Shown: positions 1-64,000 of the stretch, one piece after another
How positions within the stretch are numbered: the stretch's first letter is position 1
Layout: the number at the start of each line of letters is the position of its first letter
Assembly: GCA_038249705.1 (NCBI GenBank)
Contig: JBBSDC010000003.1
Location: 766 to 64,765 of the forward strand
Direction: 5' to 3'
Origin: Bacteroidales bacterium
GTDB taxonomy: Bacteria > Bacteroidota > Bacteroidia > Bacteroidales > UBA4417
Length of the DNA: 64,000 bases
Made by a program: the position numbers and the translations under genes
Notes under the pieces: model-generated
The model's database searches: none
Seen by the model: only the letters and a program-made list of their open reading frames with translations
Told to the model about the DNA's origin: nothing

Positions 1-300
1 AGTGGATTTACTTGGATGGGAGAAACTCATGATAAAACGACTATATATCATTTAAAGAATGATACCGAGACAATATGGTATGAAAACGAAAGTGAGGAAT
101 ATTCAATGTTTTTAGAAGTAGGCAAAGAAGCCTCAAAAATCTATGAAATTTCATTTATCGACTCGAATAATGATGGCAAAAAGGAAATAGAAGAACATTT
201 GGCTACAGGTATCATAGAAAGTATTGCCAATGATGAACCTAAATTATATTACAAGAAAACAAATCGTGTCCTTAAATTAATCAATGGGAAATATCAATAG
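1..300 (+). CDS. hypothetical protein, C-terminal part (reading frame open to the window edge)
   Basis: The frame of the 16..300 ORF stays open back to base 1 (SGFTW precedes the first Met). The sequence is acidic and Lys/Asn-rich with no motif I recognise. Confidence 0.4.
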   Translation, partial: SGFTWMGETHDKTTIYHLKNDTETIWYENESEEYSMFLEVGKEASKIYEISFIDSNNDGKKEIEEHLATGIIESIANDEPKLYYKKTNRVLKLINGKYQ

Positions 301-518
301 CCTATGCCTACATAAGCTGTGAAAAATGGCATGTGAATCACATAATTGAAAGTATGTAACCCACACTGGCTTTGGATTAAGGTCCAGATTCAAAAAAAAG
401 GACTAATGACTTATTGTTGTGGATTTATAAAACAACGCGAAAGGATTCGCACGGCAACAGGCTAACAACGGACAATTTTACGAAAATTTGATTTTTAGAA
501 CTGCCCTTAAATAAGATT

Positions 519-887
519 TCAATTATACTCCCCCCACGAAAGAAGAATATATATGCATAGCATCAATTCTCTTAGATATGCTATATTGTACGCTTCCAGG
601 TAATTTATTGCCTGAGCTTTATGTACATATTCAATTTTTTCCATAGCTTTTAATTCAAGCATCACACAGCCTTCAACAAAAAAATCTACCCGACGGGTTC
701 CTATATGTTCCTCTCTGTAAAATATAGGCATTTCCATTTCTCGCTTAAAAGATAATCCGTTTAATCTCATTTCAATCGCCAGCGCTCTTTGATAAATAAC
801 TTCCTGAAACCCATTGCCAAGAAAATTATGCACCTGCATGGCACACCCGATAATTCTGCGTGTTATTTCATTTATATCTTCTTTCAT
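519..887 (-). CDS. GxxExxY family protein (PD-(D/E)XK-like fold), with an atypical C-terminus
   Basis: The N-terminus IIGCAMQVHNFLGNGFQEVIYQRAL contains the family-defining G-x-x-E-x-x-Y. RRVDFFVE...LELK is the nuclease-like core. The last ~25 aa (AYLRELMLCIYILLSWGEYN) do not look like the usual GLLINFG ending. Confidence 0.7.
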   Translation of the reverse strand: MKEDINEITRRIIGCAMQVHNFLGNGFQEVIYQRALAIEMRLNGLSFKREMEMPIFYREEHIGTRRVDFFVEGCVMLELKAMEKIEYVHKAQAINYLEAYNIAYLRELMLCIYILLSWGEYN

Positions 888-920
888 AGCTTTATTTATT
901 TAACTCAATTAATCCTGTTT

Positions 921-972
921 ATCATTTAATCTTATTAATCGTGTCAATCATTTAATCTTATCAATCGTGTTC
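921..972. repeat. 2 x 26-bp tandem direct repeat (atcatttaatcttatTaatcgtgtca / atcatttaatcttatCaatcgtgttc)
   Basis: Read directly. The copies are adjacent with 2-3 mismatches and lie 35-85 bp upstream of the GxxExxY start codon. Confidence 0.85.
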
Positions 973-1303
973 GGACAATTGATCTGGCCGGAGCTTCCTA
1001 TAGTGCGCAACGGCTGAATATCCAAATGCAAAGCAATTTAATTCTCAATGAATTATTCAATCATTTACAAATATAATTTAATTCATCTTCCAATCCTCGC
1101 TTAGATATATATAGTATGTATTTTGGCAGTTGATAGATATGAATATATATCATCCAAAATTTTATTAAAGCCCAACCGCTTTCCAAACCCCACCCTCCTA
1201 CTCCCCTCATTTCCTTTAACTTACAAACTAATTTGAAAATAATTTAAAAACTATACCCTATAAACCATGCTTTTCAATAATTTTATAAATCAAAATTATA
1301 CGC

Positions 1304-3505
1304 ATGAACGACATCCGCAAAGAACCGCTTAATACGCTGGGTCACAATTTTATACCCGCCGAATATATCCCCCAGGGCAAGGACGAGTATTACCTCCGTT
1401 ACCTTCAAAATCCCGATAGCAGCCGCTACCGCCAGCTGAATTCACACGAAATTGAGGTGCTGGTGCGGAATAGGAATACCAGCGACAACTGGAATAACTT
1501 ACTTGTTTCGGAAGAGTTTAACCCCGAACTGGTAAAAAACTGCAAATTTTTCGGGCTGGTGCGAATTGGCAAACTTGAATCTTTTTACCTCGAATTCAAC
1601 GATTTGCGTATGCCGGTCGGATTATACAACAGCATTATAATTAATTGTGATTTCGGCGATAATGTGGTGGTTGACAATGTAAATTATATGGCTTACTATA
1701 TAGTTGGTAACGAGGTCATTATCACCAATGTAAATGAATTGTCGACCACCAGCCATGCGAAATTCGGTAATGGAATACTTACCGAAGGCGAAACCGAAGA
1801 TGTACGGGTATGGGTGGAAATTTGCAACGAAAACGCCGGCCGGGCTGTAATTCCGTTCGATGGTATGCTAACAGGCGATGCCTGGCTCTGGAGCCGCGAC
1901 AGGCAAAACAGCGATCTGCAGCGCCGATACCGCGAAATGACTGAGAAAAAATTCAACAATCAGCGTGGATATTATGGTACAATCGGCGACCGGACAGTTA
2001 TTAAAAATTGCAGTATCATCAAAGATGTAAAAGTTGGTTCCGATGCTTACCTGAAAGGTGCCAACAAACTGAAAAACCTTACTATTAATTCAGCACCCGA
2101 AGCCATTACCCAAATCGGCGAAGGATGCGAACTGGTAAATGGAATCGTTGGTAAAGGCTGCCGTATTTTTTACGGTGTGAAAGCAGTTCGTTTTATGCTA
2201 GGGTCCAACTCGCAGCTAAAATATGGTGCACGACTAATTAATTCATTTTTAGGCGATAACGCTACTATTTCGTGTTGCGAGGTTCTGAATTCGCTTATTT
2301 TTCCTGCCCATGAACAACATCATAACAATTCGTTCCTTATCGCTGCTACTATCGAAGGACAGGCGAATATTGCTGCCGGAGCAACTATAGGATCAAATCA
2401 TAACAGCCGTGGCGCTGATGGCGAAATACTGGCCGGAAGAGGTTTTTGGCCTGCACTTTGCACCAGTTTGAAGCACAATTCGCGTTTCGCCCCTTTCACT
2501 ATTTTAACAAAAGCCGATTACCCCGCCGAACTGGATATTCCATTCCCTTTTTCGTTGGTAAGTAACGATGTAGCGAATAACGTATTACTTATCATGCCTG
2601 CTTACTGGCTGAGGTACAACCAGTTTGCTCTTGAACGTAATGCCTGGAAATGTGATGTACGTGATAAACGTTCGGAAAAAACACAATATCTCGAATCGCA
2701 TTACCTGGCTCCTGATACAGTAAATTCGATGTTTAAGTCACTCTATTTGCTCGAATTGCTGGCTGGTAAAGACTTTTGCTCGGTGAACCACGCCGGAAAG
2801 GATTTTTCGGATGCTGAATACCGGAATTTCGGTATCGTGTATCTCACACAGGAAAAGGAAAAACCCGCAGCGCTGACTTTGCTGAAACACGCATTTGAAA
2901 ATGGCAACCGCCCTGTCAAAATCCTTAAACCTGCCGAAGCCTATAAGTCGTACAAGGATTATATAAAGTATTACGCTTTCGATCATATTATTGATCATTG
3001 CAGGAGGAATCCGAGGCTTACAAAGGATGATACTATGACGTTGCTGAATTCCAAAAGCGAAATGCAGCAATTCGAAAATGTTGGCGGACAGATGATTCCT
3101 ACTGATGAGCTCGGAATTCTGAAACAAAAAATCGAATCGTACGAAGTGATAAGCTGGCAGCAAGTTCATGAGTTTTATGCTGCTCAGGGCAAAGCTTATG
3201 CTGGTCAAAAACTGAACCACGCTATTGCATCTTTACAGGAAATCAATAATGGCAAGCCTTTCGACGTTGCTTACCTGGGAGAAATGCTTGATTGGTATCT
3301 GAATTTCCGCAAGTACCTGTTGGCTGAAATCCGTCATTCGCGGCAAAAAGATTATGAAAATCCTTTCCGTCAGATGCTTTATGCCGATATGAAAGAAATG
3401 GAAGCGGTAATCGGTAAGCTCGACAAAACACCTTTTATTGTTCAGCAACAGGAGAAACTGAAAAAAGATCTGGTTTTTATTATGGAATTAAAAACCAGGC
3501 TATGA
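1304..3505 (+). CDS. DUF4954-like left-handed beta-helix protein
   Basis: 733 aa. The N-terminal SDNWNNLLVSEEFNPELVKNCKFFGLVRIG and the hexapeptide-like repeats (NIAAGATIGSNHNSRGADGE) match my memory of Bacteroidetes DUF4954 proteins. Confidence 0.6.
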   Translation: MNDIRKEPLNTLGHNFIPAEYIPQGKDEYYLRYLQNPDSSRYRQLNSHEIEVLVRNRNTSDNWNNLLVSEEFNPELVKNCKFFGLVRIGKLESFYLEFNDLRMPVGLYNSIIINCDFGDNVVVDNVNYMAYYIVGNEVIITNVNELSTTSHAKFGNGILTEGETEDVRVWVEICNENAGRAVIPFDGMLTGDAWLWSRDRQNSDLQRRYREMTEKKFNNQRGYYGTIGDRTVIKNCSIIKDVKVGSDAYLKGANKLKNLTINSAPEAITQIGEGCELVNGIVGKGCRIFYGVKAVRFMLGSNSQLKYGARLINSFLGDNATISCCEVLNSLIFPAHEQHHNNSFLIAATIEGQANIAAGATIGSNHNSRGADGEILAGRGFWPALCTSLKHNSRFAPFTILTKADYPAELDIPFPFSLVSNDVANNVLLIMPAYWLRYNQFALERNAWKCDVRDKRSEKTQYLESHYLAPDTVNSMFKSLYLLELLAGKDFCSVNHAGKDFSDAEYRNFGIVYLTQEKEKPAALTLLKHAFENGNRPVKILKPAEAYKSYKDYIKYYAFDHIIDHCRRNPRLTKDDTMTLLNSKSEMQQFENVGGQMIPTDELGILKQKIESYEVISWQQVHEFYAAQGKAYAGQKLNHAIASLQEINNGKPFDVAYLGEMLDWYLNFRKYLLAEIRHSRQKDYENPFRQMLYADMKEMEAVIGKLDKTPFIVQQQEKLKKDLVFIMELKTRL

Positions 3506-3559
3506 ATTGTGGAATAACTGCTGATATTTTTTCACGACAGTGTTCACTTAATCAGATTT

Positions 3560-5125
3560 TTAATCCTTAACTCTTCGTAAATCCAGATCCTGAAAATCGA
3601 AACTGAAATCGATGTTGGGAGATATACCTTTCATGCGGATGCTCTGGGCTTTGCCTTCTTCATCCAAACTAAAAATGGCGAAAGCGTCGGCATTCATATC
3701 CTGGTATTCCCATTTAATGGCGAAGGAGTTCCCTTTATAAAAGCTCATCGGGCCATTGAGTTTTGGCGAACGGAACGATTTGATCCAGAGCTGATTATCC
3801 TTCACAAAAACCTCCATCTTTCCGAACCACTTATCTTCGTATATACCTGTATAGTCAACGGTTTTGATATGCGAATGATCAGCGGTTTTAACTGTTTCCC
3901 AAACTGTCATAGTTACAGAATCGCCTGCACTCTCGTTGGCCTGATAACGCTTATAATAGGTTTCGAGCCAATCGAAATTATCAAGCCCAAGGTAGCTGTC
4001 TAAAATAGATTGTGTAACGACAGTAAACAATGCACCGCCACCGTTTTCTGTATTTGTTAATACTACAACACCCAAATTAAGGTCCGGAATCATAATGGTT
4101 TTCGAAAGCATTCCCGGCAAACCGCCTGTGTGCGAAACACTTAAATTACCTTTAACATCAATTAAACCCCAGCCTAAACCATAACCAGCAAAATGCGAAT
4201 TATAGCGTGGATTTTGATTCATATTGGTCGTAGTATGGATTTTCCACATTTCGTTTTGGCTGGCGCGGGTAAAAAGTTGTTTTTCCAAATCCGGACCATA
4301 TTTTCCCTTGTTCAGATGCACTAACATCCAGTTGCTTAAATCGTTTACATTAGAGATAATTCCACCGGCAGCTCCGTTAATCATCTCCTGATAAAGTGGG
4401 ATTTGCCTTATTGTTCCGGTTCCTGTTGAATGCGGCATGGCCATATTGCTTTTATCTTTCATTTTCGAAAGTGCACTATAGGTATTATCCATTTGTAGCG
4501 GTTCAAGGATTCTTTTGCTGATAAAATCTTCCCAGCTCATGCCACTTATCCTTGCAATTACTTCACCGGCAACCAGATAGAGTAAATTATCATAATCAAA
4601 TTTAGTCCTGAATGCCGAAACCGGTTCAAAGTGCTGAAAATTTGATAAAATATCTTTCATTGTAAAGTCCGATCCGTCAGGAAAAAACATCAGATCGCCT
4701 GCCCCTAGCCCAAGTCCGCTGCGGTGTGTTAGCAAATCCTGAATATTGAAATTGGCGGTAACGTATTCGTTGTACATGGTAAATTCAGGGATATATTTAA
4801 CCACCTTATCGTTCCACGACAGTTTGCCTTCTTCAACCAGAATTGCAAGTGCGGCAGTTGTAAAAGCTTTGCTATTTGAGGCAATCTCAAAATTAGTATG
4901 CTCATTAACAGGCTTTTTCGTTTCAACAGATTTTACACCATACCCTTTTTGATGAACAATTTTTCCATCCTTTACAATAGCTACGGCCACTCCGGCAACA
5001 TTAAACTTGGCCATAGATTTTTCGACCAGCTGATCCACTTCGGCGGATGATATCTGAGCTATCGCTGTGCTGTGAATGATTATGGCTGCTAACAGAAACG
5101 AAATGACAATTCCGATTTTTTTCAT
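3560..5125 (-). CDS. secreted serine hydrolase, beta-lactamase/PBP4-like family with a C-terminal lipocalin-like (DUF3471-type) domain
   Basis: It has a signal peptide (MKKIGIVISFLLAAIIIHSTAIAQ), an SxxK motif (SNSKAF), a YxN motif (YDN) and an HTGG-type third motif (SHTGGLPG). Confidence 0.8.
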   Translation of the reverse strand: MKKIGIVISFLLAAIIIHSTAIAQISSAEVDQLVEKSMAKFNVAGVAVAIVKDGKIVHQKGYGVKSVETKKPVNEHTNFEIASNSKAFTTAALAILVEEGKLSWNDKVVKYIPEFTMYNEYVTANFNIQDLLTHRSGLGLGAGDLMFFPDGSDFTMKDILSNFQHFEPVSAFRTKFDYDNLLYLVAGEVIARISGMSWEDFISKRILEPLQMDNTYSALSKMKDKSNMAMPHSTGTGTIRQIPLYQEMINGAAGGIISNVNDLSNWMLVHLNKGKYGPDLEKQLFTRASQNEMWKIHTTTNMNQNPRYNSHFAGYGLGWGLIDVKGNLSVSHTGGLPGMLSKTIMIPDLNLGVVVLTNTENGGGALFTVVTQSILDSYLGLDNFDWLETYYKRYQANESAGDSVTMTVWETVKTADHSHIKTVDYTGIYEDKWFGKMEVFVKDNQLWIKSFRSPKLNGPMSFYKGNSFAIKWEYQDMNADAFAIFSLDEEGKAQSIRMKGISPNIDFSFDFQDLDLRRVKD

Positions 5126-5183
5126 GTGGATGGATATTAGTTGTTAGGTTGGTATTGATTTGATGAGAGTTTGTGAAGATTGC

Positions 5184-5191
5184 CAAAGATA
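5184..5191 (-). promoter_or_regulatory. candidate Bacteroidetes -7 promoter box (TATCTTTG)
   Basis: Exact TAnnTTTG on the minus strand, 59 nt upstream of the serine hydrolase ATG. Confidence 0.35.
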
Positions 5192-5288
5192 GGAAATCCA
5201 ATGAAATTAGGGATACCTGCCATAATTAACTGTAAGCCAAATCTCAAAAAGCAGGCTCCTCACTTCATTTTGAATTAACAAAAAAACA

Positions 5289-7352
5289 TTACGGACTGAA
5301 ATCGAAGCGCAATCCAAAAAAAATGTGACGAGGCAATCCCGGGTAATAGTAACGCGGCTCATTATTGCCAAATGCTACTGCATTTACAACCAGCATGGAA
5401 GCATAGCGGGTGTCGCTCAAGTTATTAACACCAGCATAAAAACGAAGAATCCCTGTTTTGTAAACAGGCAGTTTGGCTGAAATTTTTAAATCAGCAATAA
5501 AATAACGTGGATAGTCCAAAGAGTTTTTATCGGTAAGATATTGATCGCCAAAATACTGAAAGTTAGCGAATACCTCAAGCGAAGAAATTGGGCTCCATGT
5601 AAATTGCAGCAGTAAAGTTTGCGCCGGAATACCTGGTAAATCGTTGCCATCATACGAATTCCCATCATCGGAAAAATCAACAAAACGGTTTCGGGAAACA
5701 GTACCACTTAAATTGGATGTTAACTTGCCGGGGAAATGTGGCTTGTCGAAAAACCGGTTTTTCAACATAATTTCTATTCCATTATGACGTGTTTTCCCTG
5801 CGTTTGTACCTATAAAAATATCTTCGGTCACACGCTTGGTTACAAGCAAGTTATTGAGTTCTATCCAGTATAAAGCGATATCCAGTTCAAAGGCTTTATC
5901 ATAAAAATTTATGCGGGTGCCAATTTCATACTGGTATCCTTGTTCGGGCTTTATATCCGGATTTACATCTCCAGCAGGCAATAAAGTTTCCTCCGGCGAA
6001 GGAAGTGAAAATCCATGTCCGGCCGATGCAAACACCGCCAAATGTTTATTGGGAGCATAATTGATACCAATCCGTGGAGAAAAGATAAGAGGAAATTCTC
6101 TCGCGCCTCTCTGATCGCCATTGGTACTATAAAGATCGGTAAGCTTGTAGCTGATATGATTTGCGGCAGCAGCAAATGAAATACTCAGCTTACTGAGCGG
6201 CCGGTAATTACTTATTGCAAAAACATTGATCTGGTTGCGATTTTCGCGATTTTGGTTTACCAGGTTATCAGCCTTATCGAGTTTCCATTTGTACTGTTCA
6301 GTAATTATCTCGGTTCCAGCAACCAAATCCATCCTGTCAAAATAAAATGTCGCTTTTTCACGAATTCCTGCCGACATCACCTTGTCAGTCAAGTTGTTGA
6401 ACGGACGTTTTTCATATCCATCGTACCATTTACCAAAGACAGTAAACCGGTTAACAACCCTTTTCCGGATTTTGGTAACTACATTAATACCGGTCAAAAC
6501 TTTGCTGTACTTTTTATATCCACCTACTTCGAGCCAAGCAGCGGCAGCAGCTTCCGGATTATTTTCGAACTGAGTTTTACCCAACGAACTCGGGATTCCT
6601 GCATCAGTACTAATCACCATCAACAGGGGATTTATCTCCCAAAATTTATTTTTCCATTGCCCGGTGGAAAGGAATGAAGTTCGCTTATAGTGATTATTCT
6701 CACGGTATCCATCGGATTGTAGATGACCCAGACTGGCCCATAATGAATTGTTACTCTTATTAATTGTTCCCGAAAGATGAGTGTTCCAGGTATTGAAATT
6801 TCCATAAGTAGTATTCGCACCGATTTCACTTACCGATTTCGAAGGAGTGTAAATGTTTATAGCACCTCCAAATCCGGAACCATAAATTGCGGATGCAGGT
6901 CCTTTTATCACTTCCAATCGTCCGATACTCTGAATATCAATATCTTCGGGCGACGAAACACCATCGGAAGAAGTAAGAGGCATATCGTTCAGGTAGAATC
7001 GGATGCGGTTGGTATTGTAAGGAGTGCGGCTGCCCATTCCACGAATTACAATGCGGTTGGTCGCAAAAGTTCCGCTTTGTATGGTAATGCCGGGAATTGA
7101 ATTGAGTGCTTCTTTCAGGCTTGTGCCATCAGAAATATTTATTCCTTTGGGAGTCAGCAAAGAAATACTGCCAGGAATATGGTGGAAATCAGCGGTAAAC
7201 TGGTATGATTCTATCTTTACTTCACCGAGTAAAATAACTGAATCAGGCTCCCTGTCAGCTGCAGACGGATTGCCTGTTTCCTGAGCATTTCCTTTTACTT
7301 CGGTTATAATAAATAGCAGACTGATAATATACAACCGCAGGAATTTGATCAT
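5289..7352 (-). CDS. TonB-dependent outer-membrane receptor (no SusD partner)
   Basis: It has a signal peptide, a plug domain (IESYQF...VIKGPASAIYGSGFGGAINIYT) and a C-terminal beta-barrel ending GLRFDF. Confidence 0.85.
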   Translation of the reverse strand: MIKFLRLYIISLLFIITEVKGNAQETGNPSAADREPDSVILLGEVKIESYQFTADFHHIPGSISLLTPKGINISDGTSLKEALNSIPGITIQSGTFATNRIVIRGMGSRTPYNTNRIRFYLNDMPLTSSDGVSSPEDIDIQSIGRLEVIKGPASAIYGSGFGGAINIYTPSKSVSEIGANTTYGNFNTWNTHLSGTINKSNNSLWASLGHLQSDGYRENNHYKRTSFLSTGQWKNKFWEINPLLMVISTDAGIPSSLGKTQFENNPEAAAAAWLEVGGYKKYSKVLTGINVVTKIRKRVVNRFTVFGKWYDGYEKRPFNNLTDKVMSAGIREKATFYFDRMDLVAGTEIITEQYKWKLDKADNLVNQNRENRNQINVFAISNYRPLSKLSISFAAAANHISYKLTDLYSTNGDQRGAREFPLIFSPRIGINYAPNKHLAVFASAGHGFSLPSPEETLLPAGDVNPDIKPEQGYQYEIGTRINFYDKAFELDIALYWIELNNLLVTKRVTEDIFIGTNAGKTRHNGIEIMLKNRFFDKPHFPGKLTSNLSGTVSRNRFVDFSDDGNSYDGNDLPGIPAQTLLLQFTWSPISSLEVFANFQYFGDQYLTDKNSLDYPRYFIADLKISAKLPVYKTGILRFYAGVNNLSDTRYASMLVVNAVAFGNNEPRYYYPGLPRHIFFGLRFDFSP

Positions 7353-7458
7353 ACTCGATGCTCTGATTGTTTAAACTGATTTTTTTATACCCAATAAGTT
7401 AAAAATTTCGGGGTTCAGAATTCAAAGACCGAATTCCACGGAAATTTAAACTTCTGAA

Positions 7459-8904
7459 TTACTGCTTGCTCACTTTACCTTCAACGGGCATTAAACGTAC
7501 AATTTTTCCCGGACTTTCGATGGCAACATAAATCAATCCTTCGGGGCTGACTACCACATTTCTAACACGGCCAATTCCGGTTAAAAGTTTTTCGGTATGC
7601 ATGACTGAATGCTCGTTTACAACAACTCTTTCAATATATTTAAAACGTAATGACCCAACAAACAGGTTATTATGCCAGTTTTTGTAGCGGTCGCCGGTTA
7701 GGAAAGTCATGCCACAGGGAGCAATTGAAGGATTCCAGTAAAAAACTGGTTGCTCCATTCCTTCTTTTTCGGTTAGCTCAGTTATAACACTTCCATCGTA
7801 ATCGATACCATAACTGATAACAGGCCAGCCATAGTTTTTTCCGGGTTCGATGAGGTTAATTTCGTCACCTCCGCGTGGTCCATGCTCACTAACCCAAAGT
7901 TCGTTGGTAAGCGGATTTATACACGTTCCCTGCGGATTGCGGTGCCCATAACTGTATATGGAAGGCAAAGCACCTTTAGTGTTTACAAACGGATTATCTT
8001 TTGGAATGGAGCCATCATCGTTAATACGGTGTATTTTACCGTTTGCATTGTCGAGTTTCTGAGGAAAATCGAAATGCTGTCCGCGGTCGCCGATACCGAA
8101 AAACAAGTGCCCGTTTTTATCAAAAGCAAGTTTGCTGCCGAAATGATGTTGCTTGTACGTATTCGGATTACCTTTAAATATCACTTGCTGATCAACCAGT
8201 TTGTTCCCTTCAAGCCTTGCACGCATAATTGCTGTATTACCAAATGATTTGATTACTTTAGAGTCCAAAGCACTGTACGACATGTAAATCCATCCGTTCT
8301 TTTTGTAATCAGGATGCAGGCATACATCAAGTAAACCTCCCTGTCCGACTGCCATAATATCGGGTAAACCTTCGATAGGAGCTGAAAGTTTTCCGTTTGC
8401 AAACCGGTATAATATGCCGGAGCGCTCTGTAATAAGCAGATCGCCATTGGGCAAAAATGCAAGTCCCCAGGGTATATCTAATCCTGTAACAACGGTATCC
8501 ACAATAAATTGCTGTACTTCGCTTTCAATAAGCCCGGCTACAGTAACTGCTGGCTTCAACAGACTTTTATCTGCAGGAATACCTTTTTTTACATATGTGG
8601 CAAGGGCTTCAAGTTGGTCATCCGAAAATGTTTTAGCGAACGAAGGCATTCCCATATTCTCAATGCCATCCTTAATACTTTTTACAGCGGATGAGTTGTC
8701 TTTTTCATCCATCCATTTTTTGGCTGCAAATTTTTCGAGATTTTCGCCATGGCAACCGGCACAATAGGTCTGGTAATTTCGGGCAGCATCATTACTAACA
8801 ACTGCTTTTGGCACATCAGGCTTATGCTTTATGCATGTAGAGCCTATAAGTCCTAAGGAAACCAGCACTAATGTAAATGCTGCTAAAATATAAATCCGTT
8901 TCAT
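7459..8904 (-). CDS. cytochrome c domain fused to a PQQ-dependent (soluble glucose/sorbosone dehydrogenase family) sugar dehydrogenase
   Basis: The N-terminus has a signal peptide and the CAGCH haem-binding motif, with a downstream Met (MGMPSF). The rest is a six-bladed propeller typical of GDH-B/PF07995 (GLAFLPNGDLLITER, YSYGHRNPQG, GPRGGDEIN). Confidence 0.8.
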   Translation of the reverse strand: MKRIYILAAFTLVLVSLGLIGSTCIKHKPDVPKAVVSNDAARNYQTYCAGCHGENLEKFAAKKWMDEKDNSSAVKSIKDGIENMGMPSFAKTFSDDQLEALATYVKKGIPADKSLLKPAVTVAGLIESEVQQFIVDTVVTGLDIPWGLAFLPNGDLLITERSGILYRFANGKLSAPIEGLPDIMAVGQGGLLDVCLHPDYKKNGWIYMSYSALDSKVIKSFGNTAIMRARLEGNKLVDQQVIFKGNPNTYKQHHFGSKLAFDKNGHLFFGIGDRGQHFDFPQKLDNANGKIHRINDDGSIPKDNPFVNTKGALPSIYSYGHRNPQGTCINPLTNELWVSEHGPRGGDEINLIEPGKNYGWPVISYGIDYDGSVITELTEKEGMEQPVFYWNPSIAPCGMTFLTGDRYKNWHNNLFVGSLRFKYIERVVVNEHSVMHTEKLLTGIGRVRNVVVSPEGLIYVAIESPGKIVRLMPVEGKVSKQ

Positions 8905-9168
8905 GCTATTTCAGATTAAAATTTTAATACCGAGTGAATTAAACGTAAATATAATCATGTTTGTTCTGAAATGAAATAAAGTAAGAGAATAATTTGGTAG
9001 TATCAGATATTAAAACAGTGACTGACAAATTAAGCCAGATAATAACCAAATCATTTACAATATGTTAGACTTAAAAATGGAATTCTTTTAACACTTATCA
9101 CGTACAGGAGTTTAAACCTTTAGCTGCAATTGATTGTTAGACACAACATCATCGCCAAACTTATTACA

Positions 9169-9669
9169 ATGCGGGTAATTACTCTTTTTCTGTTTTCTGT
9201 TTTACTTTTCTGTCAAAATGTGTTTGCACAGGCAGGGAAGGAAAAGCCCGTTCAGGTCGTAAATTTCGACCAGCTTGAGCCGCATCTGCATCATAATAAT
9301 GATACTGTTTATCTTATAAATTTCTGGGCCACGTGGTGTGCGCCTTGTATAAAAGAATTACCCGCCATAAAAGCAGTGGAAGAAAAGTATGCGAACGAAA
9401 AATTTAAAGTATTGCTCGTTAGCCTCGATTTGCCCAATGAACTTTCGAGCAGGCTGCAGCCTTTTATAAAATCAAAAAATATAACTTCCGATGTTATATT
9501 GCTCAACGACCCGAACCAGAACCGATGGATCAATAAAGTTGATCCTGACTGGTCGGGAGAAATACCTTTTACTTTAATCTATGGGAAACATTTCAGAGAA
9601 TCGTATTCGCGCACATTCACTTTCGAAGAACTTGATTCAATTATTAACCTAAAACTAAATTTACCATGA
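9169..9669 (+). CDS. TlpA-like thiol:disulfide oxidoreductase (thioredoxin fold)
   Basis: It has a WATWCAPC active site and a signal peptide starting at the internal ATG (MRVITLFLFSVLLFCQNVFAQ). The 9130 TTG extension is rejected. Confidence 0.75.
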   Translation: MRVITLFLFSVLLFCQNVFAQAGKEKPVQVVNFDQLEPHLHHNNDTVYLINFWATWCAPCIKELPAIKAVEEKYANEKFKVLLVSLDLPNELSSRLQPFIKSKNITSDVILLNDPNQNRWINKVDPDWSGEIPFTLIYGKHFRESYSRTFTFEELDSIINLKLNLP

Positions 9670-10274
9670 AAATTGTCATAACAATCATCTTCATTTCGCT
9701 GTTCTCACTTTCATCTGCATTTTCGCAAGGATACAATGTAGGCGATAAAGCAACCGGGTTTAAACTTAAAAACATCGATGGAAAACTGGTTTCTCTCAGC
9801 GATTACCCTGATGCGAAGGGATTTACAGTAATATTTACATGCAATCATTGTCCATATGCCATTGCATACCAGGATCGGATAATTGAAATTGACAAAAAGT
9901 ACAAACCGAAAGGCTATCCTGTGATTGCAATCAGTTCAAATGATCCAGAATTTAATGCAGAGGATTCGTATGAAAATATGATTGTACGTGCAAAGGAAAA
10001 GGGTTACACTTTTCCATATTTGTTCGACGAAACACAGGCCGTTTGTTTAAATTATGGAGCAAAACGCACTCCACAAGTATTCTTACTGCAAAAAACAGGA
10101 AATGACCTGATAGTGCAATATACAGGAGCTATTGATGATAATTACCAGGATGCTGCCGCTGTTACTTCACCTTTCCTTGCTAACGCTATTGATGCATTAC
10201 TTGCAGGCAAAAAGCCTGAACCCTCAGCAACCAAGGCTATTGGCTGCTCAATTAAGATGAAACAAGCTAAGTAA
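9666..10274 (+). CDS. secreted thioredoxin-fold/AhpC-TSA-like redoxin
   Basis: It has a signal peptide and a CxxC motif (FTCNHCPY). Its start overlaps the upstream stop (ATGA), which implies translational coupling. Confidence 0.7.
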   Translation: MKIVITIIFISLFSLSSAFSQGYNVGDKATGFKLKNIDGKLVSLSDYPDAKGFTVIFTCNHCPYAIAYQDRIIEIDKKYKPKGYPVIAISSNDPEFNAEDSYENMIVRAKEKGYTFPYLFDETQAVCLNYGAKRTPQVFLLQKTGNDLIVQYTGAIDDNYQDAAAVTSPFLANAIDALLAGKKPEPSATKAIGCSIKMKQAK

Positions 10275-10295
10275 TTGATGAATTATTAACGTAAA

Positions 10296-10326
10296 AGAGG
10301 CTCTCAGACTGAGGCCTCTTTTTTTT
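10296..10326 (+). terminator. rho-independent terminator
   Basis: agaggc / gcctct stem followed by a T8 run, directly after the redoxin stop. Confidence 0.7.
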
Positions 10327-10515
10327 GTGCTAAAAACTATTAACGAGGAGATATGAAGTTCTTTTGGAATCATTTTAATCTGTTGATTTGAGTAACTTTA
10401 TGCATTTGAAAGTTTTCTGAAATCATTTTTGGTCATTCTATTAAGAAGCAATATCTTTAACAAAATTTTTCTAAAGTATCTCCCAATGAAAATAATTATC
10501 CTAAACCATATTGCA

Positions 10516-11850
10516 ATGAAATCCATCCAAACATTACTGTTCATCAGTTTAGCGCTACTGATGTCATCCGGCACTTTTGCCCAATCGAAAATCAACGCTA
10601 ACGATATAAAAGATAAAATGCAATGGTTTGCCGATGCCAAACTGGGCATTTTTATCCATGCAGGTATTTATGCGGTTGATGGAGTTGACGAATCATGGAG
10701 TTTTCATAATAAAAAGATCAGTCATGCCGATTACATGAAACAACTTAACGGCTTTACGCTTAAAAAATACGATCCGGCCATGTGGGCTGATCTGATAAAG
10801 GAAAGTGGTGCCCGCTATGCGGTTATAACAACCAAACATCACGACGGTGTAGCCATGTACGATACTAAAATGAATAACCTGAGCAGTGTGAAGGCAACCC
10901 CTTCAAAAAAGGACATGATTTCACCTTTCTTCGCTGAGTTGCGTAAACGCGATATAAAATGCGGTGCTTATTACTCGTTAATAGACTGGTCGTATGCAGA
11001 TTATCCAGGCTTTTTGAAAGATAGTTCGAGGTACAAAATTGAAAATGATTACGATCGCTGGAACCGCTTCCGGCAGTTCTTTCAGGGACAGATAAGGGAA
11101 ATCAGTACACAATTTAAACCCGATCTCTGGTGGTTTGATGGCGATTGGGAACACAGCGCAGAACAATGGGAATCAGAAAAAGTGCGCAATATAATCCTGG
11201 TAAACAACCCTAATGCAATCATTAACAGTCGTTTGCAAGGGTATGGCGATTACGAAACACCGGAACAGAATTTCCCTGTATCGCGCCCGAAATTCAACTG
11301 GTGGGAACTTTGCATGACAACTAATGATAACTGGGGTTTTCACAACGACAACAACTGGAAAACGCCTTACGAAGTAATTACTATTTTTGTGGATGCAGTT
11401 GCTAACGGTGGAAACCTCTTGCTGGATATGGGACCGAGAGAAGATGGCACCATTCCTGAAGAGCAGATTCATGTACTGAAAGAACTCGGTGCATGGAACA
11501 AAAAGAACGGCGAAGCTATTTTCAACACCATCGGAGGCATCCCTCAGGGTCATTTTTATGGCCCGACAACCATGTCGAAAGACTCAACCACGCTGTATCT
11601 TTTTCTTCACGGACAAACCAGCGGGCAAATTATGCTGAAAGGCCTCGATAATAAAATTCAGGAGATTACAGTAGTTGGAAATGAAACGAAACTTACTCAT
11701 AAAATTGTCGGGAAAATTTCGTGGAGCCATGTTCCTGGTCTTGTATATATTGATGTACCTTCGTTTGTGCTCGATAAATATGTTACAGTTTTGAAATTAA
11801 AGCTGGATAAACCAGTGAAACTTTACCGGGGACAGGGTGGCTTTAACTGA
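10516..11850 (+). CDS. alpha-L-fucosidase, GH29
   Basis: GIFIHAGIYAV, TTKHHDGVAMYDT and LWWFDGDW are typical GH29 motifs. A signal peptide begins at the internal ATG at 10516 (MKSIQTLLFISLALLMSSGTFAQ). Confidence 0.85.
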   Translation: MKSIQTLLFISLALLMSSGTFAQSKINANDIKDKMQWFADAKLGIFIHAGIYAVDGVDESWSFHNKKISHADYMKQLNGFTLKKYDPAMWADLIKESGARYAVITTKHHDGVAMYDTKMNNLSSVKATPSKKDMISPFFAELRKRDIKCGAYYSLIDWSYADYPGFLKDSSRYKIENDYDRWNRFRQFFQGQIREISTQFKPDLWWFDGDWEHSAEQWESEKVRNIILVNNPNAIINSRLQGYGDYETPEQNFPVSRPKFNWWELCMTTNDNWGFHNDNNWKTPYEVITIFVDAVANGGNLLLDMGPREDGTIPEEQIHVLKELGAWNKKNGEAIFNTIGGIPQGHFYGPTTMSKDSTTLYLFLHGQTSGQIMLKGLDNKIQEITVVGNETKLTHKIVGKISWSHVPGLVYIDVPSFVLDKYVTVLKLKLDKPVKLYRGQGGFN

Positions 11851-11911
11851 GAGCGAAACCCGTGACAAAATTATCCTACCCGATAGTATGCTGAATATCA
11901 AAACCAATTAA

Positions 11912-12556
11912 CGGAATGAGAAGGATCGTTTCTACCTTTATCAATCGCAGTGGAGACCAGATTTTCCGATGGCACACATTCTGCCACACTGGAACTGGCC
12001 GGAACGCATTGATTCAGTTACCCCGGTTCATGTGTATACTTCGGGTGATGAAGCCGAATTATTCCAGAATGGAAAAAGCCTCGGCAGGAAATCGAAAACT
12101 CCGGGAAAGGATTTCCGATTGGTGTGGGATGATGTAATTTATCAACCCGGAGAGTTGAAAGTGATAACCTATAAAAACGGAAAGCAATGGGCTACCGATG
12201 CAATGAAAACAACCGCAGAGGCATCAAAACTAACACTTTCAGCTGATAAAAATAAAATTGCAGATAACGGTACTGACTTTGTATTTATAACTTTGAAAGT
12301 TCAGGATAACGATGGACTTACAGTTCCCCGCTCCCACCCTCTTATTAAATTTGAGATTGAAGGCCCGGGCGAAATAGTAGTTACCGATAATGGAGATGCA
12401 ACCAGTTTTGTACCTTTCCGAAGTCATGAGCGTGAGGCATTTAACGGAATGGCACTCGTGATCGTTAAAGCTAAAACAGGCGCCAAAGGCAACTTTAAAG
12501 TAAAAGCGGTAAGTGAAGGATTAATTTCGGATGAAGTAACTGTGTTTGCTGAGTAA
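11912..12556 (+). pseudogene. 5'-truncated remnant of a GH2 beta-galactosidase (C-terminal ~215 codons only)
   Basis: The frame opens right after a TAA at 11909. It reads KDRFYLYQSQWRPDFPMAHILPHWNWP...VHVYTSGDEAELFQNGKSLG, then an Ig-like domain. This is the post-TIM-barrel part of GH2 enzymes. The ~600 N-terminal codons, including the catalytic domain, are absent. Confidence 0.6.
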
Positions 12557-12605
12557 AGGGATATAATTTGAACTACATAAAAAAGGATATTAGCATAAAC
12601 TGATT

Positions 12606-13859
12606 ATGAACAGAAGGAAATTTATTCAAAACAGTATTACCGCTGCCGGAGCATTTACCATTGTTCCGGCTCATGTATTAGGCGGCAGTAATCACATCGC
12701 GCCCAGCGATCAGCTTACAAAAGCCATTATTGGTGTTGGCGGCATGGGGCAAGGTCACATTAATTACCCCGGTTCGCGGCTCACAGCCATTTGTGATGTG
12801 GATAAAAACCATCTGAAATCAGCCCTTGAAAAATGCCCTCCGGGAACCAAAACCTATCACGATTACCGCGAGTTACTGCTCGACCCTTCGATAGATATTA
12901 TTCACATTGCAACGCCTCCGCACTGGCACGGCATCATGAGTGTGGATGCAGCCAAAGCAGGTAAAGACGTATGGTGCGAAAAACCAATGACGCGCACAAT
13001 CGGCGAAGGCCTGCGGGTTCGTGAAGCTATGGCTCAGCATGGCAGAATATTCCGCCTTAACACATGGTTCAGGTTTGCTGATAACTTTTACGGAATGGGT
13101 ACACCGGTTGAACCAATTAAAAAACTGGTTCAAAGCGGTTTGTTAGGCTGGCCTTTAAAAGTTACCGTAAATGCGGCTACAGGTTTTAACTGGAAATTCT
13201 ACTGGGTTGGAAATACTGGTCTTGATATCCAGCCGGTTCCTGAAGAGCTTGATTACAATATGTGGTTGGGTCCGGCTCCTTTTAAACCGTATAACCCACA
13301 TCGGGTTCACAGCACTTTCCGTGGATATTGGGATTACGACGGTGGTGGCCTTGGCGATATGGGGCAACACTATCTCGACCCGGTTCAATACATCCTTGGT
13401 AAGGATAGTACCAATCCTGTAAGTGTTGATGTAGATGCTCCCCAGCAACACCCCGATGCGGCAGGAACATGGAAAAGAATAGAGCTTACCTATGCCGATG
13501 GTTGCAAAATTATACTCGATGGCGAAAACAGAGACACCGATGTACCCTATATTGAAGGTCCTGACGGGAAATTGTTCCCCGGATTTCATTCTGATATTCC
13601 TTATCTGGAGAAAAAACTCGCATCATTCCCTGATCCTGAGCCTCAGATCACCGATTTCGCTGAATCGGTGCGAACACGACAAAAATTTGCTTTGAACGAA
13701 GATAACGGTTTCAGGTCGTGTACGCTCGTAAATATGGCTATTATTGCCGTAAGGCTTGGCCGTTCGCTGCAATTCGATCCGGATAAATGTGAATTCATCA
13801 ACGATTCTGCTGCAAACCAAATGGTTAACCAGCCTATGCGAGCTCCCTGGAATATCTGA
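12606..13859 (+). CDS. Tat-exported Gfo/Idh/MocA family NAD(P)-dependent oxidoreductase
   Basis: It has a twin-arginine signal (MNRRKFIQNSITAAGAF), a Rossmann loop (GVGGMGQGH) and the EKP motif (WCEKPM). Confidence 0.8.
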   Translation: MNRRKFIQNSITAAGAFTIVPAHVLGGSNHIAPSDQLTKAIIGVGGMGQGHINYPGSRLTAICDVDKNHLKSALEKCPPGTKTYHDYRELLLDPSIDIIHIATPPHWHGIMSVDAAKAGKDVWCEKPMTRTIGEGLRVREAMAQHGRIFRLNTWFRFADNFYGMGTPVEPIKKLVQSGLLGWPLKVTVNAATGFNWKFYWVGNTGLDIQPVPEELDYNMWLGPAPFKPYNPHRVHSTFRGYWDYDGGGLGDMGQHYLDPVQYILGKDSTNPVSVDVDAPQQHPDAAGTWKRIELTYADGCKIILDGENRDTDVPYIEGPDGKLFPGFHSDIPYLEKKLASFPDPEPQITDFAESVRTRQKFALNEDNGFRSCTLVNMAIIAVRLGRSLQFDPDKCEFINDSAANQMVNQPMRAPWNI

Positions 13860-13880
13860 TAAAATCTAAAAAGCATTAAA

Positions 13881-16800
13881 ATGAAAAAAAATATAGTAAT
13901 TCTACTGGTTGCCCTCACATTTTCAATGGGTTCATTTGCCCAGGTCCAAAAAACCGATCAACGCACCATCGAAACAAAAATTGCGGATTTCTTAATGAAA
14001 CTTCCGGCACAGAATTCCGCTGATCATGATAAACTTATGACTGAGCTTTCCGCGATGGGCGAACCAGCTTTTACAGGCATTGCAACTAATCTATTACCAC
14101 CGGGACAAAGCAACGATCTTGCATCGCGTTATGCCATAAGCGGACTGGTAAAATACCTGGCTAAAGGCAATGATAAAGAAAAAATGAAAGCTTGCGCAGA
14201 TGCACTATGCAAATCCATCGAAAGCTCAAAATACAATGAGGTAAGGGATTTCCTGCTTCAGGAGCTTCAGTATGTTGCCGGAAATGAATCAGTTGCCACT
14301 GTCAGCAGCTTATTGTTAAACGAAAGACTTTGCGATCCGGCTGCACGAGTTCTTGTCAGAATCAATACCGATCAGTCAAATAAAGTTTTGATGGATGCTC
14401 TGCCAACAGCGCCTTTTAAACAACAACTTATTATGGTTGAAGCTCTTGGCCAGACAAAATTTGTTCCGGCAACTGAAAAAATAAGGGAGCTGGCGACTTC
14501 AGAAAATACTGAAATGAAAAAGGTTGCATACAGGGCGCTGGCTGAGTCCGGTGATTTTACTTCAACAGCAATGTTTGCCGCTGAATCGCGGAAGGCAGGT
14601 TATACTTACGAACCTACTGATGCTCTCGGATCTTATATTTTATTGTTACAGAGGCTTTCTGAAACAGATCAGAGAAAAATTGCCGAAACGAGCTGCAAAC
14701 AGCTGATTGAAGATAAAACTGTTCCCACTCCAGCCCGCTCTGCATTTTTGAAATTATATGCTGATATAGCTGGTGAAAATGCTTTCCCTTCATTAATGAA
14801 AGCACTCGATTCGCCTGATAAACAATATCGCATGGCGGCTGCGATAATCTTAAAAAAATTCAATTCTCCGAAACTTATCTCTCAGGTCCTGAAAAAGGCT
14901 AAGAAGACCAAAAATCCTGAATTAAAAGCCGAATTAATGCCGGTACTTACCGGTTACAACGATGAAAACTGCACTGATTTTATATTGGCATCGCTGAATG
15001 ATAAAAACAAACTTGTTCAGTTGGCAGCAATTCCGGTTGCATCTAAATCAGCTAAATCAATGGCCGCTGCTCCGCTTATTCAACTTATAAATTCCGGTGA
15101 CGAAACAATTATCCTTGCCGCAAAAACCGCATTACTTACTATCGAAGGACCAGCTGTTACTGACGAAGTTGCCAGGGTTTTGCCCCAATCGCCGGTTAAT
15201 TCCCGGATAGCATTTATCGAAATACTTGCTAAAAGGAATGCGGCTAAGCATTCATCATTGGTTTTTAATGAAGCTTCGGATGCCGATGTCAATGTGCGCC
15301 TTGCTGCAGCTAACGCATTGCAACAACTTTGCACTGCGGAAGATGCAGAAAAAATTGCGAAACTGCTTAACAAAGCATCCTTACAAAATGAAATCACCGC
15401 TTTGCAGGAAACTTTGTTTGCATCTGTAAAACAATCAGGAAATCAGGAGAATCAGGTTGCACTCATTGAAGGTTTGATGAATGAATACGTTGGCAAACAA
15501 CTCCTTTATTATCAGGTGCTTGCTAAATCAGGCGGAATAAAATCGCTTTCCATCGTTGAAAATGCGTTCGAAAATGGACTATCTGAGCAGAAAGAAGCTG
15601 CTTTAAAAGCACTTACAAATTGGAGTGATTATTCAGTTCTTGAAGCGCTTTTCAGTATCAGCAAAAACAATCCAGATAAAAACTTCCAGACAATGGCTCT
15701 GGAAAGTTATATTTCAGGTATAAACCAATCGAAAAACACAACAGATCAGAAAGTCCTTATGTTCCGTAAAGCAATGAAACTTGCCAGTTCGAATAAACAC
15801 AAAAAACTGGTTCTACAGGAAATTCCGAAAAACAGCACATTACTTTCGCTGGTTTTCGTTTCGCAATTTCTTGATAGTAGCGAACTGCAACAAACTGCTG
15901 TTCAGGCAGTAAATGCAATTGTGTTGGCTAATCCCGGTTTATATGGATCTGTTGTCGAAGAAATTGCACTTAAAGCAATCAATCTTAATAAGGATGCTGA
16001 GGCAAATTACCAGAAGCAAAATATGCTCAATCACCTGGCTGCCCTTCCAAAAGCGAATGGGTTCGTAAGCATGTTTAATGGCAAAGATCTTACTGGGTGG
16101 AAAGGGTTGGTTGAAAACCCGGTAGCACGGGCTAAAATGAACCCTCAAACCCTGGCCGAAAAGCAAAAGCAGGCAGACGAACGAATGTGGGGATCATGGA
16201 AAGCTATCGACGGGGTTTTAGTGTTTGAAGGAAATGGCGACAATCTCTGTTCTGAAAAATTGTACGGTGATTTTGAACTAATTCTCGACTGGCGCATGGA
16301 AGCCAAAGGCGACGGCGGAATTTATCTACGCGGTTCACCACAGGTACAGACCTGGGATACATCCAGGATTGAAGTGGGTGCACAGGTGGGTTCCGGCGGT
16401 TTGTACAACAACCAGAAAAACGAAAGCAAGCCGCTTGTAGTAGCCGATAATCCTGTTAACGAATGGAATACATTCCGGATTTTAATGACAGGCGAAAAAG
16501 TTATCGTTTACCTGAATGGAAATTTGGTTGTCGACAATGTGACCCTCGAAAATTACTGGGATCGCAATATCCCTATTTTCCCGACAGAATCTATTGAATT
16601 ACAAGCACATGGAACAAAACTCGAATTCAGGGATATTTATATACGTGAAATTCTCCGTCCTGAACCATACCGTGTCAGTAAAGAAGAAGAGCAGGCTGAA
16701 TTTGTTCCTGTTTTTAATGGAATTGATATGACAGGCTGGTCGGGAAACCTAACCGATTATACAGCTATTGATGGAATGATTGTTTGCGATCCTTCGAACC

Positions 16801-17291
16801 AGGGATCAGGAAACCTTTATACGGCTAATGAATACAGCGATTTTATTCTGCGATTTGAATTTCAGCTTACTCCCGGTGCCAACAACGGCCTGGGAATACG
16901 AACTCCCCGCGAAGGCGATGCTGCTTACGTGGGAATGGAATTGCAAATTCTGGATAACGAAGACGATATTTATAAAAACCTTCAACCCTATCAGTACCAC
17001 GGTTCCGTGTATGGAGTTATTCCAGCCAAACGGGGATTTCAAAAACCTGTTGGCGAGTGGAATTATCAGGAAGTGCAGGCTATAGGAAATAAAATTAAAG
17101 TGATGCTTAACGGGGAAGTGATCCTGGAAGGTGATATAGCCAAAGCCAGTAAAAACGGAACAAAGACAATGGATAAAAACCCACATCCCGGATTACTGAA
17201 CAAATCAGGATACATTGGATTCCTTGGGCATGGCTCCCCGCTGAAATTCAGAAACCTGCGTATAAAAGACCTTGAAAAACAGAGGAGGTAA
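13881..17291 (+). CDS. secreted HEAT/ARM-repeat protein with two C-terminal DUF1080 (3-keto-disaccharide hydrolase-like) domains
   Basis: A signal peptide is followed by ~720 aa of Ala/Leu-rich helical repeats. Two jelly-roll domains follow: NGFVSMFNGKDLTGWKG...IELQAHGTKLEFRDIYIREI (about 16056..16650) and EFVPVFNGIDMTGWSG...IGFLGHGSPLKFRNLRIKDL (about 16700..17270). Confidence 0.7.
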   Translation: MKKNIVILLVALTFSMGSFAQVQKTDQRTIETKIADFLMKLPAQNSADHDKLMTELSAMGEPAFTGIATNLLPPGQSNDLASRYAISGLVKYLAKGNDKEKMKACADALCKSIESSKYNEVRDFLLQELQYVAGNESVATVSSLLLNERLCDPAARVLVRINTDQSNKVLMDALPTAPFKQQLIMVEALGQTKFVPATEKIRELATSENTEMKKVAYRALAESGDFTSTAMFAAESRKAGYTYEPTDALGSYILLLQRLSETDQRKIAETSCKQLIEDKTVPTPARSAFLKLYADIAGENAFPSLMKALDSPDKQYRMAAAIILKKFNSPKLISQVLKKAKKTKNPELKAELMPVLTGYNDENCTDFILASLNDKNKLVQLAAIPVASKSAKSMAAAPLIQLINSGDETIILAAKTALLTIEGPAVTDEVARVLPQSPVNSRIAFIEILAKRNAAKHSSLVFNEASDADVNVRLAAANALQQLCTAEDAEKIAKLLNKASLQNEITALQETLFASVKQSGNQENQVALIEGLMNEYVGKQLLYYQVLAKSGGIKSLSIVENAFENGLSEQKEAALKALTNWSDYSVLEALFSISKNNPDKNFQTMALESYISGINQSKNTTDQKVLMFRKAMKLASSNKHKKLVLQEIPKNSTLLSLVFVSQFLDSSELQQTAVQAVNAIVLANPGLYGSVVEEIALKAINLNKDAEANYQKQNMLNHLAALPKANGFVSMFNGKDLTGWKGLVENPVARAKMNPQTLAEKQKQADERMWGSWKAIDGVLVFEGNGDNLCSEKLYGDFELILDWRMEAKGDGGIYLRGSPQVQTWDTSRIEVGAQVGSGGLYNNQKNESKPLVVADNPVNEWNTFRILMTGEKVIVYLNGNLVVDNVTLENYWDRNIPIFPTESIELQAHGTKLEFRDIYIREILRPEPYRVSKEEEQAEFVPVFNGIDMTGWSGNLTDYTAIDGMIVCDPSNQGSGNLYTANEYSDFILRFEFQLTPGANNGLGIRTPREGDAAYVGMELQILDNEDDIYKNLQPYQYHGSVYGVIPAKRGFQKPVGEWNYQEVQAIGNKIKVMLNGEVILEGDIAKASKNGTKTMDKNPHPGLLNKSGYIGFLGHGSPLKFRNLRIKDLEKQRR

Positions 17292-17523
17292 GCCAATCAG
17301 ACACTATATATCAAATGACAGTTTTACAGAGTGTTACACCGAATAATATTTTATATGCAAACTGTAACTAAGTTGAACAGAATATCACATTAAAGAATTT
17401 CAATGCTACAAATGATGGTATATGATCACTTAGCATACTTGCCTAAGATTACGAGAAAAAAACCTTTGGCGGAATTAAAAATTAGTTTTAAATTTTAATT
17501 GCTTATTCAAGCGATATACGGAA

Positions 17524-17541
17524 ATTTGTTCCTGAACAAAT
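17524..17541. promoter_or_regulatory. perfect 8+2+8 palindrome ATTTGTTC-CT-GAACAAAT
   Basis: Read directly. It lies ~190 bp upstream of the MerR/B12 regulator gene and is a possible operator. Confidence 0.25.
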
Positions 17542-17728
17542 GTCAGAAGCAAGTATTGGATAAATAAATGTATATTTAACAATATATCAATTAGTTAAAT
17601 CCATATTCATAAAATCCTGACCGATAATTAACATAAAAACAGAATAATAGTATTAAGATTTTGAAAAAAACATTAAACAAAATTTAGAATCAGATGTTAA
17701 TTATAACACAAAGACCATAGGAACACAC

Positions 17729-18607
17729 ATGATTAAGTATTCAATAAAAGATCTAGAAAAGATAACGGGTATCAAAGCTCACACAATACGTATCTGGGAA
17801 AAAAGATATGGTATAGTGAAACCTTCGCGTACAGAAACAAATATCCGGTTTTATTCTGACGAAGATCTCCGTCATCTGATGAATGTAGCTATTCTGAACA
17901 AATTTGGATATAAAATTTCCAATATTCAGAGCATGTCAGTAGCTGAAGTTGCTCAAAGTGTGGTTGAATTATCAAACCAGGATATTGACAATGACCATCA
18001 GATAGATAATCTTGTTATGGCCATGATAGAATTAGATGAACAGAGATTCGATAAAATCACTTCTTCTGCTATTATTAAAAATGGATTTGATGATACTTTT
18101 GAGCATTTACTCAAACAATTTCTTGAAAAAATTGGCGTACTCTGGCAAACCGGAAGCGTAAATCCAGCCCAGGAACACTTTATATCACAACTTATAAGGC
18201 AGAAACTTATACTGGCAATTGACGGGCAAAATGAAATTAAGACTACTCACAAAATATTTCTGCTGTTTCTGCCCGAAAACGAATACCACGAACTGGCTCT
18301 GCTCTATATGTATTACCTTATTAGAAAAGCGGGACATCAGGTTATTTATCTGGGACAAAATGTTCCGCTCAGCAATTTAAAAGATATTTTCGAAATACAC
18401 AAAATTGACTATTTACTTAGTTCAATTGCATCGAAGCTTTCAGCAGAGGCAATTGCCGAATTTTTCGAAGAGTTCAACCTTCTTTACAGCCAAAAACAAC
18501 TTTTACTTGGAGGAAGCAGCCTGCAACATAATACTGACTTGTTACCTTCAAATACTACTTTCTTCAATTCCATAGATGAATTTACTGAATTTCTTGCAAA
18601 AGTATAA
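17729..18607 (+). CDS. MerR-family transcription regulator with a C-terminal cobalamin-binding domain (CarH/LitR-like)
   Basis: It has a MerR HTH (YSIKDLEKITGIKAHTIRIWEKRYGIV). GVLWQTGSVNPAQEHFIS matches the four-helix-bundle Trp region. LPENEYHELALLYMYYLIRKAGHQVIYLGQNVPLSNL aligns with the CarH E-x-H lower-ligand motif (His codon at 18287..18289). Confidence 0.75.
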   Translation: MIKYSIKDLEKITGIKAHTIRIWEKRYGIVKPSRTETNIRFYSDEDLRHLMNVAILNKFGYKISNIQSMSVAEVAQSVVELSNQDIDNDHQIDNLVMAMIELDEQRFDKITSSAIIKNGFDDTFEHLLKQFLEKIGVLWQTGSVNPAQEHFISQLIRQKLILAIDGQNEIKTTHKIFLLFLPENEYHELALLYMYYLIRKAGHQVIYLGQNVPLSNLKDIFEIHKIDYLLSSIASKLSAEAIAEFFEEFNLLYSQKQLLLGGSSLQHNTDLLPSNTTFFNSIDEFTEFLAKV

Positions 18608-18861
18608 AAACAAGATTTTCCCCTATTAAAATCACATTTTTCTATTCAGCTCATTTACTGTCTGTTATATTCAATTATTCAATTATAACATTTCGTTAAC
18701 ACACATATCTAACCTTTGTTCACTTTTTTGCCGTAAGTTTGAAATACTATTTAATTACTCTAAATAACTGATTTTAAAGACAGAAGCATTTATTTACTTG
18801 AGTTAATTAAAAATTTAACATTTTTTTAACTTTATTTAGACTAAATATAAATAAAGTTGTT

Positions 18862-18869
18862 TAACTTTG
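18862..18869 (+). promoter_or_regulatory. candidate -7 promoter box (TAACTTTG)
   Basis: Exact TAnnTTTG, 28 nt upstream of the sigma factor ATG. Confidence 0.3.
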
Positions 18870-18896
18870 TAGCATAAAATTTAAACACGCTGAGCT

Positions 18897-19403
18897 ATGA
18901 CACAAATAGAATTCGATCATAAGTTGATAAGTCTTTATCAAAACCTGGAATATTATGCTAATTTGCTCACATCGAACCGTGAAGAAGCAAAAGATCTTAT
19001 TCAGGATACCTACCTGAAGGCTCTGGCAAACCGCGATAAATTTGCTGCCGATACCAACCTCAAAGCCTGGACCTATACAATCATGAAAAATACATTCATC
19101 AATAACTATCGCCGCAATCAGAAAGCAAATACGATTATTGATAGTACTGAGGATTTATTTTACCTGAATATTCCGCGTAAATCAGATTTTCCTTCACCTG
19201 ACTCAAGGTTTTCGGAAAAAGAAATTAAGAAAAGTATAGCTAAACTGGATGCAGATCAACGCATGCCTTTCGAGATGCATAACCAGGGATATAAATACAA
19301 GGAAATTGCTGATCATTTAAATATTTCGATAGGTACCGTGAAAAGCCGTATTTTCTTTACCCGTCGTAAACTGATGGACACACTGAAAGATTTTGCTGTA
19401 TAA
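18897..19403 (+). CDS. ECF-type RNA polymerase sigma-70 family factor
   Basis: Region 2 (DLIQDTYLKALANRDKF...LKAWTYTIMKNTFINNYRR) and the region 4 HTH (YKEIADHLNISIGTVKSRIFFTRRKL) are both present. Confidence 0.85.
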   Translation: MTQIEFDHKLISLYQNLEYYANLLTSNREEAKDLIQDTYLKALANRDKFAADTNLKAWTYTIMKNTFINNYRRNQKANTIIDSTEDLFYLNIPRKSDFPSPDSRFSEKEIKKSIAKLDADQRMPFEMHNQGYKYKEIADHLNISIGTVKSRIFFTRRKLMDTLKDFAV

Positions 19404-19423
19404 AAATCTGCTCATAATTTCTG

Positions 19424-19458
19424 AAGCCACATATTCCCCTGATATGTGGCTTTTTTTT
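19424..19458 (+). terminator. rho-independent terminator
   Basis: Perfect 11-bp stem aagccacatat / atatgtggctt, a 7-nt loop, then T8. Confidence 0.8.
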
Positions 19459-19621
19459 ATCTTAAAGCTGAATGGGAAACTTTAGGCTCAAGTTTAGAAA
19501 AACGTAGATAAGGGTTTGCTAAAAAACACATATAATACAATTAATGAGCTGGTTATAAAATTTTATCGTTATTGAAGAGGAAGGAAAATATACAATCCAT
19601 TACAAAATCAATGCATTCAAT

Positions 19622-19789
19622 ATTTCGGTGCTCTGCACCTTCTGATCTGTTTTTCAATATTCCTACAATTATTACGGTGCGCTGCACCTTTTTTTATAAC
19701 TTAAATTTGCTGAAATAAAGCTACAGAGTGATGCTGCATTTGTAGTTTATGAAATGAATACCGCGATATAAGGTGCAGAACACCGAAAT
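19622..19789. repeat. REP-like cluster: three copies of a ~20-bp element containing the hairpin GGTGC-NNN-GCACC
   Basis: The copies are atttcggtgctctgcacctt (19622..19641), attacggtgcgctgcacctt (19671..19690) and the inverted copy aaggtgcagaacaccgaaat (19770..19789). Copy 1 and the reverse complement of copy 3 differ at 1 of 20 positions. Confidence 0.6.
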
Positions 19790-20244
19790 AAAAAAAATAT
19801 CAAAAAAAAATATTTGAGTTTTTCAGCAGACCTGAAATTTGTAAGTGTGGTAGGAATATCTGCGACTGCGCAGCCTAAAGATCAGAGGTTAGGGGTGATT
19901 TTAGGTGATGTCTGGTCAGGTGATTTAGTTCGTAGAACTTCAATATCAAAAAAAGAAAATCCGGAATAGGAACATTGCCCGTAGGGCATTAATATAAAAA
20001 TGTTTGTAAAGGTAATGAGGCTCAGCCCTTCATAAGTTAGATAAAGTTCTTTTGAAAGTATCACTTACACGGGAATACTACATCCTGTTTTTTGATGGCA
20101 GGCGACTATTTGCTACTTAATGCTGCGGCTACATAACTTGAGAACCTTTTTTTAAAAATCAGCAAATCAAATAATCCATGACTGAATAAGTATCGACACT
20201 AAATCTCCTATCCTGGCGCAGATGTTCATTTCCCACTCAAAAGC

Positions 20245-21153
20245 TTAATCCTTCTCCAGCGTAAGTTTCAAAATTGCAAAAACAAGCACTGAGGCACTAA
20301 CCCACTGAACAGGAGTTAAAATTTTATCGTTAATAAAATAATCGAAAATAATAGCAGATACCGGGAAACATAATTCGCAGATTGTAGCAAGCATGGCACG
20401 TATGCGGGTAAGCCCGAAGTAATATAAAAATATAGCGCCTGAGCCTGTTGTAATTCCGATAACGGCAAATATAATCCATTGGGTGCCATTAATATTTGGT
20501 ATGCCCTTCAACATCCCAGTTGAAAGAACATACAACAGCATTAGTATACTTGTAAAAGCATAGCGGTAAAAAGTTGCTGTAAAGAAACTGAACTTACGCA
20601 ACACCTTCTTGCTGAATACTGTAGAACTGCCGAAAGCAAAAGCTGCAAGCAATGAATAACCGGCTGCAAGTGCCGTTTGTCCACCTGTTTGCAAATCAGG
20701 TAACCTGAAGCCAAATGTCAGGAAATAACCAGCTGTTATTGCGAGTGCCGACCATACCAAAAAATTACGTTTGAGTTTTTCGCCTAACAGCAAAGCAGCA
20801 AGCGTAATGGCAAAAACCGGCTGAAGTTTCTGCAACAAAACTACGACCGTGAGTGCTTTAAAATTAACTAAAAACAAAGCTTTAACAATGGCTAAAGTGC
20901 CTATTGCCCCGCCAAATAATGAAAGTAAAAAGAACATCAGCACATCTCCTGACGTGAACCTTTTCAGATGCCGGTATTCGCGGTACATGAAAATATTCAT
21001 CAGCAAAAATGGTAAAGCGTGAAAAATGAAAACTACCAGACCAATATCCAGGCTGTATAAGCGCGGGGTGAGCACAACGCCGTCGAGCCCCCACAAAATA
21101 GCAGCTACGCATATGGCCATGGCTCCCGTAAAAACTGTTTTATTAAATACCAT
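20245..21153 (-). CDS. DMT-superfamily (EamA-like) transporter
   Basis: 302 aa, about ten hydrophobic helices arranged as two EamA-like halves. Confidence 0.75.
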   Translation of the reverse strand: MVFNKTVFTGAMAICVAAILWGLDGVVLTPRLYSLDIGLVVFIFHALPFLLMNIFMYREYRHLKRFTSGDVLMFFLLSLFGGAIGTLAIVKALFLVNFKALTVVVLLQKLQPVFAITLAALLLGEKLKRNFLVWSALAITAGYFLTFGFRLPDLQTGGQTALAAGYSLLAAFAFGSSTVFSKKVLRKFSFFTATFYRYAFTSILMLLYVLSTGMLKGIPNINGTQWIIFAVIGITTGSGAIFLYYFGLTRIRAMLATICELCFPVSAIIFDYFINDKILTPVQWVSASVLVFAILKLTLEKD

Positions 21154-21190
21154 AACTGTCTCTTCTCTTTGTCTTTCCGCTTTCGGCGTG

Positions 21191-21198
21191 CAAAAGTA
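21191..21198 (-). promoter_or_regulatory. candidate -7 promoter box (TACTTTTG within GCGTACTTTTGCA)
   Basis: Exact TAnnTTTG, 38 nt upstream of the DMT transporter ATG. The same extended motif recurs at 26292 and 57915. Confidence 0.4.
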
Positions 21199-21454
21199 CG
21201 CCTTTTCAGTGGTTTTTCAGGTTTGTGGCAGCGTATTAGGATCCAAATCGCTATTCAAGTATGATGACATCGATGGTGTTTATTCGGTTTTCGAAATTTC
21301 ATCCCTGAAAATGACTGAATAAGTAAAGCGAAAAATATTTTCCGGGTGAATTCAAATCATTCAAGCAGAATATCTCTTACCGATTAATTAGTGCCGAACA
21401 GCAGTGAGTTACTATATTTCATAGATTTACAGGATATTTTTGATGATAAACCAA

Positions 21455-21462
21455 TAAATTTG
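21455..21462 (+). promoter_or_regulatory. candidate -7 promoter box (TAAATTTG)
   Basis: Exact TAnnTTTG, 60 nt upstream of the prolyl oligopeptidase ATG. A second match, TATTTTTG, lies at 21435..21442. Confidence 0.3.
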
Positions 21463-21521
21463 TTTGATCAATCTTAACAATCCATCCTGAACACAAAAAG
21501 CCAACCTTTTACCCAAATCCC

Positions 21522-23591
21522 ATGAAAGCTATTATTCTTTTTGCAGTGCTTCTTTCGATAAATATCGCATTGAATGCACAAAAAACTTTTTTCCCGCCCA
21601 CCACTCCTGTTCATGGAGTAACCGATACCATGCACGGAGTTCTTATTACTGATGACTACCGCTGGCTCGAAAACAAAGCGGATCCGGCTACCATTAACTG
21701 GACCCGTGCCCAGCATGATTATGGCAATGCCTACCTCGAAGCAACGCAAAAAAAACACGATGGACTGCGCGAAGATATTGCAGCCTACATTGACCGTGAT
21801 TACGAAAGTCCTTTGAATAAAGAAGGTAAACGCGTATTTCAAACCGTTAAGAAAAAAGGCGATAAGCAATCGAAACTTTATACCATTCTCGATGGTAAAA
21901 AAATCCTGATTTGGGATCCTGTACAATTAGATACCGCAGGAAACACTTCAACTTCTGGCGTGGCATATACGTATGATGGCGAAAGGGCTGCAATCAGCGT
22001 TCAGAAAAGCGGTGCCGAAATTACTACAACTTATATAATAGAAACACGTACCGGAAAAACATTATTTCCTCCTCTTGAGAATACTTTCGGCTTCCAGTGG
22101 ACTAAAGATCAGGAACATGCTTATATAACAGTTCGCAGCAAGAAAGATATCGACGAACAATCGCCACTTAAAACCTACTGGATAAAAATCGGCGATCCGC
22201 AGGATAAAGCTCAGGTTATTGGCACTACAGCCGATGCAAAAAACAGTTTTTACACGTATGATAACCGTTATAGCGACGTTAGTTTTTCAGGTGAAGGCGA
22301 TTTTTATTCCAACAACTGCTTCATGCGTAAAACAGGAACTTTCGAAAAAGGCCAACTGATTTATGAAAGCAAGAAATCGAATTGTTATCCTGAGGCAATC
22401 GGCGACAAACTTTACATTTTCACCAATGACAATGCACCCAATTACCGTCTGCTAGTTGCCGATAAAAAGAACCCGGAATACAAAAACTGGAAAGAGCTGA
22501 TCCCTGAAGGAAAAACAGTGCTTCAAAGCTATGCGGTAACAAAGAAAAATATCATTATTCAGGATAAAACAGACATACAGAGCAGGCTTACTTTATATGA
22601 CCTGAACGGGAAACGAATCAAACAGATTGAACTACCGGAAGTTGGCAATGTTTCGGGAATGGGTTACGACAGAGAAGAAGATTCTGTTTACGTGTATCTC
22701 AGCACTTTTACTTCCGAAACCAAGGTTTTTGTTGCTTCACCATCCAACTTTAAATGGCGCTTGTATTACCAGCGCGAATCCAATATTGACATGAGCAATA
22801 TAGTTGGCGAAGTGAAATTTTACACTTCAAAAGATAACACAAGGGTTCCAGTAATAGTTGTTCATCGCAAGGATATTAAACTGGATGGAAACAATCCTGT
22901 CCTTTTAGAAGCATATGGAGGTTTTAATGCAGGAATACAGCCTGGCTATTATGGATTTTATGCTTCGTTTCTGAACAAAGGAGGTATAGTTGTTGAAGCC
23001 GGAATACGTGGTGGCGACGAGTATGGCGAAAAATGGCACGAAGACGGAATGCTGGCAAACAAGCAAAATTGTTTCGACGATTTTAACAGTTGTGCCGAGT
23101 GGCTGATTAAAGAGAAATATACAAATACATCTAAAATTGTTGCCATGGGTGGTAGTAACGGCGGCTTACTAATGGGTGCTATAGCTACACAACGTCCTGA
23201 TTTATACAAAGGTATAATTTGCATGGTTCCTTTGCTGGATATGCTGCGCTACGAGAAATTCCTGATTGCCCGCTATTGGATTCCTGAATATGGAACCGCC
23301 GAAAACGAAGCTGATTTCCGCTGGCTGCTGCAATATTCGCCTTATCAGAATATAAGAAAAGGAATAAATGTACCAACAATGCTCGTTACAGCTGGCGAAA
23401 ACGACAGTCGCGTTGACCCTATTCATGCCAAAAAATTCGTTGCAGCAATGCAGAATAATCCCGGACAAATTAGTCCGGTTATTCTGCACATGGACTATAA
23501 CAGCGGACACGGTAGCGGACAGGCAACCTCGCAACGCATTGATAACTGGGTTTATATTTTTGAATTTATGATGAACCAGTTGGGCATGTAA
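21522..23591 (+). CDS. prolyl oligopeptidase family serine peptidase (S9A)
   Basis: It has a signal peptide, an N-terminal propeller (YRWLEN) and the catalytic GGSNGGLLMGA. The Asp (ENDSRVDP) and His (YNSGHGSG) of the triad are present. Confidence 0.85.
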   Translation: MKAIILFAVLLSINIALNAQKTFFPPTTPVHGVTDTMHGVLITDDYRWLENKADPATINWTRAQHDYGNAYLEATQKKHDGLREDIAAYIDRDYESPLNKEGKRVFQTVKKKGDKQSKLYTILDGKKILIWDPVQLDTAGNTSTSGVAYTYDGERAAISVQKSGAEITTTYIIETRTGKTLFPPLENTFGFQWTKDQEHAYITVRSKKDIDEQSPLKTYWIKIGDPQDKAQVIGTTADAKNSFYTYDNRYSDVSFSGEGDFYSNNCFMRKTGTFEKGQLIYESKKSNCYPEAIGDKLYIFTNDNAPNYRLLVADKKNPEYKNWKELIPEGKTVLQSYAVTKKNIIIQDKTDIQSRLTLYDLNGKRIKQIELPEVGNVSGMGYDREEDSVYVYLSTFTSETKVFVASPSNFKWRLYYQRESNIDMSNIVGEVKFYTSKDNTRVPVIVVHRKDIKLDGNNPVLLEAYGGFNAGIQPGYYGFYASFLNKGGIVVEAGIRGGDEYGEKWHEDGMLANKQNCFDDFNSCAEWLIKEKYTNTSKIVAMGGSNGGLLMGAIATQRPDLYKGIICMVPLLDMLRYEKFLIARYWIPEYGTAENEADFRWLLQYSPYQNIRKGINVPTMLVTAGENDSRVDPIHAKKFVAAMQNNPGQISPVILHMDYNSGHGSGQATSQRIDNWVYIFEFMMNQLGM

Positions 23592-23627
23592 ATTCCTTTT
23601 AATAAAACATAGAATCATAAATTGCTG

Positions 23628-24149
23628 ATGCATACTATTAAAAAAACATCAATCTGGCTGATAGTATTAACTTTACTATCAGCCAGTTGTGTTACAGAAA
23701 GCGGTAAACCTGAAAAAGCCGGATTAAACAGGCTCGACTGGTTTATCGGAAGCTGGACAGGTGAAACCAGCGAAAGTATTTTTACCGAAACATGGGTAAA
23801 AGTTAACGACACACTTTTTACCGGGCAGAGCTATTTTATTAAAGGCAGCGATACACTCAACAGCGAAACAATATCGCTGCAGCAACAGGACACTTCAGTA
23901 TTTTATGTACCTTTGGTTGAAGGGCAGAATGATAATAAACCCATATCCTTCAAACTTACTTATTCGGATGGCACAAATGCTATTTTTGAAAATCCGGAGC
24001 ATGATTTCCCGCAAAAGATAGCTTATCAGCTTAAAGAAAACGATTCGCTTATTGCAACAATTTCGGGAAGTAATAACGGTAAAACCAGAAGTATCAGGTT
24101 TCCGATGAGCCACACGAAAAGTAACCATATGAAAAAAGCAATAAAGTGA
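23628..24149 (+). CDS. lipoprotein, DUF6265-like
   Basis: It has a lipobox (LLSASC). LDWFIGSWTGE and FENPEHDFPQKIAYQL resemble DUF6265 as I remember it. Confidence 0.5.
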   Translation: MHTIKKTSIWLIVLTLLSASCVTESGKPEKAGLNRLDWFIGSWTGETSESIFTETWVKVNDTLFTGQSYFIKGSDTLNSETISLQQQDTSVFYVPLVEGQNDNKPISFKLTYSDGTNAIFENPEHDFPQKIAYQLKENDSLIATISGSNNGKTRSIRFPMSHTKSNHMKKAIK

Positions 24150-24526
24150 AACTTAAATTTCTTGAAAATATAAACGAGTATGAGGAACATGCCATTCGCC
24201 TGAATGATTTTGACAAATCACAGGCAGGCTTATTTCTTCAAATCCTGTCAGGACTAGTCAATACGAAAATTAATACTATTGAACTATCTGATTATGAATT
24301 TATTGAATCTGTTAATTGCAGTTTGACTTTGAGAATATCAGAAACTGACGAAGGAATTGTAACTGATGATTTCAAGCAGTTTTACTGTGATTTAACCACA
24401 GAAGGATATAGCGAAATGATAAAACTTATTGAACCATTCTGCATAAAAGAAACTGACGCATACCGGATACTATACGATCTTGACAATCCTATTGAATTTA
24501 TTTTTTCTGCCGGGAAGGAGAATTAA
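24146..24526 (+). CDS. hypothetical acidic protein
   Basis: 126-aa ORF with a GTG start overlapping the upstream TGA (AAGTGAAA). I recognise no motif. Confidence 0.4.
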   Translation: MKLKFLENINEYEEHAIRLNDFDKSQAGLFLQILSGLVNTKINTIELSDYEFIESVNCSLTLRISETDEGIVTDDFKQFYCDLTTEGYSEMIKLIEPFCIKETDAYRILYDLDNPIEFIFSAGKEN

Positions 24527-24631
24527 ACTTTTCCTTATTTTTGAATATAGAGTATAGAAAAGGTATTATTGAATTTTACAGGAAACTTTTATAAAGCTTC
24601 CAAAAAAAGTTCTGAATAAACCACTATAATT

Positions 24632-26242
<1,611 letters not shown>

Positions 26243-26291
26243 TTAATTTTGTGTTTATTATGTATTGAAAAGACTTAACCCTAAAGGGCTG

Positions 26292-26299
26292 CAAAAGTA
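26292..26299 (-). promoter_or_regulatory. candidate -7 promoter box (TACTTTTG)
   Basis: Exact TAnnTTTG, 50 nt upstream of the ABC-F ATG. Confidence 0.4.
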
Positions 26300-26586
26300 C
26301 GCTTTTTTAACTTACGAAATGCCGTTAAACTGATTGGATGGCAACAAAGCAGATTAACTGTTGGTATAAAATATCGTTTGAGGAACAGCTTTGAATGATT
26401 TTTAATGATACTTAAATCCTGTCTATCATTGATATACACAATTTTAAGTAATCCTCCTATTTCAATTGTACCAGATTAGGATTAAACTTTTATCATGTAT
26501 CAGATTTTACTTAAGATTCACACAAAATTAGTATTCAGATAGTTAAATCAATAGTAATTTTATTTTTAAAATTACCAGATTTGTTT

Positions 26587-26594
26587 TAGCTTTG
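26587..26594 (+). promoter_or_regulatory. candidate -7 promoter box (TAGCTTTG)
   Basis: Exact TAnnTTTG, 72 nt upstream of the RND pump ATG. Confidence 0.3.
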
Positions 26595-26665
26595 AGGTTA
26601 ATAAAAAAAGCTGAATTCACATTAAATACACCAATAGACATATTTGTCATTTTAAGAACTGACCT

Positions 26666-29600
26666 ATGCTCGAAAAAATTATTGATTTCAGTATCCGTAA
26701 CAAACTGATTGTTATTCTTTTCACTTTAACCATTTCAGCATTCGGGGTATATGCCATTTTACGTATCCCGGTGGGCGCAGTTCCCGATATTACCAATAAC
26801 CAGGTTCAGGTTATTACTACTTCCGGCAATTTATCAACGCAGGAAATAGAGCAGTTTATAACAGCGCCGGTTGAACTCGAAATGGCGAATCTGCCCGGAG
26901 TTGTCGAAATTCGGTCTATTTCGAAATTCGGACTTTCGGTTGTGACTATTGTTTTTAACGATAAGATAGGTACTTATCTTCCCCGTCAGCTTATCGCTGA
27001 AAAGATCAAAGCCGCCTCTGCCAACATTCCCGAAGGTTTTGGCACACCCGAAATGGGGCCAATTACAACCGGATTAGGCGAAATATACCAGTATATCCTT
27101 GATGTAAAACCTGGTTTTGAAGGGAAATATTCGGCCATGGAATTGCGTACCATACAGGATTGGATTGTAAAACGTCAGTTATCGGGCATCAATGGTGTGG
27201 TTGAAGTAAACAGTTGGGGCGGGTTTCTGAAGCAATACGAAATTGCAATTGATCCGGCACGTATGAGGAGCATGAATATTACCTTGATGGAGGTTTTTGA
27301 AGCCGTTGAAGCCAACAACAGTATTTCGGGCGGCGCATATATTGAAAAAACCAACCAAAGCTATTTTATCCGCGGCGACGGACAGGTAAAATCGCTTGAG
27401 GATATTGAGAGCATGGTGGTGAAAAACAAAGGCGGAATTCCCATCCGTGTGAAAGAAATTGCTACTGTTCAATATGGGTATGCTAACCGGTTTGGAGCCA
27501 TAACAGCCAATGGCAAAGGCGAAAAAGTGTTAGGGCAGGTGATGATGTTGAAGGATGCAAATTCAAAACTGGTTATCAACGAGGTTAAAAAACGTGTTGC
27601 CGAAGTTCAGAAAAATTTACCGGAAGGTATTTTTATCAATCCTATTCTCGAACGTAGCGAATTGATTTCGCGTACTTCGTTTACCGTTGTCGAAAACCTG
27701 GTACTGGGATGCCTCATTGTTATTTTGATCGTAATCATTTTGCTTGGAAACGTGCGTTCGGCACTTGTAATTGCATCCATGATACCGCTAGCCTTGCTTT
27801 TTACGATTTCGATGATGTATGTTTTCGGTATCGATGCGAACCTGATGAGCCTTGGCGCCCTCGACTTCGGAATTATAATTGACGGAGCGGTTATTATCGT
27901 CGAATTTATAGCTATCAGGATAACTTCAGGCAAAGCGGCTTACGACAGGTTACACGGAGCTGAACGACAAGCTTTGTTAGATAAAATTACGTTTAAAGGA
28001 GCTACGCGAATGATGAGTTCGGCTATTTTCGGACAAATCATTATACTTATCGTTTTTATACCTATCCTTTCGCTCAGTGGTGTTGAAGGCAAAATGTTCC
28101 GTCCGATGGCACTGTCATTCAGTTTTGCAATTATCGGAGCTATGATTCTTGGATTGACCTGGCTTCCCGTTGCCGCATCGCTGTTCCTCCGGCCCGAAAA
28201 AGAAAACAAACGGAGCCTTTCGAAAATGATAATGAATTTTGCATATAAAACATATACGCCGGCTATGCAATGGTCGTGCAATCACAAACGCATTGTGCTT
28301 GGCTCGGCATTGGCATCATTAGTGCTGACTGCTTTTCTGTTTGCTCGAATGGGTGGCGAGTTTGTGCCAACACTCGATGAAGGAGATTTTGTGATTCAGC
28401 CGGTTTTGAAAACAGGAACTTCTCTTTCGAAAACTGTCGAAATGACAACCCGGATGGAAAATATTCTTATTCAAAAATTCCCGGAAGTAGATCAGATCGT
28501 TTGCCGCATCGGTGCAGCCGAAGTTCCTACCGATCCCATGTCGATGGAAGAAATTGATATGATCATTAAACTCAAGCCCCGGAAAGATTGGGTTTCAGCC
28601 AAAAACAAAGAAGACCTGGCTGATAAATTTAAAGAAGCTTTATCGGTAATTCCAGGCGTTGAATATGAATTTACACAGCCTATCGAGATGCGCTTCAATG
28701 AATTAATAACCGGAGTGAGGGCTGATATTGCCGTGAAAATATTTGGCGAAAACCTTGAATATCTTGATAAGAAAGCGTCCGAAATTAAAGAACTTATTGC
28801 TGACATACCTGGCGCTGCCGATATTATTCTCGAAAAAACTGCTGGTCTTCCACAAATGAACATAAAGTACGACAGGGATAAAATTGCTGCTTATGGGCTT
28901 AACATCCAAACACTTAACAGGTATCTCTCCATGGCCTTCGGTGGCGAAACTACCGGAATAGTTTTTGAAGGCGAAAAACGTTTTGATATGGTTGTGAGGC
29001 TGCAACAACAAAGTCGTAAGGACATTGACAATATCCGGAATCTACAGGTGCCTTTGCCTGAAGGCGACCAAATCCCGCTAAGCGAGTTGGCAGAAATTAC
29101 TTACACTGAAGGTCCGGCTAAGATTTCGCGCGATAATACGCACCGCCGGGTGGTGGTGAGCGTAAATGTACGAAACCGCGATTTACAGTCGGTGGTTGAA
29201 GATATTCAGGCTAAAATCAATAAAAATATCACTCTCGAACCTGGAAATTATATCTCTTACGGTGGCCAGTTCGAGAATTTAAAAAATGCCACCGACCGAC
29301 TGATGTTTGCCGTTCCGATTGCTCTGCTGCTGATATTTGTTTTCCTGCATTTTGCATTCAAATCATTTAAAGATGCCGTTATGATTTTTACCGCCGTTCC
29401 TTTGGCTACAGTCGGAGGTGTGCTGTTTCTTTGGATACGTGGTATGCCTTTCAGTGTGTCGGCAGGAATTGGTTTTATTGCGCTGTTCGGTATCGCGGTA
29501 TTAAACGGCATAGTGCTGATAGAGCATTTAAAAGAGATGAAACAGAATGGTATGACTAATATGCGCGAACTTATTCTGAAAGGCACCCGCGAACGACTGC

Positions 29601-31012
29601 GTCCTGTTATTTTAACAGCCGCAGCGGCAGCACTGGGCTTTCTTCCAATGGCTATTTCTACCGGCTCGGGAGCCGAAGTACAGCGCCCGCTTGCTACTGT
29701 GGTTATTGGCGGACTGGTAACTTCGACCCTGCTAACCATGATAGCATTGCCCCTGCTTTTCGAAATTTTCAATAATGTTACCGGAATACAATTGTGGCCG
29801 TTACGGTTTAAACGAAATATTAAAACACTATCCATTGGAATATTATTGCTTGCAACTGCAGTGCCTGCCTTCGCCCAAACCCGGCCAATCAGCCTGGATG
29901 AAGCTGTTCAAACCGCGTTGAAAAACAACAAACAGATCAATGCGTATTCACTTAAAGTAAAGGAGGCTGAAGCACTCAGGCCATCGGCATACACTATTGA
30001 TAAAACGCTCGTTTACTATGGTTCCGATCAGAATAACATTGCCGAAAACGGTTATCCGTTGAAAGTATTCGGACTGGAGCAAAACATTAATTTCCCGACT
30101 ATCTATTTCGCTCAAAATAAGGCAAATACCATTGGAATTTCCATTGCTGAAAAAGAATTGATGCTGCAAACGCAAATACTTACCAGGGAAGTTTCGCAGG
30201 CATATTTTGAAATTGTCTATCTCCTGAACAAACAGCAGATATATATAAAAGTGGATAGTCTTTACCGTAATTTCACTAAAATGACTGAGCTTAAATATCA
30301 GAAAGGTGATATCAGCCGTCTGGATTTGCTCAATGCAAAAGCTAAGCAGCAACAAATTTCTGTTGCCCTGAGCCAGGTGAAATTCAACCTCGAAACCGGA
30401 TTAGAAAAACTTAAAGCCTTTATTCAGTCCGACAGCATTTTCGACGTTCCAATGCAGGATCTTACTTTGGTAACGGTGCAGGATATCAATGCTGAATCGT
30501 CACCTGACATTCTTTTATTGAAAATGCAGAATGAGTATCAGAATGCTTTGCTTAAAGTGGAACGCAACCGGCTTTTACCTGATTTATCTTTAAGTTATTA
30601 TAACGGAACCAATTCGTACGAAGGCTCCAAAAATTACCAGGGATTTCAAGTCGGATTGGCGGTGCCGATATTTTTCGGCGAACAAAATGCGAGGATAAAA
30701 GCCAATAAAATAGCCGTGAATATTAATGAGAACCTACAGTTAAATGATATATCAACCTTGAAGGCAAAAAAGGCTGAACTAAACAATGAGCTTACAAAAT
30801 TCAAGGAATCAATAGATTACTACAATGCAACGGGTAAGGAGCTGAGCGAAGAGATTATCCGTTCGGCCCGGCAAAGCTACGAGATGGGCGGAATTGACTT
30901 TTTTCAATTTGCGCTGAGTATCGAAAATGCACTGGCATTAACGCTGGACTACTATGAAAATGTTTCGAAATACAATTATTTCGCACTGGAAATCAATTAT
31001 TTAACAAAGTAA
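26666..31012 (+). CDS. czcA: CusA/CzcA-type heavy-metal RND permease fused to a TolC-like outer-membrane factor domain
   Basis: 1448 aa. Residues 1 to ~1040 form a typical 12-TM CzcA. A hydrophobic signal-like segment (NIKTLSIGILLLATAVPAFAQ, about 29815..29878) follows. After it come ~380 aa of OMF-type coiled repeats beginning TRPISLDEAVQTALKNNKQI. Confidence 0.8.
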   Translation: MLEKIIDFSIRNKLIVILFTLTISAFGVYAILRIPVGAVPDITNNQVQVITTSGNLSTQEIEQFITAPVELEMANLPGVVEIRSISKFGLSVVTIVFNDKIGTYLPRQLIAEKIKAASANIPEGFGTPEMGPITTGLGEIYQYILDVKPGFEGKYSAMELRTIQDWIVKRQLSGINGVVEVNSWGGFLKQYEIAIDPARMRSMNITLMEVFEAVEANNSISGGAYIEKTNQSYFIRGDGQVKSLEDIESMVVKNKGGIPIRVKEIATVQYGYANRFGAITANGKGEKVLGQVMMLKDANSKLVINEVKKRVAEVQKNLPEGIFINPILERSELISRTSFTVVENLVLGCLIVILIVIILLGNVRSALVIASMIPLALLFTISMMYVFGIDANLMSLGALDFGIIIDGAVIIVEFIAIRITSGKAAYDRLHGAERQALLDKITFKGATRMMSSAIFGQIIILIVFIPILSLSGVEGKMFRPMALSFSFAIIGAMILGLTWLPVAASLFLRPEKENKRSLSKMIMNFAYKTYTPAMQWSCNHKRIVLGSALASLVLTAFLFARMGGEFVPTLDEGDFVIQPVLKTGTSLSKTVEMTTRMENILIQKFPEVDQIVCRIGAAEVPTDPMSMEEIDMIIKLKPRKDWVSAKNKEDLADKFKEALSVIPGVEYEFTQPIEMRFNELITGVRADIAVKIFGENLEYLDKKASEIKELIADIPGAADIILEKTAGLPQMNIKYDRDKIAAYGLNIQTLNRYLSMAFGGETTGIVFEGEKRFDMVVRLQQQSRKDIDNIRNLQVPLPEGDQIPLSELAEITYTEGPAKISRDNTHRRVVVSVNVRNRDLQSVVEDIQAKINKNITLEPGNYISYGGQFENLKNATDRLMFAVPIALLLIFVFLHFAFKSFKDAVMIFTAVPLATVGGVLFLWIRGMPFSVSAGIGFIALFGIAVLNGIVLIEHLKEMKQNGMTNMRELILKGTRERLRPVILTAAAAALGFLPMAISTGSGAEVQRPLATVVIGGLVTSTLLTMIALPLLFEIFNNVTGIQLWPLRFKRNIKTLSIGILLLATAVPAFAQTRPISLDEAVQTALKNNKQINAYSLKVKEAEALRPSAYTIDKTLVYYGSDQNNIAENGYPLKVFGLEQNINFPTIYFAQNKANTIGISIAEKELMLQTQILTREVSQAYFEIVYLLNKQQIYIKVDSLYRNFTKMTELKYQKGDISRLDLLNAKAKQQQISVALSQVKFNLETGLEKLKAFIQSDSIFDVPMQDLTLVTVQDINAESSPDILLLKMQNEYQNALLKVERNRLLPDLSLSYYNGTNSYEGSKNYQGFQVGLAVPIFFGEQNARIKANKIAVNINENLQLNDISTLKAKKAELNNELTKFKESIDYYNATGKELSEEIIRSARQSYEMGGIDFFQFALSIENALALTLDYYENVSKYNYFALEINYLTK

Positions 31013-31021
31013 GAGCACAAT

Positions 31022-32149
31022 ATGAAAACAAATAAAATTTTCAATACAATAATTACTCTGATGATTTTCATTGCAAGCGGGTGTGGAAATCAATCCGCAA
31101 CCGAACAGGAAACTGAAGAACAATCAGGTGATAGGATAGAAATAAGCATAGCCCAGTTTGAAGGCGACAGCATGAAAATCGGTGAACTGTCCATTCAGAA
31201 ATTTGAAGATGAAGTTATTTGCAATGGAAACATCACTGCTCCTACTAACGGAATTGCCCAGATCAGCACCCCGATTTCAGGAATCGTTGAATCCATCAGT
31301 TGTTCGATGGGCGATTATGTGCAAAAAGGAAAAACTCTTTGCATGATTTCGAGCAATGAGCTCATGATTATACAACAGGAATACACCGAAACTTCTGCCA
31401 GACTGAAACAATTAAAAACAGAATACGAAAGGAGTAAAAGCCTTTATGATGAGAAAATCGGAGCTGAGAAAGATTTTATAGCTACCGAAAGTGAGTATAA
31501 GGTTATGTTATCTAAATATCAATCACTTAAGCTACGGTTACAACTGTTTAAACTCAATATTTCAAAAATTGAAGCTGGCGAACTCTATTCCCTGTTTCCT
31601 GTTTTTTCGCCTATAAACGGCTATATCACAAGCCAGAATATGGTTTTAGGACAGTTTATTGAGCAGCAGAAAAACCTTGTCGAAATAGTTGATGTTAACA
31701 AGCTGCAGCTTCAGTTGTCAGTCTTCGAAAAAGAAATAGGTAAACTTAAAACAGGGCAAAACATACTTTTCAAAACCATGGGTGAAACAGCAGCTATGCA
31801 TACGGCCATGTTAATCTCCATTTCAAAAACTATTGATCCGGTTTCGAAAACTATTCTTTGCCTGGCAAAGATCACCGACAAAAAAGGCATGAACCTGGTA
31901 AACCGCTCCTTTATTGAGGCTCGTATAACAGTTAACCAGAAGGATGCTAATGCGTTACCCTCCGAATCCATCCTGAAATCAGGTAAAGACTATTTTATTT
32001 ATATTGTCGAAAAATCTGACAAGCAGACATATTTCCTGCGCAAGCAAAAAATTGAAATTGGTAAAACTTCGAAAGGATTTACCGAAATTACAGGTGATAC
32101 TGATTTCACGAAAGTATTGATAAAAGGAGTTTATAACTTGCCGGTTTAA
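31022..32149 (+). CDS. efflux RND periplasmic adaptor subunit (CzcB/HlyD-like lipoprotein)
   Basis: It has a lipobox (FIASGC), a lipoyl-like/coiled-coil hairpin (LKQLKTEYERSKSLYDEKIGAEKDF) and a beta-barrel domain. It starts 9 bp after the pump gene. Confidence 0.8.
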   Translation: MKTNKIFNTIITLMIFIASGCGNQSATEQETEEQSGDRIEISIAQFEGDSMKIGELSIQKFEDEVICNGNITAPTNGIAQISTPISGIVESISCSMGDYVQKGKTLCMISSNELMIIQQEYTETSARLKQLKTEYERSKSLYDEKIGAEKDFIATESEYKVMLSKYQSLKLRLQLFKLNISKIEAGELYSLFPVFSPINGYITSQNMVLGQFIEQQKNLVEIVDVNKLQLQLSVFEKEIGKLKTGQNILFKTMGETAAMHTAMLISISKTIDPVSKTILCLAKITDKKGMNLVNRSFIEARITVNQKDANALPSESILKSGKDYFIYIVEKSDKQTYFLRKQKIEIGKTSKGFTEITGDTDFTKVLIKGVYNLPV

Positions 32150-32188
32150 TAAACATGTCAAAGTGCTATTTTGAACTGTTGATCACAT

Positions 32189-32222
32189 AAAAAAAAGGCT
32201 GCCAATCTGGTAGCCTTTTTTT
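32189..32222. terminator. bidirectional rho-independent terminator
   Basis: A8 run, 8-bp stem aggctgcc / ggtagcct (one G-U pair), then T7. Confidence 0.7.
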
Positions 32223-32224
32223 AG

Positions 32225-32305
32225 TTCTGCTAAAGGGTTGAGTCTGATGGGGCACGATCCCAAAGGGCATCATGCTGAGGTTCAGCGCGAAGTCGTGGGT
32301 TTTTA
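32225..32305 (-). pseudogene. decayed ~80-bp fragment homologous to gcvP codons (LNRSMIPLGSCTMKLNAVAE region)
   Basis: By-eye alignment to 33771..33850 of the intact gcvP gives about 79% nt identity with two single-base indels. After correcting one indel, the minus strand reads PLGSCPIRLNPLAE against PLGSCTMKLNAVAE. Confidence 0.5.
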
Positions 32306-32393
32306 ATCTTAGTCAGGTTAAAATTTTAACTTTGTACCCGTTTCAGCTTAGATATAAATGAGTTTAATCTTATGTTGCCGTATTAAATAACAT

Positions 32394-32425
32394 AAAAAAA
32401 GCTGCCTTGGTCGGGCAGCTTTTTT
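32394..32425 (-). terminator. rho-independent terminator of gcvP (bidirectional architecture)
   Basis: A7 run, stem gctgcc / ggcagc, then T6, located 22 bp beyond the gcvP stop. Confidence 0.75.
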
Positions 32426-32447
32426 AATTTAGGAAAATATTTATGAA

Positions 32448-35333
32448 TTACTCTTTCACGTAACTCTCAATCGGCGCACAGGTGCAAATCAAATTCCGGT
32501 CGCCCCAGGCATCGTCGATACGGGTAACAGCAGGAAAGTATTTATCTTCCTTTGCACATGGCATCGGGAAAGCTGCAGTTTCGCGGGTATATGGCAGGGT
32601 CCAGTTGTCAGTAGTTACCATGGCCAGTGTATGAGGCGCATGTTTTATCACATTGTCATGTTTGTCGGTTCGGGCTTCTTCAATATCAGCAATCTCCTTG
32701 CGAATACTGATCATAGCATCCACAAAGCGGTCGAGTTCGCTGAGCGGCTCGCTTTCGGTAGGTTCAACCATAAGCGTTCCCATTACCGGGAAAGCGACTG
32801 TTGGCGCATGAAAACCATAGTCCATCAGGCGCTTGGCAATGTCGATAACTGCCACATCCGCTGTTTTCAGAAACTGGTTGCAATCGAGAATAAGTTCATG
32901 AGCAACTCTTCCTTTGCTACCGGTATAAAGGATTTTATAATGACCTTCGAGGCGTGTTTTAATGTAATTGGCTGTCAGGATTGCATATTTTGTTGCTTCG
33001 GTAAGACCATTGCCCCCGAGCAATTTGATATACGCATACGAAATGGGTAAAACCAGAGCGCTACCATATGGAGCAGCTGCAACAGCCTGAATTGCCTGAC
33101 TTCCACCGGTTTTCACCAAAGGATGACCAGGAAGGAAAGGCACGAGGTGCTCTGCAACGCCAATCGGGCCAACGCCCGGACCACCGCCACCGTGTGGTAT
33201 TGCAAAGGTTTTATGCAGATTCAGATGGCAAACATCAGCTCCGATTGTTCCAGGATTGGTAAGTCCGACCTGAGCATTCATGTTGGCACCATCCATGTAA
33301 ACTTGTCCACCATTTTCGTGAATAATAGCGGCAATTTCGAGGATACTTTCTTCGAAAACACCGTGTGTTGAAGGATAAGTAACCATAAGTGCTGAGAGAT
33401 CATTCTTATGCTTATCCGCTTTTTCGCGAAGATCAGCCATATCCACATTTCCGTTTGGATCGGTTTTCACAACTATCACATCCATACCGGCCATTGCGGC
33501 ACTGGCTGGATTTGTTCCGTGCGCGGAAGCAGGAATAAGGCAAACTTTCCGGTGTCCTTCGCCACGACTTTCGTGATACGCTTTAATTACCAGCAATCCG
33601 GCATACTCGCCCGAAGCGCCTGAATTAGGCTGCATCGAAACGGCTTTAAAACCGGTAATTTCGCATAACGCTTTTTCCAGTTCCCTGATCAGGATGTTGT
33701 AACCTTCGGTTTGATCGGCAGGAGCAAATGGGTGAATAGCGCCAAATTCGGGCCAGCTCAACGGAATAAGTTCAGCCACAGCGTTGAGTTTCATGGTACA
33801 CGATCCTAAAGGTATCATGCTGCGGTTCAGAGCCAGGTCGCGGTTTTCAAGTTTTTTAAGGAAACGCATCATTTCCGTTTCCGAATGGTAACTGTTAAAC
33901 ACGGATTCTTTCAGATATTCCGACTGACGATCCATTGACGGGGCAAAAGTGCGTATGAGACCACATTCGTCAGGATTGCACACAAATTCAATATATTGTT
34001 TTTTAGCTGCTGAGGCGAAAATATGCAGAACGAGGTTTACATCATCAAGCGAAGAGGTTTCGTCGAGGCTGATCCCAATTTTATCCTCACCAATATAATT
34101 GAAGTTTACATGACTTTCGACTGCCAGTTTACGTAAAACATCCATATTTACGCCATCGGGGATACTGATGAGTAAAGTGTCGAAGAAATTGGCATTCAGT
34201 TGTTTATAACCGTATTTCTGAACTTCAACAGCCAGCACGCCGGTAAGAATATTAATATGCCTTGCGATATCCCGGATACCTTTCGGTCCGTGGTAAACAG
34301 CATACATACCGGCCATAATAGCCAGCAATGCCTGGGCTGTACAGATATTGGATGTAGCGCGTTCGCGTTTGATATGTTGTTCGCGGGTTTGCAAAGCCAT
34401 GCGCAAAGCACGGTTGCCCTGAGCATCAACTGAAACGCCTATGATCCTGCCTGGAATAAAGCGTTTATATTCCTCTTTAGTTGCAAAAAAACCTGCATGT
34501 GGACCACCAAAACCCATTGGCACACCAAAACGTTGTGTGGTTCCAACCACAACATCAGCTCCCCATTCGCCCGGAGGTGTAAGCAAAGCCAGGCTCAGCA
34601 GGTCGGCAGCAACAGCCACAGCAATACCACTTTCGTGAGCGCGGTTTACCAGTTTGCGGTATTCGTGAACTTCGCCATACTGATTGGGATATTGAAGAAG
34701 CATGCCGTAAATCTCGGGCGAGGGTTCAAAGTCAGTACACGATTTTACAATGATTTTAATTCCAAGGTGTTTTGCACGGGTTTGAAGTACGGCAATAGTT
34801 TGTGGATAAGTGTTTACAGAAACAAGAAAAGTATTTGCTCCGGTTTTTACAGCATCTCGCGAACGTGCATTATGCAACATTATCATTGCTTCAGCCGCGG
34901 AAGTAGCCTCGTCAAGAAGTGACGCATTGGCTAAAGGCATCCCGGTCAGATCAGTGATCATCGTCTGATAGGTGAGCAAAGCTTCGAGGCGGCCCTGCGA
35001 AATTTCTGCCTGGTATGGTGTGTAAGATGTGTACCAGCCCGGGTTTTCGAATACATTTCTCAAAATCACACCAGGAGTAATGGTGTTGTAATACCCCATC
35101 CCGATGTATGATTTGAATACTTTGTTTTTTGAAGCAAGCGCTTTGATGTGATTCAGGTATTCGAATTCATTGAGTCCTGCCGGAATATTAAGCGGTTTTG
35201 GCAACCTGATGGAAGCAGGTACAGTTTCATCAATAAGCTGGTCGAGTGAAGTAACTCCGATAGCCTTTAACATGAGTTCGGTTTCATCCTTGCCCGGACC
35301 GTTGTGACGATCAATAAAATTGTTGGTAATCAT
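32448..35333 (-). CDS. gcvP: glycine dehydrogenase (aminomethyl-transferring), glycine cleavage P protein
   Basis: 961 aa single-chain P protein with YTPYQAEISQGRLEALL, LGSCTMKLN and the PLP-lysine motif NLHKTFAIPHGGGGPG. Confidence 0.95.
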   Translation of the reverse strand: MITNNFIDRHNGPGKDETELMLKAIGVTSLDQLIDETVPASIRLPKPLNIPAGLNEFEYLNHIKALASKNKVFKSYIGMGYYNTITPGVILRNVFENPGWYTSYTPYQAEISQGRLEALLTYQTMITDLTGMPLANASLLDEATSAAEAMIMLHNARSRDAVKTGANTFLVSVNTYPQTIAVLQTRAKHLGIKIIVKSCTDFEPSPEIYGMLLQYPNQYGEVHEYRKLVNRAHESGIAVAVAADLLSLALLTPPGEWGADVVVGTTQRFGVPMGFGGPHAGFFATKEEYKRFIPGRIIGVSVDAQGNRALRMALQTREQHIKRERATSNICTAQALLAIMAGMYAVYHGPKGIRDIARHINILTGVLAVEVQKYGYKQLNANFFDTLLISIPDGVNMDVLRKLAVESHVNFNYIGEDKIGISLDETSSLDDVNLVLHIFASAAKKQYIEFVCNPDECGLIRTFAPSMDRQSEYLKESVFNSYHSETEMMRFLKKLENRDLALNRSMIPLGSCTMKLNAVAELIPLSWPEFGAIHPFAPADQTEGYNILIRELEKALCEITGFKAVSMQPNSGASGEYAGLLVIKAYHESRGEGHRKVCLIPASAHGTNPASAAMAGMDVIVVKTDPNGNVDMADLREKADKHKNDLSALMVTYPSTHGVFEESILEIAAIIHENGGQVYMDGANMNAQVGLTNPGTIGADVCHLNLHKTFAIPHGGGGPGVGPIGVAEHLVPFLPGHPLVKTGGSQAIQAVAAAPYGSALVLPISYAYIKLLGGNGLTEATKYAILTANYIKTRLEGHYKILYTGSKGRVAHELILDCNQFLKTADVAVIDIAKRLMDYGFHAPTVAFPVMGTLMVEPTESEPLSELDRFVDAMISIRKEIADIEEARTDKHDNVIKHAPHTLAMVTTDNWTLPYTRETAAFPMPCAKEDKYFPAVTRIDDAWGDRNLICTCAPIESYVKE

Positions 35334-35370
35334 ATAGTTATGTATTATTTGTCGTTCCTTTTTGCTGTGG

Positions 35371-35378
35371 CAAAGATA
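35371..35378 (-). promoter_or_regulatory. candidate -7 promoter box (TATCTTTG)
   Basis: Exact TAnnTTTG, 37 nt upstream of the gcvP ATG. Confidence 0.4.
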
Positions 35379-35614
35379 ATAATCTTACTGTGACAGAATT
35401 AAAATCTTACGCAATTGTTAACTAATTAACCGAGATGTTTGTAATTCATTCATTAACTTTCATAATATACTGAATTACAATACAATTAAAATTCGGAAAT
35501 GCTGACATTGTGATACAATTTATTTTTTTAAGAAAGACTGTTGAAAAATTTTTGTTACAAACAATTGGAAGATAGTCAGTATTAAATTGAGGTTTTATTC
35601 TGAACCAGCAATTT

Positions 35615-37996
35615 CTAATCACTCATGCCCATAGAAGTATACAAAAAACTCACTTTTACATAAATATCCGAATTCCTGCCTTTATCGTCGCTGCATGATA
35701 TTTTTATCATTCCGGAAGTGGGAGTAAAAAACAATTTTTCGCCACGTGCAGCTTCCTTAAAAAACTTATCGTTAATGTACCAGTACACTTTATTTACATC
35801 GGATGTAGCCGTAAAAGCCAATTGCAGTTGCTGCTTCGCATTGGCATACAAAATATATTCTTTACCATCAGCGAGCGAAGTAATAACCGGATTATCATTA
35901 TGATAAACCCTGTTGCACAAAGGGTTATGTGGCGGAATTTTACGGTATGGGACCTGTTCTTCTTCGTAAAAAGCAATTAATCCCGGACTCAGATTTGGAA
36001 AATAATCAGTACGGTAACCTGTTTGTGGCATACACGAGCGGCAATAGGAAACACTGCCGGCTTCATCAACAAAAACTGGAATCAAATGGTCGCATTTCCG
36101 GTTTGGCGATACGGCAGGGATATAATCATCCATGATCAGATTAGTACATGATTCGCCGGGTGGCAATCCGGATTCGCTGCATACAAGCCGGAAATCAATT
36201 CCTTCGGGGCGAGTGAACCACACAGGTTTCTGATTAAAAGTGAGGTAGTTGAATATTTTAAAAAGCAATGGAGTGGCAAAATCAGCTCCTGAAAGTTCAG
36301 GAACGCCCGACCCGTCAAAGTTGCCAACCCAAACCCCAACAGTATAATCAGGGTTGTAACCGAAACTCCATGCATCGCGACGGCCATAGGAAGTTCCTGT
36401 TTTCCAGGCGATATGAGGAAGATTCACGGTATTTTCAAAGTTATTCGGCAAATCAGGACGCTTGAGACCGGTAAGTATTTCGTGGATCATCCAGGATGAT
36501 TGGGGACTGAAAAGTGTATCAGCTCCAAAAACTTCATCATCGGGTGAAAAAAGCAAAGGATATTTAATTCCACCGTTTGCCAGGCTGGCATAAAGATTCG
36601 TCAACTCAGTGAGAGTAACTCCGCAGCCTCCCAGAATTACCGAAAGGCCCAGTGTTTTTTTGCGTTCGCTAATCCATTTTAATCCGCCACGGCTGAGTTT
36701 CTCGTTCAGCATATCCACTCCTACCCTGTTTGCCAGATCAACCGCCGGGATATTGAGCGATAAGGCAAGGGCTTGCGAAGCAGTTAACCGCCCACGGAAA
36801 GTTTCATCGTAATTTAAAGGACGATAACCATTGAAATTCTGTGGGATATCCTGTAGAATCGTTTTTGGCGTAATGAGTCCGCGATCTATTGCAAGGGCAT
36901 ACAGAAAAGGTTTCAGTGCACTTCCGGGCGAACGAAGAGCTGAAGCCCCGTCAACCTGTCCCTGGAACTGATTTTCCATAAATCCGGCAGAGCCTACATA
37001 AGCAATAACGGCATGTTTGCGGTTATCAATCAGCACCACAGCGGCATTTCCAACACCCATTCCTCGGTACATATTCACATCGTTACGCACTGTGTTTTCG
37101 ACAAAATCCTGTACTCCTGAATTGATAAACGTTTTTATAACAGGATCGGAATCATGCATTCGGGTTAGCAGTCGCGATAAATGAGGCACTTGTTTCGGGG
37201 CACTTTGCCGTTTAGCTGTAAGAGGCTCAAGTAGAGCATCATCCAACGCCAGTTTATCAAAAATCTGATTCCTGTTAAGTTTTATCAGCCAGTAATTCCT
37301 TGCCTTAACAATACTTTCATTATGAATCCCTAACCGCCTGTGATTGGGATCGTTGGGGATAACTGCCAAAGTAACAATCTGAGCCAGACTAAGCGCCTGA
37401 GGTTCCTGTCCGAAATACAAAAAGGAAGCTGCTTTTACCCCTTGTATATTCCCGCCGTAAGGCAGCAGATTAATATACAACTCAAGTATTTCATTTTTAG
37501 AATGATGCAGTTCAAGCTGCAAAGCACGGAAACTTTCGAGGAGCTTATTCGCAATATTTCGCTTGCGCGGCTCAAGCATTTTCACCACTTGCATCGAAAT
37601 AGTTGAAGCACCTGATACCTGCTTTCCTGTTGCAATATTTTGCCAAAGTGCCCTGCCAACAGCAAAAGGATTTATTCCGGGATGAAACCTGAACCAGCGA
37701 TCCTCTTTATAAATAAGTGTTTTTATAAGCAAAGGATTTACTTCACCGATTTCCGCTTTCATTCGCCATTGCTGGTCCGACGATAAAGCGGCATTGAGCA
37801 GTTTTTGTTCGTCAGAAAGAATAAGCTTCGAATAATGAATTTTGGGTTTGAAAGGAAAAATTAAATCAATTGCAAAAAACAGAATAAAAACGAATAAAAC
37901 AGCAATTATACTGCGCTTCATAAAACGTGGCAAACCGGTAAACCAGGAATAAACAAATTCCTTAACACGAATAAATAATGCTTTTAATCCTGACAT
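35615..37996 (-). CDS. pbpC: penicillin-binding protein 1C (bifunctional transglycosylase/transpeptidase)
   Basis: It has an N-terminal TM helix, the GT51 motif KEDRWFRFHPGINP, transpeptidase motifs SALKPF and WKTGTS, and a C-terminal PBP1C-type beta domain. The length of 793 aa fits. Confidence 0.85.
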   Translation of the reverse strand: MSGLKALFIRVKEFVYSWFTGLPRFMKRSIIAVLFVFILFFAIDLIFPFKPKIHYSKLILSDEQKLLNAALSSDQQWRMKAEIGEVNPLLIKTLIYKEDRWFRFHPGINPFAVGRALWQNIATGKQVSGASTISMQVVKMLEPRKRNIANKLLESFRALQLELHHSKNEILELYINLLPYGGNIQGVKAASFLYFGQEPQALSLAQIVTLAVIPNDPNHRRLGIHNESIVKARNYWLIKLNRNQIFDKLALDDALLEPLTAKRQSAPKQVPHLSRLLTRMHDSDPVIKTFINSGVQDFVENTVRNDVNMYRGMGVGNAAVVLIDNRKHAVIAYVGSAGFMENQFQGQVDGASALRSPGSALKPFLYALAIDRGLITPKTILQDIPQNFNGYRPLNYDETFRGRLTASQALALSLNIPAVDLANRVGVDMLNEKLSRGGLKWISERKKTLGLSVILGGCGVTLTELTNLYASLANGGIKYPLLFSPDDEVFGADTLFSPQSSWMIHEILTGLKRPDLPNNFENTVNLPHIAWKTGTSYGRRDAWSFGYNPDYTVGVWVGNFDGSGVPELSGADFATPLLFKIFNYLTFNQKPVWFTRPEGIDFRLVCSESGLPPGESCTNLIMDDYIPAVSPNRKCDHLIPVFVDEAGSVSYCRSCMPQTGYRTDYFPNLSPGLIAFYEEEQVPYRKIPPHNPLCNRVYHNDNPVITSLADGKEYILYANAKQQLQLAFTATSDVNKVYWYINDKFFKEAARGEKLFFTPTSGMIKISCSDDKGRNSDIYVKVSFLYTSMGMSD

Positions 37997-38014
37997 ATCA
38001 GAAGCCGGAGTTCT

Positions 38015-40219
38015 TTAATTAACATTTATAATGCCTGTTCCTTTTTCAGTAATTCTACCGATAACTGTAGCATTTTCAACACCTTGCGCTTCTAAATTCA
38101 TCATAACCTGATCTTTGAAATTTTCAGGAATTGCAACGAGTAAACCGCCAGAAGTCTGTGCATCGCAGAACATTAACTTTTCAGTTTCTGATAACACAGC
38201 ATTCCATTTTATCCACTCCTGGTAAAAACTCAGGTTCTTGTATGTTCCGCCGGGAATGGCACCCGAAAGAGCAAGTTCTTTCACCAGATTCATAAAAGGC
38301 AGGGCATAAAAATCTATTTCAGCATTTACCTGGCTTCCACGGGTCATCTCACTCAAATGCCCGGCAAGTCCGAAACCCGTGATATCCGTACACGCATTCA
38401 CCTCAAATTTCGAAAAAACCTGCGCTGCTTTGCAATTAAGTTGCTTCATCCATTTGCAGGCTTCAGCGGCGGTTTCGTTACCGGCCAGACCGCTTTTAAC
38501 AGCCGTCGAAATGATTCCTGTTCCCAATGGTTTTGTAAGAATGAGGATATCACCGGGTTGGGCACCGATATTTTTCCATGCTTTTTCGGGGTGAACCAAA
38601 CCTGTAACACACATCCCGAATTTAGGCTCGGTATCGTCGATGCTATGTCCGCCAATAATGCTGATTCCGGCTTCGGCAGCCTTATCGGCAGCGCCAAGCA
38701 AAATCTGCTCAAGTACTTCAAGAGGAAGACGTTGCACTGGGAAAGCAACAATATTCAACGCAAAAAGTGGCTTTGCACCCATGGCGTAAATATCGCTTAG
38801 GGCATTGGCTGCAGCTATGGCTCCAAAATCATATGGATCATCAACAATAGGAGTAAAAAAGTCGAGTGTCTGAACGATTGCTTGTTCCGGATTTATCAGG
38901 TAAACTGCGGCATCGTCGCCTGAAGCATTGCCTACCAGCACATTAGGATCGGTTGTAAGCGGAAGATTTTTAAGAATACTTTCCAGGTCCGAAGGCTGCA
39001 TTTTGCAGGCGCAACCTAAACCATGGGTAAACTGAGTAAGCTTTACTTTTTCGCCCAATGATTGTAGTTTTGTAGCCTCAGTTGGTGAAGTTAGTGCTGA
39101 AAATGCTTCTCCAATCATTTCTGCTGCCGAAATCATTTCGTCTGATGTAGAGTATTTACCTGCCGAAAGCCGGATAGTGCCCATAGCAAACTCAGTTGTT
39201 ACGCCCATAGCCAACAAAACGTGCGAACTGGTAACGCCTGCCGGATGACAGGCAGCACCTGCGGAGGCAGCCAAGCGGGGTAAAGTTGACAATAAAGTAT
39301 CAGCCGGTATTCCACGGAAAGCAGCGCTTAGGGTGTTCGGCAAACTTTTATCTAAAACGGTATGAATATGCATGGATGGAATACGTGCAAGCAACTCATT
39401 GCGAAGCAGATCGCGCATTTCCGATAGATGTTTATTGTTTTTTGCCAGATCGCGGGCGGCAATTTCACAGGCTTTTCCAAAACCAACAATTTCGAGCAGA
39501 TTTTCGGTACCAGCCCGCAGGTTATGTTCCTGCCCTGCACCATGAATCAGGTTATCAAGAACAACACCTTTACGAATGTACAAAGCGCCAATTCCTTTGG
39601 GTGCATACAATTTATGGCCGGCAAGGGTAAGCAAATCCACCGCCAGATTGTCAACATTCACTTCTATTTTACCAGCGGATTGAGCAGCATCAGTATGAAA
39701 AAGGACTCCGTGTTTGTGAGCAATAGCAACCATTTCAGCAATCGGTTGTATGGTTCCAACTTCATTATTGGCATGCATTACCGAAACCAGAATGGTACGC
39801 GAAGTGATTAAACTTTCAAGTTTTGAGGCATCAACCAGGCAGTTGCTATCAACCGGCAGATATGAAATATCAAAACCTTGTTTCTGAAGCCAGGTGCATA
39901 CTTCGAGGATGGCTGGATGTTCAATGGTGGAAACAATTATATGATTTCCTTTATGGCGTAAAGCAAAAGCAGCACCTTTGAGTGCATGGTTGTCGGACTC
40001 GGAACCGCCACTGGTGAAAACAATTTCTTCAGGCGAAGCGCTAATCAATGCAGCAACCTGGCTGCGGGCTTCTTCCACTGCTTTCCGGGCATCAATACCA
40101 TACTTATACCGGCTTGATGGATTACCGAAATATGTATTAAGGTATGGTCGCATGGCTGCTTCTACTTCCGGATCGATGGGAGTTGTTGCGTTATAATCGA
40201 GGTAAATCAGATCGTTCAT
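38015..40219 (-). CDS. selD: fusion protein: NifS/IscS-like cysteine (selenocysteine) desulfurase plus selenide, water dikinase SelD
   Basis: The N-terminal half has MNDLIYLDYNATTP, the PLP lysine (LAGHKLYAPKGIGALY) and the active-site Cys (SAGAACHPAG). The C-terminal half starts at LTQFTHGLGCACKMQPSDLESIL (SelD Cys/Lys motif) and continues with the PurM-like fold. The likely start is the ATG at 40219, not the GTG at 40279. Confidence 0.85.
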   Translation of the reverse strand: MNDLIYLDYNATTPIDPEVEAAMRPYLNTYFGNPSSRYKYGIDARKAVEEARSQVAALISASPEEIVFTSGGSESDNHALKGAAFALRHKGNHIIVSTIEHPAILEVCTWLQKQGFDISYLPVDSNCLVDASKLESLITSRTILVSVMHANNEVGTIQPIAEMVAIAHKHGVLFHTDAAQSAGKIEVNVDNLAVDLLTLAGHKLYAPKGIGALYIRKGVVLDNLIHGAGQEHNLRAGTENLLEIVGFGKACEIAARDLAKNNKHLSEMRDLLRNELLARIPSMHIHTVLDKSLPNTLSAAFRGIPADTLLSTLPRLAASAGAACHPAGVTSSHVLLAMGVTTEFAMGTIRLSAGKYSTSDEMISAAEMIGEAFSALTSPTEATKLQSLGEKVKLTQFTHGLGCACKMQPSDLESILKNLPLTTDPNVLVGNASGDDAAVYLINPEQAIVQTLDFFTPIVDDPYDFGAIAAANALSDIYAMGAKPLFALNIVAFPVQRLPLEVLEQILLGAADKAAEAGISIIGGHSIDDTEPKFGMCVTGLVHPEKAWKNIGAQPGDILILTKPLGTGIISTAVKSGLAGNETAAEACKWMKQLNCKAAQVFSKFEVNACTDITGFGLAGHLSEMTRGSQVNAEIDFYALPFMNLVKELALSGAIPGGTYKNLSFYQEWIKWNAVLSETEKLMFCDAQTSGGLLVAIPENFKDQVMMNLEAQGVENATVIGRITEKGTGIINVN

Positions 40220-40246
40220 TTTTGTAAATTCTGGATTAAGATTTTT

Positions 40247-40358
40247 AACCACTAAGGCACTTAGAAAATTAAGAGGCACTAAGAAAATAAAAAAAATTGT
40301 TTCAGTTTTGATCTTTCTTTTTTAAAAACCACTAAGGCACTAAGAACACTAAGTGACA
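40247..40358. repeat. array of CACTAAG heptamers, including a 15-bp exact duplicate (aaccactaaggcact at 40247 and 40327)
   Basis: Seven CAC(T)TAAG-like units were read directly in the selU / nifS-selD spacer. The selU stop codon lies inside the last unit. Confidence 0.75.
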
Positions 40359-41399
40359 CTAAGAAATATTTCCGTGTTCCTGTGCCACTTTCAATATTAC
40401 TTCCGCATGTACTTCAACACTTCCTGATGACAAAGGTATTTTTACAATTTTACGCACAGGTCGGCGGGTAAGCGCATTTTCGTAAAGTTTATCGTAATAG
40501 GCTAAGGTCAGGTCAGCAACTTTTTCGAAATCACCATTTTGCAATGCCAGCAATGCTTCACGCGATTGATAGGAACCCATGAAATTTGCCAGATGCTCCA
40601 GAATAGCCTGAAGTTCCGACTTTTCGAAGCAAGCGTATTCGTCAACAAGTCTTTTGATACGGTCAGGTTTGGGTACATCAATAAAGAAAAGAACTCCGTT
40701 AAGCATGGCTGCCCTGAAAGTATCCGGCAAATAAATACTGCCAATACTCATACTTTCATGTTCCAGCCAAAGTGGTTTTAAAGGCTCAAGTTCAGCCCAT
40801 TGCTGATAGAGATTATTTTCGAACTGTTCGGTAGTTGGTTGAGTATGTTGGCCAAGATGCCCGAAATTAGAACCTTTATGATTTGCAAGTGATTCAAGAT
40901 CAATGATCTGATGATCTGCACGGCCTATTGCATTCAGAATGGCTGTTTTTCCTGATCCGGTATATCCTCCGATTAAAAATAAAGGCCGCCCTGTGGAAAA
41001 CTGCTTCCTGATATATCCACGATAAGCTTTATAACCGCCTTCCAATAAAAAAACTTTGTAACCAGCTTCGGAGTAGAATGCCGCAATTTTCGCACTGCGC
41101 ATGCCACCGCGCCAGCAATGCAAGAGCATTTGCTTTTCAGGAACACTTTCGCAGATAGCATTCAGATAGTAATCCGTTTTTTCGCCGGCAATAGATTTAC
41201 CAAGTTCGACGGCCTGTTCCTTTCCAATTTTCACATAAGTTGTTCCAACTCTGGCTCTTTCGTCATTATCAAAAATGGGAATATTATACGCAGCAGGAAT
41301 ATGCCCCTGCAGAAATTCGCCGGGTGAGCGCACATCAATAACAGGAAGACGAAGCGCCAGGAGTAAAAAATGTTCGGGAGAAAGGATTTCGGGTAACAA
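40359..41399 (-). CDS. selU: tRNA 2-selenouridine synthase (SelU/MnmH/YbbB)
   Basis: It has a rhodanese domain with HCWRGGMRS and a P-loop (GGYTGSGKT). The length of 346 aa fits. The start appears to be TTG, as no ATG is in frame. Confidence 0.85.
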   Translation of the reverse strand: MLPEILSPEHFLLLALRLPVIDVRSPGEFLQGHIPAAYNIPIFDNDERARVGTTYVKIGKEQAVELGKSIAGEKTDYYLNAICESVPEKQMLLHCWRGGMRSAKIAAFYSEAGYKVFLLEGGYKAYRGYIRKQFSTGRPLFLIGGYTGSGKTAILNAIGRADHQIIDLESLANHKGSNFGHLGQHTQPTTEQFENNLYQQWAELEPLKPLWLEHESMSIGSIYLPDTFRAAMLNGVLFFIDVPKPDRIKRLVDEYACFEKSELQAILEHLANFMGSYQSREALLALQNGDFEKVADLTLAYYDKLYENALTRRPVRKIVKIPLSSGSVEVHAEVILKVAQEHGNIS

Positions 41400-41402
41400 A
41401 AT

Positions 41403-41458
41403 GATTGGGGATTTGGGATTGCGGATTGCGGATTGCGGATTGCGGATTTGGGATTAAA
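41403..41458. repeat. heptanucleotide tandem repeat (GATTNNG)x8, with four perfect GATTGCG units at 41417..41444
   Basis: Read directly. It fills the entire spacer between the helicase stop (41454..41456) and the selU TTG start (41399). Confidence 0.9.
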
Positions 41459-44400
41459 GGTTTTCCACGGTAACATTTTCATTAATATAAACCAGGAGTT
41501 TTCTGATACCTGAATATCCCATTTGCATAAGTAAATCGCCATAATTATCTAACTGCTTACGGTGTTTTTCTTCCGGCATACCGGTTTTAAATTCCATAAT
41601 AATAGTTTCATCTTGGTAAAAAACAACACGGTCGGGTCGATAAACGTTTCCATCCGGAGTCAAAATTCCCGCTTCGGGCTTTAATTCAACATTTTCACTG
41701 AAATATTCCTTTAATAAATCATGATTCATTGTTGATTCAACCCGTTGATGCAGTGAAAGTTTTTCCTCTTCATCCAACAGGTTAGCCGCTGCCTGAAAAT
41801 CAATCACAGCCGAAATATCAGCCTTTGTTCTTACAGCAGCCAGTGTATCATGTATCAATGTTCCCCAGGCTTGCTTGTTTTTAGCAGGATCGGTACTCCA
41901 GTAAACCGGTGCGCGACGTGCAATCCGGATACGACCCTGCCACGGTGAGGAAATCATTCCTTCTTTAAACAAATTACCTGTAAGCAACTTTATGGTCTTT
42001 TTTGCTTCGTATTCATCTATTCCTCTATTAAAAACGTTGTTTTCCTGATTCCAGCTTTCGAGGTTCGCTTCAATATATTGTTTCAGCAGGTTGGGCAGAT
42101 TATTGGCATCGCCATTCCCCGGTTCGCGGGTTATTACATACAATCGCTCAGCCGGGCGGGTAAATGCTACGTATATAAGGTTAATCATATCCAGCAACGA
42201 ACTGTTACGCTCTTTCTGGTATTGATCCGCATAGCCAACTTCCTCCATGCCGGTGCCGGTTTGCAACAAAGCCACAGGCAATCCGGGAATCAAATCTTCA
42301 TCCAGATCGACCCAAAGCTGATCGAAAGTAGTTTTATGCTTTTCGGTAGCCATAGGCCAGATAACAACCGGAAATTCCAGCCCTTTCGATTTATGAATGG
42401 TCATAATCCGGATGGCATCAATTCCTTCGGGAACCACGACCGAAAGCTTACCTTTCTTTTCGTCCCAAGCATCAAGTAAATCAGACAGGTGTGTGCCTTG
42501 CCTGCCTGAAATTTTGTTCACAAAATCGAGGAAAAACTGAAGATAAATATCATAATCACCGGCATTGAGATCAAAAATCCGGATTACTTCCTCACAAAGA
42601 TCATACAATGGCAAACCACGTAATGCACTAATATTAAACTCTATTCCATTTTCGAGTAACACATTCTCAAGCGAAAAATGTTGCTCTTTCTGCATGGGGA
42701 AATGGCGGATAAGCGAGCTTTTAACCTTTTGGTTATGAATAAGTTCATTTATAATTCCGGCTATAGCCACCAGGTTTTGTGGATTGTTGATGTGTTGCAA
42801 AACGGTGACCACGAAATTCACTTTTGGCGAAGCCGCCAGCAACAGCGCTTCAGCAGAAACTACACTTATGCCTTTCGACATCAGGAAGCGGGCAATAATA
42901 CTTCCTTCGCGGTTCGAACGGGTAAGAATGGCGATATCAGCTTTCGAAAAGCCTTTGTCGTTCAGCTCGTTTACCAGATCAAAAACTTTTGTGATGTTCA
43001 GTTCTTCAAAATCAGCTTTTGAATCGTAAGGAACAAATTCGACAGAAACCAGTCCGCCGCTTTTTCCCGGTGTAGTTTCCTGTTCGTGATCAGTGTAAAT
43101 AGCTTGAAAACCAGCGCTCAACTGTTGCGAAAGAAATCCAAAAAAATCGTTGTTGAAACTAATTATTTCGGGCTGCGAGCGGAAATTACTTTTCAGGATT
43201 TTAGGACTAAAGTTCTCACCCAATGCTTGTTCCGCATCGGCAAAAACTTCTTTTTCATAATTCGCGGGTAACGCAGGAAGCATCATAAACTGCTCAACCT
43301 GACCGTTTCGGAAACGATAAATAGCTTGCTTGCCATCGCCAACCACCAAATTGTAACGCCCGTAAGCCAGCGAATCGCTAATTAATGGCAACAGGTTTTT
43401 CCATTGCAGTTCCGAAGTATCCTGAAATTCGTCAATCAGGTAATTAAAATATTTTTCGCCGGTACGTTCGTAAATAAACGGAACAGGCTCTTTGAGAATA
43501 ATATCTGTAATCCGTTTATTGAACTCCGAAATATGAAGGATCTTTTTCTCGCGGCGGATAGTATCTATTTCCTGTTCCATCGCGTTAAGCACACCGACCT
43601 GAAAAATATTCTGCTCAATCATCCCAAGCAATTTATACCTGGTTATTCCATTTTCAATCAGCGTGTTACACTGCTGAAAATAAGAAGTTAACAGATCAGT
43701 AACGGTACTGATAGCCGATATTTGCCATACAGTTGCTTTACCTGCAATCCATTTATTATCAGTGATGGTTGTTTTAACATAATTATTCGGGCTGCTGATT
43801 TCGCCATTTGCCAGTTTATAGAAGTATGCCCCGATCCCGTTCCTACCCTGGTAAAAAGAAGCATTATCGATACCATTATCCTGAATCAACTTCTTTGCTT
43901 TTTGAGCCGGCGTAATAATGTCGGCTTCAAATCCTTTACGCAATTTGCGGATATCACGGGAAATTTCGAGTAATCGTGCCGGTGAAACCTCGTGTAACTT
44001 ATTGATAAAATGATAGTTTCCTTCCGAAAAAAGAAATCCTGCAGTTTTCTTGATATCTGATTCTATATGAAAACTTTTCTCATCCTCAGCTTTAGCTTCT
44101 GTAAAATCGATAAGGACTTTGGTCAGATCCTCATCTATACCTGCTTTGCTCACGAGCTGATCCACGGCTTCGTCGAGCATCAGGTCGCGGTCCATTTCAA
44201 TTTCGAAATCGACAGGCAAATGAAGATCGTGGGCAAAAGTGCGAATGATCCGCGACACAAAACTATCGATAGTACGCACCGAAAAATCGTCGTACTCATG
44301 CAAAATCCTGATCAAAGCGGCCTGTGCCCGTTTAGTCACTTCTTCGTTTGTAAGGCTGGCGGCCTTTGACAAATCCGGCATCATAAACCTGACAACCGCA

Positions 44401-44621
44401 CCATCGGCAAACTTAACAGGATCAGAGAGTTGTATAAGTCCTTGCACAATACGCTGCTTCATTTCGTTGGCAGCTTTATTGGTAAATGTAATTGCAAGAA
44501 TATGCCTGAAATAATTAGGCGACTGCAGAGCAAGAGTAATATATTCGCGCACCAGTGTATAAGTTTTACCCGAACCGGCTGATGATTTATATACCGAAAA
44601 ATTCTGCTTTGGATTCACCAT
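41454..44621 (-). CDS. UvrD/Rep-type helicase with a C-terminal PD-(D/E)XK nuclease domain (AddA/RecB-like)
   Basis: It has Walker A (SAGSGKTYTL), motif II (LIDEFQDTS) and C-terminal nuclease motifs (RPDRVV...IMEFKTG...QLDNY). Confidence 0.8.
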   Translation of the reverse strand: MVNPKQNFSVYKSSAGSGKTYTLVREYITLALQSPNYFRHILAITFTNKAANEMKQRIVQGLIQLSDPVKFADGAVVRFMMPDLSKAASLTNEEVTKRAQAALIRILHEYDDFSVRTIDSFVSRIIRTFAHDLHLPVDFEIEMDRDLMLDEAVDQLVSKAGIDEDLTKVLIDFTEAKAEDEKSFHIESDIKKTAGFLFSEGNYHFINKLHEVSPARLLEISRDIRKLRKGFEADIITPAQKAKKLIQDNGIDNASFYQGRNGIGAYFYKLANGEISSPNNYVKTTITDNKWIAGKATVWQISAISTVTDLLTSYFQQCNTLIENGITRYKLLGMIEQNIFQVGVLNAMEQEIDTIRREKKILHISEFNKRITDIILKEPVPFIYERTGEKYFNYLIDEFQDTSELQWKNLLPLISDSLAYGRYNLVVGDGKQAIYRFRNGQVEQFMMLPALPANYEKEVFADAEQALGENFSPKILKSNFRSQPEIISFNNDFFGFLSQQLSAGFQAIYTDHEQETTPGKSGGLVSVEFVPYDSKADFEELNITKVFDLVNELNDKGFSKADIAILTRSNREGSIIARFLMSKGISVVSAEALLLAASPKVNFVVTVLQHINNPQNLVAIAGIINELIHNQKVKSSLIRHFPMQKEQHFSLENVLLENGIEFNISALRGLPLYDLCEEVIRIFDLNAGDYDIYLQFFLDFVNKISGRQGTHLSDLLDAWDEKKGKLSVVVPEGIDAIRIMTIHKSKGLEFPVVIWPMATEKHKTTFDQLWVDLDEDLIPGLPVALLQTGTGMEEVGYADQYQKERNSSLLDMINLIYVAFTRPAERLYVITREPGNGDANNLPNLLKQYIEANLESWNQENNVFNRGIDEYEAKKTIKLLTGNLFKEGMISSPWQGRIRIARRAPVYWSTDPAKNKQAWGTLIHDTLAAVRTKADISAVIDFQAAANLLDEEEKLSLHQRVESTMNHDLLKEYFSENVELKPEAGILTPDGNVYRPDRVVFYQDETIIMEFKTGMPEEKHRKQLDNYGDLLMQMGYSGIRKLLVYINENVTVENL

Positions 44622-44747
44622 GCTAAAGTACGCAAATTGTTTGATGAGTAGTTTTGGAAATGATCACAAAAAGCCTGCATTCCCACATAATCTGACTAAG
44701 CAGTAGTTACCAACCTCTGGCAGTAGACAAATCCTAAGAAAAATTTT

Positions 44748-47700
44748 TTATTTATTCGCAGGGGCTTCAGCCGGGGGCAGTTTTGCTTTCTTCCTTTTAA
44801 ACAGATCGTCGAACTTGTTAAATTCCTTACGAAATAAAATACCAACTCCCTGTGTATAAGGAGAATATCCATTAGTAAGTTCGAGTGAGCTATTGGTTCG
44901 GTTAAATCCTTTCACCCTAAACCTGCCATCTTCAGTAATTTTTACTTCAATCAGCACATCGCCAATAAACTGATTGGACTGGTTTGAAGAATTATAGGAA
45001 TTGCCCACTGCACCATCAATTGTAACCCGGTTATCGAATAATTGAGTGGAAAGAGCCAGTTCCAGTTCCTGAGGTGTAAGCTGATCGCCGGGACGGTAGT
45101 TTACGCCGATATCAAAATCTTTCGAGATTTTTGAAAGCAAACTACTTAGTTGAGCGCTTAAAATTTCGTAGGACGATAGACCTAACGATGCTCCTGATGA
45201 AGAGATTCCTGAAGAAGAACTGAACGTATTCAGCACGAGTAACGAAATCATCTGTTGATTCATTTCGAGGGCATTACTTGTGTCGATCAAACTAAAAACC
45301 TGGCGTTTCATATCCTCGCTTGCATCAGGCAATGCAATGGAAAACCTGATATCAGGATTATACAGGTTGTTGGAAAGATTGATTATACAATTCACATTTA
45401 CGCGTGTACCTTTATATTCGGGTTGCACATTGAGGCCCACCAGCGATGTTTTTACCCTATAAATGGCCTGGAGGTTGATATCTGAATCGTATGGACTTCC
45501 GTTAAACGTAATAAAACCACCTTTTTCAATTGCAAAATCCTTTTTAAGAATATTTTCAAAATTGAACATAAAATTCCCATTGTCCATTTTATATTGGCCA
45601 AACATCGAATATTCGCCACGTGTATCAATGCCCATGTTTATCATTCCGCTGCCACGAACATCAATAGTACCCATCTGGTAAGGGAGAATGATCCCTATAT
45701 CGGCGTAGCGGGTAACATCAAGACCAAGCTGCAGCGAAAGCACAGAAGGAACGTCAGGCGTTACCGTAATTTTCGCCTTTTCGGTATCTTCATTTTCTCG
45801 ATACCTGATAAAACTATTTTGCGATATGCTCCGCGAAAAACTAATAGGGATAAACACGCTTGTTCCTCTATCAGAGGTAACATTAGCCTTTAAAACGAGA
45901 TTGTTAACAGGGCCTTTCAGCGTCATAGTGCCGGTTGCTTTTGCTCTGCCATAATACATTTCCAAAGGGCTGTATGGCGTATTGAGAGCAGCAAGGTTTT
46001 CCGCTTTCAGATTTATATCCAGTGCCCAAGCCGAAAACGCTTTGTGATGGATATTTCCTGAAACGATACCTGTACCGAAAGTTGAGTCGCGAATAATAAT
46101 ATCCTTGAACCACATTAAATCCTTGTCGAAATTAAAATTTCCGGTAAAAGAATAAGAAGTCCGGAGGTAATCGACGAGCAATTCGGTACGCATGAGATCA
46201 AGTTTGCCTTTTAGCACGGGATTCGAAAAATCGCCTGTAAGTGTCATAACTCCGGAGGCATATCCACGCATACGCGAAAAAATACTGGCAAGAAAAGGCT
46301 CTATAGTCTTAATTTTCAGGTTATCAACTTCAATATTCAGGTCAAAATTATTATGTTCCCTTTCAGGATATATATTCCCGATTACTCTTATTGGATAATG
46401 AGTTGACACATTACCGACGTAAATAACCTGCAAATCAACAGCCAGCAGACTGTTGCGATTATCCCATTCACTTTTAATGGATGCATCGCCTAAACTTTCG
46501 TGGTTAAAACCAAACTTGGAAATTGTAATATCCGATGTTATTAATGGAACCGCATAAAGATCAGAAACACTAACAGTTCCATCAAGAAAACCATCAAGGT
46601 CAATGCCAATTTCCTTTGTGAGAACATCTAAATTAGAAAGGTTAAATCCTTCCATTTTTAATGTGAGGGTATTTAATGGATCACGCGAAGCAATGCCATT
46701 GATAACTATCTGGCGATTGTTGTTGATAAAGCCAAAATTCCGGGCTTCGAAATATGTAGAATCAAGTACAACCACGTTACCGGGAATTGCGGTCCAAAGC
46801 GTATCATTAATCATTATTTCCGCCTTATCAATTTCCAAAACGAGTCGGGGATTTTGTTCAAATGAAAGTGAGCCTGCTATTTCAGATTTATTATGATCTG
46901 TTTCTGCCAGGTCATTCCATCCGAACCCGAAACGAACAATATCATCGGATACAGTGGCCGAAAATTTGAATTGTTCTATTTTTTTTGACGCATAACCGGC
47001 ATCTTCGTTTGCAGAACCATCAATCTGACTGGATTCCATAAGTACATTGAGCTTTTTGTCGGATGAATTGCCAAGTAATGACCAGTTACGCAGCGCAATT
47101 CCGCTTACAACTATAAGTGGCGAACGTGCGTTAATATTTACCAGTTTCAGAGCAGGATCAAAAGATCCGGAAACTACTGTACTGTTGTGAATTTTAATCC
47201 AGGGGGCAAACATTTCGGTTATAAGGCCGGTATTATGGAGATGGATTGTATAGTCGAAACTACCTGTGTTCTCACGTTGGATAGGAGTTTCGGATTTGGC
47301 CAACGATGGCAGAAAATCAGTGAAAACCAACGTCAGATAATCAGCCATATCGTCGAAAGTATACTGTCCGGTAAACACAGCATCGGCAAAATCGCTGTTA
47401 AGCTGCATACGTTTACCATTATTTCCGAGTGCGACTGTCATTACTGACAATTCTTTCATAATCAGTGTCCGATCACCTTTTTTGAAGCTGGTATTATCGA
47501 AACGCAAAGTTCCTGTAAGGTTATCGAGTGTATTGCCCTGAAATTTAAAATCAGTATTTGTTGAAAGAATAGCAATTGAATCGCCGGTAATCAGATTGAG
47601 CTTAGCCAGGTTAGCTTTTTTTATTTCGGCCTGAAAATCAAAAGCCGGCAGCTGGCCCGATAAATCAACCGAACCAAAAAAGTCGAGTCCCAATAAATCA

Positions 47701-49151
47701 TCGTTAATAAATACGCCACCGGTAAATTTCTTGCTTTTAAATTCGCCATCGATATTAATTAAGCCATAGGTATTACCATCGTATTGCAGATCAGTAATTT
47801 CCCCTTTAAATTCGAGGTTGGCTTTATCAAACGAAAAGTTCTGTCCTTTAATGGCCGCATAAACATTAAGTGTTCCTAATTTATTGACATCGAGAAATTT
47901 GCCTGCATTAAACGATTCTAAAAGTATTTTCCCGTCATACTCATAATTATGAGTAGCCTTATTATCAATAAGCAGAAGATCGGTTGTTAGCTGTCCTACA
48001 TCGGTAATGAATGTAGCTTTTGAAACAAAATCGTTGTAAAAACCTGTAAATCGTCCGTTTACTTTAACGTTTCCGAGGCTGGCTAATTGTACAGGAAGAA
48101 TAATGGTATTTACGCTATCCGAATACGGAAGTGTAAATGATTGTATATCTGTAACATTGGTATATAATTTATCAATTTTAAGGTTCACGAATGTTTCTTC
48201 TATATCAGGAAGTCCGTTGAGCTGAAAATTACCCTTAAATGAAGTATTTTTCCCAAAAGTAAATTGAAAATCCCTGGCAGAGAAGGAAGAAACTGTTCCT
48301 CTGACTTTACCCGAAAAATCAATGATATTGTCCATCCCTTCCACATCACTTGCAAATGAAACAATATCGCGCATATCAAGCTGCGAAGGCTCAATATTAG
48401 CTGTAATCTTAACACTATCAATAAAATAGCTAAATGCATCGAACGAATTAAATTCAAAATTGAGGTCGAGCGATAACCTGCTTTTTCCTGTCGTGATCCG
48501 TAACATTTCGGCATTTATTCCTCTGGGGCATACTATAGCCTGAGTAGAAAAGTCATTAAGCGAAAAACCACTTTTTTCCATACAGGTTAATTGCCTGAAC
48601 TCAGCAATAACACTATCTCCCTGAAGAGAAATATTTCGCACTTCGAGGTTAAGGTTCGAAAAATCCATATCCGAGAAGTCGATGCCAACAAGGGGCTTCA
48701 TATAACGCTCATCGCGAAAAGCAAAATGTGAATCTATGATTTTCAGATTATTACATTTCAACATCCAGACCTCAGAGGGCGTTGTATCAACCGTAGAAGA
48801 AGCAAAATGATCGAGAATAAACTGCAGATTAAGAGCACTATCGGTCTTATATTGAATAAGATTAATATCGGCTTTGGTTAACGAAATTTCGTTTAAATGA
48901 AGCTTATGGTTTTTAAAATCGATAGATTTAACATCAGCTCTGATTTTTTTTGATTGAATAAGCACATTGTTATGCCTGTCAACAATTTTAATATCTGTAA
49001 TTACCGCTTCGAGGAACCAGTTCAGGCGGAAATTTCCGATAACTACCTCCGTTTGAAGTTCACCGGAAAGCATTTTTGCTACCTGGTGCGCCAGGACTGA
49101 CTGAACCGGGCCCGCGCGCAGCAGCATAAAACCGGCCAGTGGCGTAAGCAA
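44748..49151 (-). CDS. tamB: translocation and assembly module protein TamB (AsmA-like)
   Basis: 1467 aa of repetitive beta-rich sequence with a C-terminal DUF490-like region, divergent from tsaD as in other Bacteroidetes. The start is uncertain: TTG at 49151, and the TM anchor codons extend upstream without an ATG. Confidence 0.75.
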   Translation of the reverse strand: MLTPLAGFMLLRAGPVQSVLAHQVAKMLSGELQTEVVIGNFRLNWFLEAVITDIKIVDRHNNVLIQSKKIRADVKSIDFKNHKLHLNEISLTKADINLIQYKTDSALNLQFILDHFASSTVDTTPSEVWMLKCNNLKIIDSHFAFRDERYMKPLVGIDFSDMDFSNLNLEVRNISLQGDSVIAEFRQLTCMEKSGFSLNDFSTQAIVCPRGINAEMLRITTGKSRLSLDLNFEFNSFDAFSYFIDSVKITANIEPSQLDMRDIVSFASDVEGMDNIIDFSGKVRGTVSSFSARDFQFTFGKNTSFKGNFQLNGLPDIEETFVNLKIDKLYTNVTDIQSFTLPYSDSVNTIILPVQLASLGNVKVNGRFTGFYNDFVSKATFITDVGQLTTDLLLIDNKATHNYEYDGKILLESFNAGKFLDVNKLGTLNVYAAIKGQNFSFDKANLEFKGEITDLQYDGNTYGLINIDGEFKSKKFTGGVFINDDLLGLDFFGSVDLSGQLPAFDFQAEIKKANLAKLNLITGDSIAILSTNTDFKFQGNTLDNLTGTLRFDNTSFKKGDRTLIMKELSVMTVALGNNGKRMQLNSDFADAVFTGQYTFDDMADYLTLVFTDFLPSLAKSETPIQRENTGSFDYTIHLHNTGLITEMFAPWIKIHNSTVVSGSFDPALKLVNINARSPLIVVSGIALRNWSLLGNSSDKKLNVLMESSQIDGSANEDAGYASKKIEQFKFSATVSDDIVRFGFGWNDLAETDHNKSEIAGSLSFEQNPRLVLEIDKAEIMINDTLWTAIPGNVVVLDSTYFEARNFGFINNNRQIVINGIASRDPLNTLTLKMEGFNLSNLDVLTKEIGIDLDGFLDGTVSVSDLYAVPLITSDITISKFGFNHESLGDASIKSEWDNRNSLLAVDLQVIYVGNVSTHYPIRVIGNIYPEREHNNFDLNIEVDNLKIKTIEPFLASIFSRMRGYASGVMTLTGDFSNPVLKGKLDLMRTELLVDYLRTSYSFTGNFNFDKDLMWFKDIIIRDSTFGTGIVSGNIHHKAFSAWALDINLKAENLAALNTPYSPLEMYYGRAKATGTMTLKGPVNNLVLKANVTSDRGTSVFIPISFSRSISQNSFIRYRENEDTEKAKITVTPDVPSVLSLQLGLDVTRYADIGIILPYQMGTIDVRGSGMINMGIDTRGEYSMFGQYKMDNGNFMFNFENILKKDFAIEKGGFITFNGSPYDSDINLQAIYRVKTSLVGLNVQPEYKGTRVNVNCIINLSNNLYNPDIRFSIALPDASEDMKRQVFSLIDTSNALEMNQQMISLLVLNTFSSSSGISSSGASLGLSSYEILSAQLSSLLSKISKDFDIGVNYRPGDQLTPQELELALSTQLFDNRVTIDGAVGNSYNSSNQSNQFIGDVLIEVKITEDGRFRVKGFNRTNSSLELTNGYSPYTQGVGILFRKEFNKFDDLFKRKKAKLPPAEAPANK

Positions 49152-49283
49152 CAGTGACAGAACTATAGCGAGTAATATGCTAACTGGTTTTTTGATACTT
49201 TTGCAGTTTAAATCGTGATACTAATTTTCGTTTGGTAAAGGTAAATTTTGTACTTATACCAGACAGTAACTTTGATTAAATTT

Positions 49284-50303
49284 ATGTCAGTATATATCCT
49301 TGGTATTGAATCGTCATGCGACGATACTTCAGCAGCAGTGCTGATGAACAACGTAGTACTCTCCAACATTATTGCCAACCAGGAGGTGCATAAGGACTTC
49401 GGTGGTGTGGTGCCTGAACTTGCATCGCGGGCACATCAGCAAAATATTATTCCTGTTATCGACAAGGCTCTCAAGCTTGCAAATATACGAAAAACTGATC
49501 TCAATGCGATAGCGTTTACCCGTGGACCGGGATTGCTGGGATCGTTGCTGGTAGGAACTTCTTTTGCCAAATCTTTTTCGCTCGGACTAAATATTCCGCT
49601 TATTGAAATTAACCACCTGAAAGCTCATATTCTTGCGCATTTTATTACGCAGCCAGGTAAAGAAAAAACATTGCCTGAATTTCCTTTTTTATGCCTTACT
49701 GTTTCGGGCGGTCATACTCAGATAGTGAAAGTAAAAGGATATAACGAAATGGAAATAATAGGCCAAACCATTGACGATGCTGCCGGCGAAGCATTTGATA
49801 AGTCGGCAAAAATATTAGGACTCGAATATCCTGGCGGACCATTGATTGATAAATATGCCAAAGAAGGAAACCCTGATGCTTTCGCTTTCGCAAAAACCAA
49901 TATTCAGGGTCTCGATTTCAGTTTCAGCGGGTTAAAAACATCTTTTCTGTATTTCCTGAGGGATAATCTCAAAAAGGATAGTTTGTTTATTCAAAACAAC
50001 CTGGCTGATTTATGTGCTTCAATGCAATCGGCAATTATTACTACTTTAATGGCAAAACTAAAACTGGCAAGCCAGCAGACCGGAATTACAGAAATTGCGA
50101 TCGCTGGCGGAGTTTCGGCCAATTCAGGCTTGCGCAAAGCGGTTTCCGACATGCAGCAAACAGCTGGATGGAAAGTGCATATTCCTGAATTTCAATTTAC
50201 TACCGATAATGCGGCTATGATTGCGGTAGCCGGGTATTATAAATTCCTCGATGGCACGTTTGCCGAACAATCGGTAACGCCTTATTCCAGAGGAGGAATT
50301 TAG
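49284..50303 (+). CDS. tsaD: tRNA N6-adenosine threonylcarbamoyltransferase
   Basis: ILGIESSCDDTSAAV, VPELASRAHQ, LTVSGGHTQ and the GGVSAN motifs are present. The internal ATG at 49284 gives the canonical N-terminus. Confidence 0.9.
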   Translation: MSVYILGIESSCDDTSAAVLMNNVVLSNIIANQEVHKDFGGVVPELASRAHQQNIIPVIDKALKLANIRKTDLNAIAFTRGPGLLGSLLVGTSFAKSFSLGLNIPLIEINHLKAHILAHFITQPGKEKTLPEFPFLCLTVSGGHTQIVKVKGYNEMEIIGQTIDDAAGEAFDKSAKILGLEYPGGPLIDKYAKEGNPDAFAFAKTNIQGLDFSFSGLKTSFLYFLRDNLKKDSLFIQNNLADLCASMQSAIITTLMAKLKLASQQTGITEIAIAGGVSANSGLRKAVSDMQQTAGWKVHIPEFQFTTDNAAMIAVAGYYKFLDGTFAEQSVTPYSRGGI

Positions 50304-50581
50304 CGGTAAAGGCAGAGATAGGTAGTATCCGTTTCTGTTTTTACTTTGAAAGTCACTCCTTTTTCAACCCTGAAAGTATCGAAAGGTTTGTATGCTTTCC
50401 AATCCGTTTCGCCGGGTTGCATAACATGCAGTTCACCGGAGGTAACAGTCATAAATTCAACTGATGAAGTTCCGAAATTGTATTCGCCGGCAGCCATTAC
50501 ACCAATAGTAGCAGGGCCATCAGGCATTTCGAAAGCAATAGATTTTACATTTCCATCAAAGTATTCGTTGGTTTTAAACAT
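50300..50581 (-). CDS. ppnP: pyrimidine/purine nucleoside phosphorylase PpnP (DUF1255)
   Basis: 93 aa. MFKTNEYFDGNVKSIAF...GEYNFGT matches the YaiE/PpnP family. Confidence 0.8.
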   Translation of the reverse strand: MFKTNEYFDGNVKSIAFEMPDGPATIGVMAAGEYNFGTSSVEFMTVTSGELHVMQPGETDWKAYKPFDTFRVEKGVTFKVKTETDTTYLCLYR

Positions 50582-50736
50582 GGTTTTGAGTTTTATTTGT
50601 TTCCAATATATGATTTTCGGTGATTATTTACTTTCAATTCTTCCATACACGCACATGGGCATTTTTTAAATCTTATGTATTTTCAGTTTGAAAAAGAAGC
50701 GATAATCTGAGAAGAGATAAATTGCATCTCTACTTC

Positions 50737-51570
50737 TTAATTCACTATATCAAACCTTTCAGGCAAGCCTCGTTTCAATGATTTAGTGCTGGCGTTATAA
50801 TGATAATATTGCCGGTTTATTATTCCTGATGGCAGATGCTCGCGGATATAATCGTTCATAAAATAATCGAACAGTAATTCGGCATGTTTTGCACCCGACT
50901 GTTCAGCCATTTTATAAATATCACTTACTTCGAGCGAATCCCGGTCACCAATAAGTCCCACGCTGAATTCCATAAGATCCAGGTCCACACCAATATTAAA
51001 ATCATCCTGAATATATCCTTCGAGGTATAAAACCTGCTTATTGCCAGTGTTTGCACGACTAACTTCGAACCAGCTGCTGAGGTTTACCTGGTTTATCCTG
51101 TAACTCTCGTAATAAGGCTCTCCCTCTTCGAGTGAATACATTTCGTAATATTCAACGCGGTGATCCTCTTTTAATTCAAGCTGAGCAATCTGAACAATCC
51201 ATTTGGGGTCGGGTAGGGAAAGGAAAATATCTGAACTTGCATCCAGGTAAACATCAAATCCTATTTTGGTAAGCTCTCCGATAAGGCTATTTGTAAACCT
51301 GGTAAGATATACAGAATCAGAAATATAAGGAATATAAACCGCTTGTGCCCACGCGATAGAATCAAATTCATCCGGGCTGTACTGTACATTGGTATCGTAG
51401 CTGACCGTAAGGTTGTCCTTATAAATTTCATAGAGCGGAACAATCATTATTCCGCTGCCGGTATGATTTTTCACATATTTACGAGCCAGGTTGCGTTCGA
51501 CACTGCATCCTGCAAAAACCAGGATGAAACATATACCAATAAACCCGAAATTTCTGAGCATCCGCTGCAA
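50737..51570 (-). CDS. hypothetical lipoprotein
   Basis: It has a signal peptide with a lipobox (LVFAGC). I recognise no domain. Confidence 0.45.
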   Translation of the reverse strand: MQRMLRNFGFIGICFILVFAGCSVERNLARKYVKNHTGSGIMIVPLYEIYKDNLTVSYDTNVQYSPDEFDSIAWAQAVYIPYISDSVYLTRFTNSLIGELTKIGFDVYLDASSDIFLSLPDPKWIVQIAQLELKEDHRVEYYEMYSLEEGEPYYESYRINQVNLSSWFEVSRANTGNKQVLYLEGYIQDDFNIGVDLDLMEFSVGLIGDRDSLEVSDIYKMAEQSGAKHAELLFDYFMNDYIREHLPSGIINRQYYHYNASTKSLKRGLPERFDIVN

Positions 51571-51596
51571 TCTTAAGGTAACGTAATTACAACGTG

Positions 51597-52811
51597 TTAT
51601 TCAGCCGAAATATCCAGCAACATCTGTTCTGCAAAAGCTTTACCATACTCAATTCCTTTGCTTATACCTTCTTCGTGAGGGGTAAACTTGATATACAAAC
51701 CTTCGCCGAAATATTTCAATTTAAGGTTCGACATATTGGATTCGAGCATTTTAGCGGCCTCGCCACTCCAGCCGTAAGAGCCAAACGAAGAAGCAAGCTT
51801 TCCTTTGTCGCGCAACGGATTAATGACTGCAAAAAGCTGATAAACAGGCATAAGGATATTTTGATTTATGGTGGGAGAACCAATCATTATACCCGTGCAA
51901 TTCGACATATAATATTCCATTTGTTCGAGCGACATATTTTCGATATCGTGAACCTCCACATGTACCCCGGGAACCATGCTTACACCTTTAGCAATGGCTT
52001 CGGCCAGGGTAGATGTATTGTGATAGGCCGAAACATAAGGAATGAAAACCATTGGTTTTTCGCCAAGCGAAAGCGCTTCTTTTGCATATTTTTCGCTCAG
52101 ATCGACATATTTCTTCCAGTTGCTGCGGAGTATAGGGCCATGACCAGGACAAACAGCTTTTATCGGTAAAGGCCTGATTTTGTCGATAGCCCTGAGCATA
52201 AATTTGCTGAAAGGCTTTAGAATTACATCGAAATAATACTTGAACGCTTCGTCCCAGTTTCCGACTTTGTCGTCGAACATACGTGAATCACAATAGTGCG
52301 CACCGAAGGAATCGCAGGTAAAAAGCAATCCGTCTTCCTCGAGGAACGAATATATTGAATCAGGCCAGTGCAGGTTTGGAGCGCCTACTATTTTAAGCTT
52401 TTTATTTCCGAGGTCGAGTATATCCCCATCGCGAACCTGCTGATGTTTAAAATCGCGGCCCAACATGTCTTTCAGGTAGCGGATAGCGTTGCCGCTGCCA
52501 ATAACGGTAGCATTGGGAGCCACTTCGAGCAAACGGTGCAAACTGCCCGAATGATCGGGTTCGGTATGATTTACAACTATATAATCAAGTTCGGCGGGAT
52601 CAATCAGTTGTTTTAATTTTTCGATGAAAACCGGAAAATACTTGTCCTTAACCGTTTCGACAAGTACTTTTTTATCCGCGTTAATAAAATACGAGTTGTA
52701 TGTAGTGCCGTAAGGTGTATGCATTACTACATCAAATGTAACCAGTTCGCGGTCGAGCACTCCAACCCAATGAACGTCGTTGGTAATTTCAAGAATTTTA
52801 TCGTCAATCAT
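51597..52811 (-). CDS. FprA-type flavodiiron protein (metallo-beta-lactamase plus flavodoxin domains)
   Basis: It has the di-iron motif HTEPDHSG and a C-terminal flavodoxin-like domain (SAYHNTSTLAEAI). The length of 404 aa fits. Confidence 0.85.
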   Translation of the reverse strand: MIDDKILEITNDVHWVGVLDRELVTFDVVMHTPYGTTYNSYFINADKKVLVETVKDKYFPVFIEKLKQLIDPAELDYIVVNHTEPDHSGSLHRLLEVAPNATVIGSGNAIRYLKDMLGRDFKHQQVRDGDILDLGNKKLKIVGAPNLHWPDSIYSFLEEDGLLFTCDSFGAHYCDSRMFDDKVGNWDEAFKYYFDVILKPFSKFMLRAIDKIRPLPIKAVCPGHGPILRSNWKKYVDLSEKYAKEALSLGEKPMVFIPYVSAYHNTSTLAEAIAKGVSMVPGVHVEVHDIENMSLEQMEYYMSNCTGIMIGSPTINQNILMPVYQLFAVINPLRDKGKLASSFGSYGWSGEAAKMLESNMSNLKLKYFGEGLYIKFTPHEEGISKGIEYGKAFAEQMLLDISAE

Positions 52812-52838
52812 ATTTGCAATTTTTCTTTTATGGGTTTC

Positions 52839-55721
52839 CTAAAAAAGTGACATTTGAATTCCTGAACCTGCATCATCGTCATCCTCAGGGAAATCAGGCT
52901 GTTTAGGAGGCGGAAGTTTCGTTTCAGGTTTTTCGTCTTTCTTCACTTTCTCCGGTTTTTCTGTTTTTTGTACTTTCTCTTCCTTCTCTTCTTTTACTGT
53001 AATTTCCTCTTTTACAACTGGTTCTGCTATTTCTTCTGTTTCCTCCGAAGGTTCTGCTTCTTCGGATGTTTCTGATTCGTCGGATATTTCCAATTCATCG
53101 TCCTGGCTGAATTCCTCTTCTGGTTCAGCTTCCTCTTCTTCTTCAACAGGAATAGGATCGAGCCATGTAATAATACTAACAGGGTGATTGCTGAGTTTTC
53201 TGCCTTTCGCTTTCGAACCCATTACTTCAACGAATTCATCAAGGATAATTTCTTCAGGATCAACCGGTTTACGTGCATCTTTGTTGTCGTATTCCACTTT
53301 AATCTGTGGTCGTTTATCGGCAACAGCAATCACAAATTTATTTCCGTCCTCTTCGGGGAACATGCTAACTTTTTTATCCGAAAACTCCGGAATAAAGCGC
53401 TTGACGAAATATGCCTTTTTGGGTTCGCTGTAATAAATAACGGTGAGGGCTTTCGACGGATTGAATTTTTCGATCAGCACCATATCTTCTTCAAAATGGT
53501 TCGACAGATCGAAACTCATAAGCTTATAAAAGCCTGAGCGTGTGAGGGTAAGAATTTTATCATCTTCTTTAAAAGCTCCCAGGTGCAATCCGCGCTGATC
53601 GGTATTGAGCCGCATAACCGTATCGTCATACCACATATCGCGTGCACCCAGCGTTGAGAAACCGCGTTCGCCCTGCACTATTTTACGGACCGGATTCTTT
53701 GACAGCACATTGCCCTGCGAACTTCGTCCTTTAATGGCCAGTTCAGAAAAATCGAATTCGAAATTCAGTTTTTTGAGCCTTGGCTTTGGTTTCAGGCTGA
53801 CTTTAATAATTTCCGATTCTCCGTTTGGATTAGCAGTAAAATAAAGAATTTTCGATCCTGGAGCTCCTTTGGTAAGCACATAATCCTTATCGCGCACCAC
53901 ACCTGCAACGGCAAAGCGTTTAACATACACGGCACCCATTCGTCCATCCTGATAGGCAACATGATACACGGTGCGGTTGTCGTTTTTCTTGAAAACATCG
54001 ATATGGATCACGTTTTTGCCAACAAATGCTTTCTCAACAACACGTGTAACAGCAAATGTTCCATCCTCGCGGAAAACTATAATATCATCGATATCAGAAC
54101 AATCGCACACAAATTCGTCCTTTTTAAGAGAGAAACCGGCAAATCCTTCGATACGGTTTACATAAAGTTTTTGGGTAGCAGCAGCAACAGCGGCAGCTTC
54201 AATACTTTCAAAATTGCGGAGCTCCGTTTTACGCTCCCGGCCCTTAGCATATTTTTTTCTTATGGTTTCATAAAAGGCAATTACATAATCTGTCAGATTT
54301 TCGAGATTATGCTTTACCTGCAACAGTTCTTCATTCAGGTTGCGGGTATGTTCGTCAGCCTTAAAAGCATTGAATTTCGAGATGCGCTTGATGCGGATTT
54401 CAGTCAGACGGAGAATATCTTCTTCGGTAATAATGCGGTAAAACTCAGGTTTATAAGGCTCAAGACCATTATCAATAGCCTCAATTACAGCTTCCCAAGT
54501 TTTACATTCTTCGATATCGCGATAAATCCGGTTTTCGATAAATATACGTTCGAGCGAAGCAAAAAGCAGGGATTCCATCAGTTCGTTCTGTCGGATCATC
54601 AATTCCATTTTGATCATCTCGATGGACCGCTGAACTGATATATGAAGAATTTCCTTTACCCCAACAAAATAGGGTCTGCCTTTATGAATTACACATGAAT
54701 TGGGCGACTCCGACCGCTCGCAGTCCGTAAAAGCATATAATGCGTCAATGGTTTGATCGGGCGAAACTCCGGGTTGCAGATGTATCAGTATTTCAACATC
54801 CTGGGCGGTATTGTCATCGATTTTACGAATCTTGATTTTCCCTTTTTCGTTAGCTGCGATAATGGTATCAATCAAATCGCCGGTTGTAGTTCCCCAGGGA
54901 ATTTCGGTAATTACCAGCGTTTTTTTATCAACCTGGCTGATGCGGGCGCGGATACGGATTTTGCCGCCACGGAGTCCGTCATTATATCGGGTTACATCAA
55001 CAAGTCCTCCGGTTGGGAAATCAGGCACCAGCACAAAATCCCTTCCATTGAGCACAGCTATTGAAGCATCAATAAGTTCCACGAAATTATGTGGCAACAG
55101 TTTTGAAGCAAGACCTACCGCAATTCCTTCCACTCCCATTGCCAGCAGAACTGGAAATTTCATCGGGAGATTGACAGGTTCTTTATTACGACCGTCGTAC
55201 GAAAGTTTCCACTTGGTAGTTTTGGGATTAAATGCAACGTCGAGGGCAAATTTCGATAGCCGTGCTTCGATGTAACGTGGCGCGGCTGAACTGTCGCCGG
55301 TAAGAATATTTCCCCAGTTTCCTTGGGTATCAATTAACAGATCCTTCTGCCCCATCTGCACCATAGCATCGCCAATGGAAGCATCTCCATGCGGATGGTA
55401 CTTCATTGTATTGCCTATTACATTGGCAACTTTGTTGTAACGGCCATCCTCCAACTCCCACATACTGTGCATAATACGGCGCTGAACAGGTTTTAGCCCG
55501 TCGAGAACTTCGGGAACCGCACGCTCAAGAATTACGTAGGAAGCATAATCGAGAAACCAGTTCTGGTACATACCAGGCAGGTATGTGGTTTGATGCAAAT
55601 TGCCATTGCCTCCTGAATCAGAATCTCCGGGCACAATTATACCGGAATCATCAGCAGAAATATCGCCTGCTACGATCTCTTCTTCAAAAGTTCCTTCTGC
55701 CAATTTGTCGTTCTCGTCCAT
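52839..55721 (-). CDS. parC: DNA topoisomerase IV subunit A (GyrA/ParC family) with an acidic/Lys-rich C-terminal extension
   Basis: DGLKPVQRRI, HPHGD and the catalytic AAPRYIEARL are present, with a beta-pinwheel CTD. The last ~110 aa are low-complexity E/D/K-rich sequence. Confidence 0.8.
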   Translation of the reverse strand: MDENDKLAEGTFEEEIVAGDISADDSGIIVPGDSDSGGNGNLHQTTYLPGMYQNWFLDYASYVILERAVPEVLDGLKPVQRRIMHSMWELEDGRYNKVANVIGNTMKYHPHGDASIGDAMVQMGQKDLLIDTQGNWGNILTGDSSAAPRYIEARLSKFALDVAFNPKTTKWKLSYDGRNKEPVNLPMKFPVLLAMGVEGIAVGLASKLLPHNFVELIDASIAVLNGRDFVLVPDFPTGGLVDVTRYNDGLRGGKIRIRARISQVDKKTLVITEIPWGTTTGDLIDTIIAANEKGKIKIRKIDDNTAQDVEILIHLQPGVSPDQTIDALYAFTDCERSESPNSCVIHKGRPYFVGVKEILHISVQRSIEMIKMELMIRQNELMESLLFASLERIFIENRIYRDIEECKTWEAVIEAIDNGLEPYKPEFYRIITEEDILRLTEIRIKRISKFNAFKADEHTRNLNEELLQVKHNLENLTDYVIAFYETIRKKYAKGRERKTELRNFESIEAAAVAAATQKLYVNRIEGFAGFSLKKDEFVCDCSDIDDIIVFREDGTFAVTRVVEKAFVGKNVIHIDVFKKNDNRTVYHVAYQDGRMGAVYVKRFAVAGVVRDKDYVLTKGAPGSKILYFTANPNGESEIIKVSLKPKPRLKKLNFEFDFSELAIKGRSSQGNVLSKNPVRKIVQGERGFSTLGARDMWYDDTVMRLNTDQRGLHLGAFKEDDKILTLTRSGFYKLMSFDLSNHFEEDMVLIEKFNPSKALTVIYYSEPKKAYFVKRFIPEFSDKKVSMFPEEDGNKFVIAVADKRPQIKVEYDNKDARKPVDPEEIILDEFVEVMGSKAKGRKLSNHPVSIITWLDPIPVEEEEEAEPEEEFSQDDELEISDESETSEEAEPSEETEEIAEPVVKEEITVKEEKEEKVQKTEKPEKVKKDEKPETKLPPPKQPDFPEDDDDAGSGIQMSLF

Positions 55722-55770
55722 TTAATGTTTAAATTTTATGCTGAAATGCTTGTATGCTGATAATTCCGTG

Positions 55771-55778
55771 CAAATTTA
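55771..55778 (-). promoter_or_regulatory. candidate -7 promoter box (TAAATTTG)
   Basis: Exact TAnnTTTG, 50 nt upstream of the parC ATG. Confidence 0.4.
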
Positions 55779-55810
55779 CTCTTAGAAAGTAATTTATAAA
55801 ATCAAACGGA

Positions 55811-57877
55811 TCATTTTTTAAATAATCTTATCAACAACACTTCTGCTAACAGCATTAGCAGTGCAAACCATATAAAATAACGCCAGAGTTGAGTTCCGCT
55901 GCTGATTTGTGCTATCACTTCGTTAAGTGGTTTCTGTCCGGTTTTCATCACTGTAAAAGTTTCGAGACGGGCTTTGCCAAGCATAGTTTCAAGTTCGCCT
56001 GAATTGTTGCAAGCCAGATCACTTTCACCACGGTTGTAATTGAAAGCCAGCGAAGTAATTATTTTTTTATCATTCTCCAACGAAAAATTTCCAGCTTCAG
56101 GAATCTGATTTCCAACAAATATATTTACCATATTACCTGCATTTCCAATCTGTGGTATCATTTCGAAATCATTGCCTAATGCTTTGATTTTAAAAACTTT
56201 ATCATCAGAAGGCGCCGCGGAACCAACACGTATCATTTTATTATCACCGATGAAGTTGTACAAACTATGCGCCGGATGACTGATAAGCGCAATATTATAT
56301 AATACCGGAACAAACAATGCTTGTTGCGGGAAATTACTAAAAGCCGGGTCTAAAGGCGCTGTGAATTGCAGCACCTGTCCTAAACCGCTATTGGTGAGCG
56401 TAAGAAATTCGCGTCCGTTAAGCATTCCCATCAGAGGTACGGTAAGCATTGAGGAAGAAAATACAATCGGGAAATGTTTGTTTACAGCCGGAAGATCAGT
56501 ATTAACAGCAATTACCTGTCTGCCTTGCTGCTTTTCGAATACATCGCGGAACAGATAACTTTCCTCACTAAGCCTTATAACACTCGTATTTACAGTATCC
56601 AAAGCCTGGTAGGAAGGTGCTTTGAGTGAAGCCAAAAAACTATTATACGAAACCATGTCGGGATTTGCAAAAGGGAGTATAAGTATGCTTCCACCATTGA
56701 TGGTGTAACGCTTTATTTCTTCAGCCAGTCCGCTAGAAATTGAAGGTAATTCATTGATAATGATCAGATCGAACTGCGAAAGACTACCATAATCGATGGC
56801 TTTTTCACTCATATTCACCAACTGAACGGTTGAATCCTGTGCATATAATGCATTTAAAAAACGATTTTCAGCGAATCCATTTATCGCAAGCACTTTGATT
56901 GCTGAAAGAACATCAAATGCAAAATAGAATTTATCATCATATGTCACAGGATAATCGGTAACCTGTAAAACACCATGTTGAGGACCAGCCTGATGAATGG
57001 TAAATGGCATTTCGACTGTGGTTGACATTCCGGCCTTAATATCGATGCTTGCCACCGATTTCGACTGTTCGTTAATTAGGAGTTTTAGTGGGATTTTCTC
57101 CAGATCATTCTCCGATTTATTCCAGACACGGGCACTCAATAACGAAGTTTTACCCGGTTGTTGCGTTGGCTGGGAAAACCAGCAGGAATCAATATACACA
57201 TTGGCAACAGCTGATGATGTGAGTGGAACAAAATATGTACTCACTGACGAATCCTGCTGAAAATCAACTGTACTATATTGAGATTTCTGAAAATCAGAAA
57301 CCAGGTACGAAGTTCGCCGTGCAGTGGTTTCGCTGCTTAGCAGATCGTACTGCCTACGAACTATTTCGGAAAGCGAACGTACTGATGGCGAAATTTTTGT
57401 TTCTTCGAGCATGGTTAAAAACTCGTCGCGGGTAACAAAACGCTGGTGACGTCCTTCGAAATCGCATGTTAGCAGTTGAAACAAATCCGTTGATTTGTAA
57501 GCAGATACAATTTCACGGGCTTTTTGTTTCGATTCATCAAGGAGAGAACCATTGGTACCAACGGCTTCCATACTGAACGAATTATCAACAAAAATGCTTA
57601 CTGCATTTCGGGCTGCAATTTTCGATTGTTTATCCGAAAACGGAATGTAAGGTTGCGCAAAAGCCAGCACCAGCGCAGCAATGGCTAAAATGCGTATAGC
57701 AAGGATAAGCAGATGTCGGAGCTGCGACTGTTTCTGCGTTTGCTGTTTAAGCTCCTGCAGGAAACGCACATTGGTAAAGTAAACCTTACGAAACCGCCTG
57801 AAATTGAACAGGTGGATTATTACAGGAATAGCAATAGCCAGTAAACCGAAAAGATATAAGGGATTAACAAATTGCAT
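55811..57877 (-). CDS. BatA-domain (N-terminal double-TM aerotolerance-type) membrane protein
   Basis: MQFVNPLYLFGLLAIAIPVIIHLFNFRRFRKVYFTNVRFL is the TIGR02226-type N-terminus, and there is a C-terminal TM helix. The start is placed at the internal ATG, supported by the promoter box 38 nt upstream. Confidence 0.7.
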   Translation of the reverse strand: MQFVNPLYLFGLLAIAIPVIIHLFNFRRFRKVYFTNVRFLQELKQQTQKQSQLRHLLILAIRILAIAALVLAFAQPYIPFSDKQSKIAARNAVSIFVDNSFSMEAVGTNGSLLDESKQKAREIVSAYKSTDLFQLLTCDFEGRHQRFVTRDEFLTMLEETKISPSVRSLSEIVRRQYDLLSSETTARRTSYLVSDFQKSQYSTVDFQQDSSVSTYFVPLTSSAVANVYIDSCWFSQPTQQPGKTSLLSARVWNKSENDLEKIPLKLLINEQSKSVASIDIKAGMSTTVEMPFTIHQAGPQHGVLQVTDYPVTYDDKFYFAFDVLSAIKVLAINGFAENRFLNALYAQDSTVQLVNMSEKAIDYGSLSQFDLIIINELPSISSGLAEEIKRYTINGGSILILPFANPDMVSYNSFLASLKAPSYQALDTVNTSVIRLSEESYLFRDVFEKQQGRQVIAVNTDLPAVNKHFPIVFSSSMLTVPLMGMLNGREFLTLTNSGLGQVLQFTAPLDPAFSNFPQQALFVPVLYNIALISHPAHSLYNFIGDNKMIRVGSAAPSDDKVFKIKALGNDFEMIPQIGNAGNMVNIFVGNQIPEAGNFSLENDKKIITSLAFNYNRGESDLACNNSGELETMLGKARLETFTVMKTGQKPLNEVIAQISSGTQLWRYFIWFALLMLLAEVLLIRLFKK

Positions 57878-57914
57878 GGTGAAGTAATACGCGCTTTTTT
57901 GCAGAAATATTGTG

Positions 57915-57922
57915 CAAAAGTA
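57915..57922 (-). promoter_or_regulatory. candidate -7 promoter box (TACTTTTG)
   Basis: Exact TAnnTTTG within TTACTTTTGCAC, 38 nt upstream of the ATG at 57877. Confidence 0.45.
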
Positions 57923-58053
57923 AGGAATTTGAGGGAGATAAAGAGCGGAAGATATAGATTGAAATCGAATGAAATAACTTAACGCCAAAGTTTTGCCACG
58001 AAGAAATAACGAACGGCTGTGATCAATATAAGATATGTGTATATTTTTGGGAT

Positions 58054-58794
58054 TTATTTCCCGGCAGGAATCTGAACCGAACTTTTTTCGGTACTCAGTG
58101 TATCTGCAATTTTATACAGATTTATTGTAAATTTTTGATCTTTTACAGCTTCATTAATTCTTGCTTCCAAAAGGCTGTCAATATAGTTTTCTTTAATATT
58201 AATATGCTCAACCTTTTGCTTATTGTTAAGAGTATTAAACAGATATAATCCTCCCATAACCATTGAAATGACAAGAGCGGCAAGTGCAGCAAACCGGGTT
58301 AGCCTGTCGGGTTTAAATCGTTTTGATTTTGATTGGGAATTTACTGAATCCGATAAAGTAATAACCTCGTTATCATTGGATTGAACTGTAACACTAACTG
58401 GAATATGGCGTTCGAGCAGTTCTTCAAAATAATCAGCAATTGTATCTTTAATCAACGAATCAATCGACTGCCGCAGCGAAGCGTAATTTATAAAACCACT
58501 AACAACCAGCAAAGTAAAATTAATGCGGAGCGAACCTTCTTTTTCCTTATAATTTAAAAAATAAACCCGGGTATTTTCACGTACGATTACGCTCCTTTCA
58601 ATATTGGATTGAATAAAATCGCGTACAGGGTTTTCGATCCCTTTGCTGCCGGGGCGGGCATTGTTTCGAAACACAGTAAGCTCATCTTTAAGTAAATCAA
58701 GCAACTCCATAAACGAAGAATCCTTATCCTTTATACGGATAGAGAATTCGATTTCGCGAATAGTAACAGAAGTATTGTTATTGGCCCGGACCAT
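58054..58794 (-). CDS. hypothetical single-pass membrane protein
   Basis: An ORF with one TM helix (FAALAALVISMVMGGLYLF). I recognise no motif. A TACTTTTG box lies at 58891..58898 upstream. Confidence 0.45.
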   Translation of the reverse strand: MVRANNNTSVTIREIEFSIRIKDKDSSFMELLDLLKDELTVFRNNARPGSKGIENPVRDFIQSNIERSVIVRENTRVYFLNYKEKEGSLRINFTLLVVSGFINYASLRQSIDSLIKDTIADYFEELLERHIPVSVTVQSNDNEVITLSDSVNSQSKSKRFKPDRLTRFAALAALVISMVMGGLYLFNTLNNKQKVEHINIKENYIDSLLEARINEAVKDQKFTINLYKIADTLSTEKSSVQIPAGK

Positions 58795-59049
58795 GAGTTG
58801 CAATTGAAGATTCAGATATGTTACAGAGATTAATTAACAAAAGGGCAAAAGGTAATATTCAACTTTAGTAGTTGTGTTGTAATATTCGGACAAAAGTACA
58901 TTTCATCAATCCATTATTAAAGATATTTATAAATTTTACTGGTTCGGGAATAATAGGTTAAATTGATTTTTAAGAAATTAAAGATAATCTGCGACCCCTG
59001 GTTTAAACGATACATTTCATTTATCTCCCGATAACTCATATTCACTCCG

Positions 59050-59057
59050 TATCTTTG
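59050..59057 (+). promoter_or_regulatory. candidate -7 promoter box (TATCTTTG)
   Basis: Exact TAnnTTTG, 20 nt upstream of the DEAD-box helicase ATG. Confidence 0.4.
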
Positions 59058-59076
59058 CAGCCCTTAAGCGCTAATT

Positions 59077-60312
59077 ATGAAATTTGAACAATACACTCTC
59101 GCCCCCGAATTAAAAAGAAGCATCGAAGAATCTGGCTTCCGCCGACCCACCGATATTCAATACAAGAGTATAGGACCGATATTGCATGGCGATGATGTGC
59201 TTGCCATTGCTCAAACCGGCACCGGTAAAACTGCAGCCTTTGCTATACCTGTAATAAATATGCTTCACGAGCAAAAAACTTCGAGTCGCAGCCATGGTAT
59301 CCGCTGTATTGTTATGGCTCCAACCAGGGAACTTGCGTTGCAGATTACTGAAGTTTTTCAGGCAATAGGGCAACATACCCGTGTAAAAACTTACTGCCTG
59401 ATGGGCGGCGTGGAACAGGATCCGCAAATCGCAAAACTTGAACAAGGTGTTGATATTGTAGTTGCTACTCCAGGTCGTATGTTCGATTTGGTAAGCCAGG
59501 GACATCTCGATCTGAGCCGCATCGAAATCCTGATTCTTGATGAAGCCGACCATATGCTTGACCTAGGATTTATTAATGATATACAGCAACTTGTAAGGAA
59601 ACTGCCGCGAAACAGGCAGACACTGTTTTTCTCAGCTACCATCAATCCTTATATCAAGAAAATAGCTTATTCGCTGGTAACAAACCCGATCAGGATTCAG
59701 ATTTCGCCCAAAGATCCGGTAGCACGTAATATTGAACATTCGGTTGCTTTTATCGAAATGGACGATAAACGATTTTTTCTCGAACGGCTTGTGAATGAGA
59801 ACCCTGAGAGTAAAATCCTGGTTTTTGTACGTACAAAAGTGCGGGCCGAACGGGTTAACCTTGCTATGGACAGGCTGAATATAAAATGTGAAACCATTCA
59901 CGGCGACAAGGAGCAGGTTGACAGGCTAATGGTTATGAAACGATTTAAAAACGGTGAATTTAAAATACTCATAGCCACTGATGTAAGTGCCCGGGGAATT
60001 GATATTCCAAGTGTTGATTTTGTAGTGAATTACGATTTGCCGGAAAAACCTGAAAATTATGTCCACCGCGTTGGTCGCACCGGGCGTGCTGATAAAAAAG
60101 GAATCGCCGTTTCGTTTTGCAGTAAGGAAGAAAAACCTATGCTCGAAGAAATTGAAGAATATATCGGCAAACCGGTGGAAGTAATGGAAATTAACAAAAC
60201 CGAATACAACCAGACCCTTGCTTTTACTGCTGAAACCAAATCGGATTGGAAGACTTTACTGCGCGACGCTGAAGCGGAAGAGTTGACAAGGAAGAAGAGG
60301 AAGAAACGGTAG
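59077..60312 (+). CDS. DEAD-box ATP-dependent RNA helicase (RhlE-like)
   Basis: The Q motif, AQTGTGKT, PTRELA, DEAD (LDEADHML), SAT and HRVGRTGR are all present. Confidence 0.9.
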   Translation: MKFEQYTLAPELKRSIEESGFRRPTDIQYKSIGPILHGDDVLAIAQTGTGKTAAFAIPVINMLHEQKTSSRSHGIRCIVMAPTRELALQITEVFQAIGQHTRVKTYCLMGGVEQDPQIAKLEQGVDIVVATPGRMFDLVSQGHLDLSRIEILILDEADHMLDLGFINDIQQLVRKLPRNRQTLFFSATINPYIKKIAYSLVTNPIRIQISPKDPVARNIEHSVAFIEMDDKRFFLERLVNENPESKILVFVRTKVRAERVNLAMDRLNIKCETIHGDKEQVDRLMVMKRFKNGEFKILIATDVSARGIDIPSVDFVVNYDLPEKPENYVHRVGRTGRADKKGIAVSFCSKEEKPMLEEIEEYIGKPVEVMEINKTEYNQTLAFTAETKSDWKTLLRDAEAEELTRKKRKKR

Positions 60313-60340
60313 TTTTTGAGAAGGGAGATTGAACGAGGGG

Positions 60341-60408
60341 AAACACGGCGAGGGGAAACAATGCGAGGAAAGACAAGGCGACAAGGAGAGGGGAGAAAGG
60401 GCGAGGGG
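60341..60408. repeat. purine-rich imperfect ~15-bp tandem repeat (GCGAGGGGAAACA-like units, about 4.5 copies)
   Basis: Read directly: acgaggggaaacacg / gcgaggggaaacaat / gcgaggaaagacaag / gcgacaaggagaggg / gagaaagggcgagggg. Confidence 0.75.
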
Positions 60409-60466
60409 CTTGATTTTATGCTTCTAAACCAGCGAAAATCTGTATCGCAGAAATCAGAAAACAGCT

Positions 60467-61105
60467 TCATTCCTTAATTTTAAAAAACGCTTCCTGTGTC
60501 CTAAAACCTTCATTCCTGACGAATTCTTTAAACTGCTTTTTATTCGGTGAAAATATATAAGGAACGGTGTCCTGCATGGTTTCAGTAATCGTTTTAAGCT
60601 GATCAATATCTTCGCGGTTGTTAATGCTGCTTAAAATCAATTTCCCTTTTTGTAATTCAAGTTTTTGCACATGCCAGATATCTGGGTTTATATTCATATT
60701 CAAAAAATAATACCCTTTAAATTTCTTCAACACATTTTTCTGATTGATCACAAACAAGGTATCCGTTTCATAAATATGCTTTACTACGGAATCACCTTCA
60801 ATCTGAACAAGAGTTCCTTCATTGGTTTCCAGGTCAAAAAGTGAATCACCAATCAGTTGCACAGTACTATCGAGCAGGCTAACATGAGTTTTATTATAAA
60901 AATCATAAATTCGCACTAACGTTTTTTCGGTAACATAGAGAATAGAATTATCTTCCTCACTCCTGAACTCGCCAAACAAACGATCAGGGAAACGCTGGAG
61001 CTCAGTCACATCTATAGGTTGCGGCTTGTCAAAAGTAACTGGAGGCTGACAGGCAATAAGAATAAATACTGTCAAAAACTGGGAAAATACGATCTTTCGT
61101 TTCAT
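60467..61105 (-). CDS. hypothetical lipoprotein
   Basis: It has a signal peptide with a lipobox (VFILIAC). I recognise no domain. Confidence 0.45.
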   Translation of the reverse strand: MKRKIVFSQFLTVFILIACQPPVTFDKPQPIDVTELQRFPDRLFGEFRSEEDNSILYVTEKTLVRIYDFYNKTHVSLLDSTVQLIGDSLFDLETNEGTLVQIEGDSVVKHIYETDTLFVINQKNVLKKFKGYYFLNMNINPDIWHVQKLELQKGKLILSSINNREDIDQLKTITETMQDTVPYIFSPNKKQFKEFVRNEGFRTQEAFFKIKE

Positions 61106-61322
61106 ACAGATTGATTTTAGTATTGTTATGAAATGTGATAAATTAAGGTATGCTGAAATTGTTCAGTATGGCACCTGGCTTAATAGAAACGTGAGGAATA
61201 CAATTATCAGGATTAGTAACGCAATTCGAGAAGCAGAAAGTATGTCGAAATAAAAAAAAATTGTTATCAATTAAGTAAACCTCTATTTTCCCTAATTTCA
61301 TCCCGAATTTTGAAGCCATTTT

Positions 61323-62003
61323 ATGGAAAAAACAGCACCTCAAATTGAACATGAATGGCTCGGAATACTGCAGCCTGAATTTGAAAAACCTTATTTCAAT
61401 ACATTGAAATCGTTTCTTATGGAGGAAAAGCGAATGTATAAAGTTTTTCCTCCCGGCAACCGGATATTTGCAGCTTTCGATCATACGCCATTCAGCAAAG
61501 TTAAAGCAGTAATTCTCGGACAGGATCCATATCATAATGACGGTCAGGCTCATGGTCTTTGCTTTTCGGTTCCTGATGGAGTTGCCATTCCGCCATCGCT
61601 CATTAATATATATAAAGAACTGAATTCGGATCTTGGTATACAGATTCCGCGTTCGGGCAACCTTGAAAAATGGGCAAACCAGGGTGTTCTGCTTTTAAAC
61701 GCTACGCTTACCGTCCGCGCTTACCTGGCAGGTTCGCATCAGAAGCACGGATGGGAAACCTTTACTGATGAAGTAATCCGTCAACTTTCGGCCCGACACC
61801 ACGGCCTGGTTTTTATCCTCTGGGGAAGCTATGCGCAGGCAAAAGAAAGTATGATCGACACCTCGAAACATCATATATTGAAAGCCGTGCATCCTTCTCC
61901 TTTATCTGTTTACCGCGGATTTTTCGGCTGCCGGCATTTCTCAAAAACCAACGAACTTCTAATCGCAGCAGGGAAAGAACCGATTGACTGGAATCTATCC
62001 TGA
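61323..62003 (+). CDS. ung: uracil-DNA glycosylase (family 1)
   Basis: It has GQDPYH, the water-activating loop, LLLNATLTV and HPSPLS. Confidence 0.9.
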   Translation: MEKTAPQIEHEWLGILQPEFEKPYFNTLKSFLMEEKRMYKVFPPGNRIFAAFDHTPFSKVKAVILGQDPYHNDGQAHGLCFSVPDGVAIPPSLINIYKELNSDLGIQIPRSGNLEKWANQGVLLLNATLTVRAYLAGSHQKHGWETFTDEVIRQLSARHHGLVFILWGSYAQAKESMIDTSKHHILKAVHPSPLSVYRGFFGCRHFSKTNELLIAAGKEPIDWNLS

Positions 62004-62084
62004 AAATTCCATCAGGCAGATTAGTCATAACTTTAACCTTTTCAAGTTGTTTACTATTTGATTTAAACATCAATAAAGAAGAAT

Positions 62085-63092
62085 ATGACTCAGGAAGCAT
62101 CATGGTATTATCCTCTTCCCAACGGAAGTGTTCAATGCACGCTTTGCCCTCATATGTGCATCCTTGCAGATGGTAAAACGGGTATTTGCAGGGTAAGGGT
62201 TAATAATCAGGGGATATTACATACCGAAGTTTTTGGATTTGTGTCGGCAATTAATTTCGATCCGGTTGAGAAAAAACCGTTATATCATTTTTATCCAGGC
62301 TCTACCATTCTTTCAATAGGAACTTATGGCTGCAACCTGCGATGTTTTTTCTGCCAGAATTGTACTATTTCGCAAACAGGTGCTGATCCTGAATTGCCAC
62401 GGACTTATTTCACTCCCGAACAAATTGTAAAATCAGCACTAAATCATTCCGGAAATATCGGTATCGCATTTACTTACAACGAGCCAATTGTTTGGTTCGA
62501 GTATATGTATGAAACCGCAAAACTCGCTAAGCAGGCCGGGCTTGTTACTGTTATGGTTTCAAATGGATTTATAAATCCTGAACCTTTGAAAGCCTTGCTC
62601 GAAGTTATTGATGCATTTAGTATTGATTTAAAATCCTTTAACAACGATTTTTATTCAAAAGTTACATCCTCGAAACTGGAACCGGTAAAAGAAACGCTGA
62701 AACAAATTAAAGCCGCTGACAAACATGTTGAAATAGTAAATCTGGTAATCCCTGGTTTGAATGACGATGATGATGTTTTTACAGAAATGGTAAAATGGAT
62801 TTCGAAAGAAATTGGAAAAGATACAGTGCTGCATATTTCGAGATATTTTCCTAGTTATAAACTGGTAACTGAAGCTACTCCTAAGGCGGTGATGAGCAGG
62901 GTTAAACGTATTGCCGAAAAACATCTGCGGTATGTTTATACCGGAAATATGTATGCCGACAGCAACGACACAAACTGCCAGTTTTGCAATAATACATTAA
63001 TTAGCAGGCAATTATATGAAACGAGAGTTGTTGGAATAAATTTAGAAGGTAAATGCACCCAATGTGGAAACTTTTTTCTTAAAAAAACTTAA
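62085..63092 (+). CDS. AmmeMemoRadiSam-system radical SAM enzyme (PflA-like, COG1180)
   Basis: It has an N-terminal Cys cluster (CTLCPHMCILADGKTGICRVR), the radical SAM CxxxCxxC motif (CNLRCFFCQNC) and a C-terminal CxxC pair. Confidence 0.65.
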   Translation: MTQEASWYYPLPNGSVQCTLCPHMCILADGKTGICRVRVNNQGILHTEVFGFVSAINFDPVEKKPLYHFYPGSTILSIGTYGCNLRCFFCQNCTISQTGADPELPRTYFTPEQIVKSALNHSGNIGIAFTYNEPIVWFEYMYETAKLAKQAGLVTVMVSNGFINPEPLKALLEVIDAFSIDLKSFNNDFYSKVTSSKLEPVKETLKQIKAADKHVEIVNLVIPGLNDDDDVFTEMVKWISKEIGKDTVLHISRYFPSYKLVTEATPKAVMSRVKRIAEKHLRYVYTGNMYADSNDTNCQFCNNTLISRQLYETRVVGINLEGKCTQCGNFFLKKT

Positions 63093-63121
63093 TTTTATTT
63101 CCCGTTTAAATTCTTTTATAC

Positions 63122-63129
63122 TACTTTTG
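63122..63129 (+). promoter_or_regulatory. candidate -7 promoter box (TACTTTTG)
   Basis: Exact TAnnTTTG, 63 nt upstream of the M23 peptidase ATG. Confidence 0.4.
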
Positions 63130-63191
63130 AAAACTCAGTACGGTTTTTTTCATCTATAAGTAAGCAATTACTTTTCATTAAACTCGTTTTC

Positions 63192-64000
63192 ATGGCTTTT
63201 CAAAAGAACATAATTACCTTATTTATCTCATTGATTTTCAGCATGTCAGCTATTATGGTATCCGCTCAGCAACTGGAGAGCGAACCAGCAGGAGGCATGG
63301 ACGAAAACGAACTCGAAGAATCAGAATTGTTGCTTCCACCTTCGTCTTCGGCAGTTCCATCCATCATGGATATTCCATTTTTGAATAAATATTATACAAG
63401 TTGGGATACCATGTATGTTAGAAGGTATTCAGAAGCTCCTCCATCAATAGGTGATTCAATTAGCCTTCCGCTTTTTAACGAATATTCAACAGGTTTCGCA
63501 TTTCCGGTTGAAGGTGATTTTCTGTCACCATTCGGATACCGCGGCCGCCGGGTACATTCAGGTGTTGATATTAAACTTGAAGCAGGAGACCCGGTAAGTG
63601 TTGCGTTCGATGGAGTTGTGCGTATGGCACGCTATTATTCAGGCTATGGCAATTGTGTTGTAGTAAGGCATTACAATGGAATTGAAACGCTATACGGTCA
63701 TCTTTCGAAAATAAAAGTAAATATTAATCAGGAAGTAAAAGCAGGTGATGTTATTGGACTTGGCGGACGTACCGGCCGGGCATCATGCAACCACCTTCAT
63801 TTCGAAACCCGTTTCCAGGGCAAGGCATTTAATCCAAAACAAATTATTGATTTCAATACTTTTAGTCTGATTTCAGATACTTTCAATGTTACCAAAGCTA
63901 CATATGGCTTATCGCGCGATTACCTGCCATCAAATTCATCTGATGAGTTTACAACTGATAATAGCACTTACAAACCGAAAGCAAAATCCTCAAAATCGAA
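63192..64000 (+). CDS. M23 family metallopeptidase (3'-partial, runs off the window)
   Basis: It is missing from the ORF track because no stop codon is reached. My translation gives a signal peptide (MAFQKNIITLFISLIFSMSAIMVSAQ), HSGVDI (HxxxD) and NHLHFE (HxH). Confidence 0.8.
   Translation, partial: MAFQKNIITLFISLIFSMSAIMVSAQQLESEPAGGMDENELEESELLLPPSSSAVPSIMDIPFLNKYYTSWDTMYVRRYSEAPPSIGDSISLPLFNEYSTGFAFPVEGDFLSPFGYRGRRVHSGVDIKLEAGDPVSVAFDGVVRMARYYSGYGNCVVVRHYNGIETLYGHLSKIKVNINQEVKAGDVIGLGGRTGRASCNHLHFETRFQGKAFNPKQIIDFNTFSLISDTFNVTKATYGLSRDYLPSNSSDEFTTDNSTYKPKAKSSKS

Follow-up and report, generated by a model that had tools for sequence, protein, structure and literature searches.

The window, a stretch of 64,000 nucleotides of Bacteroidales DNA, raises the question of what an exported oxidoreductase does beside a very large secreted protein built of HEAT repeats and DUF1080 domains. 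Genes of this kind are currently labeled only as 'HEAT repeat protein', 'DUF1080', and 'predicted dehydrogenase'. It was not until 2021–2024 that oxidative (3-keto) cleavage came to be seen as a general alternative to Koshland glycosidases, and the 3-keto enzymes characterized so far are free and separately encoded. The DUF1080 proteins AL2 and BT2 act as 3-keto-alpha-glucoside 1,2-lyase and 2-hydroxy-3-keto-glucal hydratase, while AL3 contains a tightly bound NAD that is recycled via 3-ketoglucose reduction (PMC8121099; 10.1101/2024.03.25.586180). The pairing of a Tat-exported Gfo protein with DUF1080 is not new because it has already been published (Liu et al., 2021, PMC8121099; Nasseri et al., 2024, bioRxiv 10.1101/2024.03.25.586180). 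What is new here is a family that is large, spans many phyla, and has had no name so far; in it, an extremely conserved Tat-type dehydrogenase is coupled 1:1 to a HEAT scaffold that bears the domains acting downstream.

The two genes share a strand and a reading frame (Table 1). Both ORFs were found where the original prediction had placed them, with the gap and the length of the secreted partner that it had given, and their layout upholds the operon that it claimed.

Table 1. Features of the two-gene locus and its upstream context, in window positions.
Feature	Position	Strand	Basis or remark
Gfo417 gene, 417-aa Gfo/Idh/MocA oxidoreductase	12606..13859	+	Pfam, PDB, and NCBIfam profile matches
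Gfo417 putative Tat-type signal peptide, residues 1-26	12606..12683	+	N-R-R-K-F-I, hydrophobic stretch, then AHVLG
Spacer between Gfo417 and partner genes, 21 bp	13860..13880	+	operon-like junction
HEAT/DUF1080 partner gene, 1136 aa	13881..17291	+	Pfam and AlphaFold2
Partner predicted Sec-type signal peptide, residues 1-20	13881..13940	+	sequence; no lipobox cysteine
HEAT module, partner residues 25-722, ~20 helical hairpins	13953..16046	+	AlphaFold2, Foldseek
DUF1080 domain 1 (D1), partner residues 727-925	16059..16655	+	divergent PF06439; AlphaFold2
DUF1080 domain 2 (D2), partner residues 940-1131	16698..17273	+	PF06439; AlphaFold2
GH2 C-terminal remnant, 195 aa (DUF4982 and GH2_C5)	11969..12556	+	context; Pfam
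GH29 alpha-L-fucosidase	10429..11850	+	context; Pfam

The oxidoreductase, referred to as Gfo417, belongs to the Gfo/Idh/MocA family. It matches PF01408 with 70.8 bits (Pfam cut-off 24) and PF19051 (GFO_IDH_MocA_C2) with 481.6 bits (cut-off 23.3) over profile positions 1–254 of 254. Its GxGxxG motif is G43-V-G-G-M-G48 (GVGGMG), its EKP motif is E125-K126-P127 after C124, and it contains the catalytic-type motif D251-x3-H255. All of these are invariant in an alignment of 22 orthologues that has 164 invariant columns, and Gfo417 proteins of different phyla are 65–96% identical. The N-terminus, MNRRKFIQNSITAAGAFTIVPAHVLG, is in line with the Tat consensus; among the 22 orthologues, R3, R4, and F6 never vary, and the protein aligns from residue 1–2 with the profile of the Tat-bearing BT_2158 family. 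The PF10518 profile has no match in Gfo417. Judged from the motif (N-R-R-K-F-I-Q) and from the alignment, Gfo417 carries a putative Tat signal, and the signal proposed originally is thus borne out at the motif level.

The best PDB matches of Gfo417 are 8tdf and 8tdh (E 4e-29, residues 29–260 only), which are the Nasseri/Withers dehydrogenases. The top NCBIfam match is the BT_2158_fam glycoside 3-dehydrogenase (NF058561, equivalog). The match reaches 165.7 bits over profile positions 1–286 of 487 where 750 are required, so that Gfo417 falls outside this family. A true member, L015:2364-3839, scores 885.9 bits and is 34% identical to Gfo417, over residues 1–260 only, and the C-terminal ~155 residues of Gfo417 do not align with AL3/BT2158. 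By sequence, Gfo417 is a separate and shorter subfamily (417 vs. ~490 aa). The AL3 sugar-pocket residues Gln161, Arg192, Trp195, Asp248, His252, and Tyr349 were compared by phmmer against 8tdf. Four have equivalents that are all invariant in Gfo417 (R192 as K197, W195 as W200, D248 as D251, and H252 as H255), Gln161 falls in a poorly aligned stretch, and Tyr349, which contacts OH-2, falls in the unaligned C-terminal part.

An ORF with the HEAT module lies directly downstream of Gfo417, on the same strand, in all 73 unique Gfo-seeded metagenome loci that have at least 300 bp of downstream DNA. In the other direction, Gfo417 (65–96% identity) lies directly upstream in each of the 17 HEAT-seeded loci that have upstream DNA. 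The junctions are tight, ranging from overlap to tens of bp; for instance, the Gfo gene ends at 8254 and the partner begins at 8254 in locus L015, and the corresponding positions are 6000/6001 in L020. Carriers of the pair include Bacteroidota families, Aminicenantes, and Omnitrophica. The original prediction was to be given up if the genes were not syntenic elsewhere, and the pair is syntenic in every genome or contig examined. Chance adjacency, or a lineage-specific accident without functional coupling, is given practically no weight. This reading is refuted by 73/73 and 17/17 loci from several phyla with unrelated flanks and tight or overlapping junctions, and in the window the pair was kept through local deletion and rearrangement.

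An analysis of the co-occurrence of the Tat-type Gfo with HEAT-DUF1080 had also been proposed. The HEAT module is always paired, but the DUF1080 load varies between zero, one, and two domains. The obligate pairing is that of Gfo417 with the HEAT module and not of Gfo with DUF1080. Because the former is conserved and DUF1080 is a variable C-terminal load, the HEAT region, initially regarded as an unexplained extra, is the core of the finding. Most partners carry D1 and D2, and others carry D1 only, D2 only, a CBM32-like domain with DUF1080, or nothing. In some relatives, an F5/8-type-C/NedA galactose-binding domain precedes DUF1080 at the position of D1. No DUF1080 gene was found within the contigs of at least two HEAT-only partners (L019 and L102), and hence Gfo417 and HEAT may function without any DUF1080.

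The partner begins with a predicted Sec-type signal, MKKNIVILLVALTFSMGSFA followed by Q, and residues 13–26 have low pLDDT. HEAT_2 matches the partner with 82.2 bits in three stretches, and AlphaFold2 models residues 30–721 as 41 alpha-solenoid helices (pLDDT 92, pTM 0.71). Together with Foldseek, this places the protein among the HEAT-repeat alpha-solenoids (PF13646/PF02985), and the Pfam map and the model agree with the ~720-aa HEAT stretch fused to two tandem DUF1080 domains that was described at the outset. The full-length model has a pTM of 0.60 vs. 0.71 for the HEAT region alone, and therefore does not give a confident fixed geometry of the partner. HEAT repeats are a classic protein-protein scaffold fold. 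Foldseek retrieved only generic solenoids (e.g., SF3B1, karyopherin-beta2, and CAND1) at TM 0.3–0.4. The module is matched end to end by 436 cluster representatives (E<1e-30); the family thus has at least 436 clusters at 50% identity, and its metagenome loci number in the hundreds. Natural deletion variants still keep the N-terminal ~150 and the C-terminal ~100 residues of the module. Mean column identity is 0.49 in the HEAT region, 0.73 in D1, and 0.75 in D2.

The DUF1080 assignment, on which the original prediction had staked itself, holds in profile searches. PF06439 matches the partner with 272.9 bits in two stretches (cut-off 26.8), and AlphaFold2 models each of the two copies as a beta-sandwich. 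D1 follows the HEAT C-terminus after 5 residues, D2 follows D1 after ~15 residues, and D1 carries a conserved helical insert (residues ~745–772). The C-terminal LQ.HG hallmark, said to be present in both domains, is kept by D1 only, which reads LQAHG; D2 reads FLGHG, and this Gln-to-Leu swap is seen throughout the family. The BT2 channel residues E103, N134, E164, Q166, Y190, K245, Q273, and H275 were compared in a MAFFT alignment with the 8tda sequence. In this order, D1 reads -, D, Q, Q, Y, -, Q, H and retains four of the eight (Q823, Y842, Q908, and H910), with N134 swapped for D811 and E164 for Q821. D2 reads -, N, E, Q, Y, variable, L, H and retains five of the eight; the equivalents of N134, E164, Q166, Y190, and H275 are a conserved N1001/N1002 pair, E1020, Q1022, Y1044, and H1117. 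Both domains are without E103 and K245, and D2 has Leu1115 in place of Q273. The O2/O3/metal core is kept in D1 and D2, the O4 contact is lost in D2, and the O6 contact is lost in both. With the channel residues incomplete, neither domain belongs to the BT2157/AL2 clade. The solved structures closest to D2 are 4jqt, 3imm, and 3s5q, all of them uncharacterized.

Two rival explanations assign other roles to the DUF1080 domains. According to the first, which we consider unlikely, Gfo417 is a self-sufficient NAD enzyme, the HEAT module is a substrate-binding, localizing, or regulatory subunit, and the DUF1080 domains are mainly lectin-like binding modules. Gfo417 would then be a GFOR-like sugar:sugar oxidoreductase, or a GH4/GH109-like glycosidase in which oxidation, elimination, hydration, and reduction take place in one active site. 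The several BT2 active-site residues missing from D1 and D2 would fit this, as would the varying DUF1080 load, with a bona fide carbohydrate-binding F5/8 type C domain sometimes at the D1 position, the HEAT-only partners without a nearby DUF1080, and the extreme conservation of Gfo417 together with a C-terminal region (~155 aa) of its own. However, no part of the partner is more conserved than D1 and D2, and the polar residues that they keep invariant where BT2 has its metal/O2/O3 positions exceed the usual need of a binding module. No GH109 structure is among the 60 PDB sequences listed for Gfo417 (E<=1e-3), and judged from these GH109 is no close relative. In addition, AL3, the closest characterized relative, is a dehydrogenase that needs separate lyases.

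According to the second, D1 and D2 are true endo-glycanases with a GH16-like fold, the HEAT module binds the polysaccharide chain, and Gfo417 oxidizes or reduces the released products. There is a precedent in the DUF1080 protein THTE_1561, cited with endo-xanthanase/lichenase activity in PMC9007349. DUF1080 has a fold similar to GH16, a long arm with two domains would suit a polymeric substrate, and CBM-bearing variants occur. Nevertheless, we regard this explanation as very improbable, as it leaves the strict coupling to a Tat-type NAD enzyme unexplained and as the solved DUF1080 structures of BT2/AL2 are reported to lack the catalytic motif of GH16 (Nasseri et al., 10.1101/2024.03.25.586180).

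Apart from the pair itself, the flanks are unconserved, a third conserved gene is absent, and most loci have housekeeping, non-glycan surroundings. About 10–15% of the loci adjoin canonical 3-keto-glycoside genes, and the recurrent families among the 110 nearest neighbors include extra Gfo+C2 (7), AP_endonuc_2 (4), and DUF1080 (3). Locus L101 has an operon of AP_endonuc_2 (TIM-barrel, lyase-type), Gfo417, a HEAT-only partner, and a separate canonical DUF1080. In L015, the pair directly follows a true BT_2158_fam cluster that contains cytochrome c, DUF1080, a 491-aa Gfo (886 bits), another DUF1080, and two AP_endonuc_2 genes. The gene order in L020 is SusC-SusD-Gfo417-HEAT-DUF1080. PIG-L deacetylases and a DegT aminotransferase adjoin some loci. 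Around the pair, close relatives of the window carry genes for sialidase, GH2, GH29, and GDSL esterase, and in three of them GH29, a BNR sialidase, and a full GH2 (857 aa) lie upstream. Compared with these relatives, the window has a ~3.2-kb deletion that left the 195-aa remnant of GH2. The glycan context noted earlier is thus real but decayed.

Neither a TIM-barrel (AP_endonuc_2) gene nor a further DUF1080 gene is among the window ORFs of at least 150 aa. These ORFs include none of the AP_endonuc_2 beta-lyase, second oxidoreductase, and regulator of the canonical BT2156-2160/AL1-AL5 cluster; genes of this cluster stand beside the module in a minority of other loci (L015, L101, and AP_endonuc_2 as 4 of the 110 nearest neighbors). 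The missing sugar-phosphate-isomerase-type lyase that the original prediction had pointed out is indeed absent from these window ORFs, but it is not a real gap because the published DUF1080 is itself an alpha-glycoside 1,2-lyase and hydratase. The proposed link to 3-keto-glycosides is supported by homology and gene neighborhood: the closest characterized relatives are AL3/BT2158 for the oxidoreductase and AL2/BT2157 for DUF1080, and genes of this pathway are recurrent neighbors.

The same neighborhoods could point to a non-dietary or non-glycoside substrate, such as a cell-envelope or exopolysaccharide component, a cyclitol, or an aminoglycoside-like compound. A housekeeping periplasmic role would explain why the pair persists even as the glycan genes beside it are gained and lost. 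In the window, the pair outlived the deletion and rearrangement of adjoining glycosidase genes. Among the mostly housekeeping neighbors there is no conserved third gene, PIG-L and DegT genes occur beside some loci, and the conservation of Gfo417 between phyla (66–80% identity) is unusually high for substrate-diversifying CAZymes. Such a substrate is nonetheless decidedly unlikely, given that four AL3 sugar-site residues have equivalents in Gfo417 and that the module repeatedly has canonical genes of the 3-keto-glycoside route, a SusC/D pair, or exo-glycosidases beside it.

The pair probably represents a variant, so far undescribed and built on a scaffold, of oxidative (3-keto) glycosidic-bond cleavage. 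We give a little less than an even chance to the specific reading that both genes together encode a self-contained periplasmic module for non-Koshland glycoside cleavage by oxidation, elimination, hydration, and then reduction, in which the HEAT arm docks the dehydrogenase and tethers DUF1080. We infer both this function and the physical docking of Gfo417 and HEAT, and draw each step from homology. Gfo417 would fold in the cytoplasm with tightly bound NAD and be exported by Tat. It would then oxidize the C3-OH of a sugar within a glycoside. A DUF1080 domain would eliminate the aglycone or leaving glycan via the acidified C2-H (the 1,2-lyase step), and the resulting 2-hydroxy-3-keto-glycal would be hydrated by a DUF1080 domain. 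Reduction of the 3-keto sugar by Gfo417-NADH would regenerate NAD+, so that the net reaction would be a hydrolysis for which no external electron acceptor is needed. The ~700-aa HEAT solenoid, exported by Sec, would be the second, obligate subunit. The dehydrogenase probably docks on its conserved N-terminal cap, whereas the C-terminus of the solenoid bears D1 and D2, which probably split the work as lyase and hydratase or act on different sugar configurations. One assembly would hold labile 3-keto intermediates and cofactor recycling together. Tethering would make kinetic sense because 3-ketoglucose isomerizes fast (PMC8121099; 10.1101/2024.03.25.586180). The likeliest substrates would be alpha-linked sugars of complex glycans because the known DUF1080 is an alpha-specific lyase.

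Several observations touch on this module reading from both sides. In its favor are the two-way synteny, the relationship of Gfo417 to the AL3/BT2158 dehydrogenases with its four sugar-site equivalents, the published roles of the domain families, the scaffold-type HEAT fold, the BT2 metal/active-site core in the most conserved parts of the partner, the glycan links (SusC-SusD in L020, the F5/8-type-C domain, and the sialidase, GH2, GH29, and GDSL esterase genes of relatives), the gene fission in L101, and the adjacency to the BT_2158_fam cluster in L015. Against it are the failed BT_2158_fam cut-off, the C-terminal part of Gfo417 that does not align with AL3/BT2158, the retention of only 4 and 5 of 8 BT2 residues, L019 and L102 without DUF1080, the mostly housekeeping contexts, and the pTM of 0.60.

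A bolder version, which is possible but doubtful, is that Gfo417 and HEAT form an obligate heteromeric periplasmic enzyme. The HEAT solenoid, whose fold is typical of scaffolds in eukaryotes, would then be an integral subunit with the dehydrogenase docked at one end, while its opposite end would present exchangeable domains of the lyase/hydratase or the carbohydrate-binding kind. Such an 'oxidative glycosidase machine', modular and self-recycling, would differ from the free-enzyme pathway of gut Bacteroides. The same version, equally tentative in this part, would have such modules spread over Bacteroidota, Acidobacteriota (Aminicenantes), Omnitrophota, and other phyla. If the scaffold channels 3-keto sugars and closes the NAD cycle, it would explain such chemistry in the cofactor-free periplasm of anaerobes. 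It would also provide a new enzyme architecture for the annotation of glycan degradation and a compact two-gene system for broad-specificity glycoside cleavage. Owing to the strict synteny, the function is directly testable in cultured carriers, e.g., Niabella spp. (Niabella soli) and Rubrolithibacter.

Four known systems can be compared with the pair. The eukaryotic HEAT scaffolds (PP2A A subunit, karyopherin-beta, CAND1, and SF3B1) have the same alpha-solenoid fold and hold or wrap partner proteins, a role that we propose for the HEAT module as well. The likeness is at the level of the fold only (~12% identity, TM 0.3–0.4), and the window protein is bacterial, periplasmic, predicted to be Sec-exported, and fused to enzyme-type beta-sandwiches. 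GFOR of Zymomonas mobilis has an NADP that does not dissociate and a ping-pong mechanism with two sugar substrates (PMC8121099), and its structures (1ofg and 1h6a) are among the PDB matches of Gfo417 at E ~3e-7. Both GFOR and Gfo417 are periplasmic Gfo/Idh/MocA proteins with Tat-type export (predicted for Gfo417), but they are very distant, sharing the Rossmann domain only, and GFOR has neither a HEAT/DUF1080 partner nor a PF19051 match. LacABC/ThuAB (Caulobacter CCNA_01705; PMC9007349) is likewise a periplasmic 3-keto route in which DUF1080 processes the 3-keto-glycoside. Its dehydrogenases are FAD/cytochrome-c dependent and require a respiratory chain, whereas Gfo417 is of the NAD type and also found in anaerobic lineages, and the HEAT scaffold belongs to the window system. 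BT2156-BT2159 of Bacteroides thetaiotaomicron and AL1-AL4 of Alistipes likewise have a periplasmic Tat-Gfo with PF19051 beside a signal-bearing DUF1080. Gfo417 keeps D-x3-H and equivalents of four AL3 sugar-site residues, D1/D2 keep the N/D, E/Q, Q, Y, H core of DUF1080, and by analogy the same tightly bound NAD, recycled by the 3-keto sugar, is plausible for Gfo417. The window differs in its shorter Gfo417 (417 vs. ~490 aa, with 34% identity that is confined to the first 260 residues), and its ORFs of at least 150 aa include no TIM-barrel beta-lyase, second cytosolic oxidoreductase, or SusR-type regulator. While the BT/AL systems are without a solenoid, the window has two divergent DUF1080 paralogues fused to one of ~700 aa, and this HEAT module, not DUF1080, is the obligate partner of Gfo417.

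The oxidoreductase with a twin-arginine motif (Gfo417, of the Gfo/Idh/MocA family) and the HEAT-DUF1080 protein encoded next to it are obligate genomic partners, and the pairing is with the HEAT module. The 1136-aa partner belongs to a conserved family of ~1130 aa. Going by the names in MAG records, its members include Niabella, Rubrolithibacter, Bacteroidales, Prevotellaceae, Azobacteroides, Draconibacterium, Lentimicrobiaceae, Prolixibacteraceae, Sphingobacteriaceae, Aminicenantes, and Omnitrophica. All partner-seeded loci with upstream DNA have a Gfo417 orthologue directly upstream (65-96% identity), and at one of them this gene is present though uncalled in the annotation. Gfo-seeded loci (P0182, P0233) led back to the same partner. 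A scan of genome contigs with a single-protein query returned 7 loci, all close relatives, and the broad synteny statistics come from a metagenome contig scan seeded with a Gfo alignment. That scan gave 586 stretches coding for a relative of the Gfo query; of the 80 loci retained, 78 have unique Gfo sequences and 73 have at least 300 bp downstream. Downstream ORFs were classed with HMMs built from the alignments of this analysis. In 73/73 loci, an ORF with the HEAT module begins on the same strand no more than 700 bp downstream, and all sources together give 87/87. Chance adjacency of the two genes is excluded. The original prediction had treated the oxidoreductase and the HEAT protein as a pair 21 bp apart at 12606-17291; the coordinates and the spacing are correct, and the adjacency holds in other genomes.

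Features of the window and of the partner protein
Feature	Position	Strand	Description
TonB-dependent receptor	5289-7352	-	Adjoins cytochrome c-GSDH gene
Cytochrome c-GSDH	7459-8904	-	481 aa; N-terminal c-type cytochrome, glucose/sorbosone dehydrogenase (PQQ-type beta-propeller)
GH29 fucosidase			Upstream of pair
GH2 remnant	11969-12556		195 aa, C-terminal part of GH2; upstream of pair
Gfo417	12606-13859	+	417 aa
Partner gene	13881-17291	+	1136 aa; 21 bp after Gfo417
D1	Partner residues 727-925		Beta-sandwich, helical insert ~745-772 (AlphaFold2 full-length model)
D2	Partner residues 940-1131		Beta-sandwich (AlphaFold2 full-length model)
CarH-like regulator	17729-18607	+	MerR-HTH and B12-binding, possibly light/B12-responsive; directly downstream of module
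ECF sigma factor	18897-19403	+	After CarH-like regulator gene
RND-OEP ORF	26666-31012	+	1448 aa; full AcrB-type RND transporter (ACR_tran, residues 5-1035) and TolC-like factor
HlyD-type adaptor	31022-32149	+	Next after RND-OEP ORF
Aminotransferase-AIRS fusion	38015-40279	-	754 aa; class-V aminotransferase (NifS/selenocysteine-lyase-like) and selenophosphate-synthetase-type AIRS domains
Rhodanese/P-loop protein	40359-41399	-	Resembles tRNA 2-selenouridine synthase; adjoins 754-aa fusion gene

In Pfam, Gfo417 matches PF01408 and also PF19051 (GFO_IDH_MocA_C2) at 481.6 bits with the whole profile covered. Its N-terminus MNRRKFIQNSITAAGAFTIVPAHVLG agrees with the twin-arginine consensus, and R3, R4, and F6 do not vary across 22 orthologues. 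The Tat-type signal is predicted from this motif. The best solved structures for Gfo417 are 8tdf (E 4e-29) and 8tdh (4e-26), which match residues 29-260 only. They belong to the 8td* series, which we take to come from the Nasseri/Withers study and which also holds 8tdi, 'P2B11 glucuronide-3-dehydrogenase'. The top NCBIfam model is BT_2158_fam 'glycoside 3-dehydrogenase'. Gfo417 scores 165.7 bits with it, where the cut-off is 750, and matches just positions 1-286 of its 487. A genuine member of BT_2158_fam lies beside the module in locus L015 (885.9 bits). It is 34% identical to Gfo417 over residues 1-260 and the remainder is unalignable. The score below the cut-off and the alignment limited to residues 1-260 argue that Gfo417 is a sister subfamily of BT_2158_fam and not a member. 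The sugar-pocket residues of AL3, the dehydrogenase of the published AL1-AL5/BT2156-2160 3-keto-glycoside system, whose structure was reported by Nasseri et al. (2024; bioRxiv 10.1101/2024.03.25.586180), map onto Gfo417 by phmmer alignment as R192 to K197, W195 to W200, D248 to D251, and H252 to H255. None of the four varies within the Gfo417 family, and Tyr349 of AL3 falls in a stretch with no Gfo417 alignment. This mapping, like that of the DUF1080 domains below, uses alignments at 20-35% identity. Conservation of Gfo417 is far above that of its partner (79% vs 53% identity in Niabella; 66% vs 33% in a distant MAG).

The partner has a Sec-type signal without a lipobox. Pfam finds three stretches of HEAT_2 and two of PF06439 (DUF1080, '3-keto-disaccharide hydrolase'; 272.9 bits). 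AlphaFold2 was run on HEAT residues 1-725 and on the full-length protein. Residues 30-721 are modeled as an alpha-solenoid of 41 helices (53-sequence alignment; mean pLDDT 92.1, pTM 0.71), and the full-length model adds two beta-sandwich domains (pLDDT 90.2, pTM 0.60). Profiles and models bear out the predicted map of HEAT-type repeats with two DUF1080 domains. The fall in pTM from 0.71 to 0.60 suggests that the DUF1080 domains have no single confident orientation relative to the rest. The invariant residues of the HEAT region are nearly all small or hydrophobic (P42, A85, F124, L150, A154, L480, A673), so it was rejected as a catalytic domain and is a structural element. The N-terminal part is the best-conserved stretch of the solenoid.

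What the HEAT module carries at its C-terminus varies. Among 70 complete partners, 55 have the full HEAT region with D1 and D2, 7 a shortened HEAT region with both, 3 HEAT and D2, 3 HEAT and D1, 1 a shortened HEAT region with D2, and 1 HEAT only. The HEAT region alone, as a phmmer query against the whole library, aligned end to end with 436 representatives (E<1e-30). By length they group at about 725, 930, 1060, and 1130 aa, classes in which Pfam recognizes, respectively, HEAT only, HEAT with one DUF1080, HEAT with an F5/8-type-C domain (NedA-like galactose-binding) and a DUF1080, and HEAT with two DUF1080 domains. All three HEAT-only proteins traced to contigs directly follow a Gfo417 orthologue (65-70% identity). 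One of these loci, L101, is a gene-fission counterpart of the fusion: its operon encodes, in this order, an AP_endonuc_2 protein (TIM-barrel, AL1/BT1 type), Gfo417, the HEAT-only protein, a canonical DUF1080 lipoprotein as a separate gene, and PIG-L. A DUF1080 gene was looked for near the other two (L019, L102) and none was seen. Such loci favor a reading in which Gfo417 is self-sufficient, GH4/GH109-like or GFOR-like, with the partner as a binding or regulatory subunit; we consider this unlikely. The solenoid itself is also reduced in nature. Most deletion variants retain HEAT-module positions ~1-147 and ~597-680 (residues ~25-171 and ~621-704 of the window protein) and have lost the middle; L085, with no aligned N-terminal segment, and L006, with nothing beyond position 625, are exceptions. 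In the 'mini-HEAT' partners of L030, L094, L053, and L085 (about 600-760 aa), the central ~420 solenoid residues are missing, which suggests a dispensable spacer role for the middle repeats. The first three keep both solenoid ends, L085 keeps only the C-terminal ~100 HEAT positions, and all four keep their DUF1080 domain(s). In metagenome loci L060 and L074 (~7285-10717), a frameshift, stop codon, or sequencing error breaks the HEAT-2xDUF1080 gene into two ORFs. Two more Gfo-family paralogues follow, the first BT2158-like over its N-terminal ~277 residues.

Both DUF1080 domains are better conserved (mean column conservation 0.73 for D1 and 0.75 for D2) than the HEAT region (0.49). The best structure matches of D2 are uncharacterised DUF1080 proteins (4jqt, E 2e-22; 3imm; 3s5q), and it matches BT2157/AL2-type structures (8tda, 8v31, 8rr2, 9fbe) at about 1e-9. 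D1 is more divergent (best match 4qhz, 9e-6). The sequence of 8tda, recovered from an alignment, was aligned with nine sequences of each of the two domains, and window residue numbers were taken from the family alignment. In BT2157 (BT2), the channel residues listed below were described by Nasseri et al. (2024), with His275 contacting O2, the metal O3, Gln273 O4, and Lys245 O6.

Counterparts of the BT2 channel residues in D1 and D2
BT2	D1	D2
E103	absent	absent
N134	Asp (D811)	Asn (conserved N1001/N1002 pair)
E164	Gln (Q821)	Glu (E1020)
Q166	Q823	Q1022
Y190	Y842	Y1044
K245	absent	variable
Q273	Q908	Leu1115
H275	H910	H1117

In D1, the replacements of N134 and E164 form a reciprocal exchange. By this alignment, the O2/O3/metal core is kept in both domains and the O4 and O6 contacts differ, which would be compatible with sugars that are not gluco-configured hexoses. 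Both domains look functional, yet not BT2157-like in detail. That they are true endo-glycanases, an activity cited in PMC9007349 for the DUF1080 protein THTE_1561, seems very improbable.

The gene content of the window is mostly housekeeping. The closely related locus L008 is 95% identical to the window in Gfo417 and 88% in the partner (protein identity), which makes a Lentimicrobiaceae-like source bacterium probable. L008, L009, and L021 align with the window at 84-88% DNA identity. A stretch of ~3.2 kb common to these three is missing from the window (junction 11875-11929). It holds a full 857-aa GH2 in L008 and L021 and additionally a BNR sialidase in L008; the sialidase and ~650 aa from the N-terminus of the GH2 were lost in the deletion. 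DNA similarity to L008 stops at 17278, essentially at the end of the partner gene. The downstream side is also rearranged, and L008 has there a 663-aa unknown, a GH29, and a GDSL esterase. Hence, the neighboring glycosidase genes were deleted or rearranged and the pair stayed in place. Elsewhere, the pair is flanked by GH20, NagB/PIG-L, glycosylasparaginase, and GH123 (Niabella), by GH78 (L017), by SusC-SusD directly upstream (L020), or by a Heparinase-II/III-like gene (L019), and at further loci by unrelated genes. Among the 110 flanking ORFs nearest to the pair, which represent 118 Pfam families, most of them singletons, no third gene is conserved. The families that recur are further Gfo enzymes (10, 7 of them with PF19051), ROK (7), AP_endonuc_2 (4), free DUF1080 (3), MFS (3), and Pirin (3). 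In L015 a complete canonical cluster of cytochrome c, DUF1080, BT_2158_fam Gfo, DUF1080, and two AP_endonuc_2 genes precedes the pair. A housekeeping or non-dietary substrate is, in our judgment, decidedly unlikely.

The cytochrome c-GSDH, too, is predicted to oxidise sugars in the periplasm, and its gene lies 3.7 kb from the module. It was rejected as redox partner, being on the opposite strand and at that distance; no cytochrome c-GSDH lies beside the pair in any other locus whose neighbors were examined, and GSDH occurs once among the 110 neighbors. The CarH-like regulator and ECF sigma arrangement is missing from L008 and so is probably unrelated to the module. In a promoter and terminator scan of the window, whose models do not extend to Bacteroidota promoters, counts equaled the shuffle expectation. 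Further downstream, the TolC-like part of the RND-OEP ORF is an outer-membrane factor matched by OEP in two stretches reaching residue 1447. An inner-membrane pump joined to a channel of the outer membrane is an odd topology, and the ORF may have arisen by loss of a stop codon or be an artefact of assembly. The genes at 38015-41399 suggest a selenium-utilisation pair.

Domain composition, export signals, strict synteny in both directions, a modular load at the C-terminus, the solenoid fold, and core-residue retention are established here, and the AL/BT system offers a model for the chemistry. Gfo417 with tightly bound NAD would oxidise the C3-OH of a glycoside, the DUF1080 domains would carry out 1,2-elimination and hydration, and Gfo417-NADH would reduce the 3-keto sugar and close a redox-neutral cycle. 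Such a cycle would suit a periplasmic site and the module's anaerobic host lineages. From fold and synteny, the HEAT solenoid may bind Gfo417, probably via the conserved N-terminal cap, and tether the DUF1080 domains in a way that favors hand-over of 3-keto intermediates. These intermediates isomerise rapidly and limit cofactor recycling in vitro (Nasseri et al., 2024). We put forward this 3-keto pathway, by analogy, with a scaffolding HEAT role as a tentative assignment that falls just short of probable. A stable heteromer of Gfo417 and the HEAT protein is rather doubtful. The original prediction saw a gap in the missing sugar-phosphate-isomerase-type lyase. This is no problem because in the published system DUF1080 is itself the alpha-glycoside lyase and the hydratase, and a TIM-barrel enzyme is needed for beta-glycosides (Liu et al., 2021, PMC8121099; Nasseri et al., 2024).

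Literature searches on the HEAT-DUF1080 or Gfo-HEAT architecture returned unrelated gene tables only. Within the searchable literature, we found no description of the Gfo417 subfamily, of its one-to-one coupling with a periplasmic HEAT module of ~700 aa, or of a HEAT module fused to 0, 1, or 2 divergent DUF1080 domains or a CBM. The pairing of a Tat-type Gfo enzyme with DUF1080 and the 3-keto chemistry are already published.

Follow-up and report, generated by a model that had tools for sequence, protein, structure and literature searches.

In textbooks, a tripartite efflux pump consists of three proteins encoded by three genes. In the DNA analysed here (the window, a stretch of 64,000 nucleotides from a Bacteroidales bacterium), a single gene codes for both the permease and the outer-membrane channel of a metal exporter. 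This raises the question of how two subunits destined for two different membranes can be delivered from one reading frame. As argued below, the product of this gene is likely to be a polyprotein from which two subunits of an RND tripartite efflux pump of the heavy-metal (HME) type are derived.

Organization of the locus

According to the initial annotation, the czcA-type frame does not stop after the permease and continues into about 380 residues of TolC/CzcC-like sequence, corresponding to an outer-membrane factor (OMF). The window sequence bears this out: the open reading frame at 26666..31012 (+), 1448 aa long, is free of stops and frame changes, including at the junction, and both domains are complete. 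Residues 1-1046 correspond to a CusA/CzcA-type RND permease, the next 24 residues (aa 1047-1070) to a hinge, and residues 1071-1448 (378 aa) to a TolC-like OMF. The ...LPLLFEIFNNV motif described near the end of the permease is located at aa 1028-1038. The hinge segment is also present as described, but its true nucleotide limits are 29804..29878 and not 29800..29878, the earlier start being 4 nt off. The features of the locus are the following.

26666..31012, + strand: open reading frame for RND permease, hinge and OMF (putative polyprotein), 1448 aa, calculated mass 161.1 kDa
26666..29803, + strand: HME-type RND permease domain, aa 1-1046, 12 transmembrane (TM) segments (Pfam, NCBIfam, matches to ZneA and CusA, hydropathy)
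aa 401, + strand: TM4 motif DFGIIIDGAVIIVEF (motif search)
29699-29755, + strand: TM12, about aa 1012-1030 (hydropathy)
29804..29878, + strand: hinge RFKRNIKTLSIGILLLATAVPAFAQ, aa 1047-1071 (translation of the fused frame)
29804..29824, + strand: n-region of the hinge, RFKRNIK, aa 1047-1053, with a net charge of +4, predicted to lie in the cytoplasm
29825..29863, + strand: h-region of the hinge, TLSIGILLLATAV, aa 1054-1066, 13th hydrophobic segment (hydropathy)
29864..29875, + strand: c-region of the hinge, PAFA, aa 1067-1070, with predicted signal peptidase I (SPase I) site A-F-A↓Q
between 29875 and 29876, + strand: predicted cut after Ala1070 (pattern and alignment)
29876..31009, + strand: mature OMF domain, aa 1071-1448, 378 aa, 43.2 kDa (Pfam, AF2, Foldseek, profile)
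31022..32149, + strand: periplasmic adaptor of 375 aa, a membrane fusion protein of the CzcB/CusB type (HlyD_D23, TIGR01730)

The adaptor frame begins 9 bp past the stop of the fused frame, and the A-C(fused)-B gene order put forward earlier is indeed that of the operon. The protein contains the Pfam HlyD_D23 domain, scores 114.1 bits against TIGR01730 (cutoff 94.9), which places it in the adaptor family, and bears a predicted lipoprotein signal (...FIASG↓C). An adaptor gene lies directly downstream on the same strand in all 76 homologous loci with enough sequence. No second OMF gene occurs in the operon and no regulator was found adjoining it, the neighbours being housekeeping genes. A scan for sigma-70 promoters and terminators around the operon, of a kind ill-suited to Bacteroidota promoters, gave no more hits than shuffled sequence.

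Identity of the two domains

The identity of both domains is established by independent searches. In the permease part, Pfam ACR_tran matches aa 5-1035 (E 5e-281), and the CusA/CzcA model TIGR00914 covers aa 1-1035 with 1155.5 bits for a cutoff of 701, in agreement with membership of the HME-RND family (TC 2.A.6.1). ZneA (664 bits) and CusA (584 bits) match the domain over its full length. Hydropathy analysis recovers the 12 TM segments expected of an RND permease, in the 1+6 / 1+5 pattern that goes with two large periplasmic loops, and a 13th hydrophobic segment at aa 1052-1070 that corresponds to the hinge (KD 1.83 over 19 residues). From solved RND structures and the positive-inside character of the hinge n-region, it can be proposed that the C-terminal end of TM12 faces the cytoplasm.

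In divalent-cation HME pumps, TM4 reportedly carries the signature DFGx3DGAx3VEN, attributed to Nies in 2003. Whereas known HME pumps end this motif in VEN, the present family retains the acidic core with a different last residue (...VEF in 60 of 81 sequences, ...VEY in 8 of 81). Divalent metal cations are probably the substrates of the pump, an assignment that is tentative because the motif ends with F or Y and not with the canonical N.

In the OMF part, Pfam OEP (PF02321) is detected with 89.9 bits (cutoff 22) as the two repeats typical of the family (TC 1.B.17), the second reaching aa 1447. The AF2 model of this part (pLDDT 90.7) shows the protomer fold of the family, made of four beta-strands, long and short helices in pairs and an equatorial domain, with strands at 75-85, 91-101, 266-275 and 284-292 and 69-residue helices, and Foldseek relates it to TOprJ1, TolC, CusC, OprM and SilC with TM scores of 0.68-0.75. 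A single-sequence search of the PDB with the OMF part returned zero matches. A first profile (A2) was swamped by RND columns; the profile rebuilt on the mature OMF alone (A3) matches OprM (E 1.5e-7), CmeC and SilC. A lipobox Cys is absent from the domain, which is predicted to be a non-lipoprotein. Moreover, the export signal does not stand at the N-terminus of the protein, as in an ordinary OMF, but is internal, at aa 1047-1070.

Conservation of the fusion

The fusion is a conserved character. The junction is open in all 80 of the best related species genomes, which is far beyond chance, and about 19 of these fused genomes are from cultured isolates. Cultured carriers include Flavobacterium cauense R2A-7 (locus L024), Maribacter sedimenticola DSM 19840 (L071), Psychroserpens burtonensis DSM 12212 (L021) and Aequorivita antarctica SW49 (L048). 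The frame reaches at least 1400 aa in 69 of the 80; among the others, seven run off the end of a contig and four have a break at another place in the RND part. The hinge is uninterrupted in every one of the 80. The fusion is likewise present in the nearest relatives (60-89% identity). The closest orthologues are thus uniformly fused, and not uniformly split into two genes, the finding that the initial annotation had named as fatal to its proposal. Its suggestion that homologues of about 1440 aa exist elsewhere in Bacteroidota also proves accurate, since they are widespread, and the RND-OMF single-gene design is common in the phylum. Full-length representatives (P0124, P0237 and P0252) are 1447-1457 aa long, and the corresponding genome loci are full length too. 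An apparent absence of full-length fusions, suggested by protein matches of at most 852 aa, was discarded, these matches being fragments from short metagenome contigs.

The hinge has the pattern of an internal signal peptide

The hinge had been described as having the n-, h- and c-regions of a Sec signal peptide followed by a -3/-1 site. This pattern is established here for the window and holds in 81 of 81 sequences. Across these homologues, the n-region is rich in K and R (mean net charge +3.9) and the apolar run has a mean length of 11.3 residues (range 6-15). The h-region is helical in the AF2 model, with low to medium confidence, and its length does not suffice to anchor the protein stably in the membrane. 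Position -1 is always small (A in 40, S in 23, G in 14 and T in 4) and position -3 is mostly V, G, A, S, I or L. Position +1 is Gln in 81 of 81 sequences; the cut site was placed from the pattern, with a regular expression that demanded [AGSTC]Q, and from the alignment with unfused homologues, although the Q column is also visible in an unconstrained MAFFT alignment. The hinge therefore combines the features of a Sec/SPase I signal (positive n-region, 7-15 apolar residues, small -3/-1, Gln at +1). It departs from the definition by its location, beginning at residue 1047 behind 12 TM helices and not at an N-terminus.

In Bacteroidetes, Gln is found at +1 in a mean of 71% of SPase I substrates, a preference known as the Q-rule (Bochtler et al., 2018, PMC5837995; see also PMC10653852). 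The +1 Gln of the hinge matches this rule. Within the window itself, the N-terminal SPI-type signal peptides end in x-[AS]↓Q in 8 cases out of 8. Pairwise identity in the homologue alignment is only 19% in the hinge versus 84% in TM12. The pattern is invariant while the sequence diverges, as in the evolution of signal peptides.

Unfused relatives carry the signal at the homologous position

Bacteroidota also contain unfused czcA-OMF-czcB operons, in which the czcA stop and the OMF start overlap by 4-17 nt in different frames. The comparison relies on seven cases (nine loci) whose context was inspected: L081, L082, L084, L085/L086, L087/L088, L089 and L091. Among them, L085/L086, L087/L088, L089 and L084 are overlapping-gene loci with an OMF leader, and L081, an orphan OMF, has this leader too if translation is taken to start at an upstream in-frame ATG. 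The unfused OMF starts with M, a K/R n-region and an h-region, then [ASG]↓Q, and continues into the same mature N-terminus as the fused protein. Homology between the hinge and the N-terminal signals of unfused relatives is established by this alignment, in which the signal peptide of the unfused OMF occupies the position of the hinge. The unfused operons resemble the locus studied here in gene order, signal position and [ASG]↓Q site, with an OMF identity of about 30-43%. They differ from it in that the stop is absent from the window and the signal is internal, whereas their two genes are translated independently. On sequence grounds, the fused and overlapping-gene forms would interconvert by a one-base indel.

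Proposed maturation of the fused protein

These observations lead to the following model, in which the topology of the fused protein is the one proposed above. Insertion by Sec/YidC would lay down the 12-TM permease with its C-terminus facing the cytoplasm. The hinge (aa 1047-1070), originally the Sec signal peptide of the OMF and now internal, would then insert N-in/C-out as a transient 13th helix and launch the export of the OMF. SPase I would cleave AFA↓Q after Ala1070. Cleavage at this position into products of about 118 kDa and 43 kDa is the most likely fate of the chain. In the RND permease of about 118 kDa, the signal peptide would persist as one more helix at the C-terminus. The 43-kDa OMF, once freed, would have its N-terminal Gln cyclised, giving the predicted N-terminus pyroGlu-TRPISLDEAVQTALK, instead of the ...AVPAFAQTRPISLDEAVQTALK that spans the site in an uncut chain. 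It would follow the normal chaperone/BAM route to the outer membrane, trimerise, and dock via the lipoprotein adaptor encoded 9 bp downstream. The outcome would be an ordinary 3:6:3 pump, with RND and OMF made in obligate 1:1 amounts. Export followed by cleavage had been suggested from the initial inspection of the hinge, and it is supported by the +1 Gln in all 81 sequences, by the unfused leaders at the homologous position and by the shortness of the linker.

Other explanations of the locus have to be weighed against this model. Translation could start within the hinge, for instance at TTG codon 1045, and give an OMF with an ordinary N-terminal signal, the full-length product being minor or non-functional. 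An in-frame TTG does lie at -28 from the cut site in the window, about 10 of the 81 homologues (a subset of Flavobacteriaceae) keep a relic K-M-N-K-K start, and some in-frame ATG is found between -30 and -14 in 24 of 81. Moreover, Bacteroidota start translation without Shine-Dalgarno sequences, which makes internal starts hard to dismiss. Nevertheless, the n-region lacks an in-frame ATG in 57 of the 81 homologues, and the window offers TTG only. In about half of the 24, the ATG stands at -18 to -14, inside the h-region or at its beginning. In addition, ribosomes translating the RND part meet no stop, and the full-length chain would be made anyway and would still need processing. Internal initiation is thus improbable as the source of the OMF.

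The chain might also remain uncut, with the hinge as a permanent 13th TM helix and the OMF either tethered or in a periplasmic role outside the outer membrane. The frame is continuous, the cleavage is deduced from the pattern, and the hinge is hydrophobic enough for a TM score (KD 1.83 over 19 residues). Against this, the apolar run is short (6-15 residues) and a strictly conserved small-x-small↓Q site would serve no purpose. The OMF is a complete canonical protomer whose four beta-strands must sit in the outer membrane, and the unfused relatives produce it as a free, secreted protein. In known OMF structures the first helix belongs to the equatorial domain, far from the inner membrane, and in known pump structures the outer membrane is more than 100 Å away. 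The distance from the h/c-region, or cut site, to the first OMF helix is about 5-6 residues in most homologues, and over so short a linker an uncut tether could not bring the channel to the outer membrane. An uncut protein is, for these reasons, quite improbable.

Since the cleavage is deduced without identifying the enzyme, a rhomboid, a site-2 protease or autocatalysis at or near the hinge could be invoked in place of SPase I. This is very unlikely: the conserved features (small -3/-1, Gln at +1, Pro/Gly in the c-region) are those of the SPase I substrates of the phylum, and their homologues in unfused relatives are genuine N-terminal signal peptides. Finally, an assembly or sequencing artefact joining two separate genes is effectively refuted by the in-frame junction in 80 of 80 independent genomes, among them cultured isolates that different groups had sequenced, and by the fusion in the nearest relatives, even if a 1-nt error at the overlapping stop/start of unfused relatives could yield a false fusion and some metagenome contigs of the family do carry lesions (an in-frame stop in L090; interruptions in L001, L009, L029 and L030).

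Relation to known systems

The same three components are found in CzcCBA, CusCBA and ZneCAB, with an OMF of TolC/CusC/OprM fold, a CzcB/CusB-type adaptor and an expected 3:6:3 working assembly. In contrast to these systems, RND and OMF share here a single frame and are connected through an internal signal peptide. The genes run A-C-B instead of the proteobacterial C-B-A, and the OMF would begin with Gln as a non-lipoprotein, whereas CusC and OprM have a lipidated Cys.

In bacteria, SPase I rarely acts on an internal signal that follows a 12-TM domain, which speaks against the model. The closest parallel is FbcH, the cytochrome b-c1 polyprotein of Bradyrhizobium japonicum, whose processing was reportedly shown experimentally by Thony-Meyer and colleagues (1989/1991). 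With the predicted topology, the present protein has the FbcH architecture: one frame runs from a polytopic inner-membrane protein that ends in the cytoplasm, through an internal signal peptide, to an exported partner subunit. FbcH is cleaved at the signal peptide into two subunits of one complex, in a 1:1 ratio, while cleavage is predicted here. Another difference is that the FbcH products stay in or at the inner membrane, whereas the released OMF would cross the periplasm for insertion by BAM. Compared with Q-rule SPase I substrates, the hinge has the same small -3/-1 residues and +1 Gln but starts at residue 1047.

A natural permease-channel fusion is unmentioned in two reviews (PMC8277102, PMC4446572), in a survey of outer-membrane-protein fusions (PMC4827864) and in a phylogenomic study of HME/HAE-1 pumps (PMC10872679), and the supplements of PMC5837995 contain no CzcA/RND entry. 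No description or proteomic evidence of an RND-OMF fusion or of its cleavage was found in the open-access literature searched; such material may exist elsewhere, including TCDB or InterPro.

If the polyprotein model holds, a whole clade of Bacteroidota pumps has been mis-described as a very long "CzcA", and its OMF escapes surveys of outer-membrane channels and resistance genes that work gene by gene. The clade would provide an RND permease bearing an extra C-terminal helix, as well as a natural system for the action of SPase I on an internal signal behind a 12-TM domain and for the handover of an outer-membrane protein from a membrane-embedded precursor to the chaperone/BAM route.

Evolution of the fusion

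It is tempting to see the fusion as an adaptive solution of Bacteroidota and their relatives that ensures 1:1 synthesis, with the retained signal acting as a functional 13th helix, but we consider this doubtful. The reasoning is that translational coupling of a downstream OMF gene would be unreliable because Shine-Dalgarno sequences are not used. The 13th helix could, for instance, pack against the TM domain in the way that AcrZ, a small protein, packs against AcrB, or could help RND and OMF trimers to begin assembling in cis. If so, this would be the first outer-membrane beta-barrel/alpha-barrel protein to derive from an inner-membrane polytopic precursor, and the first signal peptide kept as a permanent subunit element.

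A neighbour-joining tree of fused and unfused forms has a Fitch score of 29 and is star-like; after bootstrapping it contains only three supported mixed clades, one of them invalid. The representative P0202, initially counted as unfused, was rejected as such, its locus L090 being a fusion with an upstream in-frame stop; the 44 "unfused" representatives are an upper bound because P0202 proved to be fused. If the polyprotein model is correct, fused and overlapping-gene forms, which repeatedly occur alongside each other, would allow the causes of gene fusion to be tested cleanly on evolutionary grounds. The overlapping form L085/L086 is present in 127 collection blocks, its operon being borne by a mobile element.

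The fusion gene and its operon

The open reading frame at 26666..31012 (+) runs uninterrupted for 1448 codons. Its product carries a full RND domain of the AcrB/CzcA type (aa 5-1035, E 5e-281) and two outer-membrane-efflux (OEP) repeats reaching aa 1447 (Pfam), and scores 1155 bits against the CusA/CzcA model of NCBIfam (cutoff 701). A hydropathy scan reveals the 12 transmembrane segments of the permease and a 13th hydrophobic segment (aa 1052-1070) in the hinge that precedes the outer-membrane factor (OMF). No separate OMF gene is found in the operon in the window, which comprises:

26666..31012 (+): permease-OMF fusion gene
29804-29878 (+): hinge segment RFKRNIKTLSIGILLLATAVPAFAQ (aa 1047-1071)
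31022..32149 (+): periplasmic adaptor gene, CzcB/CusB-type, with a lipoprotein signal, starting 9 bp past the fusion-gene stop

The initial annotation had described a single permease-OMF frame, a hydrophobic hinge beyond the 12 RND segments and an adaptor gene 9 bp downstream. ORF, domain and hydropathy results bear out each of its factual statements; the hinge, which it placed at 29800..29878, is present, with its start 4 nt further on (29804).

Over its full length the permease part can be aligned with ZneA (664 bits), a zinc pump of solved structure, and with the copper pump CusA (584 bits). Its TM4 motif, DFGx3DGAx3VEF, is close to the divalent-cation HME signature. Since the last residue of the motif differs, divalent metals are proposed as substrates only tentatively. 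For aa 1041-1448, with 55 homologues as input, AlphaFold2 gave a confident model (pLDDT 90.7) in which the OMF protomer is complete, having four beta-strands and two helices of 69 residues. In Foldseek it matches TOprJ1, TolC, CusC, OprM and SilC (TM-scores, 0.68-0.75). OprM is also matched by a profile of the mature OMF domain (E 1.5e-7).

Conservation of the fusion

Homologues were sought with aa 961-1448, that is, the last 110 permease residues, the hinge and the OMF. Of the 120 best database proteins, nearly every one spans this query and has both Pfam domains, with identities falling to about 40%. The similarly long homologues that the initial annotation expected in other Bacteroidota are indeed widespread. 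Genomes were then scanned, one per species, and the 80 best loci were taken. The junction is open in frame in all 80, none having an interruption at the hinge. The open frame reaches at least 1400 aa in 69 loci, while a contig end truncates seven and the permease part is interrupted, away from the hinge, in four. Carriers belong to the Bacteroidales, Marinilabiliales, many Flavobacteriales, Cytophagales, Saprospiraceae and a few Ignavibacteriota and Chlorobiota. Roughly 19 of the genomes are from isolates in culture, and these were sequenced in projects with no connection to one another. An adaptor gene lies directly 3' on the same strand in 76 of the 76 loci that extend far enough.

Some metagenome-derived copies (L090 1-360, L001, L009, L029, L030) have premature stops or frame breaks in the RND part, and gene callers report on them a short 'standalone' OMF beginning at the hinge Met. 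Apparent counts of unfused OMFs are therefore inflated. Another protein, P0123 (438 aa), passes from about 13 initial RND permease residues (MLDKIINFSLKNN) straight into the end of TM12, followed by the hinge and an entire OMF. Apparently it derives from a fusion gene by internal deletion, with nothing but the export signal and the OMF retained.

The hinge as a probable signal peptide

Among 81 sequences (the window and the 80 related genomes), mean pairwise identity is 0.19 in the hinge and 0.84 in the adjacent TM12 region. Despite this near absence of sequence conservation, the pattern is constant and has the n-, h- and c-regions of a Sec signal peptide that had been recognized at the outset. 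The n-region is K/R-rich (mean net charge +3.9) and obeys the positive-inside rule. The apolar run of 6-15 residues (mean 11.3) is too short for a permanent anchor. Pro or Gly is frequent at -4 to -7, position -3 is mostly V, G, A, S, I or L, and position -1 is A (40), S (23), G (14) or T (4). Glutamine occupies +1 in 81/81; the hinge script demanded [AGSTC]Q, but the Q column is plain in an unconstrained alignment too.

According to the "Q-rule", an N-terminal Gln is exposed in about 71% of Bacteroidetes signal peptidase I (SPase I) substrates and is turned into pyroglutamate by glutaminyl cyclase (PMC5837995; PMC10653852). A crude scan of the window for N-terminal signals gave:

SPase I-type signal peptides, start codons: 5125 and 7352 (-); 9169, 9666, 10516, 13881, 21522 and 63192 (+)
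Lipobox-Cys N-termini: 31022, 23628, 61105 (-), 51561 (-); a fifth, 8904 (-), is doubtful

All eight SPase I-type signals end in x-[AS]/Q (slash, cleavage point), as in SSGTFA/QSK and SMGSFA/QVQ, which resemble AVPAFA/QTR of the hinge. Judging from these signals, the source organism evidently obeys the Q-rule. Gln +1 is also kept in fusion hinges outside Bacteroidota (L032 and L059, Melioribacteraceae; L036, Chlorobiota), which fits either Q-rule use there or horizontal transfer from Bacteroidota. The Q-rule value of Ignavibacterium album is also high, at 77% (PMC5837995).

Unfused relatives and origin of the hinge

When the mature OMF domain by itself was searched against the full set of cluster representatives, many proteins of about 400 aa were returned. 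They start with M, then have a K/R n-region and an h-region up to [ASG]/Q, after which comes the same mature N-terminus. Their loci include (A, permease; C, OMF; B, adaptor):

L085/L086, 723-8339: czcA (1047 aa), OMF gene (401 aa, 17-nt overlap) and czcB, behind a two-component system
L087/L088: same A, C, B order, ATGA overlap
L089 and L084: same A, C, B order, 8-nt overlaps
L091, 2-5433: unfused, order A-B-C
L081 and L082: orphan OMFs

Where A, C and B are separate genes in this order, the start of the OMF gene overlaps the stop of the permease gene in another frame; a one-base indel would therefore interconvert the fused and unfused organisations. Moreover, some Flavobacteriaceae fusions retain a relic K-M-N-K-K of the old start. 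Taken with the leaders of the unfused OMFs, these overlaps and relics argue strongly that the hinge is the OMF's own signal peptide, left in place once the stop codon was lost. The L091 OMF (P0166) is a well-supported sister (99% bootstrap) of the fused P0210, so that gene order, like fusion state, is fluid in this clade. Representatives split 44:44 between fused and unfused, a ratio that is only indicative, as are tree-based transition counts, because at least one seemingly "unfused" representative (P0202, L090) is in fact a fusion that carries an in-frame stop further upstream.

The L085/L086 operon lies on a conjugative-transposon-like element (relaxase, MobC, RteC, HTH_17). Its exact OMF, P0153, occurs in 127 blocks of the collection, and the metal-efflux cassette thus appears widely mobile. 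In L081 (2659-6191), an ECF sigma factor, a zf-HC2 anti-sigma factor and two LTXXQ/Metal_resist periplasmic proteins precede the orphan OMF P0103, which is 48% identical to the window's OMF domain. The start called for P0103 probably leaves the protein too short, as translation from the ATG at 4961, upstream of it, gives a proper signal peptide.

Probable processing of the fusion protein

RND permeases end in the cytoplasm, as seen in the AcrB, CusA and ZneA structures. Because of this and of the positive n-region, the hinge would be expected to insert N-in/C-out, driving the OMF domain across the membrane. SPase I would then cut after Ala1070, releasing an OMF of 43.2 kDa and a permease of 117.9 kDa (both calculated) in which the signal peptide remains as a 13th helix at the C-terminus. 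The fusion itself is confirmed; independent comparative evidence supports the signal-peptide reading, and a hinge-joined polyprotein with a predicted SPase I cut is the probable interpretation.

Internal initiation at the hinge, which would make the OMF separately, has perhaps the best claim among the alternatives, though an unlikely one. A TTG lies in frame at -28 in the window, where it is the sole candidate, and such initiation might contribute in some lineages; as a general route it is excluded by the lack of an in-frame ATG in the n-region of 57 of the 81 homologues. In a Flavobacteriaceae subset (L017, L018, L022, L028, L034, L054, L065) an in-frame Met stands at about -20 to -22, mostly in K-M-N-K-K (L022 and L065 differ). 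This Met resembles the vestige of a start codon from a time when the OMF had its own gene, and might even now permit internal initiation.

Somewhat less probable still is a permanent tether. Left uncleaved, the conserved SPase I/Q-rule site would serve no purpose, and in unfused relatives it is evidently the free, secreted OMF that functions. In addition, only 5-6 residues separate the predicted cut from the first OMF helix in most homologues; published structures of OMFs and assembled pumps suggest a position at the equatorial domain for the corresponding helix, well over 100 A away from the inner membrane. Cleavage by SPase I is preferred on these grounds, and a cut by another protease seems very improbable. 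A sequencing artefact is effectively excluded, since the open junction recurs across all 80 loci, including the independently sequenced isolates.

Relation to known systems

Like CzcCBA, CusCBA and ZneCAB, the system is functionally an HME-type tripartite pump; it differs from them in its A-C fusion, A-C-B order, non-lipoprotein OMF and variant TM4 motif. The closest known mechanistic precedent is the FbcH cytochrome b-c1 polyprotein of Bradyrhizobium, whose processing takes place at an internal signal peptide, as predicted here. Both FbcH products stay at the inner membrane, whereas one product of the present fusion would have to reach the outer membrane. A natural RND-OMF fusion is unmentioned in the sources covered, namely two large reviews of tripartite pumps, an outer-membrane-protein fusion survey, a Bacteroides transporter census, an HME/HAE-1 phylogenomic study and the results of several keyword searches. 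Since the fusion proteins are abundant in databases, annotated merely as CzcA/RND permeases, the architecture is "seen but not described". It would represent an ordinary pump assembled via an unusual polyprotein route, a widespread feature that would surprise a specialist without overturning the way these pumps work.

Genes flanking the operon

The neighbours of the operon are housekeeping genes:

within 23622-26242: DUF6265 lipoprotein
24632-26242 (-): ABC-F ATPase
32395-32425 (-): strong terminator-like hairpin, with the GcvP gene
32448-35333 (-): glycine dehydrogenase GcvP
35615-37996 (-): PBP1C-like transglycosylase/transpeptidase

No metal-responsive regulator adjoins the operon within 23622-26242 and 32395-37996. 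The orphan OMF homologue P0122 of L082 (6001-8918) adjoins an ABC-F ATPase gene, as does the window's fusion gene, there on the opposite strand; this shared neighbour may be a coincidence or a remnant of synteny.
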